Of a stretch of DNA of 62,316 bases, positions 1 to 62,316 are shown one piece after another. Position 1 is the stretch's first letter. Each line of letters opens with the position of its first letter. The notes below the pieces were generated by a model. The model saw only the letters and a program-made list of their open reading frames with translations. It was not told where the DNA came from and ran no database searches. A program made the translations under genes and the position numbers. This DNA is from Dehalococcoidia bacterium (lineage in GTDB: Bacteria > Chloroflexota > Dehalococcoidia > GIF9 > AB-539-J10), in contig PULQ01000025.1 of assembly GCA_003552465.1 (NCBI GenBank), positions 1 to 62,316 on the forward strand, read 5' to 3'.

Positions 1-28
1 CTGGGCCCGAGTCCTCTCGGGGACAGGT

Positions 29-203
29 CTGCCGATCCCGGATCGTAGATGCCCTCCCCCGGTGACCTGACACCGAATCAGGTTCAGTCACGTCGCTCGT
101 CACGAACTACACCGCAGTTCGACTTGCGCAACCTTGGCAGCCGTGGTCCGGCCGACTGCGGTCAAGGGTCAGGCCAGCGAGAGCGGCGGCGATAGGGCGG
201 CAG
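29..203 (-). ncRNA. Candidate structured ncRNA (rod-shaped, 6S-like)
   Basis: Long imperfect complementarity between 29-71 and 167-203 (CTGCCG/CGGCAG; TGGCCTGAC/GTCAGGTCA with a G-U pair on the minus strand) plus internal stems. About 175 nt, non-coding, with a promoter-like element just upstream. Family not established. Confidence 0.4.
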
Positions 204-219
204 TTTCTCGCGTGTTCAG

Positions 220-248
220 ATTATTGCGGTACGGCGGGCCAGAATGAA
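220..248 (-). promoter_or_regulatory. Putative sigma70 promoter for the candidate ncRNA
   Basis: Minus strand TTCATT-17 nt-AATAAT. Confidence 0.35.
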
Positions 249-283
249 AGGCGATCGCGGATCCAGAAGGGGGATAATCCATT

Positions 284-1525
284 GTGCTTGCTGATGTGAT
301 GAGAGGTCTGCTAGGAAAAGCCACAAGCCTGTTTCCAGGTGTATATCGCCGCTTCGAACCCGACGTATGGGTCATGACTGCCATAAGGCTTCTCGGTGCA
401 ATCGGGTTCTCTATCTGTATGCCATTCCTGGCCCTGTATCTCCATCAGGATCGAGGCGTATCCATGACCCTGGTCGGTACCATACTACTGGCCGGTGGGC
501 TGTGCGCTGCTGTCAGCCAGGCTGTAGGGGGCGAACTATCAGACAGGTACGGACGACGGCCGATCCTGCTTGTGGCTGCATTAGCCGGTGCCTTCCTCTA
601 TGCGGGACTGGCGGTTCTCATCGGCATTTCAGCCCCTGTGTGGGCCATTACACTGGTCTACATCGCAGGTCGGTCGATGCTGACTGCAACACACCCTGTC
701 ATCACAGCAATGGTGGCGGATTTCGTTCCCAAAGGGAGACTCACGGAGGCATACGGCGTCCTTCGTATAGGAGCCAACATCGGTTGGGCTGCCGGCCCTG
801 CTATAGGGGGCTACCTGTTCGACGCCATACCCTATGCCTGGTTATTTGCGATTCCGGCTGCGACCTGCGTCATCATCTTCGTCGTTGTTTCCGTTTCGAT
901 TCGCAGACCTGAATCGGGAACCGAAGGAAGACAGGGCTTCCGCGGCGTTCTGCCGTGGGTTAGTAGTCCTCCCTTCCTGATCTTCACGCTGTTGACCCTG
1001 TTGCTCTTCGTAGTGATGGGACAGATGGGCAGCACGCTGTCTGTGTTCACCGTGGACAGAGTCGGGTTTTCGCCGGCCCAATACGGTTGGCTTCTAACTC
1101 TGAACGGGCTGATCGTGATTTTCTTCCAGTATCCGGTGACGCGTGTCCTCGGGAAGGTGGCGAAGGCCCGGGCTATATTGCTCGGATGCCTGCTGTACGG
1201 GATCGGCTACCTGTCATTGGCTTGGATTACCGGATTCGGATGGGCGCTTGGAGCCATGGCTGTGATAACAGCAGGCGAGATAATACACACGCCGATCACG
1301 CTATCGGTGGCGGCGGAGCTGGCTCCACAAGGGCTGAGGGGGCGGTATATGGGCCTCTTCGGGTTGAGCGAAACCATCGGCTTTGCAGTTGCCCCTGTGT
1401 TAGGAGGGATCCTTCTTGATGCATTTCCGGCCAGCCCTGAGCTCGTGTGGCCGCCCTTGGCCTCGATCGCGTTTGTTGCCGCTATCGGATACCTGTGGTG
1501 GGCCCGTCGATATAGGTTGCAGTGA
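284..1525 (+). CDS. MFS transporter
   Basis: About 12 hydrophobic segments, motif A-like GELSDRYGRRP, purine-rich RBS before GTG. Confidence 0.9.
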   Translation: MLADVMRGLLGKATSLFPGVYRRFEPDVWVMTAIRLLGAIGFSICMPFLALYLHQDRGVSMTLVGTILLAGGLCAAVSQAVGGELSDRYGRRPILLVAALAGAFLYAGLAVLIGISAPVWAITLVYIAGRSMLTATHPVITAMVADFVPKGRLTEAYGVLRIGANIGWAAGPAIGGYLFDAIPYAWLFAIPAATCVIIFVVVSVSIRRPESGTEGRQGFRGVLPWVSSPPFLIFTLLTLLLFVVMGQMGSTLSVFTVDRVGFSPAQYGWLLTLNGLIVIFFQYPVTRVLGKVAKARAILLGCLLYGIGYLSLAWITGFGWALGAMAVITAGEIIHTPITLSVAAELAPQGLRGRYMGLFGLSETIGFAVAPVLGGILLDAFPASPELVWPPLASIAFVAAIGYLWWARRYRLQ

Positions 1526-1622
1526 TGGCACTGAGATGCTGTGTGCAGAAGGAGTTCCAGTTGTGTCTGCCCCATCTAAGGAGTATGGGCCGGTGCCATG
1601 AGGGATGTGCTAGAATTCCGCT

Positions 1623-2408
1623 GTGGATGAACAAGATAAAAGCGCGTTCTCTGCGCTTGACCGTCCCGAGATCCTCAGCTTCGTGTTCTACCCCAGAAAG
1701 AGTGTCAGCCCTACGCCATCAGGGGCTTACGACCACTTGATCAAAGTCGATGACAACGTGGTCGTGTCATGTCGACTCTATGTGCACAGCAGAGATGTGC
1801 CTACAGTGCTCTACTTCCATGGTAATGGAGAGGTAGTTGGTGACTACGATGGCATCGCACCGATGTATGGTGAGGTGGGGCTGAATCTGTTTGTCGCCGA
1901 CTACCGGGGCTATGGCGCGAGTCAGGGTAGCCCCACCTTGAACAACACGGTCGAGGATGCTCCTATCATATTCAGGGGATTGCGCGACATCCTGCAGAGG
2001 GAAGGATACTGCGGTGATGCCCTGGTTATGGGCCGCTCGCTGGGAAGCCTTTCAGCTATCGAAGTGGCCTATCGCCACCAAGACATGGTCAAAGGGCTGC
2101 TCATCGAGAGTGGCTTTGCTGCCATTTCCAGTCTTCTGTCTCACCTTGGCATTCCCGCCGGGTCTCTGGGTATACACGACCCGGAGTTTCCTAACCTGGC
2201 CAAAATACGAAGCATAAAGGTGCCGACGCTTGTGATCCACGGCGAGCGGGACCAGATCATTCCGGCCAGTGAAGGAGAGATGCTGTATCATGGCTCAGCG
2301 GCGCGGGACAAGAGGCTGCTCGTTATCCCGGGGGCTGACCATAACGACATCATGTTGGTGGGGCGGGAGGCCTATTTCAGGGCGATCAGGGAATTCATCT
2401 CTCCCTGA
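1623..2408 (+). CDS. Alpha/beta hydrolase (ABHD13/BEM46-like)
   Basis: LYFHGNGE, DYRGYGAS, nucleophile elbow GRSLG, HGERD, C-terminal ADHND. Confidence 0.9.
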   Translation: MDEQDKSAFSALDRPEILSFVFYPRKSVSPTPSGAYDHLIKVDDNVVVSCRLYVHSRDVPTVLYFHGNGEVVGDYDGIAPMYGEVGLNLFVADYRGYGASQGSPTLNNTVEDAPIIFRGLRDILQREGYCGDALVMGRSLGSLSAIEVAYRHQDMVKGLLIESGFAAISSLLSHLGIPAGSLGIHDPEFPNLAKIRSIKVPTLVIHGERDQIIPASEGEMLYHGSAARDKRLLVIPGADHNDIMLVGREAYFRAIREFISP

Positions 2409-2436
2409 GCATCTCCCGACGAAAGGAAGATCTCAT

Positions 2437-3336
2437 ATGTGGTTTGCAGAGCCTGGCAAGATCAACGAGAGAATCGATTTCCTCGGAACACACGAGATCT
2501 GTATGTATCTGGTAAGGGGTAGACATTCGATGATAGTTGGTGGGGGTATGAGCTACATAGCTCCTGCCCTGGAAAGGCAGTTGTCGGCGATTGATGTTGA
2601 TGCGGGGGACATCCGGTATCTCGTTATCACCCACTCTCATTTCGACCATTGCGGAGCGGTGCCCTACCTCAAGAGGAGATTTCCCGAGGCAGAGGTAGTC
2701 GCTTCAGCGTATGCAGCGGAGGTGCTGCAAAAACCAAAGGTTATCGATGTAATCGCCAGTGCCAACAGGGAGAAGATCGCGGAATCGGGGCTAGATAGGG
2801 AGCTTGAGGATCCGGGTCTGGACATCTCAGGTATTGACGTCGACAGGATTGTCGGTGACGGGGACGCGCTGGACCTGGGCCAGGGGATCGAAGCTCATAT
2901 CATAGAAGCTCCCGGTCATAGTCGGTGCTCAATGGCGGTCTATGTTCCTGCGTTGAAGGCCATGTTTCCTACCGATGCAGCACCCTGTCCTCTGCCGGAT
3001 GGTAAAGGTTTGGTCTTGCCTTCGCCTCAATATGACTTCACCATGTACCTGGAATCGCTCAGGAAGCTGTCCGAGTATGATGTGGAGGTGTGCGCATTCG
3101 AGCATCACGGAGTGCTGGCCGGGGAACAGGGGCGAAATGCTCTGCAGAGGGGCCTCCAGCGTACAGAGAGATTCAAGAGCTATCTGGTCAGGCAGTGTGA
3201 AGAGTTGGGCAACATCGATGCAGTGGCCGGGAAGCTCGCCTCTGAGATAAGACGGAAGAACGAACTGCCCTTCCTCAGCCTTGAGCTTCAGGCCACAATC
3301 GTGATGCTATCGGTGCGCAAGATACTCGGTTCCTAG
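2437..3336 (+). CDS. MBL-fold metallo-hydrolase
   Basis: THSHFDHCG motif, PGHS. Start placed at ATG 2437 after GAAAGGAAG. Confidence 0.85.
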   Translation: MWFAEPGKINERIDFLGTHEICMYLVRGRHSMIVGGGMSYIAPALERQLSAIDVDAGDIRYLVITHSHFDHCGAVPYLKRRFPEAEVVASAYAAEVLQKPKVIDVIASANREKIAESGLDRELEDPGLDISGIDVDRIVGDGDALDLGQGIEAHIIEAPGHSRCSMAVYVPALKAMFPTDAAPCPLPDGKGLVLPSPQYDFTMYLESLRKLSEYDVEVCAFEHHGVLAGEQGRNALQRGLQRTERFKSYLVRQCEELGNIDAVAGKLASEIRRKNELPFLSLELQATIVMLSVRKILGS

Positions 3337-3671
3337 TACCTGCGCCGTTTTCCACCGCCTCCGCCGCGTCCGTATGAGCCGCCGAATCCGCCTCCTCTGC
3401 CGTATCCTCCGCCGCCTCTGCCGGTCTCGCCCCGGGGACGGGCCTCATTGACACTGAGGGTCCGCTCTCCCAGCTGAGTTCCGTTCAGTTCGTTGATCGC
3501 GGCCTGGGCTTCGGCTTTGTCTGCCATTTCCACGAACCCGAAACCTCTGGAGTCTCCACTGTACCTGTCCTTGATGATGTTAACCGATGTGACCTGCCCA
3601 AAGGCCTCAAACGCCTGACGCAGTTCATCCTCGGTGGTCTCGCGAGATAGATTGCCAACGTATATGTTCAT
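3333..3671 (-). CDS. RRM RNA-binding protein with Gly-rich tail
   Basis: RNP2 NIYVGNL, RNP1 RGFGFVEM, GGGGY/GGGF tail. Confidence 0.95.
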   Translation of the reverse strand: MNIYVGNLSRETTEDELRQAFEAFGQVTSVNIIKDRYSGDSRGFGFVEMADKAEAQAAINELNGTQLGERTLSVNEARPRGETGRGGGGYGRGGGFGGSYGRGGGGGKRRRY

Positions 3672-3806
3672 GTTCAAAACCCCCTTTTCCAGTAGTGCCC
3701 CAGCTCCTCACACAGCACAACTCATTGTGACGGGATGTACCGATGCCTGCCAGAACCCGTTGCGCTCGAAATCCCCAGAGCGCCCTCCCGGCTAATGTGC
3801 CATCAG

Positions 3807-4112
3807 CTAGGAACGGCCGCCGGGTTTGAGCTTGCTGTAGCAGTCGCTACAGTAGACAGGCCTGTCCTGCCGGGGCTCAAAAGGCACTTCACAGTCCTTG
3901 CCACACTCAGCGCAGACCGCGGAATGCATCTCGCGGCTGGCCCTGTAACCGCCGAAGCTGTTGCGCTGAGTCCTCCTGGCTTCGCGGCAGGCAGGGCAGC
4001 GCTTGGGTTCGTTCGCATATCCCTTGCCGGCATAGAACTCCTGCTCATCGGCAGTAAAAGTGAACGCGTTGCCGCAGTCCGAGCATTCCAGTGACTTGTC
4101 GGTGAAACCCAT
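3807..4112 (-). CDS. Zinc-ribbon protein with CxxC-x17-CxxC domain
   Basis: CSDC...F.FT..EQEFY..KG..NEPKRCPACR, then CAEC-x17-CSDC. RBS AAGGAGG. Confidence 0.9.
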   Translation of the reverse strand: MGFTDKSLECSDCGNAFTFTADEQEFYAGKGYANEPKRCPACREARRTQRNSFGGYRASREMHSAVCAECGKDCEVPFEPRQDRPVYCSDCYSKLKPGGRS

Positions 4113-4163
4113 TGGATGACCTCCTTTCGTTCAGTACTTGGCTAGAGCTTCGGTCATCCAACG
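4110..4163 (-). promoter_or_regulatory. 5' UTR hairpin masking the RBS end and start codon of the zinc-ribbon gene
   Basis: Minus strand CGTTGGATGACC (4163-4152) pairs with GGTCATCCAATG (4121-4110): 12 bp including one G-U. Confidence 0.6.
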
Positions 4164-4229
4164 TATGCAGACGCGAGCAGGATAACTGTCACAGAGGCGC
4201 GATAACCCAAACTTGTAACCACCGATTCA

Positions 4230-4258
4230 AGTATAGTCCAGGGCCTGGCAAAACGCAA
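4230..4258 (-). promoter_or_regulatory. Sigma70 promoter for zinc-ribbon/RRM genes
   Basis: TTGCGT-17-TATACT, implying a leader of about 110 nt. Confidence 0.55.
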
Positions 4259-4314
4259 CCGGCTGTAACGGTCGGCACGTATCACAGCTGACATCGGTCG
4301 ATGTCGCAGGATAA

Positions 4315-5295
4315 CTATATCCGGAACTCAATTATGTCTCCATCCTGGAGTGTATGTGTCTTGCTCCCCCTCTGCCCATCATACTTACCGGAGCCCCAGA
4401 CAACAGCGTACTTGAGATTCTCCCGGAAGTCCTTGTGAAGGCTCTCAGCGGCCTCTTCGACTGTGCTGCCCTTCTCCAGTATCATCGGATCCGACATGTC
4501 GACCTTGTCACCCGGAGTCTTGGTGTACACCCGGATGATGCTCAGTTCGTGAAAGACGGCCCTTCTGAACTCGTCGAGGCCCTGTCCTTCTTTTGCCGAT
4601 ATCGCGAGAATGGGAAACACGCCCGTGTATCTTGCGGCAAGCAGTCTCAGGTTCTGTCCGGAATCGGGCAGGTCGCTCTTGTTGCCCACTATGAACATCT
4701 TCCTGGGATAGGAGCCGGGCGTTGCCTGTGAACCATCCTCGGCCAGCGGTTCAATTCGGGCCTCTCCCAGTCCCTGGAGGGTTGCCTCCACCTGTGTGAC
4801 CGGTTCCTGGGATAGGTCAACTACAATGGCTATCAGATCGGCGCTTCTGAGAGGGTTTGCCAGCAGTACTCTCACCTCCTTGTGGCCGATGGGCGGGGTA
4901 TCCACCAGTTGGACCTGAATGTCCTCGTACCTCATCATGCCCGGAATTGGTATTTGCGTTGTGAAGGGGTAATCGGCTATTTCTGGCAGAGCCTCGGTGA
5001 CCGACGCGAGCAACTGCGACTTGCCGACGTTCGCCGGGCCCACCAGCATTACCTGCCCCGCACCTTCAGGCCTGATGTCGAAGCCGGTCCGCCTGGCCGT
5101 AGCTTGTTTCCTCTCGGCTTCCTGGGTTAGCTTTGCGATCTTGCGCCTCAGGTCGGCATGCAGCTTGTCTGTTCCCTTATGCTTGGGCATGATGGCCAGC
5201 ATGGTATGGAGCGCTGCGATCTTCTCGTCAGGCTCTTTGGCTAACCGATATCTCTTTTCCGCTTCGTGGTACTGCGGTGGCAGATTTGCCGGCAT
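4315..5295 (-). CDS. DRG/Obg-family GTPase with TGS domain
   Basis: MPANLPP start, G1 GPANVGKS, G2 YPFTT, G3 DTPP, G4 NKSD, TGS-like end VWGSGKYDGQ...LQDGDIIE. Confidence 0.92.
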   Translation of the reverse strand: MPANLPPQYHEAEKRYRLAKEPDEKIAALHTMLAIMPKHKGTDKLHADLRRKIAKLTQEAERKQATARRTGFDIRPEGAGQVMLVGPANVGKSQLLASVTEALPEIADYPFTTQIPIPGMMRYEDIQVQLVDTPPIGHKEVRVLLANPLRSADLIAIVVDLSQEPVTQVEATLQGLGEARIEPLAEDGSQATPGSYPRKMFIVGNKSDLPDSGQNLRLLAARYTGVFPILAISAKEGQGLDEFRRAVFHELSIIRVYTKTPGDKVDMSDPMILEKGSTVEEAAESLHKDFRENLKYAVVWGSGKYDGQRGSKTHTLQDGDIIEFRI

Positions 5296-5483
5296 ATTGC
5301 CAATTTTAGCATCATGCCGTGTATTGTCGAAACACCGGGTCGCCGTGTACATCTATGCCCGATCGGCCGGGTATGAAGCCCCGCGTCGGTTCGGGATGCT
5401 ATGCGACGATGAGCGGGCGGAACAAGCTGCACGGGGCAGGCGTGTCACCGCCGGTGGGTATGGTGGCCCGGGGTCGAGTGTTC

Positions 5484-5768
5484 CTACCCTCCGATGGCGC
5501 GGGGGAAGACGTGAAGCACGTCCCCATCATTGAGGTCGGTGCTCTTGAGATTGCGGATGTTGGTTCCGTTCAGCAGGATAAGGCCGTGGTCCTGCATCTT
5601 GCCGTCAAGGCGGATTCCTTCGGACTCAAGTATTCTGCGGATCGGTTCACAGTAGTTCTCCTCGACCTGCAGCAGGGCGTCATCGAGGCTGTCCGCCCGC
5701 AGCGTGATCGCATCTGTGCTTAGGCGGTCACGCCAGAAACCGTAGAACCTCACCATGATCGATGCCAT
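5484..5768 (-). CDS. moaD: MoaD/ThiS-family sulfur carrier
   Basis: About 94 aa beta-grasp protein ending IGG, next to an E1-like gene and AOR. Confidence 0.8.
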   Translation of the reverse strand: MASIMVRFYGFWRDRLSTDAITLRADSLDDALLQVEENYCEPIRRILESEGIRLDGKMQDHGLILLNGTNIRNLKSTDLNDGDVLHVFPRAIGG

Positions 5769-5773
5769 TCTCT

Positions 5774-6634
5774 CTACCTGCTCAGTCCGACTGTGTCGAT
5801 GGTTGGCCGACATACATCCACCAACAGCATCTGATTGCGTATGGGGACGCCCACTCCGGTGATTATCTTGACCACCTCCTGGACCTGGAGGGTCGCCATG
5901 ATCACGGGTGTGACTGAAGGGGTGCCGATCGAAGTCTCGATACCCTGTTCGGAGGAAGATCCCGGTGGCCCATAGATGCTTGACAGTCCGGGATCTTGAG
6001 GGAAGATGGTCATGATCTGCCCCCCAAGGCCTGCGATAGTTCCGTAGACGTAGGGTATTCGGAGGCTACGGCAGGCACCCTCGACTGCAAACCGCGATGC
6101 AAGGTTGTCAAGTCCGTCCACGACGACGCGGGCGTCCCTTAGCAGGTGGGCAGCATTGCTCGGCGTCAACCGTTCCTGGTGCGTCCTGACTTCAGTGGAT
6201 GAGTTGACAGCCGTGGCTCTTGCCGCCGCAACGACGGCCTTGGGCGCACCTAAGTCTCCCTCCGTTAACATGATCTGCCTGTTAAGGTCCGGCTCAGAGA
6301 AACGATCATCATCGATCACGATCACCCGCCCGACACCATGTCTGGCCAACAACTCGATGGTCGTGCCCCCCAGGCCTCCCGCTCCAACAACCGCGACGGT
6401 TGATTCCAGCATCCTTATCTGCCCGTTCAGGCCGATGGTTCCTGTGTTGCGGCTATAGCGCAGAGGAACTATCCCCTGCCTGAGAGCGGCCATCTCCACC
6501 TTCCTGAGCGCGATTCCCGACGATAGCGATATGGATCTGGCTGTGGCGAGGCTGATGACGGACTGTTCAGTGCCGTCGTCACGGAGCAGCGAGTCCGCCA
6601 GTCGCGCAATCTTGTTGACTATGTTCGGCTCCAT
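5774..6634 (-). CDS. ThiF/MoeB/HesA-family adenylyltransferase
   Basis: VAVVGAGGLG, DDDRFSEPDLNRQ, VVVDGLDN. N-terminal extension, no C-terminal CxxC pairs. Confidence 0.9.
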   Translation of the reverse strand: MEPNIVNKIARLADSLLRDDGTEQSVISLATARSISLSSGIALRKVEMAALRQGIVPLRYSRNTGTIGLNGQIRMLESTVAVVGAGGLGGTTIELLARHGVGRVIVIDDDRFSEPDLNRQIMLTEGDLGAPKAVVAAARATAVNSSTEVRTHQERLTPSNAAHLLRDARVVVDGLDNLASRFAVEGACRSLRIPYVYGTIAGLGGQIMTIFPQDPGLSSIYGPPGSSSEQGIETSIGTPSVTPVIMATLQVQEVVKIITGVGVPIRNQMLLVDVCRPTIDTVGLSR

Positions 6635-6829
6635 GGTGACTCTGCCGACAGGTGCGCCTCCATTCCTGTAGCTTCGGCTATGGCAAAATAGAGGTGCTGA
6701 CCGCCGGGATGAATGATATCAGAATGCAGGAAATCCGACACGAGACGAGATTCACAGGCGCTGAAGCGGCATATTATGATGTATAATGGGGCGGTCCAGG
6801 ATTGGAACTAAGTGAGAGGAGTTTAGTAC

Positions 6830-7240
6830 ATGGCAATCACATTTGGACCCCAGGAGTGGGCTGATGCACTGAAGCAGGCCATCGATGCCAGTCAGGCGTA
6901 CAAAGAGGCGGCTAAGAAGTGGGAGGGTGATATGTACATTATCATAGATCCCGATTCAGCCTACAGCCACAGGCATATCGTGTATCTTGATCTCTGGCAC
7001 GGAGAATGCCGCGAGGCACGTGTTGTTGAAGACGAGGGCGAGAAAGACCCGAAGTACCGGGTCTTCGGTCCGTTCACCAACATGAAGAAGATACTTGACA
7101 AAGAGGTTGATCCCGTCCGGTCTATGATGACCGGTAAGATAAGCGTCAAGGGAGATATGGTACAGATCATGCGGATGCCCAGAGCGGCGGTTGAACTGGT
7201 GAACTGCATGACCGCGTTTGAAACCGAGTTTCCGCAGTAG
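6830..7240 (+). CDS. SCP2 sterol/lipid-binding domain protein
   Basis: DPVRSMMTGKISVKGD motif, 136 aa, RBS GAGAGGAG. Confidence 0.85.
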   Translation: MAITFGPQEWADALKQAIDASQAYKEAAKKWEGDMYIIIDPDSAYSHRHIVYLDLWHGECREARVVEDEGEKDPKYRVFGPFTNMKKILDKEVDPVRSMMTGKISVKGDMVQIMRMPRAAVELVNCMTAFETEFPQ

Positions 7241-7340
7241 CCGACCTGAAGTCCCCGGCACCAGATCGACCGGCGATAGATGTCGGCACTTGACATAATA
7301 GTACTATCTGTATCGACGAATCAGGATAGGGGAGGTTCAT

Positions 7341-8510
7341 ATGTGGTACTTCGTGGCGCCTGAAGTGGTCTTCGGGCCGGATTCCTTGAGTCATCTCGCC
7401 GGGTTAGGGGCCAGATCCGCATTTATCGTTACCGACAAGAAGATAGTGGAGTTGGGGCTCACCGATCGTGTCATCGAGCAGCTTGCTCTGGCAGAGACAC
7501 GTGTGGTGGCGGTCTTCGACGATGTCGAGCCCGATCCATCGCTCCAGACGGTGCTCAAGGGCGTAGCGCTGGTTAACCAGCACTCGCCTGACCTGATCGT
7601 CGCTGTCGGTGGGGGATCGGTCATGGATGCTGCTAAGGCGATCAGGGTGCAGTATGAGCGGCCGGACATACCGCTCGAGGAGATAAACCCGTTCATAACG
7701 GACTTCGGCCTGGGCACAAAGTGCAGACTTGTCTGTATATCGACGACATCCGGTTCAGGTGCTGAGGCGACATTTGCCTTCGTAGTGACCGATACGGCGG
7801 ATCGGAGGAAGCTGAGCCTCATCAATCGACAGATTGCGCCCGACATCGCCATCGTTGACCCGGATATGGCCCGGGCCATGCCGCCTCAGATCACAGCGGA
7901 CACCGGGATGGATGTACTGACACATGCTGTGGAAGGGTACACATCCACATGGAAAAACGACTTTTCCGATGGGCTCTGCATGCGAGCAATACAGCTTGTC
8001 TTTCAGTATCTCACCCGGGCGGTGAAGGATGGCGACGACATGGAGGCTCGGGAGAAAATGCATAACGCGGCTTGCATTGCGGGCATAGGTTTCATAAACT
8101 CGTTTCCAGCTATGGCACATGCTGCCGGCCATTCTCTGGGTGCCGCGTTTCATGTGCCGCACGGCAGAGCGGTGGGATTGTTCCTTCCCTATACCATTGA
8201 GTTCGTCGGTGAAGCAGCGAGCGATCGCTGGACGGAGATCCTTCATACTGTCAAGCGCCCTGTTCCGCAGGGAGTACCGGCAGCGAGCGTGCTTGCCCGG
8301 ACGATTAGAGAACTTGCCGTTGAGATCAACCAGCCCGTTAGCATAAGGGAGACGGGAATTCCGTTAGACTCCTTTGGCGAAGCGATGGAGAAGCTAATCG
8401 ACAATGTCATGGCCGACGGCCAGTTAATAGTCAGCGCCAGGATACCTGATGCTGCAGAGACCGAGAGGTTTTTCAGGTACGCGTATGATGGAAAGAGCAT
8501 TGATTTCTAG
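7341..8510 (+). CDS. Iron-containing alcohol dehydrogenase
   Basis: GGGSVMDAAK, TTSGSGAE, DVLTHAVE, AHAAGH...HVPHG metal ligands. Confidence 0.93.
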   Translation: MWYFVAPEVVFGPDSLSHLAGLGARSAFIVTDKKIVELGLTDRVIEQLALAETRVVAVFDDVEPDPSLQTVLKGVALVNQHSPDLIVAVGGGSVMDAAKAIRVQYERPDIPLEEINPFITDFGLGTKCRLVCISTTSGSGAEATFAFVVTDTADRRKLSLINRQIAPDIAIVDPDMARAMPPQITADTGMDVLTHAVEGYTSTWKNDFSDGLCMRAIQLVFQYLTRAVKDGDDMEAREKMHNAACIAGIGFINSFPAMAHAAGHSLGAAFHVPHGRAVGLFLPYTIEFVGEAASDRWTEILHTVKRPVPQGVPAASVLARTIRELAVEINQPVSIRETGIPLDSFGEAMEKLIDNVMADGQLIVSARIPDAAETERFFRYAYDGKSIDF

Positions 8511-8652
8511 CGTCGCGCAGCGGAGCCGTTCAAGTAGTGTGGTGGTTTTAGACGGTTCATGGTGTGAAGCGGCTGGATGTTGGAAAAGACGAGTTCGAGA
8601 AGTAACAGCGATGTCTCGAAAGCTGTAGTATACAGGCAGAAGGAGCATTGTT

Positions 8653-10536
8653 ATGTTTGGCTACATGGGCAGGATTCTGAGAGTTGACCTTACAGACGGC
8701 AAAATCACGGAGGAGAGTCTGAACGAGGATGATTGCAGGATGTACCTGGGTGGAAGTGGACTGGCGACCAAGTATCTGTGGAACGAAGTGCCCGGAGGCG
8801 CGGATCCGCTTGGCCCCGAGAACGAGCTTATCTTCATGACCGGACCTCTCACGGGCACCGAGTCGCCCAGCGCAGGTAGGTACTGCGTTGTGACGAAGTC
8901 GCCTCTTACAGGCTTCTGGGCTGAGGCGAACTCAGGGGGCAGCTGGGGGGTGTATCTTAAGAACTCGGGGTTCGACGGGATTATCTTCAGGGGCATATCA
9001 CCAAAGCCGGTCTTTCTGGTGATCGACGACGGAAAGGCGGAACTGAGGGACGCGGGAGATCTCTGGGGTAAGGGTGTCAGTGAGACAGACAGGCTGATAA
9101 AGGAGGAACTGGGGGAGGACTTCAACGTTGCCTGCATCGGCATTGCGGGTGAGAACCTGGTTAAGTATGCCGCGATAATCAACGATGTACATCGAGCGGC
9201 CGGCAGGTGTGGGGTGGGCACGGTTATGGGGTCCAAGCGGTTGAAGGCTGTAGCCGCCGGAGGCACGCAGGAGATCAAGATTGCCAACCAGGAGGCCTTC
9301 AGCGAGACATCCAGGACAAACTACGACCTGATCAACGAGAGCATGCTGAAGATGACTTTGGAGACCTACGGCACGGCTATGAACACGGATCTTGTTAATG
9401 TGAGAGGCGGCTTTCCTACCAGGAACTGGCAGAGCGGCGTTTTCCCCGACATAGACAAGATAAGCGGGATCACGCTCGAGAGCACATTGCTGGTGGACAG
9501 GAAGCACTGTTATGCCTGTCCCATCAGTTGTTGCAGGGTCAGCGTGGTCAGGAGCGGTCCCTATGCGTGCAAAGGAGAGGGTCCGGAGTTCGAGACTATC
9601 GGAGCCTTCGGTGCTATGTGTGCGCTTGAGAATCTGGAGGCTGTCACACTTGCGCACAACCTCTGCGATGACTACGGGTTGGATGTCATCTCCGCCGGCA
9701 GCACAATAGCATTCGCTATAGAATGCTACGAAAAGGGGATTTTGACGAAGGATGATACCGGCGGGCTGGAGTTGAAGTTCGGTGACCCGTCCCCCGTCAT
9801 CGAGCTAGTACACCTTGTAGCGAAGAGAGAGGGCATTGGCGACCTGCTTGCGGAAGGAACCAGGAGAGTCGCGGCAAGCCTTGGCAAGGGCTCAGAGGAC
9901 TTCGCCATGCATGTAAAAGGACTGGAGTTGCCGGCGTATGATCCGAGAGCAGCCAAGATCTGCGGATTGGCATTCGCCACCGCCAACCGCGGCGGTGATC
10001 ATATGACGGCCTGGGTCGAAATGCCGGCGTTCATAGATGTGCCCATTCTGTGTGTTGAGGATAGCAGGATCGAAGACGCCATGGTTGAGAATCCCGCCGA
10101 GGCCAGGGTGCTGAAGGATCTTGAGGATGTTCTTACCGTATTCGACTGCGTCGGTACATGCAAGTTTATGGGCGTGGCGCTATCTGCTGAGGATTGGGTA
10201 GACATGATATCCAACTGCGTGGGCTGGGAGTTCAGCGTAAGCGATTTCAGAAGTGTCGGAGAGAGGGTTTACAATCTTGCCAGGGCCTTCAATGTGAGAG
10301 AAGGCCTGGTCAGGGCGGACGATACACTGCCCGGGAGGTTGCTGAACGAGCCATTGCCTGAAGGGGCGGCTGCCGGACACAAGGTGGAGAAGCTGGATGA
10401 GATGCTGGATGCCTACTACGAGTTTCGTGGTTGGGATAAGACGACAGGCAGGCCGACAGCAGAAAAGCTCAGAGAGCTCGGGCTGGACTATGTGATCGAT
10501 GTGATTGAGGGGTGTAACCATGGCCACTATTGCTGA
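8653..10536 (+). CDS. aor: Aldehyde:ferredoxin oxidoreductase (W-pterin AOR family)
   Basis: MFGYMGRILRVDL, KSPLTG, AAGRCGVG.VMGSK, CYACPISC, EGPEFET, DDYGLD. Confidence 0.93.
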   Translation: MFGYMGRILRVDLTDGKITEESLNEDDCRMYLGGSGLATKYLWNEVPGGADPLGPENELIFMTGPLTGTESPSAGRYCVVTKSPLTGFWAEANSGGSWGVYLKNSGFDGIIFRGISPKPVFLVIDDGKAELRDAGDLWGKGVSETDRLIKEELGEDFNVACIGIAGENLVKYAAIINDVHRAAGRCGVGTVMGSKRLKAVAAGGTQEIKIANQEAFSETSRTNYDLINESMLKMTLETYGTAMNTDLVNVRGGFPTRNWQSGVFPDIDKISGITLESTLLVDRKHCYACPISCCRVSVVRSGPYACKGEGPEFETIGAFGAMCALENLEAVTLAHNLCDDYGLDVISAGSTIAFAIECYEKGILTKDDTGGLELKFGDPSPVIELVHLVAKREGIGDLLAEGTRRVAASLGKGSEDFAMHVKGLELPAYDPRAAKICGLAFATANRGGDHMTAWVEMPAFIDVPILCVEDSRIEDAMVENPAEARVLKDLEDVLTVFDCVGTCKFMGVALSAEDWVDMISNCVGWEFSVSDFRSVGERVYNLARAFNVREGLVRADDTLPGRLLNEPLPEGAAAGHKVEKLDEMLDAYYEFRGWDKTTGRPTAEKLRELGLDYVIDVIEGCNHGHYC

Positions 10537-12208
10537 GAAACCATGGCTGAAGCAGTACAAGCTCGGACCCTATAAGCTTCCGCAGACGAAGGAGCCGTAT
10601 CCGGTTACGACGGTTCACAGTCTGCTTGACGCCACTGCGGCTGAGTATCCGGACAGGGTGGCCTGTTACTACCTGGGCAGAGAGATCCTGTACAGCGAGA
10701 TGAAGCAGTTCAGCGACAGCCTGGCTGCTGCGCTCGCAAACCTGGGAGTGACCAAGGGCGACAAGGTGGCTACCGTTCTGCCGAACTGCCCCCAGTTCAT
10801 GATAAGCGACTTCGGGATCATGAAGGCCGGGGCGGCGCATGTACCCTGCAGCGTGATGCACAGGGGGGCCGACCTGATCTATGAGATCGGAGAATCGGGG
10901 GCCGAGACGGTCATCTGTACCGATATGTCTCTGGACCTGGTGAACTCGGTAAGGGCGGAGACCCGCATCAAGAATGTCATCGTCAGCTCGTTGACGGACT
11001 ATTCGTCCGACGAGACTGATCCGAAGAAGCACCCGGATGCCCATGGATTCCGGGAGTTGATTGACAGCCACGGTCCCGAGCCTCCCGAGGTGGATATCGA
11101 TCCCATGACAGACCTGGCTGTTCTTCCCTTCACAGGAGGCGCTACGGGATTGCCCAAGGGAGTTATGCTGACCCACTATAACCGGGTGGTTGCTATAGTG
11201 CAGACGGCATGGTCTTATGAGCCTTTGAAGGTGGGCATCAGAGGGAAGGCTTCGGCCATGATACCCATCCCTCTGTTTCACGCCTACGGTCATCTTATGA
11301 TGCAGTTCGGGGTGTACTGGGGGCTGAAGGGCTATCTGCTGCCCGACCCGAGGGATACCGACACGCTGGTTCAGATGCTCATGAAGCATCGCCCCTTCTT
11401 CTGTGCCTGCGTGCCCACTCAGTATTCGCGACTGGTGGCGGCAGGACTGGGCAGACTGACCACGATGTTCATGTCGACGACGGCAGCGCTGGCGCCCGAG
11501 GTCGCGCAGAAGTTCAGGAAGGAGACGGGCGTGCCCATTACCGAGGCCTACGGCCTGACTGAGACCGGTGGTGCTACACATATCAACCTTTCGTCTTTCT
11601 CCAAGATCACCGGCTTTATGCCCTTCGAGAAGTTCGGGTCGATTGGGATTCCGCTGCCCGACACGGATGTGAGGATAGTCGATCTGGACACGGGGGAAGA
11701 CGTCGCTCCTGGCTGTGAGGGCGAACTATGGGTGCGAGGCCCACAGGTGATGATGGGATACTGGCCCGAGGCAGGCAAGGGCCTTGTCGACGGCTGGGTG
11801 CCCACGGGCGACGTGGTGAAGATGGAGGATGACGGGGATTTCTACATCACAGACCGTGTTAAGGACATGGCCAATATATCGGGACTGAAGGTCTACACCA
11901 GGCTGGTTGATGATGCCCTGTACGAGCACCCGGCGGTCGGCGATGCCGTTGCCATCGGGGTTCCCGACCCCGAGCGGGCAGGTAGTGAGAGGATCAAGGC
12001 CTTCATCCGGCTGAAAGAGGAATACGAAGGGCGGGTCACCGCTGAAGAGTTGATAGGGCATTGTCGGGAGAGGCTCCCGGCCTACGCGGTTCCCAAGTTC
12101 ATCGAGTTCAGAGAAGAGCTGCCTGTTACGGTCACGCTAAAGCTGTTCAAGAGGCAACTGAGAGAAGAGGAAGTGGCCAGGATGAAGGCCTCAGGTGAAT
12201 TGGGTTAG
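10520..12208 (+). CDS. Long-chain fatty acid-CoA ligase-like AMP-binding enzyme
   Basis: FTGGATGLPKG, YGLTE, GELWVRGPQVM.GYW, TGD, DRVKD. Overlaps the aor stop. Confidence 0.9.
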   Translation: MATIAEKPWLKQYKLGPYKLPQTKEPYPVTTVHSLLDATAAEYPDRVACYYLGREILYSEMKQFSDSLAAALANLGVTKGDKVATVLPNCPQFMISDFGIMKAGAAHVPCSVMHRGADLIYEIGESGAETVICTDMSLDLVNSVRAETRIKNVIVSSLTDYSSDETDPKKHPDAHGFRELIDSHGPEPPEVDIDPMTDLAVLPFTGGATGLPKGVMLTHYNRVVAIVQTAWSYEPLKVGIRGKASAMIPIPLFHAYGHLMMQFGVYWGLKGYLLPDPRDTDTLVQMLMKHRPFFCACVPTQYSRLVAAGLGRLTTMFMSTTAALAPEVAQKFRKETGVPITEAYGLTETGGATHINLSSFSKITGFMPFEKFGSIGIPLPDTDVRIVDLDTGEDVAPGCEGELWVRGPQVMMGYWPEAGKGLVDGWVPTGDVVKMEDDGDFYITDRVKDMANISGLKVYTRLVDDALYEHPAVGDAVAIGVPDPERAGSERIKAFIRLKEEYEGRVTAEELIGHCRERLPAYAVPKFIEFREELPVTVTLKLFKRQLREEEVARMKASGELG

Positions 12209-12292
12209 ACTTGCGGGTTCAACCTGGTGACGCGTTTTCACCGTGTGTTAAGAGGCGGCGCAGTGTGACTTCCGGGTGCCGCGGTACCAGAT

Positions 12293-13420
12293 ATGCCGAG
12301 CTACGAAGATCTAGAATCCAGGATCATTGACTCCGGAGAGTGCACCGTCTGCGGTGCCTGCGTTGTCGCCTGTCCGACGGCCCATGTGAAGCTCATCGAT
12401 GGCAGGCCAAGGCGGCCCAAACGCGCTATGGATTGTGTGGGTTGCAGCATCTGCTATGAAGCTTGTTACATGCTCAGGCACAGCCTGATCAAGGATATTG
12501 AGGGTGCCGTTATCGGTCGAGGAAAGAAAGAGAGCGTCGGGCTTTACATGCGCGCAGTGCTGGCGAGGACAACCGATGATGTGGTTGCCGACAGATGCCA
12601 GGATGGTGGGGTTGTGACTACGCTACTCCTGTATGCGCTGGAGAGCGGCATTATGGACGGCGTGCTGGTGGTCGGCAGAGACGGCTGGACTCCCACCGCC
12701 TATGTAGCAAGGACCAGGGAGGAGATAATGGAGGCGGCAGGTACCAAGTACGGCGTCGTGCCCGTGTTGAGTAAGCTGAGGGAGGCCGTTGTCGACCATG
12801 GATTGACCAAGATCTGGGTCGTGGGATCGCCATGTCATATACAGTCGATCAGATATCTCAAGCACAAGGGTTTGCCGCTGGCAACGTCGGTTCAGGTTAT
12901 GGTTGGCCTCTTCTGCAGGGAGAACTACGAGTATAACTGCATGGAGGAGCTGGTCAGGGCTCAGGGTGTCGAGATGAGCCAGGTCGATAGGCTGGAGGTA
13001 TACGATGAGTTCCGTGTATACGCAGATGGGAACAGGATGGACCTGCCTGTTACCGATATCAAGGATTGCGTGCCCCGGCATTGCCTTGTCTGCCGTGACT
13101 TCGCTGCCGAGCTTGCCGATATCGCCGCAGGTAGCGGGGGCTCCTACGGAGGCCGGTCAACCGTCATAGTCAGGAGTGTGAAGGGTGAGGAGGTCTTCGC
13201 CGGGATGGAGCAGTCGGGGCTGATCAGTACAGAGTCCGACGGATACGCGCCTGAGATCAGCGAGATTGCCGAAAGGAAGAGCGAAAAGGCGAAGCAAACC
13301 GGTGATATATTTCGGCTCGCCGAGAAGGGCCTTAATGAGAAGGAGATCTCCGATAGGCTCGGCATAACCGAGAGAAGGGTATCTCACCGACTGCGCGGTG
13401 CACGTCGGAACACCTCCTGA
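12293..13420 (+). CDS. FrhB/FdhB-like (F420 hydrogenase/dehydrogenase beta) protein with 2x[4Fe-4S] and C-terminal HTH-like segment
   Basis: CTVCGACVVAC, CVGCSICYEAC, QDGGVVT, GTKY, GSPCHI, GLFC, C..C.DF. Tail GLNEKEISDRLGITERRVSHRL. Confidence 0.85.
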   Translation: MPSYEDLESRIIDSGECTVCGACVVACPTAHVKLIDGRPRRPKRAMDCVGCSICYEACYMLRHSLIKDIEGAVIGRGKKESVGLYMRAVLARTTDDVVADRCQDGGVVTTLLLYALESGIMDGVLVVGRDGWTPTAYVARTREEIMEAAGTKYGVVPVLSKLREAVVDHGLTKIWVVGSPCHIQSIRYLKHKGLPLATSVQVMVGLFCRENYEYNCMEELVRAQGVEMSQVDRLEVYDEFRVYADGNRMDLPVTDIKDCVPRHCLVCRDFAAELADIAAGSGGSYGGRSTVIVRSVKGEEVFAGMEQSGLISTESDGYAPEISEIAERKSEKAKQTGDIFRLAEKGLNEKEISDRLGITERRVSHRLRGARRNTS

Positions 13421-13499
13421 ACACAACCGCGCGGTCTTGTGTAGAGCGCCTGCTTACAGATGGCAGATACCGGAAATAGACTAGATAGGAGGAAACACT

Positions 13500-13877
13500 G
13501 TGGAGAAGACTACCTATGAGATCGATGGATTTGCCAGGGGGGCGCCGTACTCACATGTTGTCGAGGCGGGTGGCTTCCTGTTCGTCTCCGGAGTTCTCCC
13601 CATCGATGTCGGGAAGAACCTGAAGATAACCGACGACGTAAAGGCGGCTACCGAACTGGTGCTCAGCAACGTGAAGCTGGCGCTTGAGTCGACTGGCAGC
13701 GATCTCGACAGGGTCGTCAAGGTTACCATCTTTCTGCGGGACATGGCCGATTTCAGCGCCATGAACGAGGTCTACAGGGCCTTCTTCCCCGTCAACCCGC
13801 CCGCTCGTTCTTGCATTGCCGTAAGGGAGGTTCCGGGTAACTACCCTGTGGAGATCGAAGCTATTGCCATCAAGTGA
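13500..13877 (+). CDS. RidA/YjgF family imine deaminase
   Basis: PYSH, FLFVSG.LP, VVKVTIFL.DM.DF..MNEVY, PARS, VEIEAIA. Confidence 0.92.
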   Translation: MEKTTYEIDGFARGAPYSHVVEAGGFLFVSGVLPIDVGKNLKITDDVKAATELVLSNVKLALESTGSDLDRVVKVTIFLRDMADFSAMNEVYRAFFPVNPPARSCIAVREVPGNYPVEIEAIAIK

Positions 13878-13956
13878 CGGATGAAGTGGCCGTCTAGCCC
13901 GGTATGCCGTTAGGAGGGCCACCCGCTGGGTGCCACCAGGTACATAGGAGGTTGCC

Positions 13957-16374
13957 ATGAGTGAAAGCACAGTGTTGCCGGAGATGACGATCGAGTCGTT
14001 CCCCAGGTTGTCGAAGCTCTATGACGACCTGCTATCGGCAAGGAAGGAGGTCTGCATCCAGAGGGCCCGCCATATCACGGACTTCATGAAGGGATCGGAT
14101 GTCTGGTTCATGCCTCCGGTGTTCAGGAGAGCCCGAGCAGTGGCTCACATTCTGAAGAACCTCGATGTGGGGATACATCCCGATGAGCTGTTGGTTGGCA
14201 GTATCACCAGCAAGCGGGTGGGAGCCGTCATCTATCCAGAGTTTGTCGGTGTCCTGATCTGGCCGGAACTAGCGAATCTGCGAGAACGAGCGGTGGATGC
14301 GTTCGACATCAGCGATGATGAGATCAAGGAGTTGGAGCAGGACATCTTTCCGTTCTGGATGGATAAGGTTCTGGCCTGGCATGCTCAGGAGTTCCTGTCG
14401 CCACCACAGCCCATGTCTCTCTTGTTCAAAGGGGGCTTCTTCGTGCTGACCGAAGCGGCAGGGATCTCACATACCGCTCCCGACTTTGAGAAACTGTTAC
14501 GTGTGGGGCTGGATGGCATCAAAGAGGAGGCAGGTGAAAAGGTCCGCGAGATGGATGCCGATCCCGTGGGTGATCCTGAGCGGTTCAGAGAACGCGCCTT
14601 CTACCGTGCTGTCCAGGTATCCTGTGATGCCGTCGTAGAGTTCGCCGGCAGGCACCACGCTGAGGCACTCAGACTCGCTGAACTGGAGACGGACAGCGAG
14701 AAGAAGGATGAACTGCTGGAGATCGCCCGTATCTGTGCCAAGGTGCCGGCCGGGCCGGCCACATGCTTCCGCGAGGCTCTGCAGAGCATATGGTTCCTCG
14801 AGATCGCTCTGCATCAGGAGAACTACGAGCAGGCTTTGTGCCCTGGTCGGGCAGACCAGTATCTCTATCCTTACTACCGGGATGATCTTGAGAAGGGACT
14901 CATCACCGCGGAGCAGGCCGTTGAGTTGCTCGGGTGCCTGTCTGTAAAGATGTCCGAGTTCGTCCCGCTGTTTGCCGAGAATCTCGCCACGCTGTTCAGT
15001 GGCTTCCCGGCCAATCCGTCGGTCACGATCGGCGGCGTGACTGCTGATGGTGCCGATGCTACGAATGAGCTTAGCTATCTGTTTCTGAAGACTAGAGAAC
15101 TGGTCAAGACCAGGCACCCCAATCTCCATGCTAGAGTACACGGGCAGTCGCCTCCTCAATACCTTGAGAGAATCTGCGAGGTAATCAAGGATGGCGGAGG
15201 AATGCCGGGCCTCGTCAACGACGATGTGGTTGTGCCTGCGCTTATGGCCAAGGGGATAACGGAGTCGGATGCTCGTGACTATGTGATCATCGGCTGCGTG
15301 GAGATATCGGTTCCCAGGAAGACCTTCGGCTCAACCGATGCCGCCTTGATGAGTCTGCCGGTCTGTCTCGAGATGGCTCTGAACAACGGCTGTAGTCCGG
15401 TCATGCAGGAGGAGGTCGGAGTGAAGACGGGCGATCCGAGGGAGTTCAGGGGAATGGATGACGTTCTCGGTGCTCTTCGAAATCAGATATCATACGTGGT
15501 GGAGCAGATGGTCATCGGCCTGAACGTCCTGGGCATTGCTCATAGGGAGCTATACCCCAGTCCCCTGCTGTCCTCTCTGATAGAGGGGTGTATTGACACC
15601 GGGAAGGACGTCACGGCCGGCGGTGCTGTGTACAACTTCACTGGCGTCCAGGGTGTGGGTGTGGCCGACGTTGCCGACTCACTGGCAGCCATTGACCGGT
15701 TGGTGTTCGCGGACAAGAAGGTAACGATGGATGAACTGCTGAAGGCTCTGGAGGACAACTTCGAGGGCCACGAGCGGCTTCATCAGTTGATAGTGAACAG
15801 GGTTCCCAAGTACGGCAATGACGATGAGCTTCCCGATAGGTATGCCAGGGAGGTTGCCGAACTCTTCTGTGGGGAAGTGGCGAAGCATCGTAATCCCAGA
15901 GGCGGAGCCTACTTGCCGGGGTTCCTGAGTATGACCAATCACAAAGGCTTCGGCAAGTTCGTCGGCGCATTGCCCAGCGGTAGAAGGGCCCTTGAGAGCC
16001 TCTCCAACGGCATATCGCCGTGCGACGGCGTGGATAGGAAAGGTCCGACCGCCTATCTCAAGTCGGTGGCAAAGGTCGACTACTCCCAGGCCACCAATGG
16101 AGTAGCGGTGAATCTGAAGTTCAACCCAACTTATCTCAGGGGTGCCGTCGGTACGGGGAACCTCGGTTCGCTGATCAGGGCCTACTTCGGGCTGGGCGGT
16201 ATGCACCTGCAGGTGAATGTGGTCGACAGGGAGACCCTTCTTGATGCCCAGAGGAACCCGGCGAAGCATGCCGGGCTTATGGTCAGGGTGGCCGGCTATT
16301 CGGCTTACTTCGCAGATCTGAGTCGAGAGGTACAGGACGAGATCATAGCCAGAACCGAGCATTGCTCTCAGTAG
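13957..16374 (+). CDS. Glycyl radical enzyme, PFL2/PflD-like, substrate unknown
   Basis: Gly loop RVAGYSAYF, Cys loop GCVEI, PDELLVGS, GRADQYLYP, PKYGND. 805 aa. Confidence 0.92.
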   Translation: MSESTVLPEMTIESFPRLSKLYDDLLSARKEVCIQRARHITDFMKGSDVWFMPPVFRRARAVAHILKNLDVGIHPDELLVGSITSKRVGAVIYPEFVGVLIWPELANLRERAVDAFDISDDEIKELEQDIFPFWMDKVLAWHAQEFLSPPQPMSLLFKGGFFVLTEAAGISHTAPDFEKLLRVGLDGIKEEAGEKVREMDADPVGDPERFRERAFYRAVQVSCDAVVEFAGRHHAEALRLAELETDSEKKDELLEIARICAKVPAGPATCFREALQSIWFLEIALHQENYEQALCPGRADQYLYPYYRDDLEKGLITAEQAVELLGCLSVKMSEFVPLFAENLATLFSGFPANPSVTIGGVTADGADATNELSYLFLKTRELVKTRHPNLHARVHGQSPPQYLERICEVIKDGGGMPGLVNDDVVVPALMAKGITESDARDYVIIGCVEISVPRKTFGSTDAALMSLPVCLEMALNNGCSPVMQEEVGVKTGDPREFRGMDDVLGALRNQISYVVEQMVIGLNVLGIAHRELYPSPLLSSLIEGCIDTGKDVTAGGAVYNFTGVQGVGVADVADSLAAIDRLVFADKKVTMDELLKALEDNFEGHERLHQLIVNRVPKYGNDDELPDRYAREVAELFCGEVAKHRNPRGGAYLPGFLSMTNHKGFGKFVGALPSGRRALESLSNGISPCDGVDRKGPTAYLKSVAKVDYSQATNGVAVNLKFNPTYLRGAVGTGNLGSLIRAYFGLGGMHLQVNVVDRETLLDAQRNPAKHAGLMVRVAGYSAYFADLSREVQDEIIARTEHCSQ

Positions 16375-16384
16375 GACTGTAACC

Positions 16385-17287
16385 ATGTCGGAGGGCGCCA
16401 CAGTTTTCGACCTGCAGCGCTTCTCTATACACGACGGTCCCGGCATCAGAACCGTTGTCTTCTTCAAGGGCTGTCCGCTTCAGTGCCTGTGGTGTCAGAA
16501 TTCGGAGGGCCTGGACCCTGAGCCTGAGATCAGCTTCTCGAAGGAGAGGTGCCTGGGTTGTCGGGAATGCCAACCTTCATGCCCATTGCAGGCGATCGTC
16601 TTCAATGGAGATGGGCGCATCAACCGCCAGCTTTGTGATCGCTGCGGCAGGGGCACCGAAGCCTGCCATTCGGGTGCCCTTGAACTCGTCGGCAGGCGCT
16701 ACTCTCCGCAGGAGTTGCTGGAAGAGGCCATGGATGATCTGCCCTTCTTCGTAGCATCGGGTGGCGGCATCACCCTCTCGGGAGGCGAGCCTACCTGCCA
16801 GGCTGAGTTCCTGTCCGAGTTTCTTCCACTGTGTAAGGAGCAGGGGCTCAATGTCGCTATGGAGACATGTGGCTACGTGGCCTACCAGAAACTGGAGCCG
16901 CTGCTTCCCTTCCTGGACCTGGTTCTGTACGATGTCAAGGCCGTTGACCCGGCGCTGCACCGGCGTCTCACCGGGAAGGATAACGCTGTGATACTGAAGA
17001 ACCTGGTGCGGCTTCTTGAAAAGCAAAGGTGCAGGATCAGGGTCAGGGTGCCTCTGGTTCCGGGCATGACATCGACGGACAGGAACCTTAGGGACATCAT
17101 TGGCTTTCTTAAGAAACATCGCGTCGACGAAGTGTCACTTGTCCCCTACCACAGGATGGGGGAGAGTAAGCTGGAAAAGATCGACAGCCCGCTGAAACCG
17201 CTGAATCTGGCCGGGGCCGATGATCGAGATATGGAAGCTGCAGCAGGCCTGTTTCGTGTTAGTGGCATTGAAGTCCTGGACCCGTGA
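16385..17287 (+). CDS. Glycyl-radical activating enzyme (radical SAM) with ferredoxin insert
   Basis: HDGPGIRTVVFFKGCPLQCLWCQN, CLGCRECQPSC, GGITLSGGEP, directly after the GRE. Confidence 0.95.
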   Translation: MSEGATVFDLQRFSIHDGPGIRTVVFFKGCPLQCLWCQNSEGLDPEPEISFSKERCLGCRECQPSCPLQAIVFNGDGRINRQLCDRCGRGTEACHSGALELVGRRYSPQELLEEAMDDLPFFVASGGGITLSGGEPTCQAEFLSEFLPLCKEQGLNVAMETCGYVAYQKLEPLLPFLDLVLYDVKAVDPALHRRLTGKDNAVILKNLVRLLEKQRCRIRVRVPLVPGMTSTDRNLRDIIGFLKKHRVDEVSLVPYHRMGESKLEKIDSPLKPLNLAGADDRDMEAAAGLFRVSGIEVLDP

Positions 17288-17321
17288 TGATACAGCGACG
17301 AACCCGTCCCGTTCGTGCCGA

Positions 17322-17350
17322 TTGACCTATCGGTACCGATACACTAAAAT
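17322..17350 (+). promoter_or_regulatory. Sigma70 promoter with perfect 14-bp palindrome in the spacer
   Basis: TTGACC-17-TAAAAT. Spacer contains TATCGGTACCGATA (17328-17341). Confidence 0.6.
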
Positions 17351-17362
17351 GGCATCTCAGTT

Positions 17363-18244
17363 GTGAACCCGGATGCTATTCAGCAAGACATAGAGCCTGC
17401 TCTTCGTGATCTTCCCGATCGACTCTGTTCTGGTGCCGCGCACCGCAATGATGGAAGGGTGGACCTGGATTGGGACGATGACCATGTGCTTCCCCCGAAG
17501 GTCTACCCGGACATAGCTCACCTTTTCCGAAGGATGACCGATGTCACAGTCGGGGCTGTGGGTGTGGTGGAGCAGGAACTTGTGCTTGATATCGGGTGTG
17601 GCAGGGCGGTTGATGCCATAGAACTGGCCAGGAAGGGAGGGCTGTGCTCAGGACTTGAGCCGTCGGGGAGGATGATATCGCACGCCCGGCTGCATACCTC
17701 CCGGAACGGTGCTTCGGTCAACCTCGCCCGTGGAGTAAGTGCACACCTGCCGTTCAAGACAGGTTCGTTCGACAAGATACTCTGCAAGGGAGCTCTGGAT
17801 CACTTCTGCCATTTGGACGAGGCGATCGCCGAAATGGCCCGGGTGCTCAAGCCAGGGGGGCGGGCGGTGATCGCCACTGCCAACTTCGAGAGCCTCGGGT
17901 TCAGGACCGGAAGACGGTTGTTCGCACTGATGCGTTTTCTGCGCAGAGAGAAGGCGGATGACGGTCATTTCTGGCAGATACCCGATGACCATACCATCAA
18001 GCTGGACTACGGCACCCTCAGGCGTCTGGTAAGCCCTCATTTCAGGGTAGAGCGTGCCGAGGGTATATCGTTGCTGGTCGGACTGCCTGGCTGGAGTTCG
18101 CTGCTTGATAGATTGCCGCAGAGGCTTTCTGCTCTTTCGCTGACGGCCCTGGACGGGTTGGCCAGGCATTTGCCTTCGCTCAGCAATGTCATCGTCATCA
18201 GGTGCGTGCCCAGGGCGAATCCTACCTCTTCGTCAACAGAATAG
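17363..18244 (+). CDS. Class I SAM-dependent methyltransferase
   Basis: VLDIGCG, LPFKTGSFD, RVLKPGG. Confidence 0.85.
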   Translation: MNPDAIQQDIEPALRDLPDRLCSGAAHRNDGRVDLDWDDDHVLPPKVYPDIAHLFRRMTDVTVGAVGVVEQELVLDIGCGRAVDAIELARKGGLCSGLEPSGRMISHARLHTSRNGASVNLARGVSAHLPFKTGSFDKILCKGALDHFCHLDEAIAEMARVLKPGGRAVIATANFESLGFRTGRRLFALMRFLRREKADDGHFWQIPDDHTIKLDYGTLRRLVSPHFRVERAEGISLLVGLPGWSSLLDRLPQRLSALSLTALDGLARHLPSLSNVIVIRCVPRANPTSSSTE

Positions 18245-18863
18245 AGGAGATGCCGTAGTCCCCGACTATCTCGTGCCGATCCAGTATGTCATCTTTGTGC
18301 TCATCCATCAGTTCGTCTACCGCCTCGGTCACCTCCGGCCAGTCGTCGAACCTGTAATCGTGAAAGCCAATGATACCTCCCGATACCAGGTGTGGCCAGA
18401 TGAGGCGGAAGTCGCTCTTCACACAGTCCTTCTGGTGACAACCATCGACGAAGGCGAAGACGAATCTAGTTTCCTCGTCCAGGACCACCCTTCTGGAGTC
18501 CTCTATGATCGTGACGATGTTGGGAAGACGCCTCGTCGCCTCTCTGTATACCTCCCACATGGAGCGCCCTTTCAGAAATGCACGGTAGACCTCGGCTGCC
18601 GGCACTGTGCTCTTGCTCACTGTGGTGTCCATGTCGGGGTCGAAGGTGTCGATGACATACACTCTCTTATCGTGCCTGGCTGCCAGTCTTGCCAGCTTCA
18701 CCGTACCACCGCCCATGTAGGCTCCGACCTCTATGAGGTCGCCTTCCATCTGCATCAGCCCCTGTCTCGTTATGAAGGCGATGAGGTTATCGTAGCCGAC
18801 GAACTCGGGTGGCGGGCGCTTCAGCCCCGGTATTCTGTGCCAGATATCGGCGATGCGGACCAA
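18222..18863 (-). CDS. Class I methyltransferase (Methyltransf_24-like), positional equivalent of MMP OrfD
   Basis: IEVGAYMGG, VIDTF, FAFVDGCH, LVSGGIIGFHDY. Confidence 0.75.
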   Translation of the reverse strand: MVRIADIWHRIPGLKRPPPEFVGYDNLIAFITRQGLMQMEGDLIEVGAYMGGGTVKLARLAARHDKRVYVIDTFDPDMDTTVSKSTVPAAEVYRAFLKGRSMWEVYREATRRLPNIVTIIEDSRRVVLDEETRFVFAFVDGCHQKDCVKSDFRLIWPHLVSGGIIGFHDYRFDDWPEVTEAVDELMDEHKDDILDRHEIVGDYGISSILLTKR

Positions 18864-18872
18864 GTCAACCTC

Positions 18873-19916
18873 TCACGGAAACCTGGTGAAGACCCTGCTT
18901 CGGGTAGCTTGAGGGTTCGCGATCTCAAGCTGGCTGCTGAGCGCGATGACCATCGCCGCTGAGACCCAAGTCGGTTTCTCCTCCGGGGGCCAGATCTCCT
19001 CCTCGGGCATCTTCATGCCCGTCCAGAAGCGCCCATCGTCATCTCTGAGTTCCAGGGCCCAGTCCAGGAGGGTCCTTGCCCTGTGGCTCTCGCCGATACG
19101 GTTCAGTGCCAGGACGAGTTCGCAGGTCTCGGCCACAGTTATCCCCCATGGTTCCTCCACCACACACTTGCACCCCCGGCCGTCGACAACGAAATCCGAC
19201 CACTTCTCGTAGATGCGCTCTCTGGCCTCCCCTCCCCTCACTATGCCGGTGAGAACGGGATAGTACCAGGACATCGCATAGTCATATTGACTGTCGACCG
19301 AGTTATGGAACAGCTCCGGTTGTTCGCTGACCGCATGTGCCAGTCTGCGGCTGGCAGCATGCCAGCGGGGCTTGTCGGTCTGCAGGAGTCTGGCTACCTT
19401 GATCCCACATCGCAGACTCTGGTAGATGGAGCTGGACCCTGCTATTAGCGCCAGAGGATAGACTGCCCCGTGCGGGTCACGAGCCCAGTAGATATGGCCG
19501 GGCGGCTGCTGCAGTTGCAGGGCGAAGTCGAGCCCTCTCTCCACCGTCGGCCACATCTCGGCAACGAAGCCCCTGTTCCGGGTTATCATGTAGTGATACC
19601 ACAGCCCGACTGCGGGATAGGAGCTGTAGTTGGTGTCTTTGGTCAGATCGCAGGGTTCATCTCCCATATAGCTGGAGTACCAGCTCCCGTCGTCGTTCTG
19701 AGCGCCGCGCAACCAGCGGTATGCCCTCTCGGCTTCTTCGTGTCTTCCCGACGCATCCAGAGCTATCGCACACTCGACGTGATCCCACGGGTCGGCAATG
19801 CCCGTGTCATACCACGGTATAATGCCCGACGGTAGCTGGGTACGGCCTATGTGGTCGGCCTGCTGCTCTATCAGGCAATCGATCTCCGACCGTGTTAACT
19901 CTTGTCTCAGATCCAC
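18873..19916 (-). CDS. Alpha/alpha-toroid glycoside hydrolase-like protein (MmpH-like)
   Basis: IPW...DPWDHVECA.AL, Q..DGSW, DTN, MWP.V, SIYQSLRC, MSWYYP, AETCEL, FWTG, match recalled mycobacterial MmpH-type motifs. Confidence 0.75.
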   Translation of the reverse strand: MDLRQELTRSEIDCLIEQQADHIGRTQLPSGIIPWYDTGIADPWDHVECAIALDASGRHEEAERAYRWLRGAQNDDGSWYSSYMGDEPCDLTKDTNYSSYPAVGLWYHYMITRNRGFVAEMWPTVERGLDFALQLQQPPGHIYWARDPHGAVYPLALIAGSSSIYQSLRCGIKVARLLQTDKPRWHAASRRLAHAVSEQPELFHNSVDSQYDYAMSWYYPVLTGIVRGGEARERIYEKWSDFVVDGRGCKCVVEEPWGITVAETCELVLALNRIGESHRARTLLDWALELRDDDGRFWTGMKMPEEEIWPPEEKPTWVSAAMVIALSSQLEIANPQATRSRVFTRFP

Positions 19917-19920
19917 GGAA

Positions 19921-20640
19921 CTACCTCTCGTTCTCGTTCTTGGTTGCGTAGAGGACCGTGCTCTTCGCGAAGAAAAGGGTGAAGAAGGAATCGAGCCATC
20001 GAATCGGCCTGCTGTTGGCCCTCATATCCCAGACCAGGAACCTGTAATAAAGCGAAGGAACGACCGCCTTTTCGTTGTTCACTCCGAACAGGCAGCGCAG
20101 TATCCAGTAGAAGGAGTGCAGAGCGTGCTTGCGGCGCCTGGCATAGACTTGCAGGCCGTGTGCACTGAGGGGCGGGATCAGCTGGCCCGACCTGTATATC
20201 CGCACGTGGCCGCCTGCACGGGCATGGTAGGCAGACGATATTCGCCAGCAAATGGCTTCAGGGAGGTAGCTTGGGACGCTTACGGCAACTGCGCCTCTGT
20301 CCTTCAGCCCCCTGGCCATCTCCTTGATGCCCTGCAGGTCATCCGGTACATGTTCCAGCACTTCCGAGCATACTATCTTATCGAAAACCCCTTCTTTGAA
20401 GGGAAGGCTCACGGTGCTTGCCCGAAGGAGACCCCACTGTGCCCGGGACTCTCCCTGCCTCTCCATAGCACCAAGGACACCCCTGGCCCGCATGAGCTCT
20501 TCTCCATCGATATCGAGCGCATACACAGTGCAGAAGGCCCGCCGGCAGGCCTCCCAGCTATGCCTGCCGGTACCACACCCGATATCGAGTACTCTTTCGC
20601 CATCCCCGATCTCCAAAACGCTGTAATCGACGGTGAGCAT
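19921..20640 (-). CDS. Class I methyltransferase (MeT1-like)
   Basis: MLTVD, DIGCGTGRH, SEVLEH, PE.ICW..S..YH...GGH.RIY, HALHS.YW, LVWD. Confidence 0.8.
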   Translation of the reverse strand: MLTVDYSVLEIGDGERVLDIGCGTGRHSWEACRRAFCTVYALDIDGEELMRARGVLGAMERQGESRAQWGLLRASTVSLPFKEGVFDKIVCSEVLEHVPDDLQGIKEMARGLKDRGAVAVSVPSYLPEAICWRISSAYHARAGGHVRIYRSGQLIPPLSAHGLQVYARRRKHALHSFYWILRCLFGVNNEKAVVPSLYYRFLVWDMRANSRPIRWLDSFFTLFFAKSTVLYATKNENER

Positions 20641-21867
20641 TCACATCACCTCCCGGTATACCTCGACCGTCTTCCGGGCCGCGCGTTCCCAGGTAAACTC
20701 GCTCTCGATCCTCTTACGTCCCGCTTCGCCCATCTTCTCTCGCAATGACGCATTGTCAAGGAGTGTTCTGATAGCCGCCGCAAGTGCCTCCGGCTGCGCC
20801 GGCGGTACCAGGATCCCGGCCTCGCCATCGCGTCCCACCACCTCGGGAAGCGCACCTCCAGTTGTGGAGACTACCGGAAGCCCGCAGGCCATAGCCTCTG
20901 CGGCGGGAAGCCCGAAACCCTCGTATAGCGATGGCACTACACACATCTCGGCTGCCGCGTACTCCTTCACCAGTCGGTCGGCACTCACCCTGCCCGTGAA
21001 GCTGACCATATCTTCGATGCCGTATTGCTTTATCAGCTTAAGATACTGGCCGTCGGGAAGGGGACTGCCGACAACGGTCAGCCTGATGTCTGTCCCGTCT
21101 TTGAGAATGCGGAGCGCCTGGAGGAGGTAGGGCACTCCCTTCAACGACTGCTCTCCGCTGTTGACCAGCACCAGGCTGTTGGGACGCTTGGGAACGCCAT
21201 TCGCCTTACGGAAGCGTTCGGTGTCGATCCCGTTGTGCACAACCCTCATGTGTTCCCTGCGAACTCCGTGGGCCTGTTCAATCGAACCGACCGAACTGTT
21301 GGAGACGGTGATGACCCGCTCCAGGCGTCGCGCCACCCGTCCCTGCATGCCGCAGAAAGCGTCCCAGCGGCGGATGAACAGTTTTCGCCACGGATATCTC
21401 GCCTGAGCGACGGCCATGTCCCGGTCGATGGGAATCGGATGATGAATGGTGGCCACAACCGGTATGCCCAGGCGCTTCATCAACAGCAGTCCGTAGCCCA
21501 GGCACTGGTTGTCATGGATGATATCGTACCTTCGCTCTCCCAGTAGCTCCTTGATCCTCCGGTAGGCCCGTAGACTGAATGTGAGCGGCTCGGGGAAGGT
21601 CCCGGTGCCGACCGCCAGCACCTCGTACAGGTTGACGGGATCGTAGAGACGGGACATGATCTTCCGTACCGACTTGTCAGGCTCATACAGGTTGAGGCTG
21701 TCAAGTCTGTGCAGCTGTATTCCCTCGGCAACTTCGGGATAGGGAGGCCCGGCCATCACATCGACCTCGTGGCCGAGTTCCAGCAGAGCTCGTGACAGAT
21801 AGTAGATATAGATGCCCTGCCCCCCACAATAAGGATTGCCGCGATAGGATAGAAGGCAGATTCTCAT
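20641..21867 (-). CDS. GT4 glycosyltransferase (ManT-like)
   Basis: MRI.LLSYR...CGGQG.Y, FPEP.TFSLRA, HDNQCLG, ATIHHPI, PSLYEGFGLPA.EAMACG. Confidence 0.85.
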   Translation of the reverse strand: MRICLLSYRGNPYCGGQGIYIYYLSRALLELGHEVDVMAGPPYPEVAEGIQLHRLDSLNLYEPDKSVRKIMSRLYDPVNLYEVLAVGTGTFPEPLTFSLRAYRRIKELLGERRYDIIHDNQCLGYGLLLMKRLGIPVVATIHHPIPIDRDMAVAQARYPWRKLFIRRWDAFCGMQGRVARRLERVITVSNSSVGSIEQAHGVRREHMRVVHNGIDTERFRKANGVPKRPNSLVLVNSGEQSLKGVPYLLQALRILKDGTDIRLTVVGSPLPDGQYLKLIKQYGIEDMVSFTGRVSADRLVKEYAAAEMCVVPSLYEGFGLPAAEAMACGLPVVSTTGGALPEVVGRDGEAGILVPPAQPEALAAAIRTLLDNASLREKMGEAGRKRIESEFTWERAARKTVEVYREVM

Positions 21868-22027
21868 GTCTCGGTACGGAGTCAGTCGTCACCAGGTCGA
21901 TCGACCCACTCTCAATGCTACAAGTCCGTTCGCTTCTTGTCAAGATTGGCGCACTGTTGCCTGCGCGTCCGCAAATGTGCATAATACCTGACTGCGTAAT
22001 AGATCCACCGACCGAAGGAAGGATTCA

Positions 22028-23227
22028 GTGAACCAGGACAGGAGAAGGCGAGTCTTCAGGGGGATAACGAGAAACGTCCTTCTGCTCGGACTGGTCAGCC
22101 TCTTCACCGACCTCAGCAGCCAGATGGTCTTCCCACTCATTCCCCTGTACCTTGTCGCCGTCCTGGGCACGGGGGCGTCCGCAGTAGGGATTGTTGAGGG
22201 TGCCGCTGAGACGACCGCTTCTCTGATAAAGGTCTTCTCCGGTTACTGGTCCGACAGACTGAAGCGGAGGAAACCGTTTGTGTTGATCGGCTATTCTCTC
22301 TCGGCGATCACCAAGCCGCTGTTCGCCCTGGCCGGAACCTGGCCCCTGGTTCTCGTGATCAGGATGGTGGAGAGGGTGGGTAAGGGCGTGCGAAGCGCCC
22401 CGAGGGATGCCATTGTGGCCGAGTCGGTTGACATGGGCGTCAGGGGCAAGGCCTATGGATTTCACAGGGCTATGGACGGAATCGGCTCTGTCGCGGGTGC
22501 CCTCCTGGCATTCGCTCTTCTGGCGGCTACCGACTCGGACTACGGGCGGATCTTCCTGCTGGCCGGTATACCTGGGGTAGCGGCTGTGTTGTTCATACTG
22601 CTTATCAAGGAGCCGGAGGCCGTCAAAGAGCCGCAGAAGGCGAAGCTGTCTATGCGTGTCAGCTTCACCGCCTTGCCCGCCACCCTCAGGCTGCTAATAG
22701 TGGCCGCTTCGGTGTTCTATCTCGGCCACTTCGGTTATGCCTTCCTGCTTCTCAGGGCTATGGACATCGGACTGACCGACCAGACGGCGATACTCCTCTA
22801 CGTGCTGTTCTACGTAGTCTACGTCTTCGCCGCGATGCCGGCGGGATCGTTATCGGACAGGATAGGCAGAAAGCCGGTGCTGGTCGCCAGTTACCTGGCA
22901 TTCGGCCTCGTCTCTCTGGGCCTCGTGTTCACAGGCGACATCTACAGTCTCCTGCCTCTTTTTGCACTCTACGGCGTATCGTTCGCCATGTTCGATAGTG
23001 TGCAGAGAGCATACGTGGTTGACTTCGCCCCCGAACACCTCAGGGGCACTGCTCTGGGCACATTTCACGCATGCGTGGGCCTGGTTGCCCTGCCCGGTGG
23101 TTATCTGGCCGGTATGCTGTGGGACAGGGTGGGGCCGGAAGCCACATTTCTCTACGGTCTTGTCCTGGCAGTTGTCTCCGCTCTCCTGCTTCTGGGAGTG
23201 AAGTCCGGGCGCGAACCCGACGGCTAG
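22028..23227 (+). CDS. MFS transporter
   Basis: 12 TM segments, SDRLKRRKP, RVGKG.RSAPRDA, SDRIGRK. Confidence 0.9.
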   Translation: MNQDRRRRVFRGITRNVLLLGLVSLFTDLSSQMVFPLIPLYLVAVLGTGASAVGIVEGAAETTASLIKVFSGYWSDRLKRRKPFVLIGYSLSAITKPLFALAGTWPLVLVIRMVERVGKGVRSAPRDAIVAESVDMGVRGKAYGFHRAMDGIGSVAGALLAFALLAATDSDYGRIFLLAGIPGVAAVLFILLIKEPEAVKEPQKAKLSMRVSFTALPATLRLLIVAASVFYLGHFGYAFLLLRAMDIGLTDQTAILLYVLFYVVYVFAAMPAGSLSDRIGRKPVLVASYLAFGLVSLGLVFTGDIYSLLPLFALYGVSFAMFDSVQRAYVVDFAPEHLRGTALGTFHACVGLVALPGGYLAGMLWDRVGPEATFLYGLVLAVVSALLLLGVKSGREPDG

Positions 23228-23241
23228 GTCGGTACTTGTTG

Positions 23242-23745
23242 TTACCGACCCACCTGGGTTGTCAGGTACTTGACCAGCATATCCAGTGCCTTGTCGGCGG
23301 CTGCCTGTTTGTTCTCGCTGCGGTCTCCGGTGAACACCCTCATCTCGGCAAGACAGGTATCTTCGGCAGCAAGGGCAAAGTAAAACAGGCCCACCGGCTT
23401 TCCTGGAGAGGAACCGCCCGGACCGGCGACGCCGGTGTCGGACACACATACGTCTACTCCAAGGAGCCTTCTTCCTCCTTCAGCCATCTCTATGGCAGTC
23501 TGCTCGCTAACGGCCCCGTGACTATCAATGGTGGCTCGTTGAACTCCCAGCAGGGCAACCTTGAGATGGTCGCTGTAAGCCACCAGGGAGCCCGCGAAGT
23601 ACTCTGAGCTTCCCGGTATGCCGGTCAGCCTGTCGCAGATCCTCCCGGCCGTAGCCGACTCCACTGTGCCGATGGTCAGCACGCGTCCGGTCTGCTGCCG
23701 GTGCAATCTCATGAGGCGGGCTATCTCTGCTTCCGATTCTGCCAC
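23242..23745 (-). CDS. CinA C-terminal domain / nicotinamide-nucleotide amidohydrolase (PncC-like)
   Basis: ESATAG, GSSEYF.G..VAYS, HGAVS, MAEG, TGVAGPGG, KPVG. Confidence 0.88.
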   Translation of the reverse strand: MAESEAEIARLMRLHRQQTGRVLTIGTVESATAGRICDRLTGIPGSSEYFAGSLVAYSDHLKVALLGVQRATIDSHGAVSEQTAIEMAEGGRRLLGVDVCVSDTGVAGPGGSSPGKPVGLFYFALAAEDTCLAEMRVFTGDRSENKQAAADKALDMLVKYLTTQVGR

Positions 23746-23786
23746 GGTCCCACCATTCTAACAGATTCGCCTGCTATAATTCGGGC

Positions 23787-24566
23787 ATGGCCGGAAGTCG
23801 GGACACTATCACGTTCCTGGGCACTGCTGGCGCGAGGTTCGTCGTGGCCCGTCAACTCCTGGCTTCAGGAGGCGCATGGCTTGATCTGTGTGGTACCCGG
23901 ATTGTGCTTGATCCCGGTCCGGGCTGCCTGGTCGGGGCTATCTCGAGAGGACTCGCCCCCGGGAAGCTCGACGCGATCATCCTGTCTCATCGACATCTCG
24001 ATCATAGCGGCGACATGAACATCATGGTCGAGGCTATGACCGATGGCGGTACGAAGAAGAGGGGCACAGTCTTCGCTCCCGGTGATGCTCTTGATGAAGA
24101 CTCCGTGATCCTCTCGCACTTGCGTCCCTATCCCCGGGAGATACGGTTACTGGTTGAGGCGGGGAGTTACACCGTCAATGGTGTCTCGTTCGTGACACCG
24201 GTCAGACATGAGCACGGGGTGGAGACCTACGGGTTCGTGTTCCGGACACCTCGTCATACCTTCTCCTGGATTACTGACACCAGATACTTCGAGGGTCTGA
24301 CCGCACGGTATGCCGCTGATGTAGTGATCATCAACGTTGTCCGGCTCAGTGCCGGTGCACCGATTGATCACCTGTCGCTTCCTGAAACCAGGGGAATCAT
24401 CTGCGCGCTGAGACCGAGGGCTGCCGTCCTCACTCACTTCGGCATGACGATGTTAAGGGCAGAGCCCGCTCTCGTGGCCGAGAGGCTGAGTGAGGAGACG
24501 GGAGTTGCCGTCATAGCCGCCAGGGATGGCATGGAACTGGATCTGGACCTGATCGAAAAGCAGTGA
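23787..24566 (+). CDS. MBL-fold metallo-hydrolase
   Basis: FLGTAG, LDPGPG, SHRHLDHSGD, H.VET, TDT, THFG. Confidence 0.88.
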   Translation: MAGSRDTITFLGTAGARFVVARQLLASGGAWLDLCGTRIVLDPGPGCLVGAISRGLAPGKLDAIILSHRHLDHSGDMNIMVEAMTDGGTKKRGTVFAPGDALDEDSVILSHLRPYPREIRLLVEAGSYTVNGVSFVTPVRHEHGVETYGFVFRTPRHTFSWITDTRYFEGLTARYAADVVIINVVRLSAGAPIDHLSLPETRGIICALRPRAAVLTHFGMTMLRAEPALVAERLSEETGVAVIAARDGMELDLDLIEKQ

Positions 24567-24570
24567 GAAC

Positions 24571-24690
24571 TCCCTGGCAACGACATATTTTCCCGGAGAG
24601 TTGCCCCTCGAGTATCGTCTGCGCTGGAGCGTTTCACTTCCGTGTTCGGGATGGGAACGGGTGGGGCCACTCCGCCAAAGTCACCAGGAA
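24571..24690 (-). rRNA. rrf: 5S rRNA (free-standing)
   Basis: Minus strand CCTGGTGAC...CCACCCGTTCCCATCCCGAACACGGAAGTGAAACGCTCCAGCGCAGACGATACT...GGGAAAATATGTCGTTGCCAGG, with paired ends. Confidence 0.97.
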
Positions 24691-24703
24691 GCTCTCGGCA
24701 GGA

Positions 24704-24733
24704 AGTATAACGCATGTCGGCCGGATTATGCAA
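24704..24733 (-). promoter_or_regulatory. Dedicated promoter for 5S rRNA
   Basis: TTGCAT-18-TATACT ending 13 nt upstream of the mature 5S 5' end. Confidence 0.6.
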
Positions 24734-24795
24734 GGCGGTGAGCTATTCCGTTGCCTTGCCCCTCCCCTATGACACTGGTATACTGGTCACCAGCT

Positions 24796-26232
24796 ATGAC
24801 CTACCAGACCGTCATCGGCCTCGAGGTCCATGCCCAGTTGCTTACCAGGAGCAAGATGTTCTGTTCCTGCAGCACCGACTATGCCGGAGCACATCCCAAC
24901 ACCCACGTCTGCCCGATCTGCCTGGGCATGCCGGGCCCCCTCCCCGTCATCAATGAGAAGGCCATCGAGTACACGATCATGACTGCCCTGGCCCTCAACT
25001 GCAACATTCCTGAGTATACGGAGTTCGACCGCAAGAACTACTTCTACCCCGACCTGATGAAGGGGTACCAGATCTCCCAGCACGGCACTCCCATCGGCCG
25101 GAACGGATGGCTGACCATAAACTCCAATGGCGAGATCAGGAAGATCGGCATCGCGGACGTGCATCTTGAGGAGGACGTAGCCAAGCTGTGGCACAGGAAG
25201 GACTGCAGCCTGATAGACGTCAACCGCTCCGGTGTACCGCTGATGGAGATAGTTAGCGAGCCCGATATGGAGTCGGCGGTTGAGGCCCGCGACTACCTCG
25301 TTCAGCTTCGCAGTATCCTGCGCTACCTGGGTGTGTCCACGGGCAACATGGAGGAGGGGAGCTTCAGATGCGATGCCAACATCAGCGTGCGGCTTCCGGG
25401 TAGTAAAGAGCTTACCCCCAAGACAGAGATCAAGAACATGAACAGCTTCAAGGCGGTTCAGCAGGCGCTGGAGTACGAGTCCCGGCGGCAGGTGGACCTC
25501 CTCGAGCAGGGCGGCAGTCCGATTCAGGAGACCAGGGGCTGGATCGAGCAGGAGGGCAGGACCGTGTCACAGAGGACCAAGGAGCTCGCCGGCGATTACC
25601 GCTATTTCCCCGAGCCCGACCTGCCTCCGCTGGTTCTGAACAGGGACTGGATAGAGCGGATCAGGGCCGGCCTTCCCGAGTTGCCGGTAGCCCGCAGAGA
25701 TCGGCTCATGGCCCAGTATGGCCTTTCGCTGTATGACGCAAGCCTCCTGACCGCGTCGCGCGGTATGGCCGACTACTTCGAGAATTGCATGAAGCTCGTC
25801 GACCCCGCCAAGGCCAAGGCGGTCAGCAACTGGTTGCTGGGAGACTTCAGCAGGCTGCTCAACGCTACCAATATCGAGATCGAACGTGCTAAAATAGTGC
25901 CGCGACAGCTCATCGGTCTGCTGGCCCTGGCCGACGACGGCACGGTAAGCGGCCCGGCCGCGAAAATCGTGTTCGAAGAGATGTTCGCCACCGGCAGGGC
26001 AGCAGATGAGGGGGTTGCCGAGAAGAAGTTGGGCCAGATCAGCGGTAAGGACGAGATTCGGGAGGCGGTGAGAGGCGTGCTGGCCGTGAACAGCGATGCT
26101 GTGGCAGACTATGCCTCAGGCAAGCAGCAGGCCCTGACCTTCATCATAGGGCAGGTCATGAGAGCCACGGGGGGCAGGGCCAACCCGGGCATGGTTAGAG
26201 AGATTATTGTACAGGAACTAGGAGGGAAATAG
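24796..26232 (+). CDS. gatB: Asp/Glu-tRNA amidotransferase subunit B
   Basis: YQTVIGLEVHAQL, FDRKNYFYPD..KGYQISQ, HLEED, NRSGVPLMEIV, RCDANIS, EIKNMNSF, YRYFPEPDL. Confidence 0.97.
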   Translation: MTYQTVIGLEVHAQLLTRSKMFCSCSTDYAGAHPNTHVCPICLGMPGPLPVINEKAIEYTIMTALALNCNIPEYTEFDRKNYFYPDLMKGYQISQHGTPIGRNGWLTINSNGEIRKIGIADVHLEEDVAKLWHRKDCSLIDVNRSGVPLMEIVSEPDMESAVEARDYLVQLRSILRYLGVSTGNMEEGSFRCDANISVRLPGSKELTPKTEIKNMNSFKAVQQALEYESRRQVDLLEQGGSPIQETRGWIEQEGRTVSQRTKELAGDYRYFPEPDLPPLVLNRDWIERIRAGLPELPVARRDRLMAQYGLSLYDASLLTASRGMADYFENCMKLVDPAKAKAVSNWLLGDFSRLLNATNIEIERAKIVPRQLIGLLALADDGTVSGPAAKIVFEEMFATGRAADEGVAEKKLGQISGKDEIREAVRGVLAVNSDAVADYASGKQQALTFIIGQVMRATGGRANPGMVREIIVQELGGK

Positions 26233-26233
26233 A

Positions 26234-26452
26234 TTGCTGGAGTCTCTTTATGTAGCACAGATATTGGTAGCAATAGCACTGGTTGCCTCGGTGCTCTTTC
26301 AGTTGCGTGGTGGAGGCATCGGAGGTATCTTCGGGCAGGCCGACTCGGTGTACAGGACGCGCCGGGGGGGTGAGAGTACGCTGTTCAAGCTCACCATAGT
26401 CCTGATCGGCTTGCTCGTTGTGTTCGCGATTGTGGCGGCCACCGTTGCCTGA
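26234..26452 (+). CDS. secG: Preprotein translocase subunit SecG
   Basis: Two TM segments with LFQ.RGGG.GG.FG and RTRRG.E..L loop. RBS GGAGG. Confidence 0.85.
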   Translation: MLESLYVAQILVAIALVASVLFQLRGGGIGGIFGQADSVYRTRRGGESTLFKLTIVLIGLLVVFAIVAATVA

Positions 26453-26462
26453 TATCCATTAT

Positions 26463-27299
26463 ATGAGTTCCATCATCACCCTGACCACGGACTTCGGCTA
26501 CGACGACGCCTACGTTGCCTCCGTGAAGGGAGCCATCCTGAGCGTCAACCCCGAGGCCAGCATTGTCGATGTCACCCACTCCATCCAGCCCCAGAACATA
26601 TTGCAGGCGGCTTTCGTGCTCAATGCCGCCTATCGTTGCTTCCCGAAGCAGACGGTACACGTCGTTATTGTCGACCCCGGCGTCGGTAGCGACCGCGAAA
26701 GCATAGTACTGAAGACGCCCTCCGCGCTCTTCGTCGCGCCGGACAACGGCGTTCTGAGCTACGTGGTCGATGACCTGGTTCCTGTCGAGACGCCCCCGGC
26801 CCGGCCGGCGGGTAAGCTGACCCGTGTCATCATGAAGAAAGGGATTGAGGTCGTGGCTATCAGCGACCCGCGTTTCTGGCGACGGCCTGTGAGCCCGACG
26901 TTCCACGGGAGAGATGTCTTCGCACCGGTGGCCGGGGGACTGTCGCTCGACATCGCGATGTACGAGTTCGGTACCAAGGTCGACTCCCTTCACGTCCTGC
27001 CGCTTCCCAGGCCATCTCGCGATCCCGATGGCATCCTGGTGGGACAGGTTCTGCATATCGACCGCTTTGGCAACCTGATCGCCAACATAAAGGGAAGTGA
27101 CCTGCCGGGAAGAGACGCCACCATCGAGGTGGCGGGCTGCTGCATAGAAGGCGTCAGCAAGTTCTACGCCCAGAACACGGGAGTGATGGCCCTGCTCGGC
27201 AGCACCGGTCATCTTGAGATATCCTACAGGGACGGCAGCGCCTGCGACTTCTTGGGCGCGGTAGTGGGTGACGAGATCAGGGTGATTCCAGCCGCGTAG
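26463..27299 (+). CDS. DUF62 SAM hydroxide adenosyltransferase family
   Basis: TLTTDFG, VDVTH, VVIVDPGVGS.R, APDNG, SPTFHGRD.FAP, IDRFGN. Confidence 0.9.
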   Translation: MSSIITLTTDFGYDDAYVASVKGAILSVNPEASIVDVTHSIQPQNILQAAFVLNAAYRCFPKQTVHVVIVDPGVGSDRESIVLKTPSALFVAPDNGVLSYVVDDLVPVETPPARPAGKLTRVIMKKGIEVVAISDPRFWRRPVSPTFHGRDVFAPVAGGLSLDIAMYEFGTKVDSLHVLPLPRPSRDPDGILVGQVLHIDRFGNLIANIKGSDLPGRDATIEVAGCCIEGVSKFYAQNTGVMALLGSTGHLEISYRDGSACDFLGAVVGDEIRVIPAA

Positions 27300-27319
27300 A
27301 ACCTCGCTCCGGAGCCGGG

Positions 27320-28048
27320 ATGAAATACCATAGTTCTGTTACGCTGACCGAGAACTGCCGCTGCTACATATGGCAGGGCAGAGGGAACAACTGCAATACT
27401 GTCCTGCTGCCCGGCCTGCTCAGAGGCGATCGGCAGCACGTGTTGGTGGATCCCGGCCACACAATGAACGAACTCGGCGAGCCCTGCTTTGATTCGCTGA
27501 CCCGCGCCCTGCAATCCGACGGCTTCAGTATCGAGGAGGGCGGCCTCGTCATCGGCACGCACTGCCATCCCGACCACATCGAAGCTACTGACCTGATCGT
27601 GAAGGAAGGCGGAGCCCTGTTCACGCTGTCAGCCGAAGAACACGAGTTCTACCGTACCGCCGGCAGGATGTTCTTCCAGGCGATGGGTGGTGAGGCGCCG
27701 GGAGTCGAGCCCTTCTTCTACGTCGGGGAAGGCGATCTGTCTCTTGGAGCCGCAGATGTTAAGGCCGCCATCAAGGTGTTCCTGACGCCCGGGCATTCTC
27801 CCGGCTCGGTCTCTCTCTATCTCGAGACGGAGAGAATACTGATCACCGGCGACGTCGTCTTTGCAGGCAGCGTTGGCAGGACGGACTTCCCCGGGGGCAG
27901 TCCGTCGTTGCTCAGGCAGAGCATCGACAGGCTGTCTCAACTCGAGGCGGAGTACCTCGTACCGGGGCACTCCACCCAGGCAGGCAGTGTAATCGCCGGT
28001 ACCGACCGCGTGAGGCGCAACTTCTACGGCATAAAGATGTTCGTGTAA
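27320..28048 (+). CDS. MBL-fold metallo-hydrolase
   Basis: THCHPDH, TPGHSPG, TGD..F.GSVGRTDFPGG, PGH. Confidence 0.88.
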   Translation: MKYHSSVTLTENCRCYIWQGRGNNCNTVLLPGLLRGDRQHVLVDPGHTMNELGEPCFDSLTRALQSDGFSIEEGGLVIGTHCHPDHIEATDLIVKEGGALFTLSAEEHEFYRTAGRMFFQAMGGEAPGVEPFFYVGEGDLSLGAADVKAAIKVFLTPGHSPGSVSLYLETERILITGDVVFAGSVGRTDFPGGSPSLLRQSIDRLSQLEAEYLVPGHSTQAGSVIAGTDRVRRNFYGIKMFV

Positions 28049-28723
28049 ATGGACATGGATGACAGGATCAGAAACGCGATGGAGCACACGGAGCTCGTCC
28101 GGGCTCCCAAACAGGAACTGTCCACCTTCGGAAGTTCCGTGGTCGACTACTACGTGGTCACCGAACTGGTGGGAAACGTCAGCGTGGTCAGGGACGGCAG
28201 GGTGATTGCCGAGAGGCCCAGGATCGTCACTCCCGCCTATTTGATCAACGTGGAGGGTTTCAGTGATCAGGCCAGGAGTTACATATCGATGCTGGCCCGC
28301 GAGCGCCCCCATGAGTCCGGTATCTTCTACCGCTACAAGAACGAACCGAAGGACATGAACGTCGTCTCCGAACCTTCACGACAGGTCATCGACAAGCTCA
28401 ACGCCCGTATAGATGAACAGCGCAACCCTCTGAGCACGATCATAAAGGGTGTCGAGGAGATGTGGGATGTGTCCCTGCTCATGTTCATCTACGAGCTGAC
28501 CAACAGGTCGCTGCGTACCAACATAGCGGATTTGGACCGCCGGGGACTGCTCGACACCGACTCCAGCGGGGTGCCCGAGGGCGCCCGCAACTACATCGAA
28601 GAGCTGTTTGAGGATGTAAGCCGGAACCTCGCAAGGGCACCGGAACTTGTACTCGAACTTCATCGCTGGGGTGTGTTCTCGGAATACCAGGACCGTTTCT
28701 TCAGGCTATTCAGGAATAGGTGA
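28049..28723 (+). CDS. Conserved hypothetical protein
   Basis: 224-aa ORF in operon position with plausible soluble composition. No recognised motif. Confidence 0.7.
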   Translation: MDMDDRIRNAMEHTELVRAPKQELSTFGSSVVDYYVVTELVGNVSVVRDGRVIAERPRIVTPAYLINVEGFSDQARSYISMLARERPHESGIFYRYKNEPKDMNVVSEPSRQVIDKLNARIDEQRNPLSTIIKGVEEMWDVSLLMFIYELTNRSLRTNIADLDRRGLLDTDSSGVPEGARNYIEELFEDVSRNLARAPELVLELHRWGVFSEYQDRFFRLFRNR

Positions 28724-29531
28724 GGCCCCCGGCCGACATCAGCCCCATATACCAGCCCAGCATCTGACTCCCCCAGATCAGCGTTATCATGGTGGCAATC
28801 GCCAGGAACGGGCCGAAAGGGAGTGTCTCGCGGAATCGCCTTCTCCGGGCGATCATAAGCGCCACCGCCACCAGGCTGCCGATCACAGCGGCCAGCACGA
28901 TAGCCAGTATCACCAGTGGAAAACCTGTCGCCAGGCCGATCACAGCCATCAGCTTGACATCTCCCCAGCCCATGCCCCCACGGGAGACTACGGCGATCAG
29001 GAAGAACAGGCCAAAGCCGACCGCTCCGCCCATGGCGGCGTTGGCGATCCCGGTGGTCACAAGACGTCCTTCCTCCATCCACGGTTGTGGCACCAGCGCC
29101 AGGAGCACTGCCACGATGATTGCCGGGTACACTACCTTGTTCAGTATCAGGCCGTGCTCGATATCGATGACGAAGATCACCGTGAACAGACAGGCATAGA
29201 AGGCCAGTATGCCGAACTGTGGACTCAGTCCATAGTGCCAGAAGAGCAGGGCAAATATCAGGCCGGTGGCCAGCTCCACCCAGAGCAGCTTTGACGGCAC
29301 CCTGGTACTGCAGTAGCGGCAGCGGCCGCGCAGCCGTAGATAGCTGAATATCGGGATCAGGTCCGTTAGCCCCAGCCTGTGCCTGCAGGCCTCGCAGTGC
29401 GAAGGGGGTCGAACGACCGACAGGTCACGGGGAAGGCGGTCGATGCACACATTGAGGAAGCTGCCTACCAGCAGGCCCAGAACACCGAACAGAAACGCTC
29501 CGGCGAAATCCACGGACTGTATTGTGGTCAC
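28710..29531 (-). CDS. pilD: Type IV prepilin peptidase (A24)
   Basis: GSFLNVCIDRLP, PPSHCEAC, RGRCRYC, IDIEH, MGWGDVKL, LPFGPFL. Confidence 0.93.
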   Translation of the reverse strand: MTTIQSVDFAGAFLFGVLGLLVGSFLNVCIDRLPRDLSVVRPPSHCEACRHRLGLTDLIPIFSYLRLRGRCRYCSTRVPSKLLWVELATGLIFALLFWHYGLSPQFGILAFYACLFTVIFVIDIEHGLILNKVVYPAIIVAVLLALVPQPWMEEGRLVTTGIANAAMGGAVGFGLFFLIAVVSRGGMGWGDVKLMAVIGLATGFPLVILAIVLAAVIGSLVAVALMIARRRRFRETLPFGPFLAIATMITLIWGSQMLGWYMGLMSAGGLTYS

Positions 29532-29702
29532 ATCGCCGCCTCGAAGTCAATAGGCGGTGAGTACTGGCCCTACCCCCGCTACGCATGCCCTCCTGCCTGC
29601 GAACAGCTCCCTACATCGTTCTCTCGCAACTCATCACTCTTTACTCATAACTCTTCACGCGGTTGTCCTCAGTTATCACTCGCCCGAGTTCACGCCCCAT
29701 CC

Positions 29703-29804
29703 TGTCATCGCGAGCCCCGACACACCACCCTATTGTCATCACAGTCCTGACACACCACCCTATTGTCATCGCGAGTCCCGACGCAGTCGGGACGTGGCGA
29801 TCTC
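29703..29804. repeat. About 30-nt tandem units ending in a TGTC-tagged palindromic element
   Basis: TGTCATC(G/A)C...GACACACCACCCTAT at 29703 and 29734, then TGTCATCGCGAGTCCCGACGCAGTCGGGACGTGGCGATCTC at 29764. Confidence 0.75.
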
Positions 29805-30628
29805 GCCCCTCCTTCCTCTCCCTTGAGGGAGAGGTCCGACTGTGTCGGGACTCCGATAGCATCGGAGATTTGGATGAGGGTGAAACAGCACATCGGGTCC
29901 TGGGGGGCGCGACCGCCTGCTCTTCTATCCCCTGCCCCCTGATCGCTGAATGCTGAACGATGACCGCAGCCTCCCCCCCCGGTACCCCGCATCGCTTATC
30001 AACTACTGTTCATGCTTCACGATTCATAGTCTACTGTTTGGTCGTCACTCCCCGCTCCTTACTCTCTATCGCAGTGCACCTGTCAGGGCAGATCGACATA
30101 ATGCTGCCAGGCTTCGGGGAAGGCGAAAACTACGCGAAGAGAATATCGCCCACGAGTGAAAAGGTATTGACAGTTCACTTGAGAGCCGTGGTACTATAGT
30201 ACCGTGGTGCTACGGCGGCGCGGACCTCGGCGGGCGGCGTTTGTGTCTGAGGCCTGAGGCGGGATGCTGCAGGGTTGGTTGAAGAGGGCCGTGTCATGAG
30301 TGAGAGCGGGCTGGCGAATAGGGATGATCGCAGAGTTCTACGGGCGCGGGGCGTGGCTGGTGTGGGTGGCTATATCGACGACTTGGCGTCGGGCAGAGGC
30401 AGTGAATACGGTGGACTGGCTGACGGTGATAGAAAGGCGAGACCTGATGGGTCAGGTCTCGTCGTTGCTTTTCTGAGACAGCGAGGCGGTTGATGATAGT
30501 CTGTGTAGCTAACACGCTTAAGCGGTTATGCTTGCCCATGGAGTCTCCTCTGTGGAGGACATGGTCGGTCTTGGGCGATGAGCGACATCCTGAATACCTT
30601 GCACGGGGTGGAGCAGAACACCTCCCCA

Positions 30629-30842
30629 TGTCATTCTGAGTGAGCGCAGTGAACGAAGAATCTCTCAGGGACTTAGGGCGGGGAGTAACAGGAGTATGAC
30701 AGAGGCTGCTCTGGCATAGAATGACGAATGACGAAGCTCAAATGCCAACTAAAGCTCAAAGGGCAAAGGACAAAGATGAGTGACCTTGGCTTTCAGGCAT
30801 TTGAACTTGACTTGTCATCTGGATTTTGACATTTGGGATTTG
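30629..30842. repeat. TGTCATTCTGAG palindromic element plus heptamer-periodic inverted tract
   Basis: TGTCATTCTGAGTGAGCGCAGTGAACGAAGAATCTC, then AATGACG/CTCAAAG/GGCAAAG/GACAAAG-type heptamers mirrored by TTGTCAT/TTGACAT/TTGGGAT-type heptamers. Confidence 0.6.
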
Positions 30843-30900
30843 CTCTGCGCCCGTAGTGGCGCAGAAAGGGAGCAGCCTACTACACAGAAGGAGGTATGAA

Positions 30901-32571
30901 GTGAGAAAGCTATTTGGAGTATCGCTCGTCGTGGCACTGGTGCTGAGCTTCAGCCTGGTGGTCACCACGACGGTGTCAGCAAGCCCTGCTGATTGGTATG
31001 TGGATGCGGTGAATGGGGACGACGGGAACGATGGCTTGAGTTGGGCAACCGCGTTCGCAACCATAGTCAAGGCGATGGATGAGGCAAGCGGCGGCGACAC
31101 AATCATGGTGGCGGCGGGGACGTACGCGGAGAACATCACCGTGGACAAATCGCTGGAACTGCTAGGACCCAATCAAGGGAAGCCTGGTTGTGCAGACGAC
31201 CGTGTGTCAGAGGCAGTGCTGGAGGGTCCGGAGATACGGATCACTGCTGCCAACGTGATTATTGACGGTTTCAGAATGGCAGGTCCGAGCACCAGCGGGA
31301 ATGCATTGCGTGCTCAAGCAGGAGCCAACGGACTGACTATCCGTCACAACATCATTGAAGTTGGAATGTATGTTGTGGCAGTGATAGACGACTTCACGTA
31401 CAGTTACAACCTGGCGCGCGACCTGCTGCTGTGCAGCCCGCCAACCGCGACCAACGTCATCTATGCCACGTCAAGCGGGGGCGAAAACTGGGCCATCACC
31501 AACAACAAGATGGTGGAGATCCGAAACGGCATCGTACTGGAGATTCCCGGTCAGTTCAGAAATCTGACGTTCAGCGAGAACGAGGTGCTTGAGTTCACGC
31601 ACTGTGGCGTGAACATTGGCCAGGGCACCACCGTGGGAGACCTTACCATCACCGATAACACTTTCTGGACACCCAAAACGGGTGCGCTCGGCGTATTCTT
31701 CTGGTATACGGGTGCCGGTGTTGCTGTTGATCCAGATGCCGTCATAACGATTACGGGCAATGATATAGTTGCACCATATGGCTTGTTCCTTGCAGCTTCA
31801 GCTGTTGGATCAGGTGCGACGGTGGATGTTGCGCACAATAAGATCCGAGAAAACGACGTTGCAGTGTGGGTATACACAGCCGAAATGGCAGGGATCATTA
31901 ATCGCATCAGTTACAACTTCATCGGTTTCAACACATGGGGCATACTTATCGAGGACGGTGCGGACCCCAGTGGCATCAGCGTAGATCACAACGCTATTTG
32001 CTGCAATACGATAGGCGTTGATAACCGTGACTCGGAACCTTTTGACGCTACCAACAACTGGTGGGGCTCCAACGACGGTCCCGGTGGGGACGGACCTGGA
32101 AAGGGCGATGTGGTGACAGGCAATGTCATATACGACCCGTGGCTGGTGCTTACATTGACGGCCGATCCTCCGAGTGTGGCGCCGGGTGGAACCTCTGTGA
32201 TAACCGCTGACGCGACCATGAACTCTGATGGGGTTGATACAGGAGCCAGTATACCTGATGGTACGCCAATCCTGTTCGCAACCACCAGTGGTTCAGTAGA
32301 TCCAGAGCTGGCCATCGCCCAGGATGGCGTTGCCGTCACAACCTATACTGCGGGCACAGAACCGGGGATCGTATCAGCTACAGCTCCGTGCTATCCTGAG
32401 AACATAGAGGTGTTAGACATTCCTCTGGCGCCTGTTCCCAGTTTTACGGTCGGCTGGGAGGGCTCGCCCGTTGACAGGCTAAAGGTTATGGCGCCCTGGC
32501 TTGTCCTGCTGGCAGGCATCATCGCTGGGGCGAGCGTGCTTTTGATGCGGCGACGCGGGGTCCGGGTCTAG
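30901..32571 (+). CDS. Secreted parallel beta-helix protein with Ig-like domain and C-terminal TM anchor
   Basis: RBS AGGAGG before GTG, signal peptide, WYVD..NGDDGNDG.SW.TAF.TI, ATNNWWG, tail VGWEGSPVDRLKVMAPW-TM-RRR. Confidence 0.85.
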   Translation: MRKLFGVSLVVALVLSFSLVVTTTVSASPADWYVDAVNGDDGNDGLSWATAFATIVKAMDEASGGDTIMVAAGTYAENITVDKSLELLGPNQGKPGCADDRVSEAVLEGPEIRITAANVIIDGFRMAGPSTSGNALRAQAGANGLTIRHNIIEVGMYVVAVIDDFTYSYNLARDLLLCSPPTATNVIYATSSGGENWAITNNKMVEIRNGIVLEIPGQFRNLTFSENEVLEFTHCGVNIGQGTTVGDLTITDNTFWTPKTGALGVFFWYTGAGVAVDPDAVITITGNDIVAPYGLFLAASAVGSGATVDVAHNKIRENDVAVWVYTAEMAGIINRISYNFIGFNTWGILIEDGADPSGISVDHNAICCNTIGVDNRDSEPFDATNNWWGSNDGPGGDGPGKGDVVTGNVIYDPWLVLTLTADPPSVAPGGTSVITADATMNSDGVDTGASIPDGTPILFATTSGSVDPELAIAQDGVAVTTYTAGTEPGIVSATAPCYPENIEVLDIPLAPVPSFTVGWEGSPVDRLKVMAPWLVLLAGIIAGASVLLMRRRGVRV

Positions 32572-32848
32572 GGAACATACCTGATCACTGGTAGGGGGTG
32601 ACCACAGGAGTGGAGATCGACCCCGCCCCTGCGGCCCCCTACCGTTTGTATCGCTGGTAGGGAGAACCGCAAGGGGAGGCTGTCGAGACTCCGGCGGCAT
32701 CGGAGATCTTGGCGAGGTCGAAATTCCCCTGACTCTCACTCTCTTCCCCAGGGGAGAGAGGATTTGGCGTCTGGGGCAGAGCCGCCGGGGCAGGTGTGTT
32801 GACGAGGCAGTGCCATTGGGGGTCTGGGGGCGCAGGCCCCAGCGCAGC

Positions 32849-33024
32849 TGTTATTGTGAGCGGAGCGCGGCAATCTCGCCTCCTGCCTGTCTTTGCGAGC
32901 GCAGTGGGGCAATCTGGGTGGGGTCAGGGGCAACCAGATCGCCACATCCCGATTTCATCGGATCTCGCGATGACAATTCTCCGCCTGTGATTCTGAGTCC
33001 CGATCCAATCGGGACTCAGAATCT
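32849..33024. repeat. Cluster of TGTC-type palindromic repeats
   Basis: TGTTATTGTGAGC...GCAATCT, TGTCTTTGCGAGC...GCAATCT, GATCGCCAC...TCGCGATGACA, GATTCTGAGTCCCGATCCAATCGGGACTCAGAATC. Confidence 0.7.
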
Positions 33025-33117
33025 CCTGGGGTTCTTGGGGAAGTGCCTGAGACCCTTCGCCAACATCTCGTCGACTCAGGGTGACAGGGGTACTGGGACT
33101 CGTGCTGTCGGACCGGG

Positions 33118-33141
33118 CACGACCCTAAATGGTCGCACTAC
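33118..33141 (-). repeat. GTAG-type REP
   Basis: Minus strand GTAGTGCGACCATTTAGGGTCGTG, a variant of the window's REP consensus. Confidence 0.7.
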
Positions 33142-33252
33142 AGAGGTTGGGCGGGAGAGGATTGGGCACAGCCTTCGATATCGTTCGGGGCAGAAGCTTT
33201 ACAGGGCGGCATGAGCACCTGTAACATGAGGGTGTAACAAACAGGCCGTACG

Positions 33253-33413
33253 ATGACCAGGCGGAAACTTGGGAAATCCGACCAAGCCGGAACATGAGTA
33301 GGCGGGAATCCAGTAAGCCGCCCGGGCCCGAACATGACCAAACGCAGATCCAGGAGGCCGACCAGGCTGGAACATGAGTAAGCGAAAGCTGAAGAAGGGG
33401 GCCAGGCCAGGTC
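33253..33413 (+). repeat. Four degenerate 40-41 nt tandem units, each starting with ATG
   Basis: ATG at 33253, 33294, 33334 and 33374. The last three are preceded by GAAC. Units begin M-T/S-R/K-R. Confidence 0.65.
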
Positions 33414-34285
33414 AACCCGCCAGGAAGCAGGGCGGAGTGCCTGGCTTCATCAGGCGCCTGCCCTGGTACGCCCGGCTGGGCCTGGGTACGGCGATTGTCG
33501 GCGTGGTTGTTCTTGCCGTGGTTCTTGTAGCCGGCGGGTACCCCGCGGACACCACTGCTGGGCCGAGGGCGGCGATCGTCGACCAGCTCTATAACCTTCA
33601 GCCTAACCCGGAGTTCGTGGCGAATGTTACCGCCCAGCTTGAGGACTTCGGTTTCGAGGTCGACCTCTACCAGGGCGACGAAATCGATGTTAGTTTCTAC
33701 CGGGGGCTGGCAAGGCGCGGTCACAGCCTGATCCTCTTTAGAGTCCATGCCGGCCTGGTGATAAGTAACGGGGAGGCGCTTGACAGGACTCTGCTGTTCA
33801 CCAATGAGGAGTACAGTACCGGCAGGTACCCGACCGAGCAGATAACCGCCCGTCTCGGGAGGGGGTCTGCCGGGGAAGGCCATCCCATGATGTTCGGCAT
33901 AACCGCGGACTTCGTCTCCAGCAGGACCAGCATGTCCGGGACATTCGATGACACCGTGATCATCATGATGGGGTGCTCGGCCCTCTACTACGACGACCTG
34001 GCCAGGGCGTTCATCGGCAGGGGCGCCTCGGCCTACCTGGGGTGGTACGGCAGCGTACTCCTGCACTACGTGGATGAGGCGACTCCCTACCTGATGCGGC
34101 AGCTGTGTTTCGAGGAGGCGACCATAAAGGAGGCGGTTGACAGGACGATGGACCCGGAGGAGGGCATAGGCCTGGACCCGAGGTACAAGGCGGGGCTCAG
34201 ATACTATCCCGAGCGGATCGGCGACAGGACGCTGGCGGAACTGCTGCAGATGGTGTTCGATACTGAAGAGCATGCAGCGAAATAG
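33374..34285 (+). CDS. Membrane-anchored protein with putative clan CD (caspase/gingipain/CHAT-like) His-Cys dyad
   Basis: Basic N-terminus, single TM, strand-His LILFRVHAG, strand-Cys VIIMMGCS, LARAFIGRGASAYLGW. Confidence 0.6.
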   Translation: MSKRKLKKGARPGQPARKQGGVPGFIRRLPWYARLGLGTAIVGVVVLAVVLVAGGYPADTTAGPRAAIVDQLYNLQPNPEFVANVTAQLEDFGFEVDLYQGDEIDVSFYRGLARRGHSLILFRVHAGLVISNGEALDRTLLFTNEEYSTGRYPTEQITARLGRGSAGEGHPMMFGITADFVSSRTSMSGTFDDTVIIMMGCSALYYDDLARAFIGRGASAYLGWYGSVLLHYVDEATPYLMRQLCFEEATIKEAVDRTMDPEEGIGLDPRYKAGLRYYPERIGDRTLAELLQMVFDTEEHAAK

Positions 34286-34308
34286 GGACACGTCGGTTTT
34301 TCATCGGG

Positions 34309-34332
34309 CGCGACCCTGAAGGGTCGCACTAC
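34309..34332 (-). repeat. GTAG-type REP between convergent genes
   Basis: Minus strand GTAGTGCGACCCTTCAGGGTCGCG. Confidence 0.8.
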
Positions 34333-34344
34333 CACAAGGAGGGG

Positions 34345-36153
34345 CTACTCGCCCAGGTACTCCTTGATCCTCCGTGCCAGCGCTGGCGTTATGCCCTCTG
34401 TCGTCGCCAACTCGTCGGGCGAAGCCCGCCTGATCGCCTCTACCGAGCCGAACCTGGCCAGCAGCGCCTTCTTCCTCTTCGGCCCGATGCCCGCGATGCC
34501 GTTCATGGCCGAGGCGAAGGCCTCCCTCCCGCGCAGCCTGCGGTGGTAGCTCACCGCGAAGCGATGCGCCTCGTCCCTGGCCCTCTGCAATAGGTGGAGG
34601 GCAGCCGAATCCTTCTCCATGCGGATAGGCTCCACCCGGCCTGAGACGAATATCTCCTCTTTGCTCTTGGCGAGGCCGGCCACGGGAATAGAACCGAGGC
34701 CCAACTCCCCCATCACCTCCAGGGCGGCGTTGAGCTGTCCCCTGCCTCCGTCTATCAGCACGAGGTCGGGCATTATGACCCACGTGCCGCCGTGCCCGGC
34801 CGCTGACCCAAACCTGCGCCTCAGGGTCTCCTTTATCATGGCACAATCGTCGGCACCGTCAACCGTCCTGATGCGAAAGCGGCGATAGTGCGCCGGCCGG
34901 GGCAGGCCCTTCTCCAGGACCACCATGCTTCCCGTGGCCGACCTTCCCTTGATGTTGGATACGTCATAGCACTCTATCCTCAGAGGCATGCCGGGCAGGC
35001 GGAGTACCTCCTTTAGTTCCCGCAGGCCGGCCTTGATAGTCTCCGCCCTCATGTCCCTGGCCCGTGCCATTTCGAAGCTCCGCACTGCATTTTCGGTAAC
35101 GGTATCGATCAGCCTCTTCTTCGGTCCCCGCCGGGGCACCCTGAGCCTGACCCTGCCTCCCCGCTGCTGTGACAGCCATTGGGAGAGCACCTCCTCTTCG
35201 TCCACGGGGTGCTGCAGGAGTATCTGCCGCGGTATGTACGAGGCCGACGAGTAGTACTGCTTTACGAACCCGGTGAGGATCTCTCCCGGCGAGTGGTCAC
35301 TGATTCCTTCCATGACAAAGCGGTCGCGACCGATCAGCCTGTCGTTACGCACGAAGAAGACCTCAACATGTGCCTGTTCGTCATCCTGTGCCACCGCTAT
35401 GACATCCTGATCGCCCTGCACTGCCAGCGCGATCCTCTGGCCCTCGATTACCTCCTCGATCGCCCTGACCTGGTCACGAAGCTGGGCGGCCCTCTCGTAC
35501 TTCATCCGGCGGGCGGCATCCTTCATCCCGGCTTTAAGTTCCGAGAGCACAAGCTCCTGCCTGCCCTGCAGGAACAGGATGACCTGGTCGATCACCTCCC
35601 GGTATTCCCGCTTGTCCACCGCCCCGGTACACGGCCCGAGACAGCGATGGATGTAGTAGTCGAGACAGGGCCGGATCTCGCTGCCGTCGATACGCCTGCT
35701 GCAGTTACGGAAGGGGAACAGTCTCTTGATCAGCCTGAGGGACCTGCGTATCGAGCCGGCACTGGCAAATGGCCCGAAGTACCTGGCGCCGTCCTGCTCA
35801 ACCTGGCGGGTTATCTGAACCCGCGGCCAGTCATCGTGGACATCTATTTTGAGGTAGGGGAAGCTCTTGTTGTCCTTCAGATGCACGTTGTAGCGGGGCA
35901 GGTACCTCTTTATCAGGTTGCATTCCAGGATCAACGCCTCCTGCTCCGAGCCGGTGACAAAGAGTTCGAGGTCCTCAATCTGCCGCACCATCCTCCGGGT
36001 CCTGAGCGAGGTGCTGGAGGACGGGCTGAAGTAACTCCTGACCCGGCTGCGCAGATTCGCCGCCTTGCCGACGTAGATGAGATTCCCCTGCCCGTCTTTG
36101 AAAAGGTAGACTCCAGGTCTCGCGGGCAGAGACTCAAGCTGCTCTGATTCCAC
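34345..36153 (-). CDS. uvrC: Excinuclease ABC subunit C
   Basis: GVYLFKD..G.LIYVGKA.NLRSRV.SYF, EALILE.NLIK, RIECYDVSN, DLVLIDGG.GQL, RDEAHRFA, HhH tail. Confidence 0.97.
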   Translation of the reverse strand: MESEQLESLPARPGVYLFKDGQGNLIYVGKAANLRSRVRSYFSPSSSTSLRTRRMVRQIEDLELFVTGSEQEALILECNLIKRYLPRYNVHLKDNKSFPYLKIDVHDDWPRVQITRQVEQDGARYFGPFASAGSIRRSLRLIKRLFPFRNCSRRIDGSEIRPCLDYYIHRCLGPCTGAVDKREYREVIDQVILFLQGRQELVLSELKAGMKDAARRMKYERAAQLRDQVRAIEEVIEGQRIALAVQGDQDVIAVAQDDEQAHVEVFFVRNDRLIGRDRFVMEGISDHSPGEILTGFVKQYYSSASYIPRQILLQHPVDEEEVLSQWLSQQRGGRVRLRVPRRGPKKRLIDTVTENAVRSFEMARARDMRAETIKAGLRELKEVLRLPGMPLRIECYDVSNIKGRSATGSMVVLEKGLPRPAHYRRFRIRTVDGADDCAMIKETLRRRFGSAAGHGGTWVIMPDLVLIDGGRGQLNAALEVMGELGLGSIPVAGLAKSKEEIFVSGRVEPIRMEKDSAALHLLQRARDEAHRFAVSYHRRLRGREAFASAMNGIAGIGPKRKKALLARFGSVEAIRRASPDELATTEGITPALARRIKEYLGE

Positions 36154-36213
36154 CAGGGGTCAATTGTAGCAAGTTGCATGTGCGTCCCGCACTTTCCTTG
36201 CAGGACAGACAGT

Positions 36214-36242
36214 AGACAAATGCCTTGCCTGTTGCTATACTG
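36214..36242 (+). promoter_or_regulatory. Sigma70 promoter for 36370 gene
   Basis: TAGACA-17-TATACT with TG extension. Confidence 0.55.
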
Positions 36243-36369
36243 ATTTACGGAGGTAAACACATAGAGGGTAACTGTCACCGTAGTCAGTAGCGCTCCCCGG
36301 TGCAGGCCCTGATGGGCGTGCTCAGTGGCAGTGTGCGGCAGTAGAAAGCGGTGACTACAGGAGGGAACC

Positions 36370-38148
36370 ATGAAACAGGTGATTGGTTTGGTGCTTGCGC
36401 TGGTGCTGGGTTTGGGGCTGGTGATTGGCATGCCAGCAGTGGCTGCCCCCGGCACGACCTATTACGTGTGTGCCGAAACTGGTCATGACAATAATAATGG
36501 TAGTGATCCGGAGAATGCTTTTGCCACCATTCAGCATGCCATAGGAGAAGCGTCTGGCGGCGATACCATCGAGGTGCTGGGCGGTATTTATGAGGAAGAT
36601 CTGGTCATTCCTGATGGCAAGGACGGTCTTGAGATCAAGGGCGCTGGCCGGGATGTCACCACGATCAGAGGTGTGTTAACGGAACCGTGGGACAAGTGGC
36701 CATTGGCAACGCCGAATATCGAGATCCTCTCGAATGGAGTCAGGATTCACGGCTTCACTATGGAGAGTCCGTTTGTTCCCCCAGGTCACTATTCCAGCGG
36801 CATAGTACTAACGGGTACTGATGTCGAGATCTTCGACAATGTGTTCGCGTTTGTGGGCGACGATAACAGCGGATCCGTTGGTGTTCAGACGTATAGTGAT
36901 GATGCGCTGCCCGGTAGCAATATTGGCGGGCTGAGGATATACGACAACACCTTCGACGGGACGGTCGATATCTACCAGGGCATATTCATAAACCGTGACA
37001 ACGGTGGAGGCATAGTTACCATAGAGAACAATGAGTTCAGCGGTAATGTCATGAGGGCTGTCGTCACCGGACGCTCCAACACTGTGATCAGCGGCAACGA
37101 GATGACGAGTGCGATCCCGGGCTACGGCATCACCGTCAGGGACCGGGATGGGCTGGATCAGGAGAGTATTGAGATCAAGGGCAATACCGTGGAGGGATTG
37201 CTGGTTGGGATGGTGATAGGACACGACAAGCAAGAGCTGACCGACATCAGGATCGCAGGGAACACCATAAGGGATAACGGTACAGGCGTTCGTGTCGCCG
37301 CATCCGCAGGAGTGGTGACGGTAGACCTCAACAATATCGTTGACAACACCGACTGGGGGGTGTTGAACACGGGCACCGCCACTCTGAAGGCCCGTTATAA
37401 TTGGTGGGGGCACGAGACCGGGCCCGATCATGAAGGGCTCAATCTGGGTGGCCAGGGCAATGCCGTAAGTGACGGTATCCATATCGGTCCCTGGCTTTAC
37501 CGACCTCATGAGCAGTTCGTCTCCGGCGCTCCCTGCTACGCGGGTTCGATAGCGCTTACCAATGAAGCGACTGAGGTCGAGGTGGGCAGCTATGCGGGTG
37601 GCTGGAACGGCTTCTCGACGCCCATCGCGCTGGATAGCTCAGCCAATACAGTGAGCAAGCTCCTCGACCTGACGACGGGAAGCGGCTTGTTTATCGAAAG
37701 GGCTCAGCGTTTCGACATCGCTGAACAGGCCTGGGTACCGATGATAATGGGCAACCAGTTGGTGGGTCCCGACTATACCATAAGGCCGGGCGAAGGCTTC
37801 TTCATACAGGTGCGGAGTGCGGGCAGCATTCCGATCCTGGTAAGAACTGATGCAACTGTGCCGCCAAGTCGAAACCTGGTTGCCGACTGGAACCTGGTCG
37901 GACTGTCGAGCCTGCAGGCAGAGACTGTAACGACTGCTCTATCCGGCGTGGATTACAGTTTTGTGCTGAGTCCCAAGCCACCTAATGCTGAGCACTGGAG
38001 CGTTCCTCCCTATGCAGCGGACGATACCTTTCTAGAGGTCGGTGAAGTTTACTGGGTGGCCATGAGCGAACCTGGCAGCCTGTTTGGCATAACCACGACG
38101 CCGGTGGCAGACGACATGATCTGGGACCTCAACCAGTTAGATGAATAG
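36370..38148 (+). CDS. Secreted parallel beta-helix surface protein with C-terminal WN..STP/WNLVG domain
   Basis: Signal peptide, YYV....G.D.N.G....AFATIQ.AI, ARYNWWG, GWNGFSTP...PGEGFFI...WNLVG...GEVYWV. Confidence 0.82.
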   Translation: MKQVIGLVLALVLGLGLVIGMPAVAAPGTTYYVCAETGHDNNNGSDPENAFATIQHAIGEASGGDTIEVLGGIYEEDLVIPDGKDGLEIKGAGRDVTTIRGVLTEPWDKWPLATPNIEILSNGVRIHGFTMESPFVPPGHYSSGIVLTGTDVEIFDNVFAFVGDDNSGSVGVQTYSDDALPGSNIGGLRIYDNTFDGTVDIYQGIFINRDNGGGIVTIENNEFSGNVMRAVVTGRSNTVISGNEMTSAIPGYGITVRDRDGLDQESIEIKGNTVEGLLVGMVIGHDKQELTDIRIAGNTIRDNGTGVRVAASAGVVTVDLNNIVDNTDWGVLNTGTATLKARYNWWGHETGPDHEGLNLGGQGNAVSDGIHIGPWLYRPHEQFVSGAPCYAGSIALTNEATEVEVGSYAGGWNGFSTPIALDSSANTVSKLLDLTTGSGLFIERAQRFDIAEQAWVPMIMGNQLVGPDYTIRPGEGFFIQVRSAGSIPILVRTDATVPPSRNLVADWNLVGLSSLQAETVTTALSGVDYSFVLSPKPPNAEHWSVPPYAADDTFLEVGEVYWVAMSEPGSLFGITTTPVADDMIWDLNQLDE

Positions 38149-38216
38149 TGTAACGAACTCAAGAAGGGGGGCGGAGGCAATTCGTGCCGTGCAGGTTGGT
38201 ACTGAAGAAGGTGAAC

Positions 38217-39626
38217 ATGAATAATTGGAGTTCAAGAAGATCGAGACTTGCCATCTGTGGCTTGCTGGTTCTGATGCTACTGATTGCTGTTGCGCCTGCC
38301 GGTCCCGTTATTGGTGATGTGGGTTCGGGTCACGGATTCTACGGCACCGTTAAGCTGGATGGCGAGGATGCTGCCGTAGGCACGGTGGTCAGCGCTCGGG
38401 TGGGCGGAGTTGAGTACGGCAGGGATGAGATTACCGTTGCCGGAGAGTACGGCCTGATAGTCCAGGGTGATATTGACGAGGGCGCTACCATTGAATTCTA
38501 TGTTCCCGGCGGGAAGGCAGATCAGACTCATCCGTTCCATAGCGGCTGGACCACCACACTTGACCTGACGGCGACCACGCCAGCTTACACCCTGACCATG
38601 GTGGCAGACCCTGAGGTCGGTGGCAACGCCAGTGATCTGACTGGTGAGCCGTCTTACGCGGCGGGCAGCGAAGTGGAGATAGAGGCGGCTGCCAGTGAGG
38701 GCTACCGGTTTGCCGAATGGACGTCTCCGGCAGGGGAGTTCGTGGATCGCTTCATGACAGTAACCACCTTCATCATGCCGGCTCAGGATGTGACCGTTAC
38801 CGCCAACTTCGTGGAGGCCTACGCGCTCAATGTGACATGGAGTCCCGAGGAAGGCGGCACGGCGTTTGATGATACCAAGGATGCACCCTACGCGGCAGGC
38901 ACCGCAGTTAACATAACAGCTGTGCCCGAACAGGGATACATGTTCGTGAACTGGACGTCCGATCCGGAGGAGATCATCGACAATGAGTTGGCTGCGCAGA
39001 CCTTCCTGACTATGCCCGCCGGGGACGTGACCGTCACCGCCAGCTTCCAGGTACGGCCCGAGGATCCTACGGTGACTACGGGCGCGGCCACCGACATCAC
39101 GACCCGCGCCGCGGTGATCAGTATGACCTACACCACCGGGAACTACAGCGAGGTAGACGTGAGGTTTGCCATCAAGAAGGCCGTTGACGTAACGTGGGTC
39201 CATTATCCTTGGGTGTCCAGGACGGAGGACGGCACCTATTCCTATGGGGAGACGGAGCTCGCCTCGAATACAGAGTACGAGTTCAAAGCACAGCTCAAGT
39301 ATGATGGTACCGTGATCGAAGGCGAGGTCCGCCGGTTCATTACAGCCAGCCAGGCGGATATCATTTTCCCCCCGTTCTGCTTTATCGCCACCGCAGCCTA
39401 TGGAACTCCGAGCGCTGAGCAGATCGACGTCTTGCGGGAGTTCCGGGATGTCGTCTTGATTCAGAACAGTCTGGGCTTCCGGTTCGTGTCTTTGTACTAT
39501 CAGTTCAGTCCTCCCGTGGCGGAAGTCATATCTGAGAGCAGCCTCTTGAGGACCCTGACCAGGGAGCTCCTGGTTGACCCTGTCGTCTGGATAGTTGAAG
39601 CTACCGGGCACCTATGGCGCAAGTAG
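38217..39626 (+). CDS. CFI-box-CTERM surface protein with two InlB-B-like repeats
   Basis: Signal peptide, HGFYG.V domain, GY.F..WT repeats, CFIATAAYGTP...LREFRD...FV.LYY..SPP. Confidence 0.85.
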   Translation: MNNWSSRRSRLAICGLLVLMLLIAVAPAGPVIGDVGSGHGFYGTVKLDGEDAAVGTVVSARVGGVEYGRDEITVAGEYGLIVQGDIDEGATIEFYVPGGKADQTHPFHSGWTTTLDLTATTPAYTLTMVADPEVGGNASDLTGEPSYAAGSEVEIEAAASEGYRFAEWTSPAGEFVDRFMTVTTFIMPAQDVTVTANFVEAYALNVTWSPEEGGTAFDDTKDAPYAAGTAVNITAVPEQGYMFVNWTSDPEEIIDNELAAQTFLTMPAGDVTVTASFQVRPEDPTVTTGAATDITTRAAVISMTYTTGNYSEVDVRFAIKKAVDVTWVHYPWVSRTEDGTYSYGETELASNTEYEFKAQLKYDGTVIEGEVRRFITASQADIIFPPFCFIATAAYGTPSAEQIDVLREFRDVVLIQNSLGFRFVSLYYQFSPPVAEVISESSLLRTLTRELLVDPVVWIVEATGHLWRK

Positions 39627-39670
39627 GGTCCGTCTTAACAGCGTCGTCAAGCCACCGCCCGGAGGGTTGA

Positions 39671-40384
39671 GTGATGCCGATCGTCAGAGCAAGCTCGAAG
39701 AGACTGAGGCCTGTTGTGGTTGGCCTACTGGTACTGCTGTTGGCCTCCAACCCTACCGGCCTGCTCTACGCTGAGACCTACGATGACCTGGGACATGGCT
39801 TCTACGGCGCGGTCACGGTGAACGGCAGAGATGCCGCCGTCGGCACGGTGATCAGCGCTCGAGTTGCCGGAGTTCAGTCCGGCAACTGGACACTTACCGA
39901 TCCGGGGCAGTATGCCCTGATAGTCCAGGGCGATATCGCGGAGGGGGCCACCATAGATTTCTATGTGGATGATCAGAAGGCCGACCAGACCTTTCCGTTT
40001 CATGATGGATGGACTACTGAGTTGGACCTTACGGCTCCGGCGGCACCCGACGATGATGATGATGATGACTATCCATTACCGACCCGGCCCCCATGGTGGC
40101 CGCCGGAGTTGCCGTATCCCAGCGACTGCTTCATCGCCACCGCAGCCTATGGAACCCCGACCGCCGGGGAGATCGACGTGTTGCGGGAGTTTCGTGATTC
40201 GGTGCTGCTGGAGAGCGCCGCGGGGTCTCAGTTTGTGGCCCTGTACTACCGGCTTGGCCCTCCGGCTGCGGGACTTATCGCACGAAGCGACTTCGTGAGG
40301 ACTCTGGCCAGGGAACTGGTGGTTGAACCGGTCGTCCGAATAGTCCACGCCACCGGCCACCTGTGGCGTAACCAGGCCCGGTAG
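39671..40384 (+). CDS. Minimal CFI-box-CTERM protein (paralogue of upstream gene)
   Basis: Signal peptide, HGFYG.V domain, poly-Asp/Pro linker, CFIATAAYGTP...LREFRD. Confidence 0.85.
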   Translation: MMPIVRASSKRLRPVVVGLLVLLLASNPTGLLYAETYDDLGHGFYGAVTVNGRDAAVGTVISARVAGVQSGNWTLTDPGQYALIVQGDIAEGATIDFYVDDQKADQTFPFHDGWTTELDLTAPAAPDDDDDDDYPLPTRPPWWPPELPYPSDCFIATAAYGTPTAGEIDVLREFRDSVLLESAAGSQFVALYYRLGPPAAGLIARSDFVRTLARELVVEPVVRIVHATGHLWRNQAR

Positions 40385-40473
40385 AAGAATCCGATATGCC
40401 TTCTGGCTCCACCCGTACGCAGGCAAGACGGTCCCGGTTGTGCTAGAATTGCGCGGGAGGATCGCGGGTAATT

Positions 40474-41337
40474 TTGCAATTGACCGGCACACTGAGCACC
40501 GACATCGACACCTTTCTGCACTACCTTGCGCAGGATAAGGGCTATTCTCAGAACACACTGGCTGCCTACCGCAACGACCTGGCCCAGATGGCGGCCTTCA
40601 TCGCCGCAGAGCAGGCAAAAGAAACAGCCTCGTCCTATGACGAGCTGCTCAAGGGTTACCTGCTAAAGCTCAGGGAGAAGCGATACTCTGCAGCAACAAC
40701 AGCACGCAAGATAGCATCGGCCAGGTCCTTCTTCCGCTTCATGGCCGATTCGGGCAGGTTGGACGGGAATCCGACCCGGGATCTGCCCTCTCCACACGTT
40801 GGCAGGCATTCACTCAAGTTCCTCTCCATGTCGGAGTTCAAGAAGCTGGTTGCCGAGGCGGCGAAGCTGAGCACTCCCGAGGCTAAGCGGGATGTGATGA
40901 TGCTCGAACTGCTTTATGGAACGGGTCTGCGCATCAGCGAACTGGTGTCGCTTGATGTCGGAGACATCGATACCGGGCGGCGACGCGTGAATGTCGGCTC
41001 CAGCAGGCAGGTGCCTATCGACGCCGGACTCGCTTCGCTTCTCGCCGCTTTTCTGAGGAGCGATCGACTGGACCTTCTATACGATGATGGCGAACAGGCT
41101 GTCTTTCTCAACCGGCGCGGCAGGAGGCTGACACGACAGGGGCTATGGCAGATCATCAAGGAGCATGCTTTCCGGGCGGGCCTGGATGACAGGGTCACTC
41201 CCCAGCCCCTGCGCCATAGCTTCGCAAGACACAGACTGCAGAACGGCACGGACCTCCGTGAACTGCAGCAACTCCTCGGTCATGCGTACATATCGAGCAC
41301 AAGGATCTACAGGCAACCACCAACAAGGCAGGGATAA
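40474..41337 (+). CDS. XerD-like tyrosine recombinase (divergent HxxR motif)
   Basis: NTLAAYRNDL, LLYGTGLRISEL, RLTRQG.W.IIK, TPQPLRHSFA, LLGH..ISST.IY. Confidence 0.85.
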   Translation: MQLTGTLSTDIDTFLHYLAQDKGYSQNTLAAYRNDLAQMAAFIAAEQAKETASSYDELLKGYLLKLREKRYSAATTARKIASARSFFRFMADSGRLDGNPTRDLPSPHVGRHSLKFLSMSEFKKLVAEAAKLSTPEAKRDVMMLELLYGTGLRISELVSLDVGDIDTGRRRVNVGSSRQVPIDAGLASLLAAFLRSDRLDLLYDDGEQAVFLNRRGRRLTRQGLWQIIKEHAFRAGLDDRVTPQPLRHSFARHRLQNGTDLRELQQLLGHAYISSTRIYRQPPTRQG

Positions 41338-41585
41338 TGGCGAAGAAAAAACGACGTACAAGATCTACCAGGCAGCAGTCGCGAACGGCCAGGCCGCTGC
41401 AGGAAAGAGTCGATCGCCAGGTGGCGACTACGTCCCCCGGGCGACAGCAGCCGCCCCGTGTGATGCCCGGAACTCAGGACCGGGCGGCGCGCTATGAACA
41501 CATTGTTCCCGAGCTGAAACGCATCGGGATCATCGCCGGCGTCATGGTGCTCGTCCTGATAATACTGGCAGTTGCTCTCGTCTAG
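41337..41585 (+). CDS. Small basic protein with C-terminal TM helix
   Basis: Overlaps the xer stop (TAATG). Lys/Arg-rich N-terminus, ELKRIGIIAG-TM. Confidence 0.7.
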   Translation: MAKKKRRTRSTRQQSRTARPLQERVDRQVATTSPGRQQPPRVMPGTQDRAARYEHIVPELKRIGIIAGVMVLVLIILAVALV

Positions 41586-41593
41586 CGCCCCCG

Positions 41594-42238
41594 GTGAAAG
41601 CGGTGGATTTGGAGCGGGCTCGAGATAGCTTGATCAGGTCGCTCGACCACGAGATCGCGGACAAGCGTGTGGTAGAGGCGATGAAGCGCGTTCCCCGCGA
41701 AGCGTTCGTGCCACCCGAACTGCGTGCCGTGGCCTATGAGGACCGACCGCTCGGCATCGGTTTCGGACAGACCATCTCCCAGCCGTTCATAGTCGCCATT
41801 ATGATACAGGCCCTTGAACTGCAGGGCGACGACAAAGTGCTGGAGGTGGGGACCGGCAGCGGGTACGTTGCCGCGATTCTGGCCGGGATAGCCCGGAAGG
41901 TGGTCACGGTGGAGTGCATTCCTCAGCTGGCCGACTCTGCCCGGCTTGCTCTCGACAGGCTGGGCTACGACAATGTCGAGACGCATGTCGCCGGGGGTGT
42001 GCTCGGCTGGCCGGCGGAGGCCCCTTACGATGCGATCATCGTTTCTGCCGGCGCACCCTCTGTGCCCGAGACCATCGTCGATCAGCTCGCCTGGAACGGT
42101 AGGCTGGTCATCCCCGTCGGCTCCCGGTGGCAGCAGGAATTACTCAAGGTGACCAAGCTGAGAACGGGCAACCGCGTGGAGAATCTCGGAGGCTGCTACT
42201 TCGTGCCGCTCGTCGGCGAAGGCGCCTGGGAGGAGTGA
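41594..42238 (+). CDS. pcm: Protein-L-isoaspartate O-methyltransferase
   Basis: VPRE.FVP, AYED.PL.IG.GQTISQP, VLEVGTGSGY, APYDAI.V.A. Confidence 0.95.
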   Translation: MKAVDLERARDSLIRSLDHEIADKRVVEAMKRVPREAFVPPELRAVAYEDRPLGIGFGQTISQPFIVAIMIQALELQGDDKVLEVGTGSGYVAAILAGIARKVVTVECIPQLADSARLALDRLGYDNVETHVAGGVLGWPAEAPYDAIIVSAGAPSVPETIVDQLAWNGRLVIPVGSRWQQELLKVTKLRTGNRVENLGGCYFVPLVGEGAWEE

Positions 42239-42240
42239 CG

Positions 42241-42280
42241 GGATCGCCGCGTCCCTCCTCTGTCGGGACTCGCGATGACG
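42241..42280. repeat. TGTC/CGTC-type palindromic half-element
   Basis: GGATCGCCGCGTCCC...GGGACTCGCGATGACG. Confidence 0.65.
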
Positions 42281-42368
42281 ATCCTTGCCTGTCATTTGAC
42301 GGAGGGCGTCGAGTTGGCATACCATAATGGGGTTTCTGCACTACCAAGACTCGGGAGGAAAGTCGGCA

Positions 42369-44189
42369 ATGGAGAAGACGAGGACTTCTGTCACATACCA
42401 CACGGCCAGGGCGTTCGCGGTCGTGCTCGCGGTGGCCCTTATCGCAGCGCTCGCCGGGTGGAGCTGCGGTCCGGGCGGCCGTTACGAACTCAGGATCGAC
42501 AGCACCGAAGGTGGGTCGGTAACTATCCCCGGTGAAGGTATATCCAGTCACTCACACGGGTCGGAGGTCGACCTGGTCGCCACGCCTGATGAAGGGTACC
42601 GGTTTGCGGGCTGGATCGGCGACATCGACACCATCGGCGATGTCGCTGTGCCGGAAACCACCATCCTCGTGGACGAGCACTATGCGATCAGGGCCAGCTT
42701 CGAGCCGGCGTTCCGGCTTACCGTATCCAGCACGTCCGGAGGTTCGGTGACCGTCCCCGGCGAAGGGAGCTTCGACTACGACGAAGCAGTGACGGTCGAC
42801 CTTGTGGCTACTCCCGATGATCTTCATCGGTTTGCCGGGTGGACTGGCGATGTCGAAACGGTCGGCGATGTCGCTGCACCGGAAACGACCATTCTTGTGC
42901 ACGGGCACCATTCCATCTCGGCCAGCTTCGAGCCGCTGGTCAGCCTCACTGTTTCCAGCACCGCCGGAGGCTCGGTGATCGGGCCCGGCGCGGGCACTTT
43001 CCACTACGAGGCGGGAGATGTGGTCGATCTGGAGGTGTCCGCGGCCACAGGCTACCTGTTCTCCGGCTGGACCGGCGATGTGGATTCCATAGCCGATGTC
43101 CGCTCCCCCTCGACCACCATGGTCATGAACGGCGACTCCGTTATCGAGGCCGGGTTCGAGCCGTACTGGATCGAGATATGGGACTGGTATGACCTGGATG
43201 CCATCAGGGACGACCTGGATGAGAGCTATCTCCTGATGATCGACCTCGATGCCGGCACCCCGGGCTACGAGGAACTTGCGGGGCCGAATGCCCACGGCGG
43301 CAAAGGGTGGCGGCCGATCGCCGACGGATACTGGAACCATCCTGAATGGATCGGGGAGGTGTTCGTCGGCAACTTCCACGGCCAGGGTTATGAGATCATG
43401 GATCTGCATATAAATCGAACTCAGAGCGGCGTGGGGCTGTTTAGCTATATCGGTAGTGGAGGAGTCGTTGAGTCTGTGGGCATAGTCTACGCCGATGTAA
43501 CCGGCTCTCCGTTCGTGGGCATCCTGGCGGGCTTCAGCCGCGGAGGCACGGTGAACGACTGCTACTCGAGCGGGAGTGTGCGTGGCAGTCTCGATGTGGG
43601 CGGCCTCGTGGGATGGAACTGGGAGGGCGGCACGATTGCAAACTGCTATTCGACTGCTACCGTACACTCCGATAACATGGCCGGCGGCCTGGTGGGCTGG
43701 AACTCACACATCCTGAAGAGTTCTTACTCCACGGGCAGCGTGAGCGGGGGTGAAAATGTCGGCGGTCTGGTCGGCGGTAACGGACACGGGGGCACGATAA
43801 GCGACTGCTATTCCACCGCCGATGTCTGTGGCCGGAGATTCGTGGGCGGTCTGTTGGGATACAACGACGAAGCGACTGTGATCGGTTGCTATGCCGTTGG
43901 CAGCGTCACCGGGTTTCGCGATTATGGCGGCCTGGTGGGCAAGTCCCGCCTGGCCACCGTCAGCGATTCCTTCTGGGACGTCGAGTCCTCTGGGGTATCT
44001 GTCAGCGATGGCGGTACCGGCAGGACCACCGCGCAGATGATGTCCATCGTCACCTATACGGACACGAATGCGGGGGGGCTGGACGCGGCCTGGGACATAG
44101 CCACGATCGCCCCGGGTCAAACGGACGATACCCGCACGTGGAACATCGTCGAGGGACAGACCTATCCCTTCCTGAGTTGGGAGGGATAA
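42369..44189 (+). CDS. Surface (possible lipo)protein with three InlB-B-like repeats and GLUG repeats
   Basis: Hydrophobic leader ending WSC, ST.GGSV..PG.G...WTGD repeats, repeated VGGLVG.N motifs, C-terminal TYPFL.W. Confidence 0.85.
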   Translation: MEKTRTSVTYHTARAFAVVLAVALIAALAGWSCGPGGRYELRIDSTEGGSVTIPGEGISSHSHGSEVDLVATPDEGYRFAGWIGDIDTIGDVAVPETTILVDEHYAIRASFEPAFRLTVSSTSGGSVTVPGEGSFDYDEAVTVDLVATPDDLHRFAGWTGDVETVGDVAAPETTILVHGHHSISASFEPLVSLTVSSTAGGSVIGPGAGTFHYEAGDVVDLEVSAATGYLFSGWTGDVDSIADVRSPSTTMVMNGDSVIEAGFEPYWIEIWDWYDLDAIRDDLDESYLLMIDLDAGTPGYEELAGPNAHGGKGWRPIADGYWNHPEWIGEVFVGNFHGQGYEIMDLHINRTQSGVGLFSYIGSGGVVESVGIVYADVTGSPFVGILAGFSRGGTVNDCYSSGSVRGSLDVGGLVGWNWEGGTIANCYSTATVHSDNMAGGLVGWNSHILKSSYSTGSVSGGENVGGLVGGNGHGGTISDCYSTADVCGRRFVGGLLGYNDEATVIGCYAVGSVTGFRDYGGLVGKSRLATVSDSFWDVESSGVSVSDGGTGRTTAQMMSIVTYTDTNAGGLDAAWDIATIAPGQTDDTRTWNIVEGQTYPFLSWEG

Positions 44190-44217
44190 CCGGATACACA
44201 CAGGAGGGCATGCAGCC

Positions 44218-44907
44218 ATGGAGATCGTTGAAGCAATCCGTGAACGGAAGAGCATCCGGGCGTTCAAGCCGGACCCCGTGCCGAAGAGGGCGCTCGGGGA
44301 GCTGCTGGAGCTTGCTCTGCGGGCTCCTTCGTTTGCCAACACGCAGCCCTGGGAGTTCGCCGTTGTGGCTGGCGACAAGCTGGAGAAGATAAAGCAGGCT
44401 TATGCGGACAACGCGGAGGCGGGGGTGGCCGGCGTCGCGGACATTCCCTATCCCGGGGAGTTCCCTGAACTCTACGATAGCCGCCGGCGCGCTGTCGGCA
44501 AGAAGGTCTTTGAACTGAAGGGTATAGGCAGGGAGGACAGGGACAAGAGGAAGGGGTGGCAGCTCCAGGGACTTAGGCTATTCGGGGCACCGTGCGTCAT
44601 CTACGTTCTCACCGACCGCTCGTTCTGTCTGCCGCCCGGCGGGGCCAATCCCTGGCCGGTATTCGACTGCGGCCTGGTGGCCGCGAACATCATGCTGCTT
44701 GCGCCCCGCTACGAGCTGGGTACCATCGCACAGATACAGGCCGTTGCCTACCCCGGAGTGCTCAGGGAGACGCTGGGCATCCCCGAGTCAAAGCTCCTGT
44801 TGCTGGGCATAGCCATCGGCTATCCCGATTGGGACGATCCTATCAACGGCCTCCGCTCCGAGCGAGACCCTCTCGACCGGGTCAGCACATGGCACGGCCG
44901 GGAATAG
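44218..44907 (+). CDS. Nitroreductase family protein
   Basis: AIRERKSIRAFK, RAPSFANTQPW, FGAP, IAIGYPD. Confidence 0.92.
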   Translation: MEIVEAIRERKSIRAFKPDPVPKRALGELLELALRAPSFANTQPWEFAVVAGDKLEKIKQAYADNAEAGVAGVADIPYPGEFPELYDSRRRAVGKKVFELKGIGREDRDKRKGWQLQGLRLFGAPCVIYVLTDRSFCLPPGGANPWPVFDCGLVAANIMLLAPRYELGTIAQIQAVAYPGVLRETLGIPESKLLLLGIAIGYPDWDDPINGLRSERDPLDRVSTWHGRE

Positions 44908-44913
44908 ATAATG

Positions 44914-44987
44914 TGCCCCCAAGGGGATTCGAACCCCTGATCTTCAGCTTGAAAGGCTGATGTCCTAGGCCTCTAGACGATGGGGGC
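44914..44987 (-). tRNA. tRNA-Glu(TTC)
   Basis: GCCCCCA...TCAGC-CTTTCAA-GCTGA...GGTTCGAATCC...TGGGGGC-A. Upstream TTGCAC-17-TAAAAT. Confidence 0.97.
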
Positions 44988-45100
44988 AACGCCACGCATT
45001 TTACGGGTAAACGGCCGATTGTGCAAGTCGGCGGTGCAGGCCAGCAGACAGGTATTGAGTAACAGCCCTGTGCTCCGTTCTAACCCGCGGTGGCACCGGC

Positions 45101-47221
45101 TTACGGGTCACGGAGGACGTTCACGCCCCGGTTCTCGAGCTGAGGGATGTATATCCCCCGGGAGTCGGCACTCAGCGGATTGCCCCGCAGGTCGATCCCA
45201 TCTCCTTGATCAAGCCCTTCGTTCTGCACCAGCGGCTGGATATTGGCAATCTGATTGTTGCTCAGGCCGAGGCAGATCATCGTATCCTCCCTCTCCTCCA
45301 GCCACCACTCTGGTAACCCTTCCACATCGCCGAGCCTGGCCATGCCGGAAAGCGGCGATATGTCGACGATATCGTTGTCATCCAGCCACAGGGCCCTCAT
45401 GTCGGTGAGCGCGGACAGCGCGCCGATGTCGGCTATCCGGTTGCGGTCCAGCGAGAGCCGCTGTAATCCGGTGAGGTCGGACAGCACGGATATGTCGGCT
45501 ATGTTGTTTCCCCCGAGGCCCAGTTGTTTCAGGCCGGTCAGTTTGGCAAGCGGGCCAGGATCGCTTATCTCGTTCTCGCCCAGGGATAGGATCTCCAGGC
45601 CGGTCAGGTCTTCGAGGGGCCATATATCGCTCACCAGGTTGTCGGCCATGGACAGCACCCGGAGGTCGGAGAGGTCTTCCAGGTGGGATATGTCCTGTAT
45701 CCGGTTCTCACTGATGCGCAGTTCTTTGAGGCCGACGAGACCGGAGAGGTGCGATATGTCGTCGATGTCGTTTCTCCAGATGCCGAGCACCTCCAGGCCG
45801 GTGCGGTTGGCGAGGGGCGAGATATCGCTGATCTCGTTACCGCCGACATCGAGGTGGGTCAGGTTGCGGAGGCCGTCCAGGGGCGAGATGTCGCTGATCC
45901 GGTTGTTGAAGATGCGGAGTTCAGTCAGGTCGGTCAGTCCGGCCAGGGGAGAGATATCGTTGATCTGGTTGTTCGAGAGGCGGAGGTCAGTCAGGTTGGT
46001 GAGATCCTGAAGATGCAATACATCCGTTATCTTGTTATCGGCAAGGGTCAGCGTCTTCAGCGCAGTCAGGTCCTTCAGGGGTGATATGCTGGAAATCTGG
46101 TTGTTCGAGAGGCGGAGTTCAGTCAGGCCGGAGAGGTACTTGAGGTCCGAAAAATCCTCGATGTTGTTGTCGGACAGGGTTAGCGTTTCCAGCGCGATCA
46201 TGCCGGCCAGGGGCGATACATCGCTGATCTCATTCTCGCCCATGGAGAGTATAGTGAGGTCGGTGAGTTCCTCGAGGTCCGTTACATCTGCTATCTCGTT
46301 GCTCCAGAGGCCGAGCACCTGCAGGTTGGTAAGCCCGCGCAGGGGCGTTAGATCGGCCACCCGGTTACTCTCCAGGCCCAGCCACCTCAGGCCGGTCAGG
46401 TGGGAAAGATCGGTTATCCCGCTCACATCGTTGTCGGCCAGGGACAGCACGGTCAGGTTGGTGAGCAGGGAGAGGCCTGACGGGTCTGTGATCTGATTCC
46501 CGGAGAGGTCCAGCACCTGTAGGGCGGTAAGGCCGGACAGGGCTGAAACATCTTCGATCTGGTTGTTCCAGAGGCCGAGCCATACGATATTGCTAAGGCC
46601 GGACACGCCCGATAGATTGCTTATCTGGTTGCCTCCCAGGGACAGTTAAACCAGTCCCGTGAGGCTGCCGATCTCGACGATGTCCTGTATCCGGTTGTCC
46701 TCGAGGCCCAGCATGTTCAGGTCCGTAAGGGTACCCAGCGGGGCTATGCTTTCTATCTCGTTGAAGTCAAGGTACAGTTCCTTCAGGCTGGGGAGACCGT
46801 TCAGGACGTCCGCGAACGGCCACAGGTCGCTTATTCCGTTTGCCGACAGACTGAGGGCCTCAAGATTGCGCATGTCGGCGAGCGGCGTTATGTCGGTAAT
46901 CAGGTTACGGCCGAGGTCCAGCTCCTTCAGTCCGGTGAAATGCTCGAGTCCGGTTAGATCCCGGATTCGCCCTTCGCCGCGGTCCTCAGCAGTTCCGTGC
47001 CAGAACAGGCTGAGTTCGGTAAGCCGGCGGAGTTCGGTATCATAGATGTCTCCCTGGGGCTTCCCCAGGACCTCCCTGATGGCGGCTTCCAGGTACGGGT
47101 CGGGAAAGGTCACAACCTGGGGGTCCTGGCATCCGGCCGATGTGAGGGCGGCAACCAGAGCCAGGGCCAGTATCAGCCTGGCTGCCACCGGCGCCCATCT
47201 TCGTCCTCTGAGCTTGTTCAT
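45101..47221 (-). pseudogene. Internalin-like LRR lipoprotein interrupted by one in-frame TAA
   Basis: ORFs 46646-47221 and 45101-46606 share a frame and read LTGLV*LSLGGNQI across TAA 46646-46648. Lipobox-like TSAGC, many 22-aa LxxLxLxxNxIxDIxPL repeats. Confidence 0.75.
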
Positions 47222-47327
47222 CGCTCGCTGCCCTCAGGCTGAATGTGTCGGGTTTATGCCCGGTAGGCGTGTCACTCTTAACAATGCTAACGGTTTTCCC
47301 CGCATTTTTCAAATCGGCTCCAGCCAA

Positions 47328-47630
47328 GATCGCCACGACCCGATGAAACCGGGACGATGAAGCAATCTGGTCGTGGGGCGACGAGAGCGCCACGTCCCCT
47401 CTCCGTCGGTGCTCGCGATGACATTGCGGGACGGGCCTGCGCGTCCCTGAAGGGTCGCACTACATGGATATCTGACTGCTGATCGCTGATCGGTCACTGC
47501 TGACCGCTGACCGCCATTTCACCCTTCGTCTTTGCGAGTAGTCCCGACGTGTCGGGACGACCAAGCAATCTAGGGGTAGTGGGGTAGCAGCTGACGGCTG
47601 ATGGCTCTTCGCCGACCGCCGACTGCCGAA
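47328..47630. repeat. Repeat mosaic: TGTC-type palindromes, GTAG REP (47440-47463), CTGA(C/T)NG heptamer runs
   Basis: CCCGATGAAACCGGG, TCGCGATGACA, GTCCCGACGTGTCGGGAC, CTGACTG-CTGATCG-CTGATCG...CTGACCG-CTGACCG. Confidence 0.7.
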
Positions 47631-47635
47631 ACAGG

Positions 47636-47662
47636 AAAGGGGGGAGCCCGCAGGCTCCCCCC
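47636..47662 (-). terminator. Intrinsic terminator-like hairpin after 47709 gene
   Basis: GGGGGGAGCC-4 nt-GGCTCCCCCC followed by TTT on the minus strand. Confidence 0.6.
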
Positions 47663-47708
47663 TGTGTTTGGCAACCGAGCAAAAGATCCTAGGCTGCTGT
47701 GTTGGTCA

Positions 47709-48113
47709 TCACTCGAAGTCTCGGAAGAGTCCTGCAAACGAGACCAGCAGGTCGCCGACCGCCTGCAGGATTCCCTCGAATCCGATTAACTCGCTGAGCT
47801 CGGGGAGCAGTTCGCCGACCCCTTCCAGGATCACAGCGACACCCTCCATGGCAACAACGCCCAGCTCGTCGGACCACCCTCCCAGGTTACAGGCCAGCAT
47901 GCCCGTGGTCTGGGCAACGGCGGTCCCCATTATGTCCGTGGCAGCAAGGGTTGTCCACACCATAGCCCCGGCAAGCGAGCGTGTCGTCTTGTCGGGTAAC
48001 TCCGGGCAGTCCGGTGGTGTGTATGTACAGCGGTCATCTGCTCCCACGGCCACGGGCACCATGAAGGTGACCAGCAGCGCAAGAACCACCCCCATACTGA
48101 TTAACTTTTTCAC
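47709..48113 (-). CDS. Small secreted hypothetical protein
   Basis: RBS AAGGAGG before GTG, signal peptide, Cys/Pro segment, then Gly/Leu/Glu amphipathic helices. Confidence 0.75.
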   Translation of the reverse strand: MKKLISMGVVLALLVTFMVPVAVGADDRCTYTPPDCPELPDKTTRSLAGAMVWTTLAATDIMGTAVAQTTGMLACNLGGWSDELGVVAMEGVAVILEGVGELLPELSELIGFEGILQAVGDLLVSFAGLFRDFE

Positions 48114-48228
48114 CAGAACCTCCTTCATGGGCTTCTCACCCATCTTATTTCGTTTGCTCTGCGTGCTATCCGCATTTCTTTACGTTCCTTCTCCATGTCG
48201 GGGCAGACATACATCCGTACACACCTGG

Positions 48229-49431
48229 TTAGCTCCCTCCCGACCACAGGCCGTGGGTCCAGTTGACCAGCGCCACGATCGGGTCGACCACGCCCACCCT
48301 CACCGTCGTTCTCAGGAAGTCGTGTCCCGAGATGAAACCGGCGATGGGCGGACTGGTTCTGTAGTAGAGGGATACGAACCCGGCCCCCAGCCTGTTGGGC
48401 ATCAGTACAGTGTCCCTGAACTCCCTCAGGATATCTATCTGGACGGCTGAGTCCGTGCCGTAGGCGGCGGTGGCGATGAAGCACCCCGTTAACGGGTCAG
48501 GTTGGGCGGTGAATTGGGCGGTGATCTCCACGTCAAAGTCCGGCATGGTGAAGGTGGTCGACGCTGCGTTCGCATTGCCGAAGTCTATCTCCGGCGACGA
48601 CGTCCAGCCGGCGAACTGGTAATCGGCTGCCGGCGACGCACTTATGCTCACCGTCTGCCCTTCTTCCCTGAGGTACTCTCTCCCCGCAGTGGGAGTGGTC
48701 GTTCCACCCAGCGGCGGCGAAGCCGTCATGGTCAGGGTCCAGTAGACCGTATCGTCCTCCTCCTCCTCTTCGAAGTGGGCGGTTATGGTAACGTCTGCCT
48801 CGGGCATGGCGAAGGTGGTCGTCGCGGAGGTGTTGTTGGTAAAGTCGCCCTCCGTCGCCGTCCACTCCTTGAACTCATAGCCCTCGTCGGCCTCCGCCAC
48901 CAGGTTCACCACCTTGCCGTACTCTTGGGAAAAGGTCCCTTCGCCGGGACTGGTCACCGACCCGCCCTCCGTGCTCTCTATGGTCAGGTCGTACTCCACT
49001 ATCACCGGCTCGTCATCGATCGTCAGGTCGATCCTGTACAACTCCCCTGCTTCCCCGGTCGGGCCAAAGGTATGTGTCTCATTGGCCAGTTCGCCGCCCA
49101 CCTTGAATCTCACCACCTTCCCCGGATCGTTGGCGGTTCGAGGAACGCTGAACGTGTACCAGCTCTCATCCTGAAACTCGAACAGCGAGGTCCAGGACCT
49201 GCGCTGGGTCTCCTCTCCCACGAAGGCTTCGACGATCGTGCCGGGCTCAACCGGCTGTCCGTTGACCGTCGCTGTGCCCTCGAAGAAGTCGTCCATTATC
49301 GGAAAGCTGTCGGCATAGGCCGGTGTCGCGGCGGCCAGCACCAGGGCCAGGGCCAGCAGGAGCCCCAGGGCTCCCGCTGGCCGGCCGGCCCCTGTTCTAC
49401 TCAAATTGTATCCGCGCGTCTGCCCTTTCAT
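48229..49431 (-). CDS. CFI-box-CTERM surface protein with two InlB-B-like repeats
   Basis: Signal peptide, FFEG..TVNG domain, GY.F..WT repeats, CFIATAAYGT...LREFRD...FVSLYY..SPP. Confidence 0.85.
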   Translation of the reverse strand: MKGQTRGYNLSRTGAGRPAGALGLLLALALVLAAATPAYADSFPIMDDFFEGTATVNGQPVEPGTIVEAFVGEETQRRSWTSLFEFQDESWYTFSVPRTANDPGKVVRFKVGGELANETHTFGPTGEAGELYRIDLTIDDEPVIVEYDLTIESTEGGSVTSPGEGTFSQEYGKVVNLVAEADEGYEFKEWTATEGDFTNNTSATTTFAMPEADVTITAHFEEEEEDDTVYWTLTMTASPPLGGTTTPTAGREYLREEGQTVSISASPAADYQFAGWTSSPEIDFGNANAASTTFTMPDFDVEITAQFTAQPDPLTGCFIATAAYGTDSAVQIDILREFRDTVLMPNRLGAGFVSLYYRTSPPIAGFISGHDFLRTTVRVGVVDPIVALVNWTHGLWSGGS

Positions 49432-49449
49432 AGTTCGGTCACCTTTGGA

Positions 49450-50883
49450 TTAGAGAACCGGCGAACCCGGAACCACCTGTCCGTCTGCGGCAAAGTGGAC
49501 CCAGTAGCCGAAACCGGGAACGAACTGGGTAACGGGCACGTAGGCGTTGCCGCTCAATCCGAGTATTCCTCCACCGATGGCGGCAGCGGGAAGCAGGTAG
49601 TCAGCGGCATCCCCAGGATCAGCCAGGTTCGTGTAGCCCATCATGGTCCAGCCTTTCGCGACGTTATACGTGAACGGCGGTTCCGGTGCGTATGCCTCGG
49701 CGTGTCCGAATAGCCACATTGCACCGTTGAGGGCAGGGTTCCAGTTCTCGTTGGTGGTCTTCATGCGGACAAGGTAGCCCTTGCCGTCCTCGATCGTGTT
49801 GAGCGACTGGTACTCGGCTGGCAGCGAGGAGTTGGTGTCGTAGCCGAACCATTTGCCCTGGACATTGTCGTAGTAACGGACGCTAACCAGGTTGGCCTCC
49901 ACGGGCTCAAAGACACTATCGATTGCGTCGTCGAAGAGCCTGAGAGGCGTGGAGAAGAAGTTCCACTTCGGTCCGAATTCGGGGCGTAGGAAGGAGTCCA
50001 GGTCCTGATAAGCCTTGAACATGTACTCCTTCTCGTATTCTCTGATGCCCGGCTCCTCACATGGGGGGGCAGGAATCTCTCCCTCGAGATGGAAGTTGAT
50101 CACGTAGTGCTGGCAGTCCTCCGAGGGTGTGTGTGCGTGAATGGTCAGAGGCAGTACGATCGTGACGTTGGCTCCCAGGTCATACGTGCCCAGCGGTAAT
50201 TTCTCGCACTCCTCCATGGCAGTTCCATTGAAGGTAACCTCTCCCGGGGCATCCGGCTTCAGGTGGGCCCAGACTTCGGTATCGCCCCAGCCTGCGCAGC
50301 CAAGTTTGTCGGTCTTTATGATCAGGTTGAAATCGTACACTTCACAGGCCTGTAGTGGGGGCCAGATGTCCTCGGCTATGCCCGGGTATGAGGGCCCGAA
50401 GTCGACCACGAACTTGTAAGTCGATACCGCCGGCACGATTTCGTACTCACCACAGTCGATCTGCTCGAGAGGACAGCACAGCATGTCCACCCAGACGTTC
50501 AGGGTGTAATAGTCTGGGGTGTCGGGGTTCTTCACTCCGTCGATGCAGATGACGACTGTAGCACTAGCGTCAATGTTGGCCGGGACCCCGACCGTGACCA
50601 GCAGGCCGTCTAGGACAGCAGTGGCTGCTGCCCCGTCGACGGTCGCGGTGACCGTCGCGCCAAAGGTCGTGCCCTCCGGGAACTGGATGACGAACTTGTC
50701 GTTGCCCGCCAGCATCTGGTACTTGCTTTCGAACTCAATGCAGTACTCGGCGAGGTAACCCGCGCAGGGCGGGGTTACGGTCACAGCGGCGTCGCACTCT
50801 TCGTCTGCCAGCACCGGCATGGCCACCAGGCTCATGCCCAGCACCAGTCCGAGGGCCAGGATAATGCTAAGTATCTTTTTCAC
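49450..50883 (-). CDS. Cys-rich secreted surface/S-layer-like protein
   Basis: RBS AGGAGG, signal peptide MKKILSIILALGLVLG...VLA, many Cys, C-terminal WNFFSTP...GKGY.V...GWTMMG...PGFGYWV domain. Confidence 0.82.
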   Translation of the reverse strand: MKKILSIILALGLVLGMSLVAMPVLADEECDAAVTVTPPCAGYLAEYCIEFESKYQMLAGNDKFVIQFPEGTTFGATVTATVDGAAATAVLDGLLVTVGVPANIDASATVVICIDGVKNPDTPDYYTLNVWVDMLCCPLEQIDCGEYEIVPAVSTYKFVVDFGPSYPGIAEDIWPPLQACEVYDFNLIIKTDKLGCAGWGDTEVWAHLKPDAPGEVTFNGTAMEECEKLPLGTYDLGANVTIVLPLTIHAHTPSEDCQHYVINFHLEGEIPAPPCEEPGIREYEKEYMFKAYQDLDSFLRPEFGPKWNFFSTPLRLFDDAIDSVFEPVEANLVSVRYYDNVQGKWFGYDTNSSLPAEYQSLNTIEDGKGYLVRMKTTNENWNPALNGAMWLFGHAEAYAPEPPFTYNVAKGWTMMGYTNLADPGDAADYLLPAAAIGGGILGLSGNAYVPVTQFVPGFGYWVHFAADGQVVPGSPVL

Positions 50884-51102
50884 CTCTTTCCTCCTTTTTG
50901 AATTGTCAGGCTTTTGATAGTCAGGCTATCTGTTTCCATTATTATCAGTGCCTGATTTCTCATGCTCGGTTGCCTGCATATATTCTGACTATTTTCGCGC
51001 TACCTCGAATAGATATTTGAGGTCTCGCTCAATGCCCATGACCGACCCGCACCCTCCCCGTGGAGGATGCACCATGGGTTGGAGTGGTCTTCCTTATTGT
51101 AT

Positions 51103-51250
51103 AGATTGCCGCGCCTCGCTCGCAATGACAGGAAACAATCGTCATCGGGAGGACTGGCGTAGCCAGGACATGGCGATCTCGTTGGTCTGCATGCATCGGG
51201 ATTGCTTCGGGGCTTCGCCGCTCGCAATGACGGGAAATACTGTCATCGCG
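51103..51250. repeat. Tandem TGTC/CGTC-type palindromic repeats
   Basis: GATTGCC...TCGCAATGACA, CGTCATCG...GCGATCTC, GATTGCTTCG...TCGCAATGACG. Confidence 0.72.
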
Positions 51251-51459
51251 TAACGAACTCGCGAAGTGCAGCAACGGACGTGCCTCTGTGCTGAGTTGCT
51301 CTGCCACCTGCGCTGTCAACTCCCTTCTCACCCTTGGTGTGGCTGTCTTACCGACCTCGTCGCCGCTTCCGGCCAACCCCTCCGGACACCGACTGCTCAT
51401 CACCTCGCTTCTCGATATGCTCCGATACAGACTCCGGGCTTCCCCGGGTCGCACTTAGC

Positions 51460-51488
51460 ATTCTAGCACCCGCTATCAGGACTGTCAA
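51460..51488 (-). promoter_or_regulatory. Near-consensus sigma70 promoter facing the 50883 gene
   Basis: TTGACA-17-TAGAAT with TG extension. Confidence 0.7.
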
Positions 51489-51540
51489 TACCCCTGGCGC
51501 CCCGGGAGAAAATTATCCGCTGGCCCGCTCACCCCCGCCG

Positions 51541-51629
51541 GGATTGCGTCGTCGCCTGCCGGCTCCTCGCAATGACTGGAAGGAGTTTTCATCGCGAGTC
51601 CCGATGAAATCGGGACGTGGTGATCCCGT
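51541..51629. repeat. TGTC-type palindromic repeats
   Basis: GGATTGCGTCGTC...CTCGCAATGAC and TCATCGCGAGTCCCGATGAAATCGGGACGTGG. Confidence 0.7.
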
Positions 51630-51651
51630 CGCCCGGACTGCGGCTCACATA

Positions 51652-53280
51652 TCAGCCCAGCACCCAGTCATCCACATCACACTGACCTGAGGCATTGCGG
51701 CCCACAGCCACCACGGTGCCGTTACCCTTGAGCCCCACCGTATGGAGGATGCCAGCATCGACCTGGATGATATCGCTCCAGCCCCCGACCTGGCACTGCC
51801 CGCGATCGCACCAGCCGGAGTGCACGACAGTGCCATCCGACCTGAGGCCGACCGATGCCTGGCAGCCCCCCGCCACCTGCACGATGTCGGTCCAATGGCC
51901 TACCGCCGTCTCCCCGTAGTTGTCGCGCCCTACTGCCAGTACAGTGCCGTCGGACTCAAGCCCCAGTGTGTGATGCCCCCCTGCTCCAACCTGGACAATA
52001 TCGGTCCAATCTCCGACCTCGAGTCGTCCATCCACTGTATTACCCACGGCTGCGACGGTGCCGTCTGCCCTGAGCCCCAGCGTGTGGTAGAAACCGGCGG
52101 CCACCCGGACGATGCCGGTCCAGCCGTCCACGTCGCATTGGCCCGAGGTGTTACGTCCTGTGGCAACCAGCGTCCCATCGGACCTGAGACCCACCGTGTG
52201 ATATCTCCCGCAATCCACCTGGACGATGTCCGTCCAGTCGCCAACATCACACTCCCCCTCGTCGTTGCCTCCGGCGGCGATCACCGTGCCGTCGGCCCTG
52301 AGCCCGATTGTGTGACGTTCGCCCGCCACCAACTGCACAATGCTCGTCCAATCACCGACCTCGCACTGTCCCTGTGCGTTGTATCCGGTGGCCACCACGG
52401 TTCCGTCAGACCTCATCCCGACCGTGTGCCAGATGCCGGCGGTTACCATGGGTATGGCCTCGAAACGGGCACTGATTGTCAGGTCTCTGTCGATATGAAC
52501 CGTAGTCTCAGGAGCATGCGCATCGTCAATGCCCTCCACATCGCCCGTCCAGCCGGCGAAGCGGCAATTCATGGCAGGCTCGGCCACAAGGTCGACCGGA
52601 GTTCCGCAGTCGTAGGTAAATGTGCCCTCGCCAGGACCGGTCACCGAACCGAAGGCGGTGCTGTTTACCGTGAGTTGATAGCGCAGCCGTGCGAAGTTGG
52701 CGGTCACGGTTCTGGTCGCATTCTCCCCGATGGTGATGGCGATGGTGGTGCTGGCGGAGTACGGGTCTGCAATGCCCTCTGTGTCGCCGGTCCATCCTGT
52801 GAACTCGTAGCACTCGTCGGCCACGGCCACCAGGTCGACCACCGTGTCGGCATCGTAGGTGAATACCCCCTCGCCGGGGGCGGTCACCGAGCCGCCGTCC
52901 GTGCTCGACACGGTCAGGTCGCAGTCTACGATGGGAGCTGGCTCGAAGTTGGCGGTAATGGAGTAGTCCGCCCTCACTGTGATGGTGGTCTCGGCGGCGT
53001 CGACGTCATCGACGCTGCGCACATCGCCGGTCCAGTTAACGAACTGATAGCCCGGATCAGCTTCGGCCACCAGGCCGACGACCTCGCCGAATTCATAGGT
53101 GTAGGAACCAAGGCCCGGGTCGGTGACCGAGCCCCCGTCGGTAGCCGAGATGGTGAGTTCGCACTCCGTCACAGCGCTTTCGGTGCAGCACACCAGCGCA
53201 GCAATGAAGACGACGACAACAAGAAAGGCGCTGGCTCTACTACTCAGGCGGTGCCTCCCTGAAGCGGGACGTGTCTTCAT
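51652..53280 (-). CDS. Surface (possible lipo)protein with three InlB-B-like repeats and RCC1-like repeats
   Basis: Leader ending LVCC, ST.GGSVT.PG.G repeats, about seven 37-aa AG..HT.GLR.DGTV.A.G.N..GQC.V.DW repeats. Confidence 0.88.
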   Translation of the reverse strand: MKTRPASGRHRLSSRASAFLVVVVFIAALVCCTESAVTECELTISATDGGSVTDPGLGSYTYEFGEVVGLVAEADPGYQFVNWTGDVRSVDDVDAAETTITVRADYSITANFEPAPIVDCDLTVSSTDGGSVTAPGEGVFTYDADTVVDLVAVADECYEFTGWTGDTEGIADPYSASTTIAITIGENATRTVTANFARLRYQLTVNSTAFGSVTGPGEGTFTYDCGTPVDLVAEPAMNCRFAGWTGDVEGIDDAHAPETTVHIDRDLTISARFEAIPMVTAGIWHTVGMRSDGTVVATGYNAQGQCEVGDWTSIVQLVAGERHTIGLRADGTVIAAGGNDEGECDVGDWTDIVQVDCGRYHTVGLRSDGTLVATGRNTSGQCDVDGWTGIVRVAAGFYHTLGLRADGTVAAVGNTVDGRLEVGDWTDIVQVGAGGHHTLGLESDGTVLAVGRDNYGETAVGHWTDIVQVAGGCQASVGLRSDGTVVHSGWCDRGQCQVGGWSDIIQVDAGILHTVGLKGNGTVVAVGRNASGQCDVDDWVLG

Positions 53281-53442
53281 GCATGGCTCCCTTCCTGGCG
53301 GATCGGTTCAGGCGAAGTTCCCCGCAGGAATTATGCTCTGCTAACACCGCCCTGTCAAATGGGCGGGGGAGGGGCCAAGCCGCCGACTCGGGCAGCCAGC
53401 GCGGACACCCAGTCGGCAGCTATTCGGTAGATCAGGTCGGAA

Positions 53443-53690
53443 TTGCTTCGTCGTCCCGATTGCATCGGGATGCCTCGCAACGACAGGAGAGAATTGTCAT
53501 CGCGAGTCCCGACGAGAATGCTTCGTCGTCCCGACACGTCGGGACTTCTCGCAAACACAGGGAGGAATTGACCTCCTTCTTCTGGGGGAAAGAGTTAGAG
53601 CGAGGGAGAGGACGTAGCGACGGGATTGCTTCGGCACTACGTGCCTCGCAACGACGGTAAGAGGCAGGTCGGGGTTCGCAACGACAAGCA
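53443..53690. repeat. Cluster of TGTC-type palindromic repeats
   Basis: ATTGCTTCGTCGTCCCGATTGCATCGGGA...CTCGCAACGACA, TGTCATCGCGAGTCCCGAC, GTCCCGACACGTCGGGAC, GATTGCTTCG...CTCGCAACGAC. Confidence 0.72.
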
Positions 53691-53813
53691 GGGACTGTCG
53701 TCCCTCAATCGATGATCTACAACGTAATGTCGGTCTGTGACGCTCAGATACCTTGACAAAGCTGCCATATTGTGTTTTAAATGTATTTCAGAGCGACCCG
53801 ATGAGGAGTCTGA

Positions 53814-55595
53814 ATGCGTAGAGTAACGACTGCCGCTTTGGCAGGTCTTTTATTATTGACACTGTTCCTGCCCCCGCCGGCTCTGGCAGACGAGCCGGCA
53901 CAGTATTCCATTACGACGGACCCCCTTTCCGGGGCCTACGGCGACGCGATCGATGTGTGGATAGTTGTTCCGGAGGCGGGCAGGTACCATATCTGCTGGG
54001 GTGCCGCCTCGCTAGCCCGGAGCTTAACAGAGATCCATGCACCCGCCGCCGGAAACTGGTCGGGCCAGTTCGCTGTTCCGGAAGCTGCCAGGGACCTTCA
54101 CGAGGATATCCTTTATCTGATCCGGGTAGAGGATCAGACGCTGGCCAGGGCCGACTTTGAGATCTATCCTCACGTGACAATTACGCCGAGGCAGGGCCCT
54201 GTTGGCACAACGGTGACGATAAAGGGTTACGGATTCAGCGAAGGAGAAACGGGCATCCCTATCGCGTTCCGCGGCAGCGAGATCATGACGGCGACAGCCG
54301 ATGCGCAGGGCAGCTGGGAGGAGACCCATTCCATACCCGGACTCGCGGCAGGGTCCTATCGATTCGACGTAGGACCCGATAGCGTAACCGACCGGGTCTG
54401 GCACATGCATTTCACGGTCACTCCTGAGATCACCGTGAATAAGGTGTCCGGCGTGGTCGGCGATATAGTGAGAGTGGGCGGCACAGGCTTTGCGGCCAAT
54501 GAGAAGGCGATACGGATCACTTTCGACGGAGAAATCCGCAGGGACAACATCCTGGCCGATTCCGACGGCTCCTTTTCCAACATCGAGTTCACCGTCCCCC
54601 GCAGAGGAAGCGGAACCTATGAAATCGGAGCCTCGGGCTCCAAGACCTGGGCCCGCGATGTGCCGACCCGCCCGTTTACCATCGTGACCGGAATATCGGC
54701 CTCGCCTACCGAAGCTTATGTCGGTGATGAGATTACAGTTACCGGCAGCGGGTTTGCAGCCTGGGAGACCGGTATAAGATTCACATTTGGCGGCAAGGCG
54801 GTTGATGCCGGTACGGTCACCGCTGACAGATTAGGTACATTTGAAGCGTCGTTTGTCGTCCCCACAAGCACCTTTGATTCCAAGACGGTAACTGCTCGTG
54901 GTGACACGACACTGGAGGCTGACGTCGAAGAGGCTACCGTCAAGGTACTGGCAAGGATAACTGATGTAAACCCACAGGAGGCGTCACCGGGCGACTCGGT
55001 TACCATTAGCGGCGATGGTTTTCGCGCTAACCAGGCCATGACGGTGACGTTTGCCGGCAGGGAAGTGCTGGAGTCAGTTGATTCGAATAACGATGGCACG
55101 CTGAGTGCCACGGTTACGGTGCCGGCCAATCCGCCAGGACCGCTGAGCGTCACGGCCAGCGGAGGTGGGGCACAGGCGTCAGCCGATTTCACGGTGATAC
55201 AGAAGACCCTGGACACGCCGCGGCCGGTTGCGCCTGAAGAAGCTAGAAGGCTACGGTCGGGGGAGGTGAAGTTTGAATGGGGCAGGATAACGGTGGGCAG
55301 TGACCGGACTGTCACATACATGCTCAGGATCGACGGTCCCGGGGGCGCACAGATGTATGAAGAGCTTGACGGGTTGAAGTTCACGATCCCGGCGGCCGAG
55401 GCTCTGCGTCCCGGCCAATATGAGTGGCAGGTCAGAGCGGTGGACCAGTTCGAGAATGTGAGCGAATGGTCCGAGCCGATGGTGTTCACAGTGTCTCCCA
55501 TTCCCCGTTGGGTATGGGTACTGGTGGGCCTGGCCGTGTTCACCATCCTCATGGTCGTGGCCTACCGCGAGGAGAAGTTCAGGCTCACGCCGTGA
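53814..55595 (+). CDS. Surface protein with tandem IPT/TIG-like Ig repeats and C-terminal TM anchor
   Basis: Signal peptide, repeated P..G.VG..VT..G.GF...E units, C-terminal hydrophobic helix. Confidence 0.85.
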   Translation: MRRVTTAALAGLLLLTLFLPPPALADEPAQYSITTDPLSGAYGDAIDVWIVVPEAGRYHICWGAASLARSLTEIHAPAAGNWSGQFAVPEAARDLHEDILYLIRVEDQTLARADFEIYPHVTITPRQGPVGTTVTIKGYGFSEGETGIPIAFRGSEIMTATADAQGSWEETHSIPGLAAGSYRFDVGPDSVTDRVWHMHFTVTPEITVNKVSGVVGDIVRVGGTGFAANEKAIRITFDGEIRRDNILADSDGSFSNIEFTVPRRGSGTYEIGASGSKTWARDVPTRPFTIVTGISASPTEAYVGDEITVTGSGFAAWETGIRFTFGGKAVDAGTVTADRLGTFEASFVVPTSTFDSKTVTARGDTTLEADVEEATVKVLARITDVNPQEASPGDSVTISGDGFRANQAMTVTFAGREVLESVDSNNDGTLSATVTVPANPPGPLSVTASGGGAQASADFTVIQKTLDTPRPVAPEEARRLRSGEVKFEWGRITVGSDRTVTYMLRIDGPGGAQMYEELDGLKFTIPAAEALRPGQYEWQVRAVDQFENVSEWSEPMVFTVSPIPRWVWVLVGLAVFTILMVVAYREEKFRLTP

Positions 55596-55599
55596 ACTC

Positions 55600-55870
55600 G
55601 ACATAATGCGCAGCGGCGTTAATGAGCATACGGCACGACCCTGAAGGGTGGCACTACAGGAGTGTTGACATAATGTCCGGCAGCGGCAAGGATCATGCGG
55701 TACGACCCTGAAGGGTCGAACTACAGGATTGTTGACATAATGTCCGGCAGCGGTAAGAATCATGCGGCACGACCCTGAAGGGTGGCACTACAGGAGTTTT
55801 GACATAATGTCCGGGAGTAGGAAGGAGCATGCGGCACGACCCTGAAGGGTCGCAATACAGGAGTGTTGAC
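55600..55870. repeat. Four tandem 67-nt units each carrying a GTAG-type REP
   Basis: GAC-starting units at 55600, 55667, 55734, 55801 (partial at 55868). REP cores at 55634, 55701, 55768, 55835. Confidence 0.9.
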
Positions 55871-55951
55871 GACGATGGCTTTCGAGATGGAAGGAGTTGA
55901 ACGGGGGATTGCGGCTGAACTGGCTCCCTGCCCGAAAGGGGGTGAGTTCCT

Positions 55952-56098
55952 ATGGGCTGTGTGGTGATCGCTGCGGCGGTGGGCGGCCTTGGGATGCTGG
56001 CTGTATACGTGAGTGCCGTCCTCGGTTTCTTCCTGATGCTCTTTACAGCCATCGTTACGCAACTGGCCGGACTGATAGGCCTGGTGCTCCTGATATAA
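55952..56098 (+). CDS. Small charge-free hydrophobic peptide 1 (48 aa)
   Basis: RBS GAAAGGGGGTGAG. MGCVVIAAAVGGLGMLAVYVSAVLGFFLMLFTAIVTQLAGLIGLVLLI*. Confidence 0.7.
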   Translation: MGCVVIAAAVGGLGMLAVYVSAVLGFFLMLFTAIVTQLAGLIGLVLLI

Positions 56099-56172
56099 CC
56101 TGAGCAGGGCACAGGCGGGATGATAAATGAAGTTAGAATGAACTGCCCGTGTCCTGAGGAGAGAAAGGCTAT

Positions 56173-56322
56173 ATGGGCTGTATAGTGGCGCCTGCCCTGG
56201 CAGTCGTGTTTGGACTTGCGGGCTTTGCCCTGACCGGTGTTACGGCTCTGTTCATGGGCGTCGCCACCATTCTGGTTAGTGGCCTGAGCGGTCTCATGGC
56301 CTTCCTCATGATCCTGATATGA
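56173..56322 (+). CDS. Small charge-free hydrophobic peptide 2 (49 aa)
   Basis: RBS GGAGAGAAAGG. MGCIVAPALAVVFGLAGFALTGVTALFMGVATILVSGLSGLMAFLMILI*. Confidence 0.7.
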   Translation: MGCIVAPALAVVFGLAGFALTGVTALFMGVATILVSGLSGLMAFLMILI

Positions 56323-56401
56323 GGCCGGGCTCAACCAGGTTGGGCGCTATGATTCAGAAGAGAGTAGAAGCCAGCCAGTACGCTGAGGAGACGAACAGGC
56401 C

Positions 56402-57271
56402 ATGATGACCTGTGCCGGGCTGCTCGCGGTAGCGACGGTCATCTTCCTGGTAGGCACTCTCCTGATCCTCGCCCTGATACCGTTAACCCTGGCCCTGCTC
56501 CTGCTAACAATCCTGGGGATACTGGCACTCCTTCTGCTACTGTGGCGCAACCTCTTCCCCTCGCTAACGAAACTTGCGAACTGGGCAGCTCAATTCAGGA
56601 ACATCGTCTTTCTCTTCGTCGTGGTGGTGGCTGTAGAGATCTTCCTGAGGTGGGGTCTCGTTCTAGCAGGTATCATCGTTCCCACCCTCACTCTGTTTGG
56701 AGTGACAATAACGATTCCAGGGTTACTCCTGCTGCTGCTCTTCCTCTTCCTGCTTGTACTGGCCATAGTTACCTGGCTGATCCGGTTGTTCCGTTACTCC
56801 TGGCCGCCGCTGCGAAACGTTTTCTGGGACCTGAGCTTTCGCCTGGTCGCCCTGTTCTGGAAGATTCTCCTGGGCATCCCGCTGGGCGTGGTCTGGTTCC
56901 TCTACCGTCCACCTCTACGGTGGCTGGTAGCGGTTGGCGTGTTCTACTTCAGGGGCATCGCCGCGGCAATAGCCTGGTTTATGTACAATCCTCCGTTGAG
57001 GGAACTGGCACGGGCGGGACTCTTCTTCGTGCGCCTGGCGGCCCGGCTCGTGGCCTGGATAATGTTCAACGCCCCGGTGCGCTGGATCGTGCAGATGGGG
57101 ATCTTCTTACTGAGGCTGGCGGCACGCTTTGTCAGCGGATTGATGTATGCGGTCTGGTCGTGGTGGACTCTGTCCGGGGTCAGGGACGCGTTCAGTAGAG
57201 GGCTAACCGTTGAGAGTAAGAGCTATCAGGACTACAAGCAGGCCCAGGATGACCGTAGCCCCGCCGCCTAG
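56402..57271 (+). CDS. Very hydrophobic membrane protein with three 27-aa Trp/Arg repeats
   Basis: RBS GAGGAG, uncharged N-terminal stretch of about 47 aa, repeats xxWFxYxPPLRxxxxxGxFxxRxxAxx. Confidence 0.75.
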   Translation: MMTCAGLLAVATVIFLVGTLLILALIPLTLALLLLTILGILALLLLLWRNLFPSLTKLANWAAQFRNIVFLFVVVVAVEIFLRWGLVLAGIIVPTLTLFGVTITIPGLLLLLLFLFLLVLAIVTWLIRLFRYSWPPLRNVFWDLSFRLVALFWKILLGIPLGVVWFLYRPPLRWLVAVGVFYFRGIAAAIAWFMYNPPLRELARAGLFFVRLAARLVAWIMFNAPVRWIVQMGIFLLRLAARFVSGLMYAVWSWWTLSGVRDAFSRGLTVESKSYQDYKQAQDDRSPAA

Positions 57272-57550
57272 CAGGCCGGCCACGTCCATATGACCGAAGA
57301 TCCGGTTGAATATCTCCTTGTTGATAGCCGCCTTCTGGCGCTCTGCTTCGTCTGATTCATCGGCAGACTCGGGCGTCTCGGCAGATGCCCTGTCGAATAT
57401 CGGTAGTATCATCTTCTTCCCCTCCCTCGACTCACGATAGACTATGCCGGCGATCACTATGCCGACGATGACGATGAATCCCCCGAGAATCAGCACAAGC
57501 ATGGACTGGCTTAGTATGCCTGCCGCGGGGCCAGGGTCAGCTGCGTACAT
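57203..57550 (-). CDS. Small membrane protein
   Basis: RBS AAGGAGG, TM helix, acidic linker, hydrophobic C-terminus. Confidence 0.65.
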   Translation of the reverse strand: MYAADPGPAAGILSQSMLVLILGGFIVIVGIVIAGIVYRESREGKKMILPIFDRASAETPESADESDEAERQKAAINKEIFNRIFGHMDVAGLLGGGATVILGLLVVLIALTLNG

Positions 57551-57711
57551 CTGTAACCTCCTTGTTTATCGAGCGAGTCTCATCACAGGTATCATCACGG
57601 GACTACACACTCAACCTCTACTTCGTTCAAGCGTAGCATGCCCGATAGGCCATGTCAATGGCCTCTTTCCCACGCATCTCCTGCCTGTGCTAAAATCCAG
57701 CGGGACATCGT

Positions 57712-58809
57712 ATGGTAGCCGACGCTGAACTGAAATACTGGGTGGCTTTCTCCGCCGTGGCCGGGGTGGGCCGGGTGCGCATTTCCCTGCTCAAGCAGCA
57801 CTTCGGCTCTCTGCACGACGCCTGGATTGCGCCCGAAGGCAGGCTGAGGGGGGCGGGACTTGACTCCCGCACCATAGAGGCCCTGCTCGCCGTGCGCCAG
57901 AGACTGTGCCCCGACGAGGAACTGGAGAGGGTACAGCGGATCGGTGCGGAGATCCTTACCTGCGAGGATCCGGTCTTCCCCCCGGCACTCAAGGAAATCC
58001 ATGACTACCCGCCGGTACTCTATGTACAGGGCGCCCTGCCCCCTCATGATCAGCCCTGCCTGGCCGTGGTCGGAACCCGGCGTCCCACCATCTACGGAAG
58101 ACAGGTGACCGAGGAGATAGTGACCGACCTGTGCGCAAGCGGCGTCACTATAGTGAGCGGCCTGGCCCTGGGAGTCGACTCCGTGGCCCACCGGGTGGCC
58201 CTGGAGGCCGGCGGCAGGACCATCGCCGTCTTCGCCTCCGGCCTGGACATAATCTACCCCGCGGAGAACACGAGACTGGCCCGGAGGATAACGGAGCGCG
58301 GTGCCCTGGTCAGCGAGCACCCTCCGGGCACCAGGCCAAGGCCCGAGAGCTTCCCGATGCGCAACCGGATCATGAGCGGACTGAGCCTGGGTGTGCTGGT
58401 GGTCGAGGCCGGAGAGAAGAGCGGCGCCCTGATTACCGCGCACCAGGCGCTGGAGCAGAACCGCGAGGTCTTCGCCGTACCAGGCAGCATACTCTCTCCT
58501 GCCAGCCTGGGGACGAACCGCCTGATCCAGGACGGGGCGAAGCTGGTTCGAAATTGCGAGGACATCCTTTCAGAACTGAATCTGTCCCCTGCCGGGCAGC
58601 AGCCGGAGAATCTCGAACTGTCGTTGCTCAGCGAGGCTGAGTCGCTGATAGTCGGGCAACTCGGCTCGGAACCCAGTCATATCGATGAGATCTGCCGCCG
58701 CAGCGGCCTGGCGATGCCCGAGGTGGGGAGCACCCTTGCCGTGCTGGAACTGAGGGGAGTAGTCAGGCAGGTGGGGAGCATGAACTACGTGCTCAGGAGA
58801 CGGAACTAA
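57712..58809 (+). CDS. dprA: DNA-processing protein DprA
   Basis: YPPVLYV.G, LAVVGTR, TIVSGLA.GVD, SE.PPGT.P....FP.RNRI.SG, GALIT, REVFAVPG. Confidence 0.96.
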   Translation: MVADAELKYWVAFSAVAGVGRVRISLLKQHFGSLHDAWIAPEGRLRGAGLDSRTIEALLAVRQRLCPDEELERVQRIGAEILTCEDPVFPPALKEIHDYPPVLYVQGALPPHDQPCLAVVGTRRPTIYGRQVTEEIVTDLCASGVTIVSGLALGVDSVAHRVALEAGGRTIAVFASGLDIIYPAENTRLARRITERGALVSEHPPGTRPRPESFPMRNRIMSGLSLGVLVVEAGEKSGALITAHQALEQNREVFAVPGSILSPASLGTNRLIQDGAKLVRNCEDILSELNLSPAGQQPENLELSLLSEAESLIVGQLGSEPSHIDEICRRSGLAMPEVGSTLAVLELRGVVRQVGSMNYVLRRRN

Positions 58810-58820
58810 GGAGGCTACAG

Positions 58821-61025
58821 TTGCCTGCAACAAAAGCGAGACGGACATCCAGAGCTAAAGCAACCAGGTCGACCGGCAAAGCCGGCAAGACCGGCGGTCA
58901 GAGGCTGGGCGTCGTCGAATCCCCGGCCAAGGCCAGGACCCTGGGCAAGATCCTGGGACGGAGCTACAGCATCAAGGCGTCGGTGGGACACGTGAGGGAC
59001 CTGCCCAGGTCGGACATCGGCGTCGATGTGGACGACGATTTCAGCCCCAGGTATGTGATCCCCACCCAGAAGAAGAAGACCGTTGCCGAGATCAAGAAGG
59101 CGGCCGCCGATGCCGGCGCTATCTACCTGGCGACCGATCCCGACCGCGAAGGAGAGGCCATCTCCTGGCATCTTGTCAAGGCGGCGGACATGGACAAAGG
59201 CGACGCGCCGGTTCACCGCGTGGTCTTCCACGAGATCAGCGAGGACGCCGTACGCAAGGCCTTCGAGAGCCCTCGCGACCTCGACATGAACCTGGTCAAC
59301 GCCCAGCAGGCCCGGCGGGTCCTGGACAGGCTCGTAGGCTACAAGCTGAGCCCGCTTCTGTGGCGGAAGGTCCAGAGGGGCCTGTCGGCGGGCAGGGTGC
59401 AGTCCGTCGCGGTGAAGATGATCGTCGATCGCGAGCGCGAGATACAGGACTTCGTTCCCCAGGAGTACTGGACCATCGAGGTCAGGCTGGCTCCACGCGA
59501 TGATGGCAAGGTCAGCTTTATGGCCAGGCTGGTGTCCCTGTTGGACGGTACTGCCCTGGATATCGGGAACAAGGACCGGGCCGACAGGGTGGTGGCCGAC
59601 CTGGAGTCCTGCCGCTATGCGGTGAAGTCCGTGCAGACGAAGCAGGTGCCCCGGCAGCCGGCGCCGCCCTTCACCACCAGCACGCTTCAGCAGGAGGCCT
59701 CGCGCAGGCTGCGATTCACGGCCCCGCGCACCATGGCCATCGCCCAGCAGCTTTATGAAGGCCTGCCCCTCGGGAAGGCGGGGTCGGTGGGGCTTATCAC
59801 GTATATGCGCACCGACTCCACCGCTGTATCGGCCTCCGCGATCAGCGAGGCGAGAGCGTTCATAAAGGAGGAGTACGGCGCGGACTTCGTGCCGCCCAGG
59901 CCGCGGTCGTTCGCCAGGAAGGCGAAATGGGCCCAGGAAGCCCACGAGTCGATCCGGCCGACCGATATTCGCCGGCAACCGCAGCACCTGAAGTCCTTCC
60001 TCAACCAGGCCCAGCTACAGCTCTACGAACTGATCTGGAAACGCATGGTCGCCAGCCAGATGTCGGCGGCCGTGTACGACACGACCACGGTCCAGATAGA
60101 GGCAACCGGGGCTACCGCGGACCGGAAGGAGGGGCCGCCCGGGGGTTATCTGCTCAGGGCCGGCAGCTCGACGGTCAGGTTCCGCGGCTTCATGGTCCTC
60201 TACAGCGAGAGCAGAGACGAAAACGAGCAGGTCGAGGCGTCGGTCAGCCTGCCCGCACTAAAGGACGGTGAGGAACTGGCATACCTCGGAGTTACGCCCG
60301 AGCAATGCTTCACCCAGCCGCCGCCCTACTATACAGAGGCAACGCTGATCAAGGCACTGGAGCAGAAAGGCATCGGCCGTCCCAGCACCTACGCGCCGAT
60401 CCTCTCCACCATCCAGGAGCGGGAGTATGTGAGCAGGACCGGCGGCAGGTTCCGGCCTACGGAACTGGGCATAGTGGTCAACGGGATTCTCACCGAGCAC
60501 TTCCCGAGGGTGGTTGACACGGCTTTCACGGCACGCATGGAGAAGCAACTGGACGGCATCGCTGAAGGCCGCTACGAGTGGGTCGTGCCGCTGCGGGAGT
60601 TCTACCCCGGGTTCCAGGCTGCGCTGGATGAAGCCCTGACCAACGTCGCAAAGGTGTCTCTGACCCGCCTCACCGATGAGACATGTCCCAACTGCGATCG
60701 CCCGATGGCCATCAAGATGGGCCGCTTCGGCAAGTTCCTCGCCTGCAGCGGCTACCCGGAGTGCAAGACGACCAGGAAGTACATCATCAAGACCGGCGCC
60801 CTGTGCCCCGAGTGCGGGGGTGCGCTGGTGGAGAAGATCAGCAAGAAGAAGAAGACCTTCTACGGATGCGGCAACTATCCCGAATGCCGGTTCGCCACCA
60901 ATACCAGGCCTCTTCCCCAGCCCTGCCCGGCCTGCGGCAAGCTGCTGGTGCAGTACGGAGATACCCGGGCACGGTGCCTGGCCTGTAAGCACAGGGTCAA
61001 CCTGTCCGACCTGCCGCAAGGCTGA
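58821..61025 (+). CDS. topA: DNA topoisomerase I
   Basis: VESPAKA, ATDPDREGEAI, AGRVQS, LITYMRTDS, AHE.IRPT, GIGRPSTY, C-terminal Cys4 zinc ribbons. Confidence 0.97.
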   Translation: MPATKARRTSRAKATRSTGKAGKTGGQRLGVVESPAKARTLGKILGRSYSIKASVGHVRDLPRSDIGVDVDDDFSPRYVIPTQKKKTVAEIKKAAADAGAIYLATDPDREGEAISWHLVKAADMDKGDAPVHRVVFHEISEDAVRKAFESPRDLDMNLVNAQQARRVLDRLVGYKLSPLLWRKVQRGLSAGRVQSVAVKMIVDREREIQDFVPQEYWTIEVRLAPRDDGKVSFMARLVSLLDGTALDIGNKDRADRVVADLESCRYAVKSVQTKQVPRQPAPPFTTSTLQQEASRRLRFTAPRTMAIAQQLYEGLPLGKAGSVGLITYMRTDSTAVSASAISEARAFIKEEYGADFVPPRPRSFARKAKWAQEAHESIRPTDIRRQPQHLKSFLNQAQLQLYELIWKRMVASQMSAAVYDTTTVQIEATGATADRKEGPPGGYLLRAGSSTVRFRGFMVLYSESRDENEQVEASVSLPALKDGEELAYLGVTPEQCFTQPPPYYTEATLIKALEQKGIGRPSTYAPILSTIQEREYVSRTGGRFRPTELGIVVNGILTEHFPRVVDTAFTARMEKQLDGIAEGRYEWVVPLREFYPGFQAALDEALTNVAKVSLTRLTDETCPNCDRPMAIKMGRFGKFLACSGYPECKTTRKYIIKTGALCPECGGALVEKISKKKKTFYGCGNYPECRFATNTRPLPQPCPACGKLLVQYGDTRARCLACKHRVNLSDLPQG

Positions 61026-61118
61026 CGCGGTGACCACGACCCGACTGCTCTTGACGGGTAGGCGGCCGTTGTGGTGCCGTTACGGCTCGGCTATAATTGG
61101 CGAGAGCGAGGTGACGAT

Positions 61119-61559
61119 ATGAAAATCCTTGTCATCCACGGACCGAACCTGAACCTTCTGGGACAGAGGGACAGGGCGCACTACGGCGACAGGACCCTTC
61201 CTGAGATCAACGCCCTGCTGGAAGAGCAGGGTCATGCGCTGGGTGTCGAGGTGGCGACATTCCAGTCCAACCACGAGGGGGCGCTGATAGACTTCATCCA
61301 GCAGCAGGCCAGTACGGCGCAGGGCATTGTGATCAACCCGGGCGCCCTGACGCACTACGGGCTTTCTCTGCGCGATGCCCTCTCCGACAGCGGGTTGCCC
61401 GTGATCGAAGTGCATATCTCGAACATACATCGTCGGGAGGAGTGGCGATCGCGATCCGTGATCGCGCCGATAGCCGACGGACAGGTAAGCGGCCTGGGTT
61501 GGAGTGGATACGCTGCTGCTCTACAGGCTATGGTGGACCGGCTGAAGGCCGGAAAATAG
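61119..61559 (+). CDS. aroQ: Type II 3-dehydroquinate dehydratase
   Basis: HGPNLNLLG.R...YG, QSNHEG.LID, INPGALTH, IEVHISN...RE. Confidence 0.96.
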   Translation: MKILVIHGPNLNLLGQRDRAHYGDRTLPEINALLEEQGHALGVEVATFQSNHEGALIDFIQQQASTAQGIVINPGALTHYGLSLRDALSDSGLPVIEVHISNIHRREEWRSRSVIAPIADGQVSGLGWSGYAAALQAMVDRLKAGK

Positions 61560-61591
61560 ACCTGTGTGCTAGATGATGCGTCGGGGCACTC

Positions 61592-62113
61592 TCAGGAGCG
61601 GCGCTTCCTGAAGTCCTCGAGGTCGAGCGTGTCTATGAAGTCCTTGTAAGCCGACAGCCCCTGCAGTTCCTGCTCGTTGAGCCTGTCCTCGGACACCCGC
61701 TTGCCCGCTTCCTCTTCCAGTATGATCCCTGCCTTCTCCAGGACTGTCTCGTCCGCATATATGGGCGCACCGGCTCTGACCGCCAGGGCCAGGGCATCGC
61801 TGGGCCGGGAATCAACGTCGAGCTTCTCGCCGTCGACGGTCAGACAAAGGTTCGCAAAGAAGGTGTCGTCTCTCAGTCCGCTCACCACGATGTGGTCAAT
61901 CGAGGCGCCCAGAGAGCCGATCACGGACTGCAACAGATCATGAGTCAGAGGACGCTGCGGTTCCACGTTCTGCAACTTTACGGCAATGGCATCGGCTTCC
62001 GAAGGGCCGATCCATATCGGCAGATAACGATTGGTCCCCTTTTCCCTCAGGATCACCACCCTCTGATAGTTCATCAGGCTAACTCTGATGCTGTCGATCG
62101 TCATCTCTATCAT
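61592..62113 (-). CDS. Bifunctional nuclease family (DUF151)
   Basis: LPIWIG..EA.AI, RPLTHDL, F.A.L, DSRPSDA.ALA.R. Confidence 0.92.
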   Translation of the reverse strand: MIEMTIDSIRVSLMNYQRVVILREKGTNRYLPIWIGPSEADAIAVKLQNVEPQRPLTHDLLQSVIGSLGASIDHIVVSGLRDDTFFANLCLTVDGEKLDVDSRPSDALALAVRAGAPIYADETVLEKAGIILEEEAGKRVSEDRLNEQELQGLSAYKDFIDTLDLEDFRKRRS

Positions 62114-62274
62114 GCTGCGCCTCCTTGATCAGCGTTCTTTCTGCATCCATAATCCTATACAATCGGATTTCCCAAGTCAAATAGTTGGTCGCTGTAGAGG
62201 CTGCTTTTCCCTCGATACCCGGACATGCAGGGCGGTGTTGTCTGGGAGATGGTGATTCCGGGTCTGGGTTCACC

Positions 62275-62316
62275 CGCGCCTAGAGGGATTCGAACCCACG
62301 ACCCCCGGTTCCGAAG
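62275..62316 (-). tRNA. tRNA-Arg(TCG), 3' part (truncated by window edge)
   Basis: Minus strand CTTCGGA anticodon loop, GGTCGTGGGTTCGAATCCC T arm, acceptor strand TAGGCGC-G. Confidence 0.9.

Follow-up and report, generated by a model that had tools for sequence, protein, structure and literature searches.

An SCP2-led acyl-CoA module and an uncharacterised glycyl radical enzyme joined in a predicted Dehalococcoidia operon

Gene content and layout of the locus

The window analysed here is a 62,316-nt stretch from the genome of an uncultured Dehalococcoidia bacterium (PULQ01000025.1). Eight same-strand genes occupy positions 6830-17287 (+) and encode an SCP2-type carrier, an iron-type alcohol dehydrogenase (Fe-ADH), an aldehyde:ferredoxin oxidoreductase (AOR), an acyl-CoA ligase, an FrhB-like protein, a RidA-family protein, a glycyl radical enzyme (GRE), and its activase. 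The initial annotation had described eight co-directional, closely spaced genes, and all of them were confirmed on the + strand at the following coordinates.

6751..6780 (+): promoter-like site TTCACA-18-TATGAT just 5' of SCP2, 10/12 consensus matches; consensus match only
6830..7240 (+): SCP2-fold protein (predicted lipid carrier), 136 aa, opens module 1; Pfam SCP2 PF02036, E 4.5e-9, 37 bits (cut-off 21.3)
7341..8510 (+): iron-type alcohol dehydrogenase; Pfam Fe-ADH and ADH_Fe_C; single copy in the genome
8653..10536 (+): tungsten-type (predicted) AOR; Pfam AFOR_N, E 9.5e-82, and AFOR_C, E 1.8e-139; single copy
10520..12208 (+): AMP-forming acyl-CoA ligase, 562 aa; Pfam AMP-binding; start revised to ATG 10520
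12293..13420 (+): FrhB-like flavo-FeS protein with an N-terminal 2x[4Fe-4S] domain, closes module 1; Pfam Fer4 and FrhB_FdhB_N/C
13500..13877 (+): RidA-family imine/enamine deaminase; TIGR00004, 113.4 bits (cut-off 106.25); single copy in the genome
13957..16374 (+): glycyl radical enzyme, 805 aa, uncharacterised Dehalococcoidia clade; Pfam PFL-like PF02901, E 1.4e-197, and Gly_radical PF01228, E 5.3e-33
16385..17287 (+): GRE-activating radical SAM enzyme with a ferredoxin-like insert; TIGR02494, 311 bits (cut-off 174); Radical_SAM and Fer4
17322-17350 (+): promoter-like site just 3' of the activase, 10/12 consensus matches; consensus match only

Apart from the overlap of AOR and ligase, the cluster genes are separated by gaps of 10-142 nt, and the activase starts 10 nt past the GRE. 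Scanning of the + strand of 6400-19200 returned only two 10/12 promoter-like sites, one at each cluster end, and a sequence scan found no convincing terminator inside the cluster. This layout predicts a 10.5-kb operon at 6830-17287 that joins two separately conserved modules, module 1 comprising SCP2, ADH, AOR, ligase, and FrhB, and module 2 comprising the GRE, an oxygen-sensitive enzyme, and its activase. SCP2, Fe-ADH, AOR, FrhB, RidA, and the GRE are each single-copy in the host metagenome-assembled genome (1.8 Mb, 87% complete), which also holds 10 acyl-CoA dehydrogenase and 3 thiolase matches.

The product of 6830-7240 is assigned to the SCP2 sterol/lipid carrier family by its profile match and modelled fold (AF2 model, pLDDT 83), with ligand binding predicted. 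Its top Foldseek match was the Thermus SCP2 2CX7 (TM 0.74, E 1.7e-11), and the matches include SCP2, MFE-2, UbiJ, and alkylsulfatases. No other SCP2-like gene occurs in the genome. The fold is shared with SCP2 domains of enzymes that act on hydrophobic substrates (SdsA1/Pisa1 alkylsulfatases, MFE-2, UbiJ) and with the free Thermus 2CX7, and the protein is likewise placed as an enzyme partner, whereas the partners here are a GRE and the ADH/AOR/ligase set. The June 2026 review of the GRE superfamily describes no SCP2 partnership with either of them.

The remaining products of module 1 form a candidate route from alcohol to acyl-CoA. The Fe-ADH has the ADH domain of AdhE (3ZDR) as its nearest solved structure and is most similar to the short-chain enzymes AdhE, FucO, and 1,3-propanediol dehydrogenase, a likeness that counts against a hydrophobic substrate. 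The AOR is placed among true AORs by both of its domains and by its nearest solved structure, P. furiosus AOR (1AOR), whose 520 bits exceed the scores of FOR, WOR5, and the benzoyl-CoA reductase BamB. Moving the start of the ligase from TTG 10505 to ATG 10520, in agreement with the orthologue at L081, left a 17-nt overlap with the AOR stop, so that the two genes are predicted to be translationally coupled. The best NCBIfam matches of the ligase are long-chain fatty-acid-CoA ligases, every one of them under its cut-off.

Over almost its full length the FrhB-like protein matches the zeta subunits of the F420-reducing CODH and Fwd of Ca. Ethanoperedens (8RIU_B and 8RJA_E; PMC11493965), and its residues 4-331 align with residues 9-340 of 8RIU_B. 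These proteins share three parts, a ferredoxin domain, an FrhB-type FAD/[4Fe-4S] domain, and an extension at the C-terminus, and the gene of each adjoins that of an enzyme for which ferredoxin is the usual partner, namely CODH or formylmethanofuran dehydrogenase in the archaeon and the AOR here. The FrhB-like protein is probably the electron outlet of the AOR. CofE (PF01996) and CofD (PF01933) were not found in the 87%-complete host genome, whereas the archaeal control genomes gave matches, so the acceptor is perhaps not F420, and F420 coupling is not claimed.

The glycyl radical enzyme and its active site

A PFL-like barrel, a glycyl radical domain, and a cognate activase place the 805-aa protein in the GRE superfamily. 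Its sequence RVAGYSAYFADLSREVQDEIIAR fits the superfamily fingerprint RVxG[FWY]x6-8[FL]x4Qx2[IV]x2R given in the 2026 review, with the glycine loop RVAGYSAYF, GCVE at 446-449, and the key residues His172, Cys447-Val-Glu449, Asp461, and Gly780. Among the NCBIfam models, only the broad subfamily model TIGR01774 was passed, and the scores lay under every equivalog cut-off (HpsG 628 against 1000, HypD 592 against 1100, CutC 578 against 1050, and HpfG 558 against 1000), which argues that the enzyme lies outside the CutC, HypD, HpsG, and HpfG families. Identity does not exceed 42% to any solved GRE, reaching 41.7% with Archaeoglobus fulgidus PFL2 (AfPFL2), 40.7% with propanediol dehydratase (PD), and 38.9% with glycerol dehydratase (GD). 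In a tree of 205 sequences, built by FastTree only and with PDB sequences hand-transcribed from alignments and thus open to small errors, the GRE fell in a 61-leaf clade (support 100) apart from the clade of GD, PD, and 9RCO. The initial annotation's description of a GRE of uncharacterised reaction agrees with all three results.

Compared with GD (C. butyricum, 1R8W) and PD (R. inulinivorans, 5I2A), the enzyme shares the fold, the glycine-loop fingerprint, the Cys-x-Glu motif, and equivalents of His164/166 and Asp447. His172 aligns with GD His164 and PD His166, a position occupied by Asp in CutC, and Asp461 is the equivalent of Asp447. His172, Cys447, and Glu449 are invariant in 112/112 aligned relatives, and Asp461 in 50/50 clade members. 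The 2026 review assigns roles to GD His164, the acid that protonates the leaving hydroxyl, and to Glu435; according to the same review, the CxE motif is also present in GRE isomerases. The Cys-x-Glu motif and the dehydratase His suggest an eliminase-type enzyme of a new family with predicted elimination activity, in line with the eliminase type first proposed.

The substrate side of the active site differs from that of the dehydratases. By sequence alignment, GD Ser282, Tyr339, Tyr640, and Ser642, which we take to be substrate-contact positions, are replaced by Ala293, Phe350, Leu657, and Met659, so that hydrophobic residues appear to stand where polar ones flank the substrate in diol dehydratases. 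The GD/PD motifs ESxGHSISP and GCVEPQxPGxTxGWHD are likewise replaced by ENYEQALCP and GCVEISVPRKTFGSTD, with GWHD changed to GSTD. The separate clade, the identity of 39-41%, and the altered contact residues all argue that the GRE lies outside the glycerol/1,2-propanediol dehydratase family. Clustering with a characterised hydrophilic-substrate family with all specificity residues intact, named in advance as evidence against a lipid-type reaction, was not observed.

AfPFL2 (PflD, 2F3O) is the best PDB match at 625 bits, compared with about 600 for the dehydratases, 317 for MasD (9O8U), and 274 for BSS. The two enzymes have in common an HQENYEQA stretch and a GCVEI(S/A) Cys loop and belong to the same large uncharacterised superclade, but AfPFL2 falls in another clade of archaeal and Asgard sequences and carries Tyr at position 657, where the window GRE has Leu. 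Low similarity to BSS and MasD, together with the lack of Fe-S or rubredoxin small-subunit genes among the cluster ORFs of 80 aa or more, places the GRE outside the X-succinate synthases (BSS, MASS), as far as these comparisons indicate. An SCP2-like protein beside or fused to a GRE resembles the known GRE accessory subunits (HPAD gamma, BSS beta/gamma, MASS beta/gamma/delta) in being a small protein that adjoins the enzyme and may sit at its substrate channel. According to the 2026 review, those subunits are [4Fe-4S] proteins of the HiPIP type or resemble rubredoxin, whereas the protein here has the SCP2 fold and no cluster-binding cysteine motif.

Conservation of the two modules and their SCP2 partners

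The identical gene order was found in the relatives L081, L082/L083, and L090, whose GREs are 75-82% identical to that of the window, and in G340 the joint arrangement existed before a 9.65-kb deletion. The arrangement has persisted at L081, L082, and L090 while the GRE diverged to 75% identity, and the flanking genes are syntenic in these relatives as well.

Module 1 also stands by itself. SCP2, ADH, AOR, ligase, and FrhB occur in the same order, at 57-87% identity and adjoining ThiF, in three genomes of the same genus (G364, G376, and G240), none of which contains a PFL-like domain anywhere. SCP2 orthologues (57-79% identity) lead GRE-less modules at L135-L139. Two further families, f39 and f50, also carry the module, whose neighbours in G282 are genes for an acyl-CoA dehydrogenase, a second SCP2, two Fe-S proteins, a Zn-ADH, and an enoyl-CoA hydratase. 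Module 1 is thus autonomous and linked to acyl-CoA metabolism, and the initial view of a cluster built around the GRE gives way to one of two modules. Because module 1 works without a GRE in species of the same genus, the adjacency of the two could be a historical accident.

Beyond the close relatives, only an SCP2-like gene, and sometimes the activase, stays with the GRE. At six loci of the clade (L001, L002, L085, L088, L089, and L126) a gene for a 142-147-aa SCP2-like protein lies directly upstream of the GRE (~16 nt in most), and in a sister clade SCP2 is fused to the N-terminus. The GRE-adjacent protein is homologous to the window SCP2 over its full length (hhalign probability 98.9%, E 1.6e-17), but the identity of only 18-23% means that the two are not orthologues. 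The window GRE has no SCP2-like partner of its own and presumably relies on module 1 for its SCP2. Near the clade members L086, L127, and L128 no SCP2-like gene was found, nor was one detected by profile in three Archaeoglobus loci (L026, L039, and L043). The unfused sisters of the fused clade (L093, L094) have no SCP2 nearby and were set aside as support for the link, and at L059 an SCP2 that follows a Thorarchaeota GRE at a distance of 1.8 kb, with PfkB kinase and KDPG aldolase genes around it, was not counted.

ADH, AOR, ligase, and FrhB do not adjoin the GRE at L001, L002, L084-L086, L088, and L126-L128, and GRE relatives at 63-72% identity lack a neighbouring ADH, AOR, or ligase. The link between the modules therefore comes from a single lineage, in which the flanks are syntenic too. 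AOR or ADH genes near more distant GREs (L005, L006, L069, L071, and L134) were rejected as candidates, lying kilobases off and often on the opposite strand or among housekeeping genes. The conservation of neighbourhood that had been proposed as a test accordingly holds for the full order in the close relatives and, farther out, for the SCP2-like gene and at times the activase. In the same way, the lipid-type orientation first suggested remains plausible, given SCP2 partners in three forms and an ADH-AOR-ligase set beside beta-oxidation genes in another family, but the window SCP2 belongs to module 1 and not to the SCP2-like lineage of the GRE.

RidA follows another distribution. It sits between FrhB and the GRE in all GRE-bearing clusters (window, L081, L082/L083, and L090) and is missing from module-1-only clusters. 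A search for PF01042 in 15 related genomes found it absent from 4/5 same-genus genomes and from four other GRE-clade genomes (G295, G331, G343, and G259), three of which are 68-80% complete. Its absence from most of the genomes tested marks RidA as an accessory gene, and a housekeeping gene placed here by chance was rejected on the same ground. Six changes, F159G and L163V near the His172 loop among them, are fixed in the GRE of this sub-lineage and set it apart from the other clade members. RidA has no place in the two-module scheme.

Proposed pathway, alternatives, and significance

Considering the gene content and the active site, the best reading, which we regard as evenly poised between right and wrong, is that the GRE carries out a radical 1,2-elimination at the polar head group of a hydrophobic diol or ether and that module 1 converts the resulting aldehyde or alcohol to acyl-CoA. 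The hydrophobic nature of the GRE substrate is plausible in that SCP2-family partners recur as operon head, adjacent gene, and N-terminal fusion. The activase would place a radical on Gly780, which would generate a thiyl radical on Cys447 that takes hydrogen from the carbinol carbon of the substrate's polar head. Glu449 would deprotonate the carbinol hydroxyl, and His172, backed by Asp461, would protonate the neighbouring oxygen leaving group, a hydroxyl or alkoxy. A vicinal diol would thereby yield a long-chain aldehyde, and a 2-alkoxy alcohol, for instance a glycerol ether, would yield an aldehyde and a fatty alcohol. We infer that module 1 consumes these products. The SCP2 carrier may hold the water-insoluble alcohol or aldehyde during stepwise oxidation, in which the ADH would convert alcohol to aldehyde and the AOR aldehyde to acid, with electrons leaving through the FrhB-like protein instead of or besides free ferredoxin, and the ligase would convert the acid to acyl-CoA that feeds beta-oxidation. 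An activase with a ferredoxin-like insert and downstream aldehyde-handling enzymes are also features of the GD and PD systems; the aldehyde here, however, would pass to a tungsten AOR and an AMP-forming ligase rather than a CoA-acylating aldehyde dehydrogenase, SCP2-family partners are present, and microcompartment genes are absent.

The modules may instead be independent and merely adjacent, with module 1 oxidising fatty alcohols or aldehydes and the GRE acting on an unrelated, possibly hydrophilic substrate whose products bypass module 1. We consider this unlikely but a serious contender, since each module occurs without the other, in the three GRE-free genomes on one side and the 63-72% identical GREs on the other, and shared flanks may mean only recent common descent. 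Against it stand the joint order retained down to 75% GRE identity, the single strand with short gaps and promoter-like sites at the two ends only, and the aldehydes that eliminase-type GREs release (2026 review), which are what an AOR consumes; the GRE here, moreover, has lost the SCP2-like partner common in its clade, yet sits in an operon that supplies one. The constant place of RidA in GRE-bearing clusters, its absence from 4/5 same-genus genomes and module-1-only clusters, and the six fixed changes, including F159G and L163V near the His172 loop, would suit a sub-lineage GRE that dehydrates a hydrophobic beta-hydroxy amine in the manner of HypD, RidA then converting the enamine or imine to aldehyde and ammonia for the AOR and ligase. 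Dehydration next to nitrogen has precedents in HypD, HpyG, and HpzG (2026 review). We nevertheless hold this amino-alcohol route to be something of a long shot, because RidA travels with the sub-lineage only, which weakens the idea for the clade as a whole (G295, G331, G343, and G259 have the GRE without it, three of them in incomplete genomes), the active-site signature is nearly identical clade-wide, the conserved His172 suits protonation of an oxygen leaving group, and the same rearrangement may have brought RidA along although it is not needed.

Dehydration of a small soluble diol such as glycerol or 1,2-propanediol, with structural SCP2-like proteins that have no lipid role, has a slim chance of being correct. 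The catalytic His, Cys-x-Glu, and Asp match those of GD and PD, the Fe-ADH is similar to FucO, 1,3-propanediol dehydrogenase, and AdhE, and an ADH with an aldehyde-oxidising enzyme recalls propanediol or glycerol utilisation; the loss of the GD/PD motifs and of Ser282, Tyr339, and Tyr640 (now Ala, Phe, and Leu), the separate clade, the long-chain matches of the ligase, and the missing microcompartment genes speak against it, as does the SCP2 fold, which serves hydrophobic ligands wherever its function is known among the Foldseek matches (SCP2, MFE-2, UbiJ, and alkylsulfatases). Addition of an alkane or alkene to fumarate, as proposed for Archaeoglobus PflD/PFL2, is highly improbable. AfPFL2 is the closest solved enzyme, its function is debated between GD and MASS (2026 review), and a lipid carrier with a CoA ligase would suit hydrocarbon metabolism, but Cys-x-Glu and the dehydratase His are conserved, MasD and BSS score far below the dehydratases (317 and 274 against ~600 bits), small-subunit genes were not seen among the cluster ORFs of 80 aa or more, and AOR and ADH would have no role downstream of an alkylsuccinate.

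The substrate classes initially listed (long-chain diol, glycerol ether, amino alcohol) are guesses. A more specific and rather doubtful proposal is that the GRE clade, together with its SCP2 partners, acts as a lyase that needs no oxygen and attacks the polar head of membrane lipids with an ether link or a diol head group, for instance 1-O-alkylglycerols, archaeol-type cores, or long-chain 1,2-diols. In this scheme SCP2 would lift the lipid from the membrane, the GRE would cut the C-O bond beside the free hydroxyl, and ADH, AOR, and ligase would send the chain to beta-oxidation.

To our knowledge, the only known substrates of glycyl radical eliminases are small and soluble in water, namely glycerol, propanediol, choline, hydroxyprolines, and sulfonates. 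No lipid substrate is listed in the June 2026 review, which names only Fe-S or rubredoxin-like accessory proteins and treats the function of Archaeoglobus PFL2 as debated, and a literature search returned nothing relevant linking glycyl radical with SCP2, ether lipid, or Dehalococcoidia, or Dehalococcoidia with formate lyase and AOR. The operon gives an unannotated GRE branch a concrete context, a lipid-carrier partner together with a complete, separately conserved set of steps leading from an alcohol or aldehyde to acyl-CoA; variants that carry one module without the other occur naturally. The pairing of AOR with the FrhB-like protein is a second, smaller lead and may represent an aldehyde oxidoreductase independent of free ferredoxin. 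Taken as a whole, the operon points to an unstudied, oxygen-free breakdown of a greasy alcohol-type compound in uncultured Dehalococcoidia. If this is true, it would show how these abundant sediment and subsurface bacteria attack greasy alcohols without oxygen and would narrow the substrate search for the entire PFL2-like superclade; the ether-lipid proposal, if true, would make this the first GRE with a demonstrated lipid substrate and would give subsurface Dehalococcoidia a means of consuming ether lipids that otherwise persist.

The gene cluster and its two modules

Eight co-directional genes were recovered within 6830-17287 of the plus strand by ORF listing and profile searches, as the initial annotation had described.

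Genes of the cluster (6830-17287, + strand), assigned by profile search
Gene 1: SCP2 protein, 136 aa
Gene 2: iron-type alcohol dehydrogenase (ADH)
Gene 3: aldehyde:ferredoxin oxidoreductase (AOR)
Gene 4: AMP-forming acyl-CoA ligase, start most likely ATG 10520
Gene 5: 12293-13420, +, FrhB-like protein with an N-terminal two-cluster ferredoxin domain
Gene 6: RidA
Gene 7: 13957-16374, +, glycyl radical enzyme (GRE), 805 aa
Gene 8: GRE activase

ATG 10520, rather than TTG 10505, is the most likely start of the ligase; it agrees with the orthologue in a related locus (L081) and gives a 17-nt overlap with the AOR stop. The GRE and activase genes are 10 nt apart, and the remaining gaps measure 75-142 nt. 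A divergent ThiF gene lies upstream of the cluster and a methyltransferase gene downstream. The best two plus-strand promoter-like matches, which are consensus matches only, are located at 6751-6780, just 5' of the SCP2 gene, and at 17322-17350, just 3' of the activase gene, and no convincing terminator was found within the cluster. Further on, in 17363-21867, the methyltransferase gene has a promoter-like site of its own, and after it comes a convergent operon encoding Methyltransf_24, an unknown 347-aa protein, a methyltransferase and a GT4 glycosyltransferase. This operon adjoins the GRE-bearing cluster in three relatives (L081, L082 and L090) and in genome G340, and its counterpart was found on other contigs in same-genus genomes carrying only the first five cluster genes.

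The cluster had been described as built around the GRE, which was not borne out by a search of 400 genomes of the class. No GRE relative was found in the other five species of the window's genus, and a PFL-like domain was present in none of the five. In genomes G364, G376 and G240, the run from SCP2 to FrhB (module 1) keeps its order, adjoins ThiF and stops after FrhB, its proteins being 57-85% identical to those of the window. The same five genes also occur in two other families (G361 and G282). In G282, they are embedded in a longer same-strand run (L139, G282:C6, 1287-14946), flanked by genes for an acyl-CoA dehydrogenase, a second SCP2 (111 aa), two Fe-S proteins, a zinc ADH and an enoyl-CoA hydratase. 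Because the five-gene set occurs without a GRE and, in G282, beside acyl-CoA genes, module 1 is an autonomous unit tied to acyl-CoA metabolism, and the window SCP2 is part of it. The L139 run also holds an unknown 229-aa protein, and a PEMT/ICMT-like membrane methyltransferase is encoded there on the opposite strand.

The GRE-bearing form, in which module 1 is followed by RidA and then by the GRE and its activase (module 2), occurs in the window and in L081, L082/L083 and L090. The fifth same-genus species, G340, earlier had this form: a clean deletion of ~9.65 kb (L125, G340:C67:17000-28000, 6288-8191), corresponding to 6371-16020 of the window, extends from within ThiF, which is shortened, to GRE residue 688. 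What remains of the GRE is a C-terminal fragment lacking a start (78% identical), with the 301-aa activase ORF still intact, and the genome holds no other GRE.

The window constitutes contig C52 of a 1.8-Mb, 87%-complete genome, in which the SCP2, iron-type ADH, AOR, FrhB-like, RidA and GRE genes are sole copies and the ligase has eight paralogues. Since this genome also gave 10 acyl-CoA dehydrogenase and three thiolase matches, acyl-CoA derived from the cluster would have an onward route.

Family and active site of the glycyl radical enzyme

Profile search identified a PFL-like barrel and a glycyl radical domain in the window GRE, and its RVAGYSAYFADLSREVQDEIIAR agrees with the published GRE fingerprint. 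The enzyme fell below all NCBIfam equivalog cut-offs, including those for sulfopropanediol dehydratase HpsG (628, cut-off 1000), HypD (592, cut-off 1100), CutC (578, cut-off 1050) and the PflD type (567, cut-off 1109), and passed only the broad PFL2/glycerol-dehydratase subfamily model. Its top solved-structure match was Archaeoglobus fulgidus PFL2 (AfPFL2, 2F3O; 625 bits, 41.7% identity), with 1,2-propanediol dehydratase (PD, 5I2A; 40.7%), 9RCO (39.7%) and glycerol dehydratase (GD, 1R8W; 38.9%) close behind. According to a June 2026 superfamily review, the function of AfPFL2 is still unknown and debated (PMC13450708).

An alignment of 112 GRE relatives was made, together with a FastTree phylogeny of 205 sequences, four of them PDB sequences hand-transcribed from alignments and so liable to small errors. 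The window GRE falls into a clade of 61 leaves (clade A, support 100) whose members are at least 62% identical and, where named, all belong to Dehalococcoidia or Chloroflexota. Clade A is nested in a large uncharacterised superclade with an AfPFL2/Archaeoglobus/Thorarchaeota group and a fused-SCP2 clade, and is separate from the GD/PD/9RCO clade; given this placement and the absence of any equivalog assignment, the earlier description of the GRE as uncharacterised is reasonable. One clade A locus, L001, carries tandem GRE genes (592-3003 and 3037-4779), the first being the clade A member with an SCP2-like gene 5' of it and the second a more distant paralogue broken by the contig end.

Active-site positions of the window GRE, from alignments to solved GREs and conservation among aligned relatives
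Cys447: GD Cys433; invariant (112/112)
Glu449: GD Glu435; invariant (112/112)
His172: GD His164; invariant (112/112)
Asp461: GD Asp447; invariant within clade A
Ala293: GD Ser282; fixed within clade A
Phe350: GD Tyr339; 45/50 in clade A
Leu657: GD Tyr640; fixed within clade A, Tyr or Trp in other aligned relatives
Met659: GD Ser642; fixed within clade A

In GD, the C1 hydroxyl loses its proton to Glu435, and the departing C2 hydroxyl receives one from His164 (PMC13450708). By alignment, the window GRE retains the catalytic machinery of 1,2-eliminases that cleave C-O bonds; at the position of its His172, CutC has Asp instead. Residues Ser282, Tyr339, Tyr640 and Ser642 are those which we take to contact the substrate in GD/PD. 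The GD/PD motif ESxGHSISP is replaced by ENYEQALCP in the window GRE, and GCVEPQxPGxTxGWHD by GCVEISVPRKTFGSTD. The predicted pocket is thus distinct, with more hydrophobic residues, and strongly conserved within clade A. Six fixed changes (L99V, Y142H, F159G, L163V, L299A and F346L) set the RidA-linked sub-lineage apart from the rest of clade A, two of them sitting a few residues ahead of the His172 loop. Most of the six are toward smaller residues.

SCP2 and FrhB-like proteins

The window SCP2 scored above the Pfam cut-off, and its predicted fold (pLDDT 83) matched Thermus SCP2 (2CX7) with a TM of 0.74, and SCP2 domains of alkylsulfatase, UbiJ and MFE-2 were among the lower Foldseek matches. 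In six clade A loci non-syntenic with the window (L001, L002, L085, L088, L089 and L126; GRE 67-72% identical), a gene for a 142-147-aa protein ends just 5' of the GRE start, mostly ~16 nt away. These proteins match Pfam SCP2 weakly (E 0.01-0.07) and are only 18-23% identical to the window SCP2, and profile-profile comparison related their family to the window-type SCP2 family over the full length (98.9% probability, E 1.6e-17). In a sister clade of ~930-aa proteins, SCP2 forms the N-terminal domain of the GRE itself; P0130, a truncated protein, is likewise such a fusion, and its SCP2 comes nearer the window's type. Only a remnant of the SCP2-like partner gene was seen in the complete genome at L084, and no SCP2-like gene was found near the GRE in three further clade A members (L086, L127 and L128). 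Only one SCP2-like gene is present in the genome of the window, so the GRE of this lineage lacks a partner of its own type and resides in a putative operon supplying another SCP2. The GRE review names accessory subunits for three GREs only, all of them Fe-S or rubredoxin-like (PMC13450708), and searching the literature for GREs paired with SCP2 turned up nothing relevant.

At L084 (CP070667.1, 8846-9982), a stop-to-stop frame just 5' of the GRE contains PKD domains, its end matches the C-terminal third alone of the SCP2-like partner, and no activase adjoins; the partner gene seems to have been disrupted or remodelled here. A DUF362 protein of ~460 aa (L087, 12842-14233; L093, 4138-5511; L094, 2617-4026) adjoins the SCP2-fused GRE and lies within a few kb of unfused sister GREs. 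No activase is nearby in these three loci, and in L094 a geranylgeranyl-reductase-like FAD protein is encoded immediately 3' of the GRE. P0201 (820 aa), a B12-binding radical SAM enzyme with a C-terminal SCP2 domain of the same subfamily, represents a second kind of radical enzyme joined to the SCP2 lipid-carrier fold.

The FrhB-like protein matches the zeta subunits 8RIU_B and 8RJA_E over nearly its full length. In Ca. Ethanoperedens, these subunits bind to CO dehydrogenase and formylmethanofuran dehydrogenase and redirect their electrons to F420 (PMC11493965), and the FrhB-like protein is, by this analogy, probably the electron outlet of the AOR. F420 is not claimed as its acceptor, because searches of the 87%-complete genome detected no CofD and no CofE. 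A weak HTH_23 match (E 4.9e-4) covers residues about 339-367 at its C-terminus; a DNA-binding role is doubtful, since the match coincides with the dimerisation extension (residues 350-370) of the Ca. Ethanoperedens zeta subunit.

Proposed pathway and alternatives

The reading we favour, which on gene content and aligned residues has an even chance of being right, is that the SCP2 carrier would present a hydrophobic vicinal diol or 2-alkoxy alcohol to the GRE, which would perform radical 1,2-elimination at its polar head, and that the aldehyde or alcohol product would be converted to acyl-CoA by module 1. The initial interpretation, which proposed a long-chain diol, glycerol ether or amino alcohol, was reasonable in its uncharacterised GRE and hydrophobic substrate; its GRE-centred cluster is given up, module 1 being autonomous. 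The favoured reading is weakest in how it joins the modules, since their linkage is confined to a single lineage in which the flanks are syntenic too. That the modules are neighbours only and functionally independent, as their separate occurrence elsewhere might suggest, is unlikely.

Within this group RidA is an accessory rather than a housekeeping gene. Four of five same-genus genomes lack it, as do most of the family and the four other genomes of the class with a clade A GRE, three of those being only 68-80% complete; it therefore travels only with the GRE-bearing form of this single sub-lineage. This distribution bears on an improbable alternative, in which the GRE would dehydrate a hydrophobic amino alcohol and RidA would hydrolyse the resulting imine. 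The eliminase substrates covered by the GRE review are small, soluble ones only (PMC13450708); that the substrate here is likewise a small soluble diol, with SCP2 merely a structural subunit, is quite improbable beside the predicted hydrophobic pocket. MasD and BSS scored about half as high against the window GRE as AfPFL2 and the dehydratases, and addition of a hydrocarbon to fumarate by this enzyme is hardly credible.

GRE eliminases themselves are known, and what goes beyond published work is an eliminase-type GRE family whose partners are of a new class and whose metabolic context is also new. To this the window adds an explicit proposed downstream pathway, natural module-present and module-absent variants, and a deletion allele.

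Follow-up and report, generated by a model that had tools for sequence, protein, structure and literature searches.

A glycyl radical enzyme of predicted eliminase type in a Dehalococcoidia operon encoding RidA and an SCP2-like lipid carrier

The glycyl radical enzyme and its relation to PFL2

The crystal structure of PFL2, a glycyl radical enzyme (GRE) of Archaeoglobus fulgidus (AF1449, "PflD"; PDB 2F3O), dates from 2006, but no reaction has been assigned to the enzyme, and a 2026 review still enters it as being of unknown function. Khelifi 2014 is cited for the proposal that A. fulgidus PflD activates alkanes by fumarate addition, and relatives of this protein have been annotated in metagenomes as alkane-activating on thin evidence. 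The 2026 review also defines the Cys-X-Glu motif of GRE eliminases.

The window analyzed here is a 62,316-nt stretch of DNA from an uncultured, anaerobic Dehalococcoidia bacterium (GCA_003552465.1, PULQ01000025.1:1-62316). It contains a GRE gene (P0001, 805 aa; gene position 13957–16374, plus strand), which was assigned using Pfam, NCBIfam, active-site residues, an AlphaFold2 model and Foldseek. The Pfam families PFL-like (659 bits) and Gly_radical (PF01228, 114 bits) were found in the protein, the NCBIfam model TIGR01774 of the PFL2-3 subfamily scored 778 bits against a cut-off of 678, and the glycyl radical motif RVAGYS (aa 777–782) fits the pattern RVxG[FWY]. None of the named NCBIfam equivalogs tested, namely CutC, HypD, HpsG/HpfG, PflD, IAD, HPAD and PFL, reached its cut-off for the GRE (scores and cut-offs of 628/1000, 592/1100, 578/1050 and 567/1109, the remaining ones being lower). 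The lack of a CutC, HypD, HpsG/HpfG, PflD or decarboxylase model at cut-off agrees with an earlier, sequence-only reading of this DNA, according to which the signatures of the enzyme differ from those of CutC, HypD, IslA and BssA/AssA.

All five motifs named in the sequence-only reading are present in the translation: FVLTEAAGISH (aa 162–172, nt 14440–14472), ALHQENYEQA (aa 284–293, nt 14806–14835), GCVEI (aa 446–450, nt 15292–15306), DAAL (aa 461–464, nt 15337–15348) and MTNHKGFG (aa 659–666, nt 15931–15954). Their proposed match to PFL2 is exact for ALHQENYEQA, GCVEI and DAAL, which are identical in 2F3O, but PFL2 has FVLTEIAGISH, one residue off, and MTTNVGFG, which matches MTNHKGFG in part. 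ALHQENYEQA (on the beta1 strand), GCVEI and (S/T)DAAL are common to the clades of the window enzyme and PFL2 and absent from glycerol dehydratase, propanediol dehydratase and CutC.

By sequence, PFL2 is the best PDB match to the GRE (625 bits, 41.7% identity), although the diol dehydratases lie barely below it with 39–41% identity. The AlphaFold2 model of the GRE has a pLDDT of 92.3, and its top Foldseek matches were propanediol dehydratase, glycerol dehydratase and PFL2 (TM 0.94–0.98). Superposition on PFL2 gave TM values of 0.94/0.98 and an rmsd of 1.4 Å, but Foldseek does not separate PFL2 from the diol dehydratases as the nearest structure.

IQ-TREE analysis grouped the GRE and PFL2 in a superclade (support 99/98) that leaves out glycerol dehydratase, propanediol dehydratase, CutC, E. 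coli PflD and YbiW. The Dehalococcoidia GREs form a clade with support of 100/100, which joins two other uncharacterised clades, c27 and c19, on a 100/98 branch, and an exclusive clade of the Dehalococcoidia sequences with PFL2 was rejected by the AU test (p = 0.0036). The distance of HypD, IslA, HpsG and HplG was assessed outside the tree, from phmmer and Foldseek scores and NCBIfam cut-offs. Thus, placement in the PFL2/PflD clade, as suggested by the sequence-only reading, stands as regards the resemblance and the shared superclade, but the enzyme is neither inside the PFL2 clade nor its exclusive sister. It belongs to a Dehalococcoidia-specific clade within a "PFL2-like" superclade.

The key residues of the GRE are H172, E291, C447, E449, D461 and G780. 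H172, C447, E449, D461 and G780 do not vary among the Dehalococcoidia-clade sequences (41 of 41), nor in the PFL2 clade, the SCP2-fused clade or c27; E291 is treated below. The Cys-X-Glu eliminase motif is represented by C447-V448-E449, invariant across all the compared clades, and the eliminase acid–base pair His164/Asp447 (glycerol dehydratase numbering) by H172 and D461. These features are consistent with an intact, uncharacterised and oxygen-sensitive 1,2-eliminase (dehydratase/C-X lyase type).

The pocket differs from those of the small-diol enzymes by S282A, Y339N, Y640L, W445S, H446T and NGH to YEQ (glycerol dehydratase numbering); the sites at which glycerol and propanediol dehydratases contact their substrates (S282, Y339/F344, Y640, W445-H446) are occupied in the GRE by A293, N353, L657 and S459-T460. 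The first-shell residues E291, Q292, N353, H662 and K663 are polar, so that hydrophobicity would be possible only in the substrate tail, a point against the explanation favoured below. E291 is an invariant extra acidic residue on the beta1 strand, and K663 is found in the operon-type GREs, other subclades having Q or E at this position.

Operon organization, the SCP2-like partner and RidA

The predicted operon lies on the plus strand and is preceded by a sigma-70-like promoter match, TTCACA-18-TATGAT (6751–6780), which is a consensus match only (10 of 12 positions). The first gene encodes an SCP2-like lipid-carrier protein (P0124, 136 aa; 6830–7240; PF02036, 37 bits against a cut-off of 21.3). 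It is followed by an iron-containing alcohol dehydrogenase (ADH; 7341–8510; PF00465, PF25137), whose best NCBIfam matches, the AdhE ADH domain and lactaldehyde reductase, are all below cut-off, and by a tungsten-type aldehyde:ferredoxin oxidoreductase (AOR; 8653–10536; AFOR_N 274 bits, AFOR_C 466 bits). The next ORF opens at TTG 10505 and encodes an AMP-forming acyl-CoA ligase with a likely start at ATG 10520 (10520–12208; AMP-binding, 279 bits); its orthologues in the loci L094 and L095 have 562 aa, and its best NCBIfam matches are all long-chain-fatty-acid-CoA ligases, all under cut-off. Then come a flavo-iron-sulfur protein of FrhB/FdhB type that bears a 2x[4Fe-4S] domain at its N-terminus (12293–13420; FrhB_FdhB_N, FrhB_FdhB_C, Fer4), which is a putative electron-transfer partner, the RidA gene (13500–13877) with a GTG start and an AGGAGG ribosome-binding site, the GRE gene and, beginning 10 nt downstream of it, a gene for a GRE-activating radical-SAM enzyme with a ferredoxin-like insert (16385–17287; TIGR02494, 311 bits against a cut-off of 174; Radical_SAM and Fer4). 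A class I SAM methyltransferase gene (17363–18244, plus strand) is a doubtful member of the operon: it is preceded by a separate promoter-like site (17322–17350) and borders methylmannose-polysaccharide-like genes. A 258-aa ORF at 18186–18962 (plus strand) was discarded as spurious, relatives having there a 213-aa Methyltransf_24 gene on the opposite strand.

The gene order from SCP2 through ADH, AOR, ligase, FrhB, RidA and GRE to the activase is kept in the loci L001, L012, L081, L094 and L095, in which the methyltransferase gene also follows the activase. L002/L089 contains the same operon minus RidA and lacks the methyltransferase in this position, and L096–L098 contain the SCP2-ADH-AOR-ligase-FrhB module without RidA, GRE and activase. 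The first-position SCP2-like gene is kept in L001, L002, L012, L081, L094 and L095. No microcompartment or propionate/3-HPA genes were found among the Pfam-scanned operon genes and immediate neighbours, and no small-subunit, methylmalonyl-CoA-mutase or carboxyltransferase genes among the operon genes and the neighbours examined. In other subclades, the GRE neighbourhood includes 2-oxoacid:ferredoxin oxidoreductase, 2-hydroxyacid dehydrogenase and a TPP enzyme (L072) or IOR, a PaaK-like ligase and an aminotransferase (L077). Neighbourhoods of these types point elsewhere and, like the sub-cut-off scores of the long-chain ligase matches, count against the explanation favoured below.

SCP2-like proteins also accompany GREs outside this operon. 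An N-terminal SCP2 domain is fused to the GRE in a 47%-identical clade (PF02036, 31.5 bits, with an additional weak match to Alkyl_sulf_C). Furthermore, a 145-aa SCP2-like gene precedes the GRE by 20–57 nt in every one (13/13) of the metagenome loci with room downstream, and likewise in L003, L004, L006, L007, L009, L051, L072 and L083. The 145-aa protein matches Pfam SCP2 below threshold (E 0.01–0.07), and hhalign related its family to P0124 (89.7%, E 1.9e-6, 112 columns), which suggests that the two are distant homologues. The SCP2-like protein, whether encoded in the operon, encoded directly upstream or fused, is a more general partner of these GREs than RidA. The searchable literature yielded no SCP2-GRE partnership. 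The operon SCP2 gene itself belongs in the first place to the ADH-AOR-ligase module, which is found also without a GRE; this too counts against the favoured explanation.

The sequence-only reading had placed RidA immediately upstream of the GRE, and a canonical RidA gene was indeed found there (TIGR00004, 113.4 bits against a cut-off of 106.25; PF01042, 115 bits), ending 79 nt before the GRE start. Its "PARS" sequence aligns with the "PAR" arginine of solved RidA/YjgF proteins. The conserved arginine of RidA binds the substrate carboxylate, and a canonical RidA with this residue would require a 2-iminoacid. The spacer between the two genes was considered as a regulatory RNA and rejected: it is unconserved save for the ribosome-binding site, and its folding is no better than that of shuffled sequences (z = -0.55).

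In six sequenced loci of the operon type (the window, L001, L012, L081/L082, L094 and L095), RidA is the gene immediately before the GRE, so the linkage is not unique to the window. However, these loci belong to one closely related sublineage (GRE identity 73–100%) and therefore count as a single evolutionary event. RidA is absent from the operon-type L002/L089, from all other Dehalococcoidia-clade loci (>20), from 13 of 13 Archaeoglobaceae/PFL2-clade loci and from about 40 other GRE loci examined. The window's RidA is the sole Rid-family gene in its own 87%-complete genome, in which no IlvA-type threonine dehydratase was detected; among the genomes with GREs of the clade, 11 of 13 contain no Rid-family gene at all, and the other two carry it in the operon. 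A chance-placed housekeeping gene is thereby made less plausible, but this view is kept alive by RidAs with 69–70% identity in housekeeping settings, one of them adjoining a PLP threonine dehydratase. In the RidA tree, the operon copies fall in one 21-member group with weak support (87), which also includes a non-operon copy. The RidA-FrhB synteny observed in L093 was rejected as an inherited block, since the FrhB-like proteins are only 27% identical and thus paralogues. The literature search turned up no pairing of a GRE with RidA. RidA is a lineage-specific addition, predicted to be a 2-iminoacid deaminase of the canonical kind that one sublineage has retained. It may be coupled to the product of the GRE, but the imine/enamine idea is not required.

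Proposed reaction and alternative explanations

What was observed is the gene content, the conservation of residues, the phylogeny and the linkage statistics; the type of reaction, a hydrophobic substrate and the succession of pathway steps are inferred. Most likely, the enzyme carries out a radical elimination on a hydroxylated, hydrophobic compound and thereby feeds the Fe-ADH/AOR/acyl-CoA-ligase module. Taken together with the eliminase type of the enzyme, its position outside the PFL2 clade and the view of RidA given above, this explanation is held to be somewhat better than an even bet. The adjoining activase would place the radical on G780, after which C447 would take hydrogen from the carbinol carbon of the substrate, E449 would deprotonate that hydroxyl, and H172 and D461 would protonate the leaving group, most likely OH or OR, on the adjacent carbon. 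In the 2026 review, Glu435 and His164 of glycerol dehydratase are given the roles proposed here for E449 and H172. The substrate, probably hydrophobic and presented by the SCP2-like carrier, would be converted to a carbonyl compound, which would pass to the module predicted to be co-transcribed. There, Fe-ADH would convert alcohol to aldehyde, the tungsten AOR aldehyde to acid and the ligase acid to acyl-CoA, the electrons of AOR going to the FrhB-like Fe-S flavoprotein. RidA, GRE and activase may represent a cassette that was joined to a pre-existing SCP2-ADH-AOR-ligase-FrhB module.

A different, doubtful but not negligible explanation takes up the hint at an imine or enamine product that the sequence-only reading saw in the adjacency of RidA. 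Here the substrate of the GRE would carry an amino group, the candidates being beta-hydroxy-alpha-amino acids, serine-type head groups with an O-substituent and 1,2-amino alcohols. The enzyme would release an enamine or imine, as HypD does in making P5C, and RidA would hydrolyse this to a keto compound and ammonia before ADH, AOR and the ligase. The position of RidA in the six loci, where it has a separate ribosome-binding site and no terminator intervenes, would fit such a role, as would its gain and loss with the GRE cassette and not with the ADH-AOR-ligase module, the scarcity of Rid genes in genomes with related GREs and the single RidA of a genome in which no IlvA-type enzyme was detected. 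The invariant E291 lies on beta1, the strand that bears the amine-binding Asp278 of HypD (the correspondence is at strand level), and K663 distinguishes the operon-type enzymes from subclades with Q or E. However, the RidA-positive loci reflect a single gain in one sublineage, L002/L089 retains the operon without RidA, the other GRE loci listed above lack it, close RidAs occur in housekeeping settings, and the pairing is missing from the literature found. In addition, the 2-iminoacid that RidA needs is difficult to reconcile with an operon having no 2-oxoacid decarboxylase or oxidoreductase.

The catalytic tetrad, which is the same as in glycerol and propanediol dehydratases, the first places of these enzymes in Foldseek at 39–41% identity and the combination of ADH with an aldehyde-oxidising enzyme, a classical downstream set, would also suit an ordinary dehydratase of glycerol, 1,2-propanediol or a similar small diol, with the aldehyde dismutated by ADH and AOR and with SCP2 and RidA as bystanders. 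We regard this as improbable: the specificity residues are replaced, all equivalog models score below cut-off, the 99/98 branch splits the GRE from both dehydratases, SCP2-like genes are beside or fused to such GREs too regularly for bystanders (13/13), and the scanned genes include no microcompartment or propionate/3-HPA functions. Least credible, and very much so, is an alkyl- or aryl-succinate synthase activating alkanes by fumarate addition, as proposed for A. fulgidus PflD/PFL2 (Khelifi 2014, as cited in later work). A hydrophobic carrier and an acyl-CoA ligase would be an appropriate context, but two hallmarks of eliminases, the CXE glutamate and the His/Asp pair, show no variation, and the retention of all the eliminase catalytic residues argues against fumarate addition. 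PFL2 reaches 625 bits, MasD and BssA no more than 317 and 274 bits, and the latter two take Foldseek ranks 47–49 with 27–28% identity; the small-subunit, mutase and carboxyltransferase genes are missing from the operon genes and neighbours examined.

A further extension, which we consider speculative and rather improbable, is that the RidA-GRE-activase cassette makes a general module for oxidation of hydrophobic alcohols and aldehydes a route for anoxic breakdown of lipids with an amino- or hydroxy-substituted head group. The GRE would cut off the head group by radical elimination, RidA would clear the enamine or imine, and SCP2 would supply ADH, AOR and the CoA ligase with the alkyl product. 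Under the same reservation, the lipid could be an alkylglycerol or another ether lipid, a vicinal diol with a long chain, or an amino alcohol of the serine or sphingoid type. If true, a GRE would for the first time be shown to attack a lipid and for the first time be coupled to RidA, and a function would be suggested for the PFL2 superclade. Leaving this extension aside, the locus gives a PFL2-like enzyme a pathway context, namely a lipid carrier, an alcohol dehydrogenase, an aldehyde oxidoreductase and an acyl-CoA ligase, which together with the kept eliminase residues leads to a short list of substrate classes. Should SCP2-partnered GREs attack hydrophobic diols, ethers or amino alcohols, they would constitute an oxygen-independent route of lipid turnover in anoxic sediments, in which Dehalococcoidia are abundant.

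Comparison with known systems

PFL2 shares with the window GRE an adjoining activase. However, the beta8 strand reads CYPMTTNV in PFL2 and FLSMTNHK in the GRE, Y640 is retained in PFL2 and replaced by Leu in the window, and no RidA, SCP2, ADH or ligase module was present at the loci examined from the PFL2 clade, one of which has an AOR about 6 kb away. Glycerol dehydratase (1R8W) and propanediol dehydratases (5I2A, 9RCO) have the same fold (TM 0.94–0.97), the Cys-X-Glu motif and the equivalents of His164/Asp447, and downstream aldehyde-handling enzymes are present in these systems as in the window. They nevertheless belong to another clade, their substrate-contact residues are replaced in the window enzyme, and they rely on a CoA-acylating aldehyde dehydrogenase in a microcompartment, in contrast to the SCP2-like partner, tungsten AOR and acyl-CoA ligase of the window.

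HypD, the trans-4-hydroxy-L-proline dehydratase (6VXC), is likewise an eliminase-type enzyme with CXE and His, and it provides a precedent for a GRE that releases an enamine or imine, making P5C. It is distant from the window GRE (514 bits, 34% identity; NF043068, 592 bits against a cut-off of 1100). The product of HypD is reduced by P5C reductase and is not known to be handled by RidA. The HypD paper describes an essential acidic residue on the beta1 strand, the amine-binding Asp278. The (1-methylalkyl)succinate and benzylsuccinate synthases (9O8U, 4PKC) are GREs that act on hydrophobic substrates and were the proposed functional analogue of A. fulgidus PflD; they are distant from the window enzyme, which keeps the eliminase residues, and none of its annotated operon genes resembles a small subunit.

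As for the SCP2-like partner, the UbiJ/UbiT proteins of ubiquinone synthesis are SCP2-type carriers that are tied to enzymes of hydrophobic substrates, and the C-terminal SCP2 domain of alkylsulfatase is likewise a small SCP2 fold paired with a soluble enzyme of a hydrophobic substrate.

The glycyl radical enzyme gene and its operon

All five motifs noted in the sequence-only reading (FVLTEAAGISH, ALHQENYEQA, GCVEI, DAAL and MTNHKGFG) were found in the 805 aa translation of the ORF 13957-16374 (+), as was the glycyl motif RVAGYS. The product matched the Pfam families PFL-like (659 bits) and Gly_radical (114 bits), and was assigned to the NCBIfam subfamily TIGR01774 "PFL2-3" (778 bits, cut-off 678). 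None of the NCBIfam equivalog cut-offs was reached by this glycyl radical enzyme (GRE), with scores of 628/1000 for HpsG, 592/1100 for HypD, 578/1050 for CutC and 567/1109 for PflD.

The gene lies within a run of nine genes on one strand, which encode an SCP2-like protein (6830-7240), a Fe-alcohol dehydrogenase (ADH), a tungsten-type aldehyde:ferredoxin oxidoreductase (AOR), an AMP-forming acyl-CoA ligase whose top matches were all long-chain fatty-acid ligases, under the cut-off, an FrhB-like Fe-S flavoprotein, RidA, the GRE, its radical-SAM activase and a SAM methyltransferase. RidA (13500-13877) was confirmed immediately upstream, ending 79 nt ahead of the GRE. This gene carries an AGGAGG site of its own, and its product was placed in the RidA subfamily (TIGR00004, 113.4 against a cut-off of 106.25) and could be aligned over its full length to RidA/YjgF proteins of solved structure, with the conserved "PAR" arginine in register. 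The activase (TIGR02494, 311 bits) begins 10 nt past the GRE. Consensus matching revealed promoter-like sites ahead of the SCP2 and methyltransferase genes and no convincing terminator within the run. Downstream, methylmannose-polysaccharide-like genes are located on the opposite strand. The genome (1.8 Mb, 87% complete) contains one GRE and one Rid-family gene.

Some gene boundaries deserve comment. The ligase ORF opens at TTG 10505, overlapping the end of the AOR gene (10505-10536); its orthologues are 562 aa long, which is compatible with ATG 10520 as the start. The FrhB-like protein (12293-13420) has a helix-turn-helix-like C-terminal tail with a weak Pfam match (HTH_23, E 4.9e-4), and could have a sensing or regulatory role besides electron transfer. 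A 258 aa ORF 3' of the methyltransferase (18186-18962 (+)) is probably spurious, since syntenic loci have a Methyltransf_24 gene of 204-213 aa on the minus strand (here 18222-18863 (-)).

Relationship to PFL2 and the active site

A PDB sequence search ranked Archaeoglobus fulgidus PFL2 (2F3O), a GRE of unknown function (2026 review), first with 625 bits, by a small margin over glycerol dehydratase (600), propanediol dehydratase (590) and the propanediol dehydratase 9RCO (577). CutC (9F3W) totaled 595 bits in three stretches, of which the full-length catalytic match accounted for 494. BLASTP identities were 41.7% for PFL2, 40.7% for propanediol dehydratase 5I2A, 39.7% for 9RCO and 38.9% for glycerol dehydratase. 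The AlphaFold2 model (pLDDT 92.3) could be superimposed equally on propanediol dehydratase, glycerol dehydratase and PFL2 (TM 0.94-0.98, rmsd 1.4-1.5 A), so the fold cannot discriminate among them; X-succinate synthases appeared only at ranks 47-49. The motifs, however, do discriminate: ALHQENYEQA (the beta1-strand decapeptide), GCVEI and (S/T)DAAL are shared unchanged by PFL2 and the GRE and conserved in both clades, whereas glycerol and propanediol dehydratases have I(E/Q)S(N/S)GHS and WHD(S/A)AF at the corresponding places.

Phylogenetic analysis was performed with FastTree (180 sequences) and, more carefully, with IQ-TREE (LG+C20 PMSF, 62 sequences), using 2F3O, 1R8W, 5I2A, 9RCO, part of CutC, and E. 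coli PflD, YbiW and PflB as references. PFL2 and the GRE fell into one superclade (99/98), with all characterised references in the tree outside it, among them E. coli PflD, an anhydromannitol-6-phosphate C-O lyase (2026 review). Within the superclade, a Dehalococcoidia clade (100/100; 63-89% identical to the GRE) is distinct from the PFL2 clade (100/100), which comprises 2F3O together with sequences from Archaeoglobaceae, Baldrarchaeum and, in a few cases, sediment. The Dehalococcoidia clade is instead united with two other uncharacterised clades (branch support 100/98), and the AU test rejected Dehalococcoidia plus PFL2 as a single clade (p = 0.0036). Thus, the proposed likeness to PFL2 holds for the superclade and the active-site signature, but not for membership of the PFL2 clade. 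Three metagenomic proteins of the superclade (P0114, P0115 and P0122; 1094-1105 aa) are natural fusions of GRE and radical-SAM activase in one polypeptide.

Glycerol dehydratase numbering was transferred through the alignment and checked on the 1R8W sequence. Its residues H164, C433, E435, D447 and G763 correspond to H172, C447, E449, D461 and G780 of the GRE, which are invariant in 41/41 Dehalococcoidia-clade sequences and in the PFL2 clade as well as the SCP2-fused and c27 clades. In glycerol dehydratase, Glu435 is the base on the C1 hydroxyl and His164 the acid on the leaving hydroxyl (2026 review). The specificity positions differ between the two enzymes (S282A, Y339N, Y640L, W445S/H446T, and N-G-H at 279-281 replaced by Y-E-Q); PFL2 retains Tyr at 640, where the GRE has Leu. 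A further invariant acidic residue, E291, is located on the beta1 strand, where HypD has its essential amine-/hydroxyl-contacting Asp278; the likeness is at the level of the strand. Positions 661-663 on beta8 are N-H-K in enzymes of loci with this operon, whereas most other Dehalococcoidia members have T-H-(Q/E) there. This pattern is consistent with an eliminase or C-X lyase that acts on a new substrate, but not with a fumarate-adding enzyme.

RidA as a possible partner and SCP2-type proteins as a more general one

The linkage of RidA recurs beyond the window, but in one sublineage only. RidA adjoins the GRE in the window and in the operon-type loci L001, L012, L081/L082, L094 and L095 (GRE identity 73-100%), though not in operon-type L002 (= L089). 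A further, seventh RidA-positive locus is likely, with RidA P0127 and GRE P0005 (86% identical each) each encoded on a 4109-bp contig from one source. Loci of other Dehalococcoidia subclades (L003-L011, L013, L071-L073, L083/L084; 63-72% identity) have no RidA and no ADH, AOR or ligase, and RidA does not adjoin the GRE in 13 Archaeoglobaceae/PFL2-clade loci or in about 40 loci that belong to other GRE clades.

Functional coupling of RidA to the GRE appears doubtful on balance, at perhaps one chance in four. An accidental neighbour is argued against by the scarcity of Rid-family genes in genomes with clade GREs (2/13, the operon copy in both; 12/14 in control genomes), and by metagenome contigs L096-L098, where SCP2-SCP2-ADH-AOR-ligase-FrhB occurs without RidA, GRE and activase, so that RidA was gained or lost together with the GRE cassette rather than with these oxidation genes. 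The canonical RidA is also kept although no homologue of IlvA-type threonine dehydratase was found in the 87%-complete genome. However, because the RidA-positive loci form a single sublineage, they count as one gain. RidAs of 69-70% identity occur in housekeeping settings, one immediately 5' of a PLP threonine dehydratase; as a canonical RidA, the protein would require a 2-iminoacid, and an enzyme that handles 2-oxoacids is missing from the operon. A tree of RidA sequences was too weakly supported to decide on a dedicated role. A Rid gene is present in 87 of the 151 genomes of the order, and a GRE of the Dehalococcoidia clade in only 4. Two genomes of the same genus, G033 and G051, have unlinked RidAs of only 33-34% identity.

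An SCP2-type protein is a more general partner of these GREs than RidA and was found in three independent arrangements. It forms an N-terminal domain (PF02036, 31.5 bits) in a clade 47% identical to the GRE. In non-operon Dehalococcoidia subclades (L003, L004, L006, L007, L009, L051, L072/73, L083/84), a 144-146 aa protein is encoded immediately 5' of the GRE; a metagenome scan with this family revealed 16 loci, and in 13/13 with room downstream the GRE followed after 20-57 nt on the same strand. Finally, this family, whose best Pfam match is SCP2 (sub-threshold), is a distant homologue of the operon SCP2 protein (BLASTP 5e-8 to 8e-9 against the L081 orthologue; hhalign 89.7%, E 1.9e-6, 112 columns). 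No paper linking SCP2 to glycyl radical enzymes was found in the literature search. Only short remnants of an SCP2-like gene precede the GRE at L071:9836-9982 (49 aa) and L010:7862-7942 (27 aa), an indication that the partner gene has decayed in some lineages.

Predicted reaction and comparison with known systems

From gene content and conserved residues, we infer a reaction, a substrate type and a pathway. The activase would generate the G780 radical, C447 would take hydrogen off the carbinol carbon of the substrate, and E449 with H172/D461 would drive the departure of a vicinal OH or OR, releasing a carbonyl compound. A hydrophobic tail on the substrate is suggested by the conserved partner and the SCP2-ADH-AOR-ligase-FrhB module. 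If the product is an aldehyde, the AOR would process it before the ligase; an ether-derived alcohol would first be handled by the ADH, and the FrhB-like protein could plausibly accept electrons from the AOR. The module occurs without the RidA-GRE-activase cassette in L096-L098 (ThiF(-), then SCP2-SCP2-FeADH-SCO4226-like-AOR-acyl-CoA ligase-FrhB-like and an HpaB-like gene; JGI metagenome contigs) and therefore resembles a self-contained unit that oxidises hydrophobic alcohols and aldehydes.

Substrates may differ among subclades, since the contexts are mixed: 2-oxoacid oxidoreductase, 2-hydroxyacid dehydrogenase and a TPP enzyme in L072; IOR, a PaaK-like ligase, aminotransferase, AOR and a 409 aa Memo-family protein in L077, a Guaymas Basin sediment contig; acyl-CoA dehydrogenase, an esterase-like protein and aldo-keto reductase in L042. 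Outside the Dehalococcoidia, the closest relative with the HQENYEQ motif is the L077 enzyme P0060 (51% identity), whose gene has no canonical activase gene next to it.

The analysis lends no support to alkane activation, an annotation that such genes often receive by copying. In an Archaeoglobus sp. MAG, a 160 aa small-ligand-binding protein of the chorismate-lyase/UTRA fold (Rv2949c-like; L020:7331-7813) is encoded immediately 5' of the PFL2 orthologue, a small partner unlike the SCP2 of the bacterial loci. The GRE class and RidA were already known; the uncharacterised clade with its replacements in the substrate pocket, the regular SCP2-type partner of these GREs and, in one sublineage, the RidA gene inside the cassette are new.

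Follow-up and report, generated by a model that had tools for sequence, protein, structure and literature searches.

Research on methylmannose polysaccharide (MMP) and its "self-recycling, partially conservative replication" has treated both as peculiar to nontuberculous mycobacteria and a few actinomycetes, and has explained them through fatty-acid synthase I (FAS-I) and a lipid-rich envelope. The mycobacterial MMP gene cluster was reportedly studied by Ripoll-Rozada et al. in 2019. It was described by Maranha et al. in 2023 as containing four slots, namely ManT, pMeT3, MmpH (formerly OrfA) and MeT1, which are represented by MHAS_04402–04405 in M. hassiacum and by MSMEG_6481–6484 in M. smegmatis (PMC9883506). 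The MmpH hydrolase was reported to have a high specificity for MMP, and its catalytic residues D47/D50 (acid) and E262 (base) were validated by mutagenesis; pMeT3 itself is only putative in the literature.

A cluster with the gene order of MHAS_04402–04405 was found in the genome of a Dehalococcoidia bacterium. Its best reading is a new variant of the known MMP pathway in which the capping-type methyltransferase is a different one, and the cluster is frequent in the order to which the bacterium belongs.

Operon layout and surroundings

The four-gene operon is located on the minus strand at positions 18222–21867 of the window, i.e., of the whole 62,316-nucleotide stretch of DNA that was analyzed. 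The relevant features are as follows:

6830–7240, plus strand: SCP2 protein
10505–12208, plus strand: acyl-CoA ligase of the long-chain type
13957–16374, plus strand: glycyl radical enzyme (GRE)
16385–17287, plus strand: GRE activase
17363–18244, plus strand: MT11b, a second Methyltransf_11 gene, convergent, sharing 23 nt at its 3' end with gene 4
18222–18863, minus strand: gene 4, Methyltransf_24 (PF13578, 58 bits), MeT1 slot, 213 aa
18873–19916, minus strand: gene 3, (alpha/alpha)6-barrel protein, MmpH orthologue, 347 aa
19921–20640, minus strand: gene 2, Methyltransf_11 (Pfam Methyltransf_11/23/25), pMeT3 slot, 239 aa
20641–21867, minus strand: gene 1, GT4 (Pfam Glycos_transf_1/Glyco_transf_4), ManT orthologue, 408 aa
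21915–21943, minus strand: promoter-like site of the operon, TTGACA-17-TAGCAT, 10/12 matches
22028–23227: divergent MFS transporter gene

The four ORFs are co-directional and the gaps between them, from gene 1 to gene 4, are 0, 4 and 9 nt, which confirms the tightly packed operon of the original prediction. The promoter-like site, which precedes the start of the GT4 gene, is sigma-70-like and was recognized by a consensus match alone; MT11b has a promoter-like site of its own (17322–17350). No riboswitch or other RNA element was found near the operon in an Rfam scan. The five proteins (genes 1–4 and MT11b) contain neither TM segments nor signal-like N-termini, and the operon encodes no flippase, Wzx/Wzy/ABC exporter, priming transferase or lipid-carrier/polyprenol-linked enzyme.

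Relationship of the encoded proteins to the MMP enzymes

In the PDB, the best phmmer match of gene 1 was M. hassiacum ManT (7qsg, E = 3.5e-102, residues 1–406), with the runner-up GT4 at 1e-28. The identity to ManT was 44.9% over the full length (410 aa), and the two proteins were reciprocal best hits when the genome of the window was searched. The GPGTF catalytic set of ManT is retained (G15, H142, K240, E313, G314, F315, L317 and E321), and two substitutions, L291V and D293A, were found. D293 is the proposed guanine contact for GDP-Man and is variable among homologues; since it varies even in clusters with a canonical MeT1, it is not diagnostic. Gene 1 is predicted to encode a retaining GT4 glycosyltransferase, namely an alpha-(1→4)-mannosyltransferase, and represents the ManT of an MMP cluster, being an orthologue with the GT-B catalytic residues G15, H142, K240, E313 and E321.

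The sole PDB match of gene 3 was MmpH (7qsj, E = 2.2e-82; identity 44.2% over 308 aa). Gene 3 and M. hassiacum MmpH are reciprocal best hits in the genome of the window, where MmpH is present in one copy. In Pfam, squalene-cyclase-like matches alone were obtained, all below the threshold. Residues D47, W49, D50, N101, M215, Y219, E262, E265 and W315 are retained, and the substitutions F102Y and T163A are located in the subsites. Gene 3 corresponds to the MmpH of an MMP cluster, an orthologue with D47, D50 and E262, and it is predicted to encode an (alpha/alpha)6-barrel endo-alpha-(1→4)-mannosidase. These homologues are labelled "prenyltransferase" or "hypothetical" by NCBI, and the MmpH assignment corrects such database annotations. 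Note that the authors of the MMP study defined clusters by an identity of >50% and a coverage of >70% to the M. hassiacum proteins; the identities of both ManT and MmpH given above are lower, and the coverage is >85%.

The actinobacterial reference for gene 2 was the Nonomuraea gerenzanensis gene located between ManT and MmpH, used as a proxy in place of M. hassiacum pMeT3 (WP_005631136.1). The identity was 39% over 236 aa (E = 6e-59), and gene 2 was in turn the best match of the Nonomuraea gene in the genome of the window. Across 37 Dehalococcoidia loci, the identity of gene 2 was 38–47%, and its homologue still adjoins ManT where the cluster is split. By its position and its similarity to the Nonomuraea protein, gene 2 represents the class I methyltransferase of the pMeT3 type. 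It is predicted to be a class I SAM-dependent mannose O-methyltransferase, probably acting at the 3-O position. No structure of pMeT3 was found in the PDB. When the Nonomuraea homologue of this slot was used as the query of a protein search, all of the sequences returned were from Streptosporangiales.

Gene 4 scored above the Pfam cut-off for Methyltransf_24 (26.3 bits) and just under that of the TylF profile (22.3 vs. 23). As a single sequence it matched MeT1 (6g7d) with E = 0.1, whereas true MeT1 orthologues from elsewhere reach about 3e-67 (3.4e-67 for the locus L074); a profile of 24 gene 4 sequences had 6g7d as its sole PDB match (E = 9.7e-7). Using the AF2 model (pLDDT 89.9), Foldseek gave SpnH, MycF, MeT1, NovP and CalS11 as the best matches (E from 3e-10 to 1e-8, TM 0.57–0.66), and the motifs FxDGxH and HD align with FIDGGH and HD of MeT1. 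In 65 of the 68 Dehalococcoidia loci, MmpH is immediately followed by a Methyltransf_24 gene. No canonical MeT1 was found in a search of the whole genome, where MeT1 had no match better than gene 4, or in L001–L068. Judging by its modelled fold, gene 4 is a sugar O-methyltransferase that is a remote relative of MeT1 and not its orthologue. Since canonical MeT1 is absent, the 1-O-methyl cap is not assured.

The original prediction of an MMP-type cluster outside Actinobacteria is borne out by the reciprocal best hits of ManT and MmpH (45% and 44% identity), the retained catalytic residues and the identical gene order; the similarity is well beyond the family level. The first three genes had been taken for ManT, MeT1 and MmpH, which holds for genes 1 and 3, and gene 2 turned out to be the counterpart of pMeT3 and not MeT1. 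No published slot is named "OrfD", the position to which the fourth gene had been assigned; gene 4 is in the MeT1 position (PMC9883506). The cluster had also been thought to be undescribed in Chloroflexota and, in agreement with this, the literature that was searched contained no paper naming methylmannose together with Chloroflexi or Dehalococcoidia and no report of a methylmannose polymer from any Chloroflexota.

Distribution and phylogeny of the cluster

MmpH homologues were found in 87 of the 201 genomes of the window's order (40 of the 78 high-quality ones). The clusters with a divergent Methyltransf_24 in the MeT1 slot, designated type C, form a single strongly supported MmpH clade of 64 Dehalococcoidia species, which is set apart by a long branch (0.58, support 100/100), and the ManT tree is congruent with the MmpH tree. 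Clusters of the canonical MeT1 type were found in other Chloroflexota, Dormiibacterota, Gammaproteobacteria and Actinomycetota. The MmpH tree has a single branch on which a distinct lineage of methyltransferases takes the place of canonical MeT1. The order of the genes is conserved, being collinear in about 35 Dehalococcoidia species, Nonomuraea, Dormiibacterota and Gammaproteobacteria, and the genes are co-inherited across many species. Where the cluster is split, the ManT–MT11 and MmpH–MT24 pairs are both kept within one genome. Lone MmpH–MT24 pairs were considered as possible leftovers, but this was rejected because the ManT–MT11 pair was found elsewhere in all six of the genomes tested that carry the MmpH–MT24 pair away from ManT.

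A recent transfer from Actinobacteria was rejected because the type C clade is deep and diversified and mirrors the ManT tree, and because the GC content of the operon is that of the window. The occurrence of an MMP cluster on an actinobacterial plasmid was also rejected: the single match turned out to be the chromosome of Nonomuraea gerenzanensis, which had been deposited as a plasmid and is unannotated.

MT11b adjoins the cluster in convergent orientation in 24 related loci, though the GRE genes are not conserved there. Among the genomes of the order, 70 contain both MT11b and MmpH, 17 MmpH alone, 18 MT11b alone and 96 neither, which is a strong co-occurrence. Its role as an obligatory fifth component was rejected, since it is present in near-complete genomes without MmpH; with low confidence, it can be regarded as a candidate accessory methyltransferase.

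Proposed pathway and comparison with known systems

On the basis of the sequences, it is likely that the operon encodes a soluble cytoplasmic pathway for making and self-recycling a short polymethylated alpha-(1→4)-mannan, an analogue of MMP. We infer the donor and linkage, the sites of methylation, the length of the chain and the physiological role as follows. ManT would extend alpha-1,4-mannooligosaccharide primers using a nucleotide-mannose, probably GDP-mannose, and the methyltransferase of the pMeT3 slot would methylate the added mannoses, probably at O3. Mature chains would be cleaved internally by MmpH into oligomers priming new chains. The Methyltransf_24 enzyme would modify the MmpH products, most plausibly by capping the new reducing end like MeT1 and possibly at another hydroxyl, and MT11b may contribute another methyl group. 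The polymer could bind acyl chains or other hydrophobic ligands; modulation of FAS-I would be impossible here. No FAS-I was found in the genome, which contains a single FabF-type ketosynthase, and so the classical mycobacterial rationale does not carry over; the lipid-chaperone role would be a transfer by analogy from mycobacteria. With regard to the donor, TIGR01479 (GMP_PMI) is absent from the genome, and the sole Rv3264c-type mannose-1-phosphate guanylyltransferase candidate among its NTP_transferase genes is a contig-end fragment. The full-length protein of a congener scored 292 bits against the NCBIfam cut-off of 440, and the candidate is not specific to cluster carriers. This evidence is consistent with a GDP-mannose supply but is not decisive.

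The original prediction also made the glycan a dedicated lipid chaperone for the adjacent SCP2/acyl-CoA ligase/GRE pathway. This is suggested by the physical adjacency in the window, L001 and L002, by the presence of SCP2 and a long-chain-type acyl-CoA ligase and by the binding of long-chain acyl-CoA by mycobacterial MMP (PMC9883506). However, among the 68 Dehalococcoidia loci with the cluster, GRE adjoins it only in L001 and L002 and the activase only in L001–L003, i.e., in no more than the two or three nearest relatives; the cluster of other lineages is flanked by housekeeping genes, split-type loci lie among rsmG, pdxS, tmk and similar genes, and in the window the two units are transcribed convergently. 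In addition, GRE belongs to the PFL2/glycerol-dehydratase subfamily, a dehydratase/lyase type and not a hydrocarbon- or lipid-activating one. The families nearest to it comprise sulfopropanediol, hydroxyproline and choline enzymes, and AOR and Fe-ADH accompany it, all of which points toward a dehydratase route for small molecules. The functional link was thus not supported, and we consider such a chaperone highly improbable. Decoration of a surface structure (S-layer glycoprotein, glycolipid or exopolysaccharide) with no cytoplasmic polymer is very unlikely: GT4s and sugar methyltransferases often occur in surface-glycan loci, there are weak NCBIfam matches to EPS GT4s and a divergent MFS gene is present, but this gene is kept only in L001, L003 and L005, the proteins and the operon lack the membrane, export and lipid-linked features listed above, and the nearest characterised relatives work on a cytoplasmic polymer (PMC9883506). 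It is extremely unlikely that the genes serve to scavenge or break down methylated mannans of other organisms without any synthesis. Many Dehalococcoidia are necromass scavengers and MmpH is a hydrolase; however, it is co-inherited with a GT4 that serves biosynthesis and with two or three SAM-dependent methyltransferases, all the proteins are cytoplasmic, and there is no conserved dedicated uptake system.

The same enzyme families could also produce a chemically different methylated glycan, with another donor, sugar or linkage, or with different or heavier methylation lacking the 1-O-methyl cap. The changes at the proposed guanine contact of ManT and in the MmpH subsites, the long MmpH branch, the distinct Methyltransf_24 lineage in place of MeT1 and the third methyltransferase that often adjoins the cluster argue for this. 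The full-length similarity to the sole known alpha-1,4-mannosyltransferase and to the MMP-specific hydrolase, the retention of every mutagenesis-validated residue and the variability of D293 in canonical-MeT1 clusters argue against it, and this explanation is considered unlikely.

As for the preferred reading, an MMP-like mannan, it is possible, and proposed here tentatively, that the type C product is chemically distinct from MMP. It could have another reducing-end cap or extra methylation (by the lineage-specific Methyltransf_24 and possibly MT11b), with MmpH co-evolved to that pattern, and a role unrelated to FAS-I. In these anaerobes with their small genomes it might, for example, keep hydrophobic substrates or acyl chains in solution or buffer them, or help the cells to adapt to cold or stress. 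If so, polymethylated polysaccharides would constitute an ancient class of cytoplasmic carriers for hydrophobic ligands, spread over multiple phyla and comprising several chemical subtypes. Orthologous machinery is present in about half of an uncultured anaerobic Dehalococcoidia order without FAS-I or a mycolate envelope, and in several other phyla, which implies that the polymer has a core function more general than the mycobacterial explanation. The replacement of the capping enzyme on a single branch is a natural experiment on the coupling of MmpH specificity and end-capping, and since the proteins are small and soluble, they are concrete candidates for enzymology.

A comparison with the mycobacterial cluster indicated the same order and co-direction of the first three genes, a class I methyltransferase between ManT and MmpH, a Methyltransf_24-fold enzyme after MmpH and solely soluble proteins. 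Unlike the mycobacterial cluster, the window contains no MeT1 orthologue as its fourth gene (E = 0.1) and has an additional convergent methyltransferase, often attached in relatives. Its host is an anaerobic member of Dehalococcoidia with a 1.8 Mb genome and type II fatty-acid synthesis only, and without a mycolic-acid envelope. Gene 4 is co-directional and translationally packed, whereas the corresponding gene is on the opposite strand in Nonomuraea, Dormiibacterota, Gammaproteobacteria and other Chloroflexota.

The canonical clusters of other Chloroflexota classes, Dormiibacterota and Gammaproteobacteria (L103–L106, L074, L069–L080) share the ManT–pMeT3–MmpH core, its order and its predicted chemistry with the window. 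However, they contain a true MeT1 on the opposite strand (47–72% identical among themselves), and their MmpH and ManT cluster with those of Actinobacteria, whereas the type found in the window forms a separate clade. A sister family within the window's order (L100–L102) also has MmpH and ManT homologues, but there ManT is present as tandem paralogues, MeT1 is canonical and the pMeT3 slot is empty, in contrast to the single ManT, the pMeT3-slot gene and the divergent MT24 of the window. Gene 4 shares its fold, the Pfam family Methyltransf_24 and a weak TylF match with TylF, MycF, SpnH, NovP and CalS11, with an identity of 17–20%. Those enzymes form a family of metal-dependent sugar O-methyltransferases, act on deoxysugars of macrolides or aminocoumarins and are encoded in secondary-metabolite clusters, whereas gene 4 is fixed beside MmpH, without a polyketide context.

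Organization of the cluster and identity of ManT and MmpH

Four open reading frames are oriented in one direction on the minus strand at 18222–21867, with intergenic gaps of 0, 4 and 9 nt:

20641–21867, minus strand: gene 1, GT4 glycosyltransferase (408 aa)
19921–20640, minus strand: gene 2, Methyltransf_11 protein (239 aa)
18873–19916, minus strand: gene 3, MmpH-like protein (347 aa; squalene-cyclase-like Pfam matches, all below threshold)
18222–18863, minus strand: gene 4, Methyltransf_24 protein (213 aa; Pfam)

A sigma-70-like promoter site was found upstream of the GT4 gene by consensus match only, and the GC content of the operon equals that of the remaining window. Thus, ORF calling, Pfam assignment and gap lengths confirmed the packed four-gene operon of the original prediction. 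No stretch of 19 residues sufficiently hydrophobic for a membrane helix was found in any operon protein.

In a search of all PDB sequences, the GT4 protein matched ManT of M. hassiacum (7qsg) over its whole length with an E-value of 3.5e-102, the second-best GT4 match being 1e-28. The sole PDB match of the 347-aa protein was MmpH, the hydrolase of methylmannose polysaccharide (MMP) (7qsj; E 2.2e-82). Identity to the M. hassiacum proteins was 44.9% for ManT (410 aa aligned) and 44.2% for MmpH (308 aa aligned). Reciprocal searches, suggested as a check of the assignment, returned genes 1 and 3 as the top matches of M. hassiacum ManT and MmpH by a wide margin in the window's own genome (a 1.8 Mb MAG, 87% complete).

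Residues important by mutagenesis or structure (PMC9883506) were then inspected in alignments of 81 MmpH and 45 ManT homologues. The window MmpH retains D47, W49, D50, N101, M215, Y219, E262, E265 and W315, with F102 replaced by Y and T163 by A. The window ManT retains G15, H142, K240, E313, G314, F315, L317 and E321, with V instead of L291; alanine is located at D293, a proposed guanine contact that varies throughout the family. At the sequence level, the resemblance of both proteins to the mycobacterial enzymes is well beyond the family level, and the objection that similarity might be limited to the family fails for ManT and MmpH, given these identities and retained residues.

Methyltransferase genes of the cluster

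The gene order in M. hassiacum is MHAS_04402 (ManT), 04403 (pMeT3), 04404 (MmpH) and 04405 (MeT1) (PMC9883506). Because of this order, gene 2 is assigned to the pMeT3 slot and not to the MeT1 slot, and its initial designation as the MeT1 counterpart was not retained. The comparison was made against the gene between ManT and MmpH of the actinomycete Nonomuraea gerenzanensis, standing in for M. hassiacum pMeT3. Gene 2 shares 39% identity with it (236 aa, E 6e-59) and was its best match in the window's own genome. At the N. gerenzanensis locus (NZ_LT559118.1), ManT, the pMeT3-slot gene and MmpH are followed, 1.3 kb downstream, by a MeT1-like gene on the opposite strand. This 11.85 Mb replicon, deposited as 'plasmid I', bears just 10 annotated features and is evidently the chromosome.

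Gene 4 occupies the MeT1 slot. As a single sequence, it had MeT1 (6g7d) as the top PDB match with an E-value of just 0.1; for a profile of 24 Dehalococcoidia orthologues, 6g7d was the only PDB match (E 9.7e-7). The FIDGGH and HD motifs of MeT1 line up with FxDGxH and HD of gene 4, and the AlphaFold model (pLDDT 89.9) resembles the Mg-dependent sugar O-methyltransferases SpnH, MycF, MeT1 (rank 5), NovP and CalS11. The equivalent gene of a Dormiibacterota locus matches MeT1 with an E-value of 3.4e-67. A search for canonical MeT1 in the window's own genome (87% complete) gave no better match than gene 4. The weak MeT1 score, the MeT1-like motifs and fold and the lack of a better match in the genome thus allow us to consider gene 4 a predicted sugar O-methyltransferase that is a remote relative, and not an orthologue, of MeT1.

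A second Methyltransf_11 gene, MT11b, is convergent with gene 4:

17363–18244, plus strand: MT11b (293 aa), overlapping the 3' end of gene 4 by 23 nt, with its own promoter-like site

The position of MT11b is kept in 24 related loci despite non-conserved genes upstream of it. Across the order, both MT11b and MmpH were found in 70 genomes, MmpH only in 17, MT11b only in 18 and neither in 96 (odds ratio 22, without phylogenetic correction); some near-complete genomes contain MT11b without MmpH. MT11b is only a candidate accessory component.

Distribution and phylogeny

When one genome was scanned for each prokaryotic species, 563 loci encoding MmpH-like relatives were obtained. The best 68 belong exclusively to Dehalococcoidia or Chloroflexota MAGs; next came Gammaproteobacteria (Halieaceae, OM182, Alkalilimnicola), Desulfobacterales, one Dormiibacterota and one Halobacteriales MAG. 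An MmpH homologue was present in 87 of 201 genomes sampled from the window's order (40/78 among high-quality ones) and in 16 of 401 genomes evenly sampled from the phylum; its presence within the window's own genus is patchy.

About 35 Dehalococcoidia species share the collinear four-gene arrangement of the window, and in about 29 further species adjacency is limited to MmpH and the Methyltransf_24 gene. The ManT and pMeT3-slot pair was found at another site in all six of the split-type genomes tested. Therefore, the system behaves as two modules retained together within genomes, one pair for elongation and methylation and another for cleavage and modification. Some split-type Dehalococcoidia genomes contain two ManT copies; on the split-type chromosome G590 (loci L068, L093 and L095), they lie at distant sites and are 54% and 50% identical to that of the window.

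Cluster architectures in Chloroflexota
Type A: other Chloroflexota classes; ManT-pMeT3-MmpH with true MeT1 on the opposite strand; ManT 51–55% identical to that of M. hassiacum
Type B: sister family of the same order (L100–L102 in genomes G416, G105 and G364); two tandem ManT paralogues, MmpH and canonical MeT1 on the opposite strand, no pMeT3-slot gene
Type C: the window's type; Methyltransf_24 replaces MeT1

Canonical four-gene MMP clusters were found at loci L103–L106 in 2.5–3.8 Mb genomes of other Chloroflexota classes. Their ManT (51–55% identity to M. hassiacum) exceeds the published 50% criterion, and their MmpH (46–54%) clusters with Actinomycetota and Dormiibacterota sequences.

The MAG labelled as a Halobacteriales archaeon has a 13.8 kb contig with a collinear set of ManT, pMeT3-slot gene and MmpH, which group with Halieaceae sequences; MeT1 was not seen at the locus. 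Either these genes entered an archaeon by horizontal transfer, or the contig was binned wrongly. MmpH homologues (43–47% identity) also occur in two Desulfobacterales MAGs (L072, L073), where neither ManT nor a pMeT3-slot gene nor MeT1 was present within 6 kb.

The phylogeny proposed as a further check was performed for MmpH and ManT. In the maximum-likelihood MmpH tree, type C sequences formed a single clade (support 100/100, branch length 0.58), and all MmpH sequences with a true MeT1 partner (Actinomycetota, Dormiibacterota, Gammaproteobacteria and Chloroflexota types A and B) were located across this branch. The ManT tree was congruent, and the ManTs of the split type formed one clade. This division places the exchange of the partner methyltransferase on one branch, where MmpH diverged too. 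A recent transfer from Actinobacteria was ruled out, since the type C clade is deep and diversified.

Genomic context, predicted pathway and comparison with the mycobacterial cluster

The neighbouring operon and other genes of the window are as follows:

6830–17287, plus strand: operon encoding SCP2, Fe-alcohol dehydrogenase, aldehyde:ferredoxin oxidoreductase, acyl-CoA ligase, FrhB-like Fe-S flavoprotein, RidA, glycyl radical enzyme (GRE) and activase
24572–24688, minus strand: solitary 5S rRNA gene (Rfam 89.7 bits); no 16S or 23S rRNA genes were found within the 62 kb window
26418–27299, plus strand: SAM hydroxide adenosyltransferase (SAM_HAT_N/C; fluorinase/chlorinase-related family), followed by two metallo-beta-lactamase-fold genes
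44914–44987, minus strand: tRNA

The GRE (805 aa) was attributed to the PFL2/glycerol-dehydratase subfamily (TIGR01774, 778 bits), under every equivalog cut-off, its nearest families being sulfopropanediol, hydroxyproline and choline enzymes. By its sequence, it resembles enzymes of the small-molecule dehydratase or lyase type and not a lipid-activating enzyme, and the operon is a candidate for an uncharacterised GRE dehydratase/lyase pathway. Among the 68 Dehalococcoidia loci, the GRE adjoins the cluster in only two (L001, L002) and the activase in three (L001–L003); split-type loci have rsmG, pdxS, tmk, radical SAM and PLP enzymes as neighbours. Thus, linkage of the cluster to lipid or acyl-CoA metabolism is not conserved, and the suggestion that the glycan serves the adjacent SCP2/acyl-CoA/GRE pathway is unsupported.

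The window's own genome contains one ketosynthase domain, within a 416-aa FabF-like frame, and FAS-I is absent from this MAG (87% complete), so the mycobacterial rationale, relief of FAS-I product inhibition, cannot apply directly. A candidate mannose-1-phosphate guanylyltransferase of the Rv3264c type is present, its gene truncated where the contig ends; the full-length version in a congener scored 292 bits, below the cut-off of 440. The candidate gene also occurs outside the cluster carriers.

In the pathway that we propose, ManT would lengthen alpha-1,4-mannooligosaccharides, which the pMeT3-slot enzyme would methylate, and MmpH would cut the mature chains to yield primers. The Methyltransf_24 enzyme, consistently encoded just behind MmpH, would modify the cleavage products, probably by a MeT1-like reducing-end cap. 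Alternatively, it would act on a different hydroxyl, giving a new MMP subtype.

Within the literature library searched, no paper joined methylmannose with Chloroflexi, Chloroflexota or Dehalococcoidia, and Maranha et al. reported MmpH homologues in actinobacterial genera only (PMC9883506). In public databases, Chloroflexota MmpH homologues are annotated as 'prenyltransferase' or 'hypothetical'. The name 'MMP endo-(1,4)-3-O-methyl-alpha-D-mannosidase' has already been given to one JGI metagenome protein. The host group of this MMP-type variant is unexpected and widespread. The central claim, an MMP-type gene cluster outside Actinobacteria, holds in view of the ManT and MmpH orthology and the M. 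hassiacum gene order, and the cluster is well supported as a new version of the known MMP pathway with a predicted product. It shares its gene order with the M. hassiacum cluster and differs in its fourth gene, which encodes a Methyltransf_24 protein and not a MeT1 orthologue.
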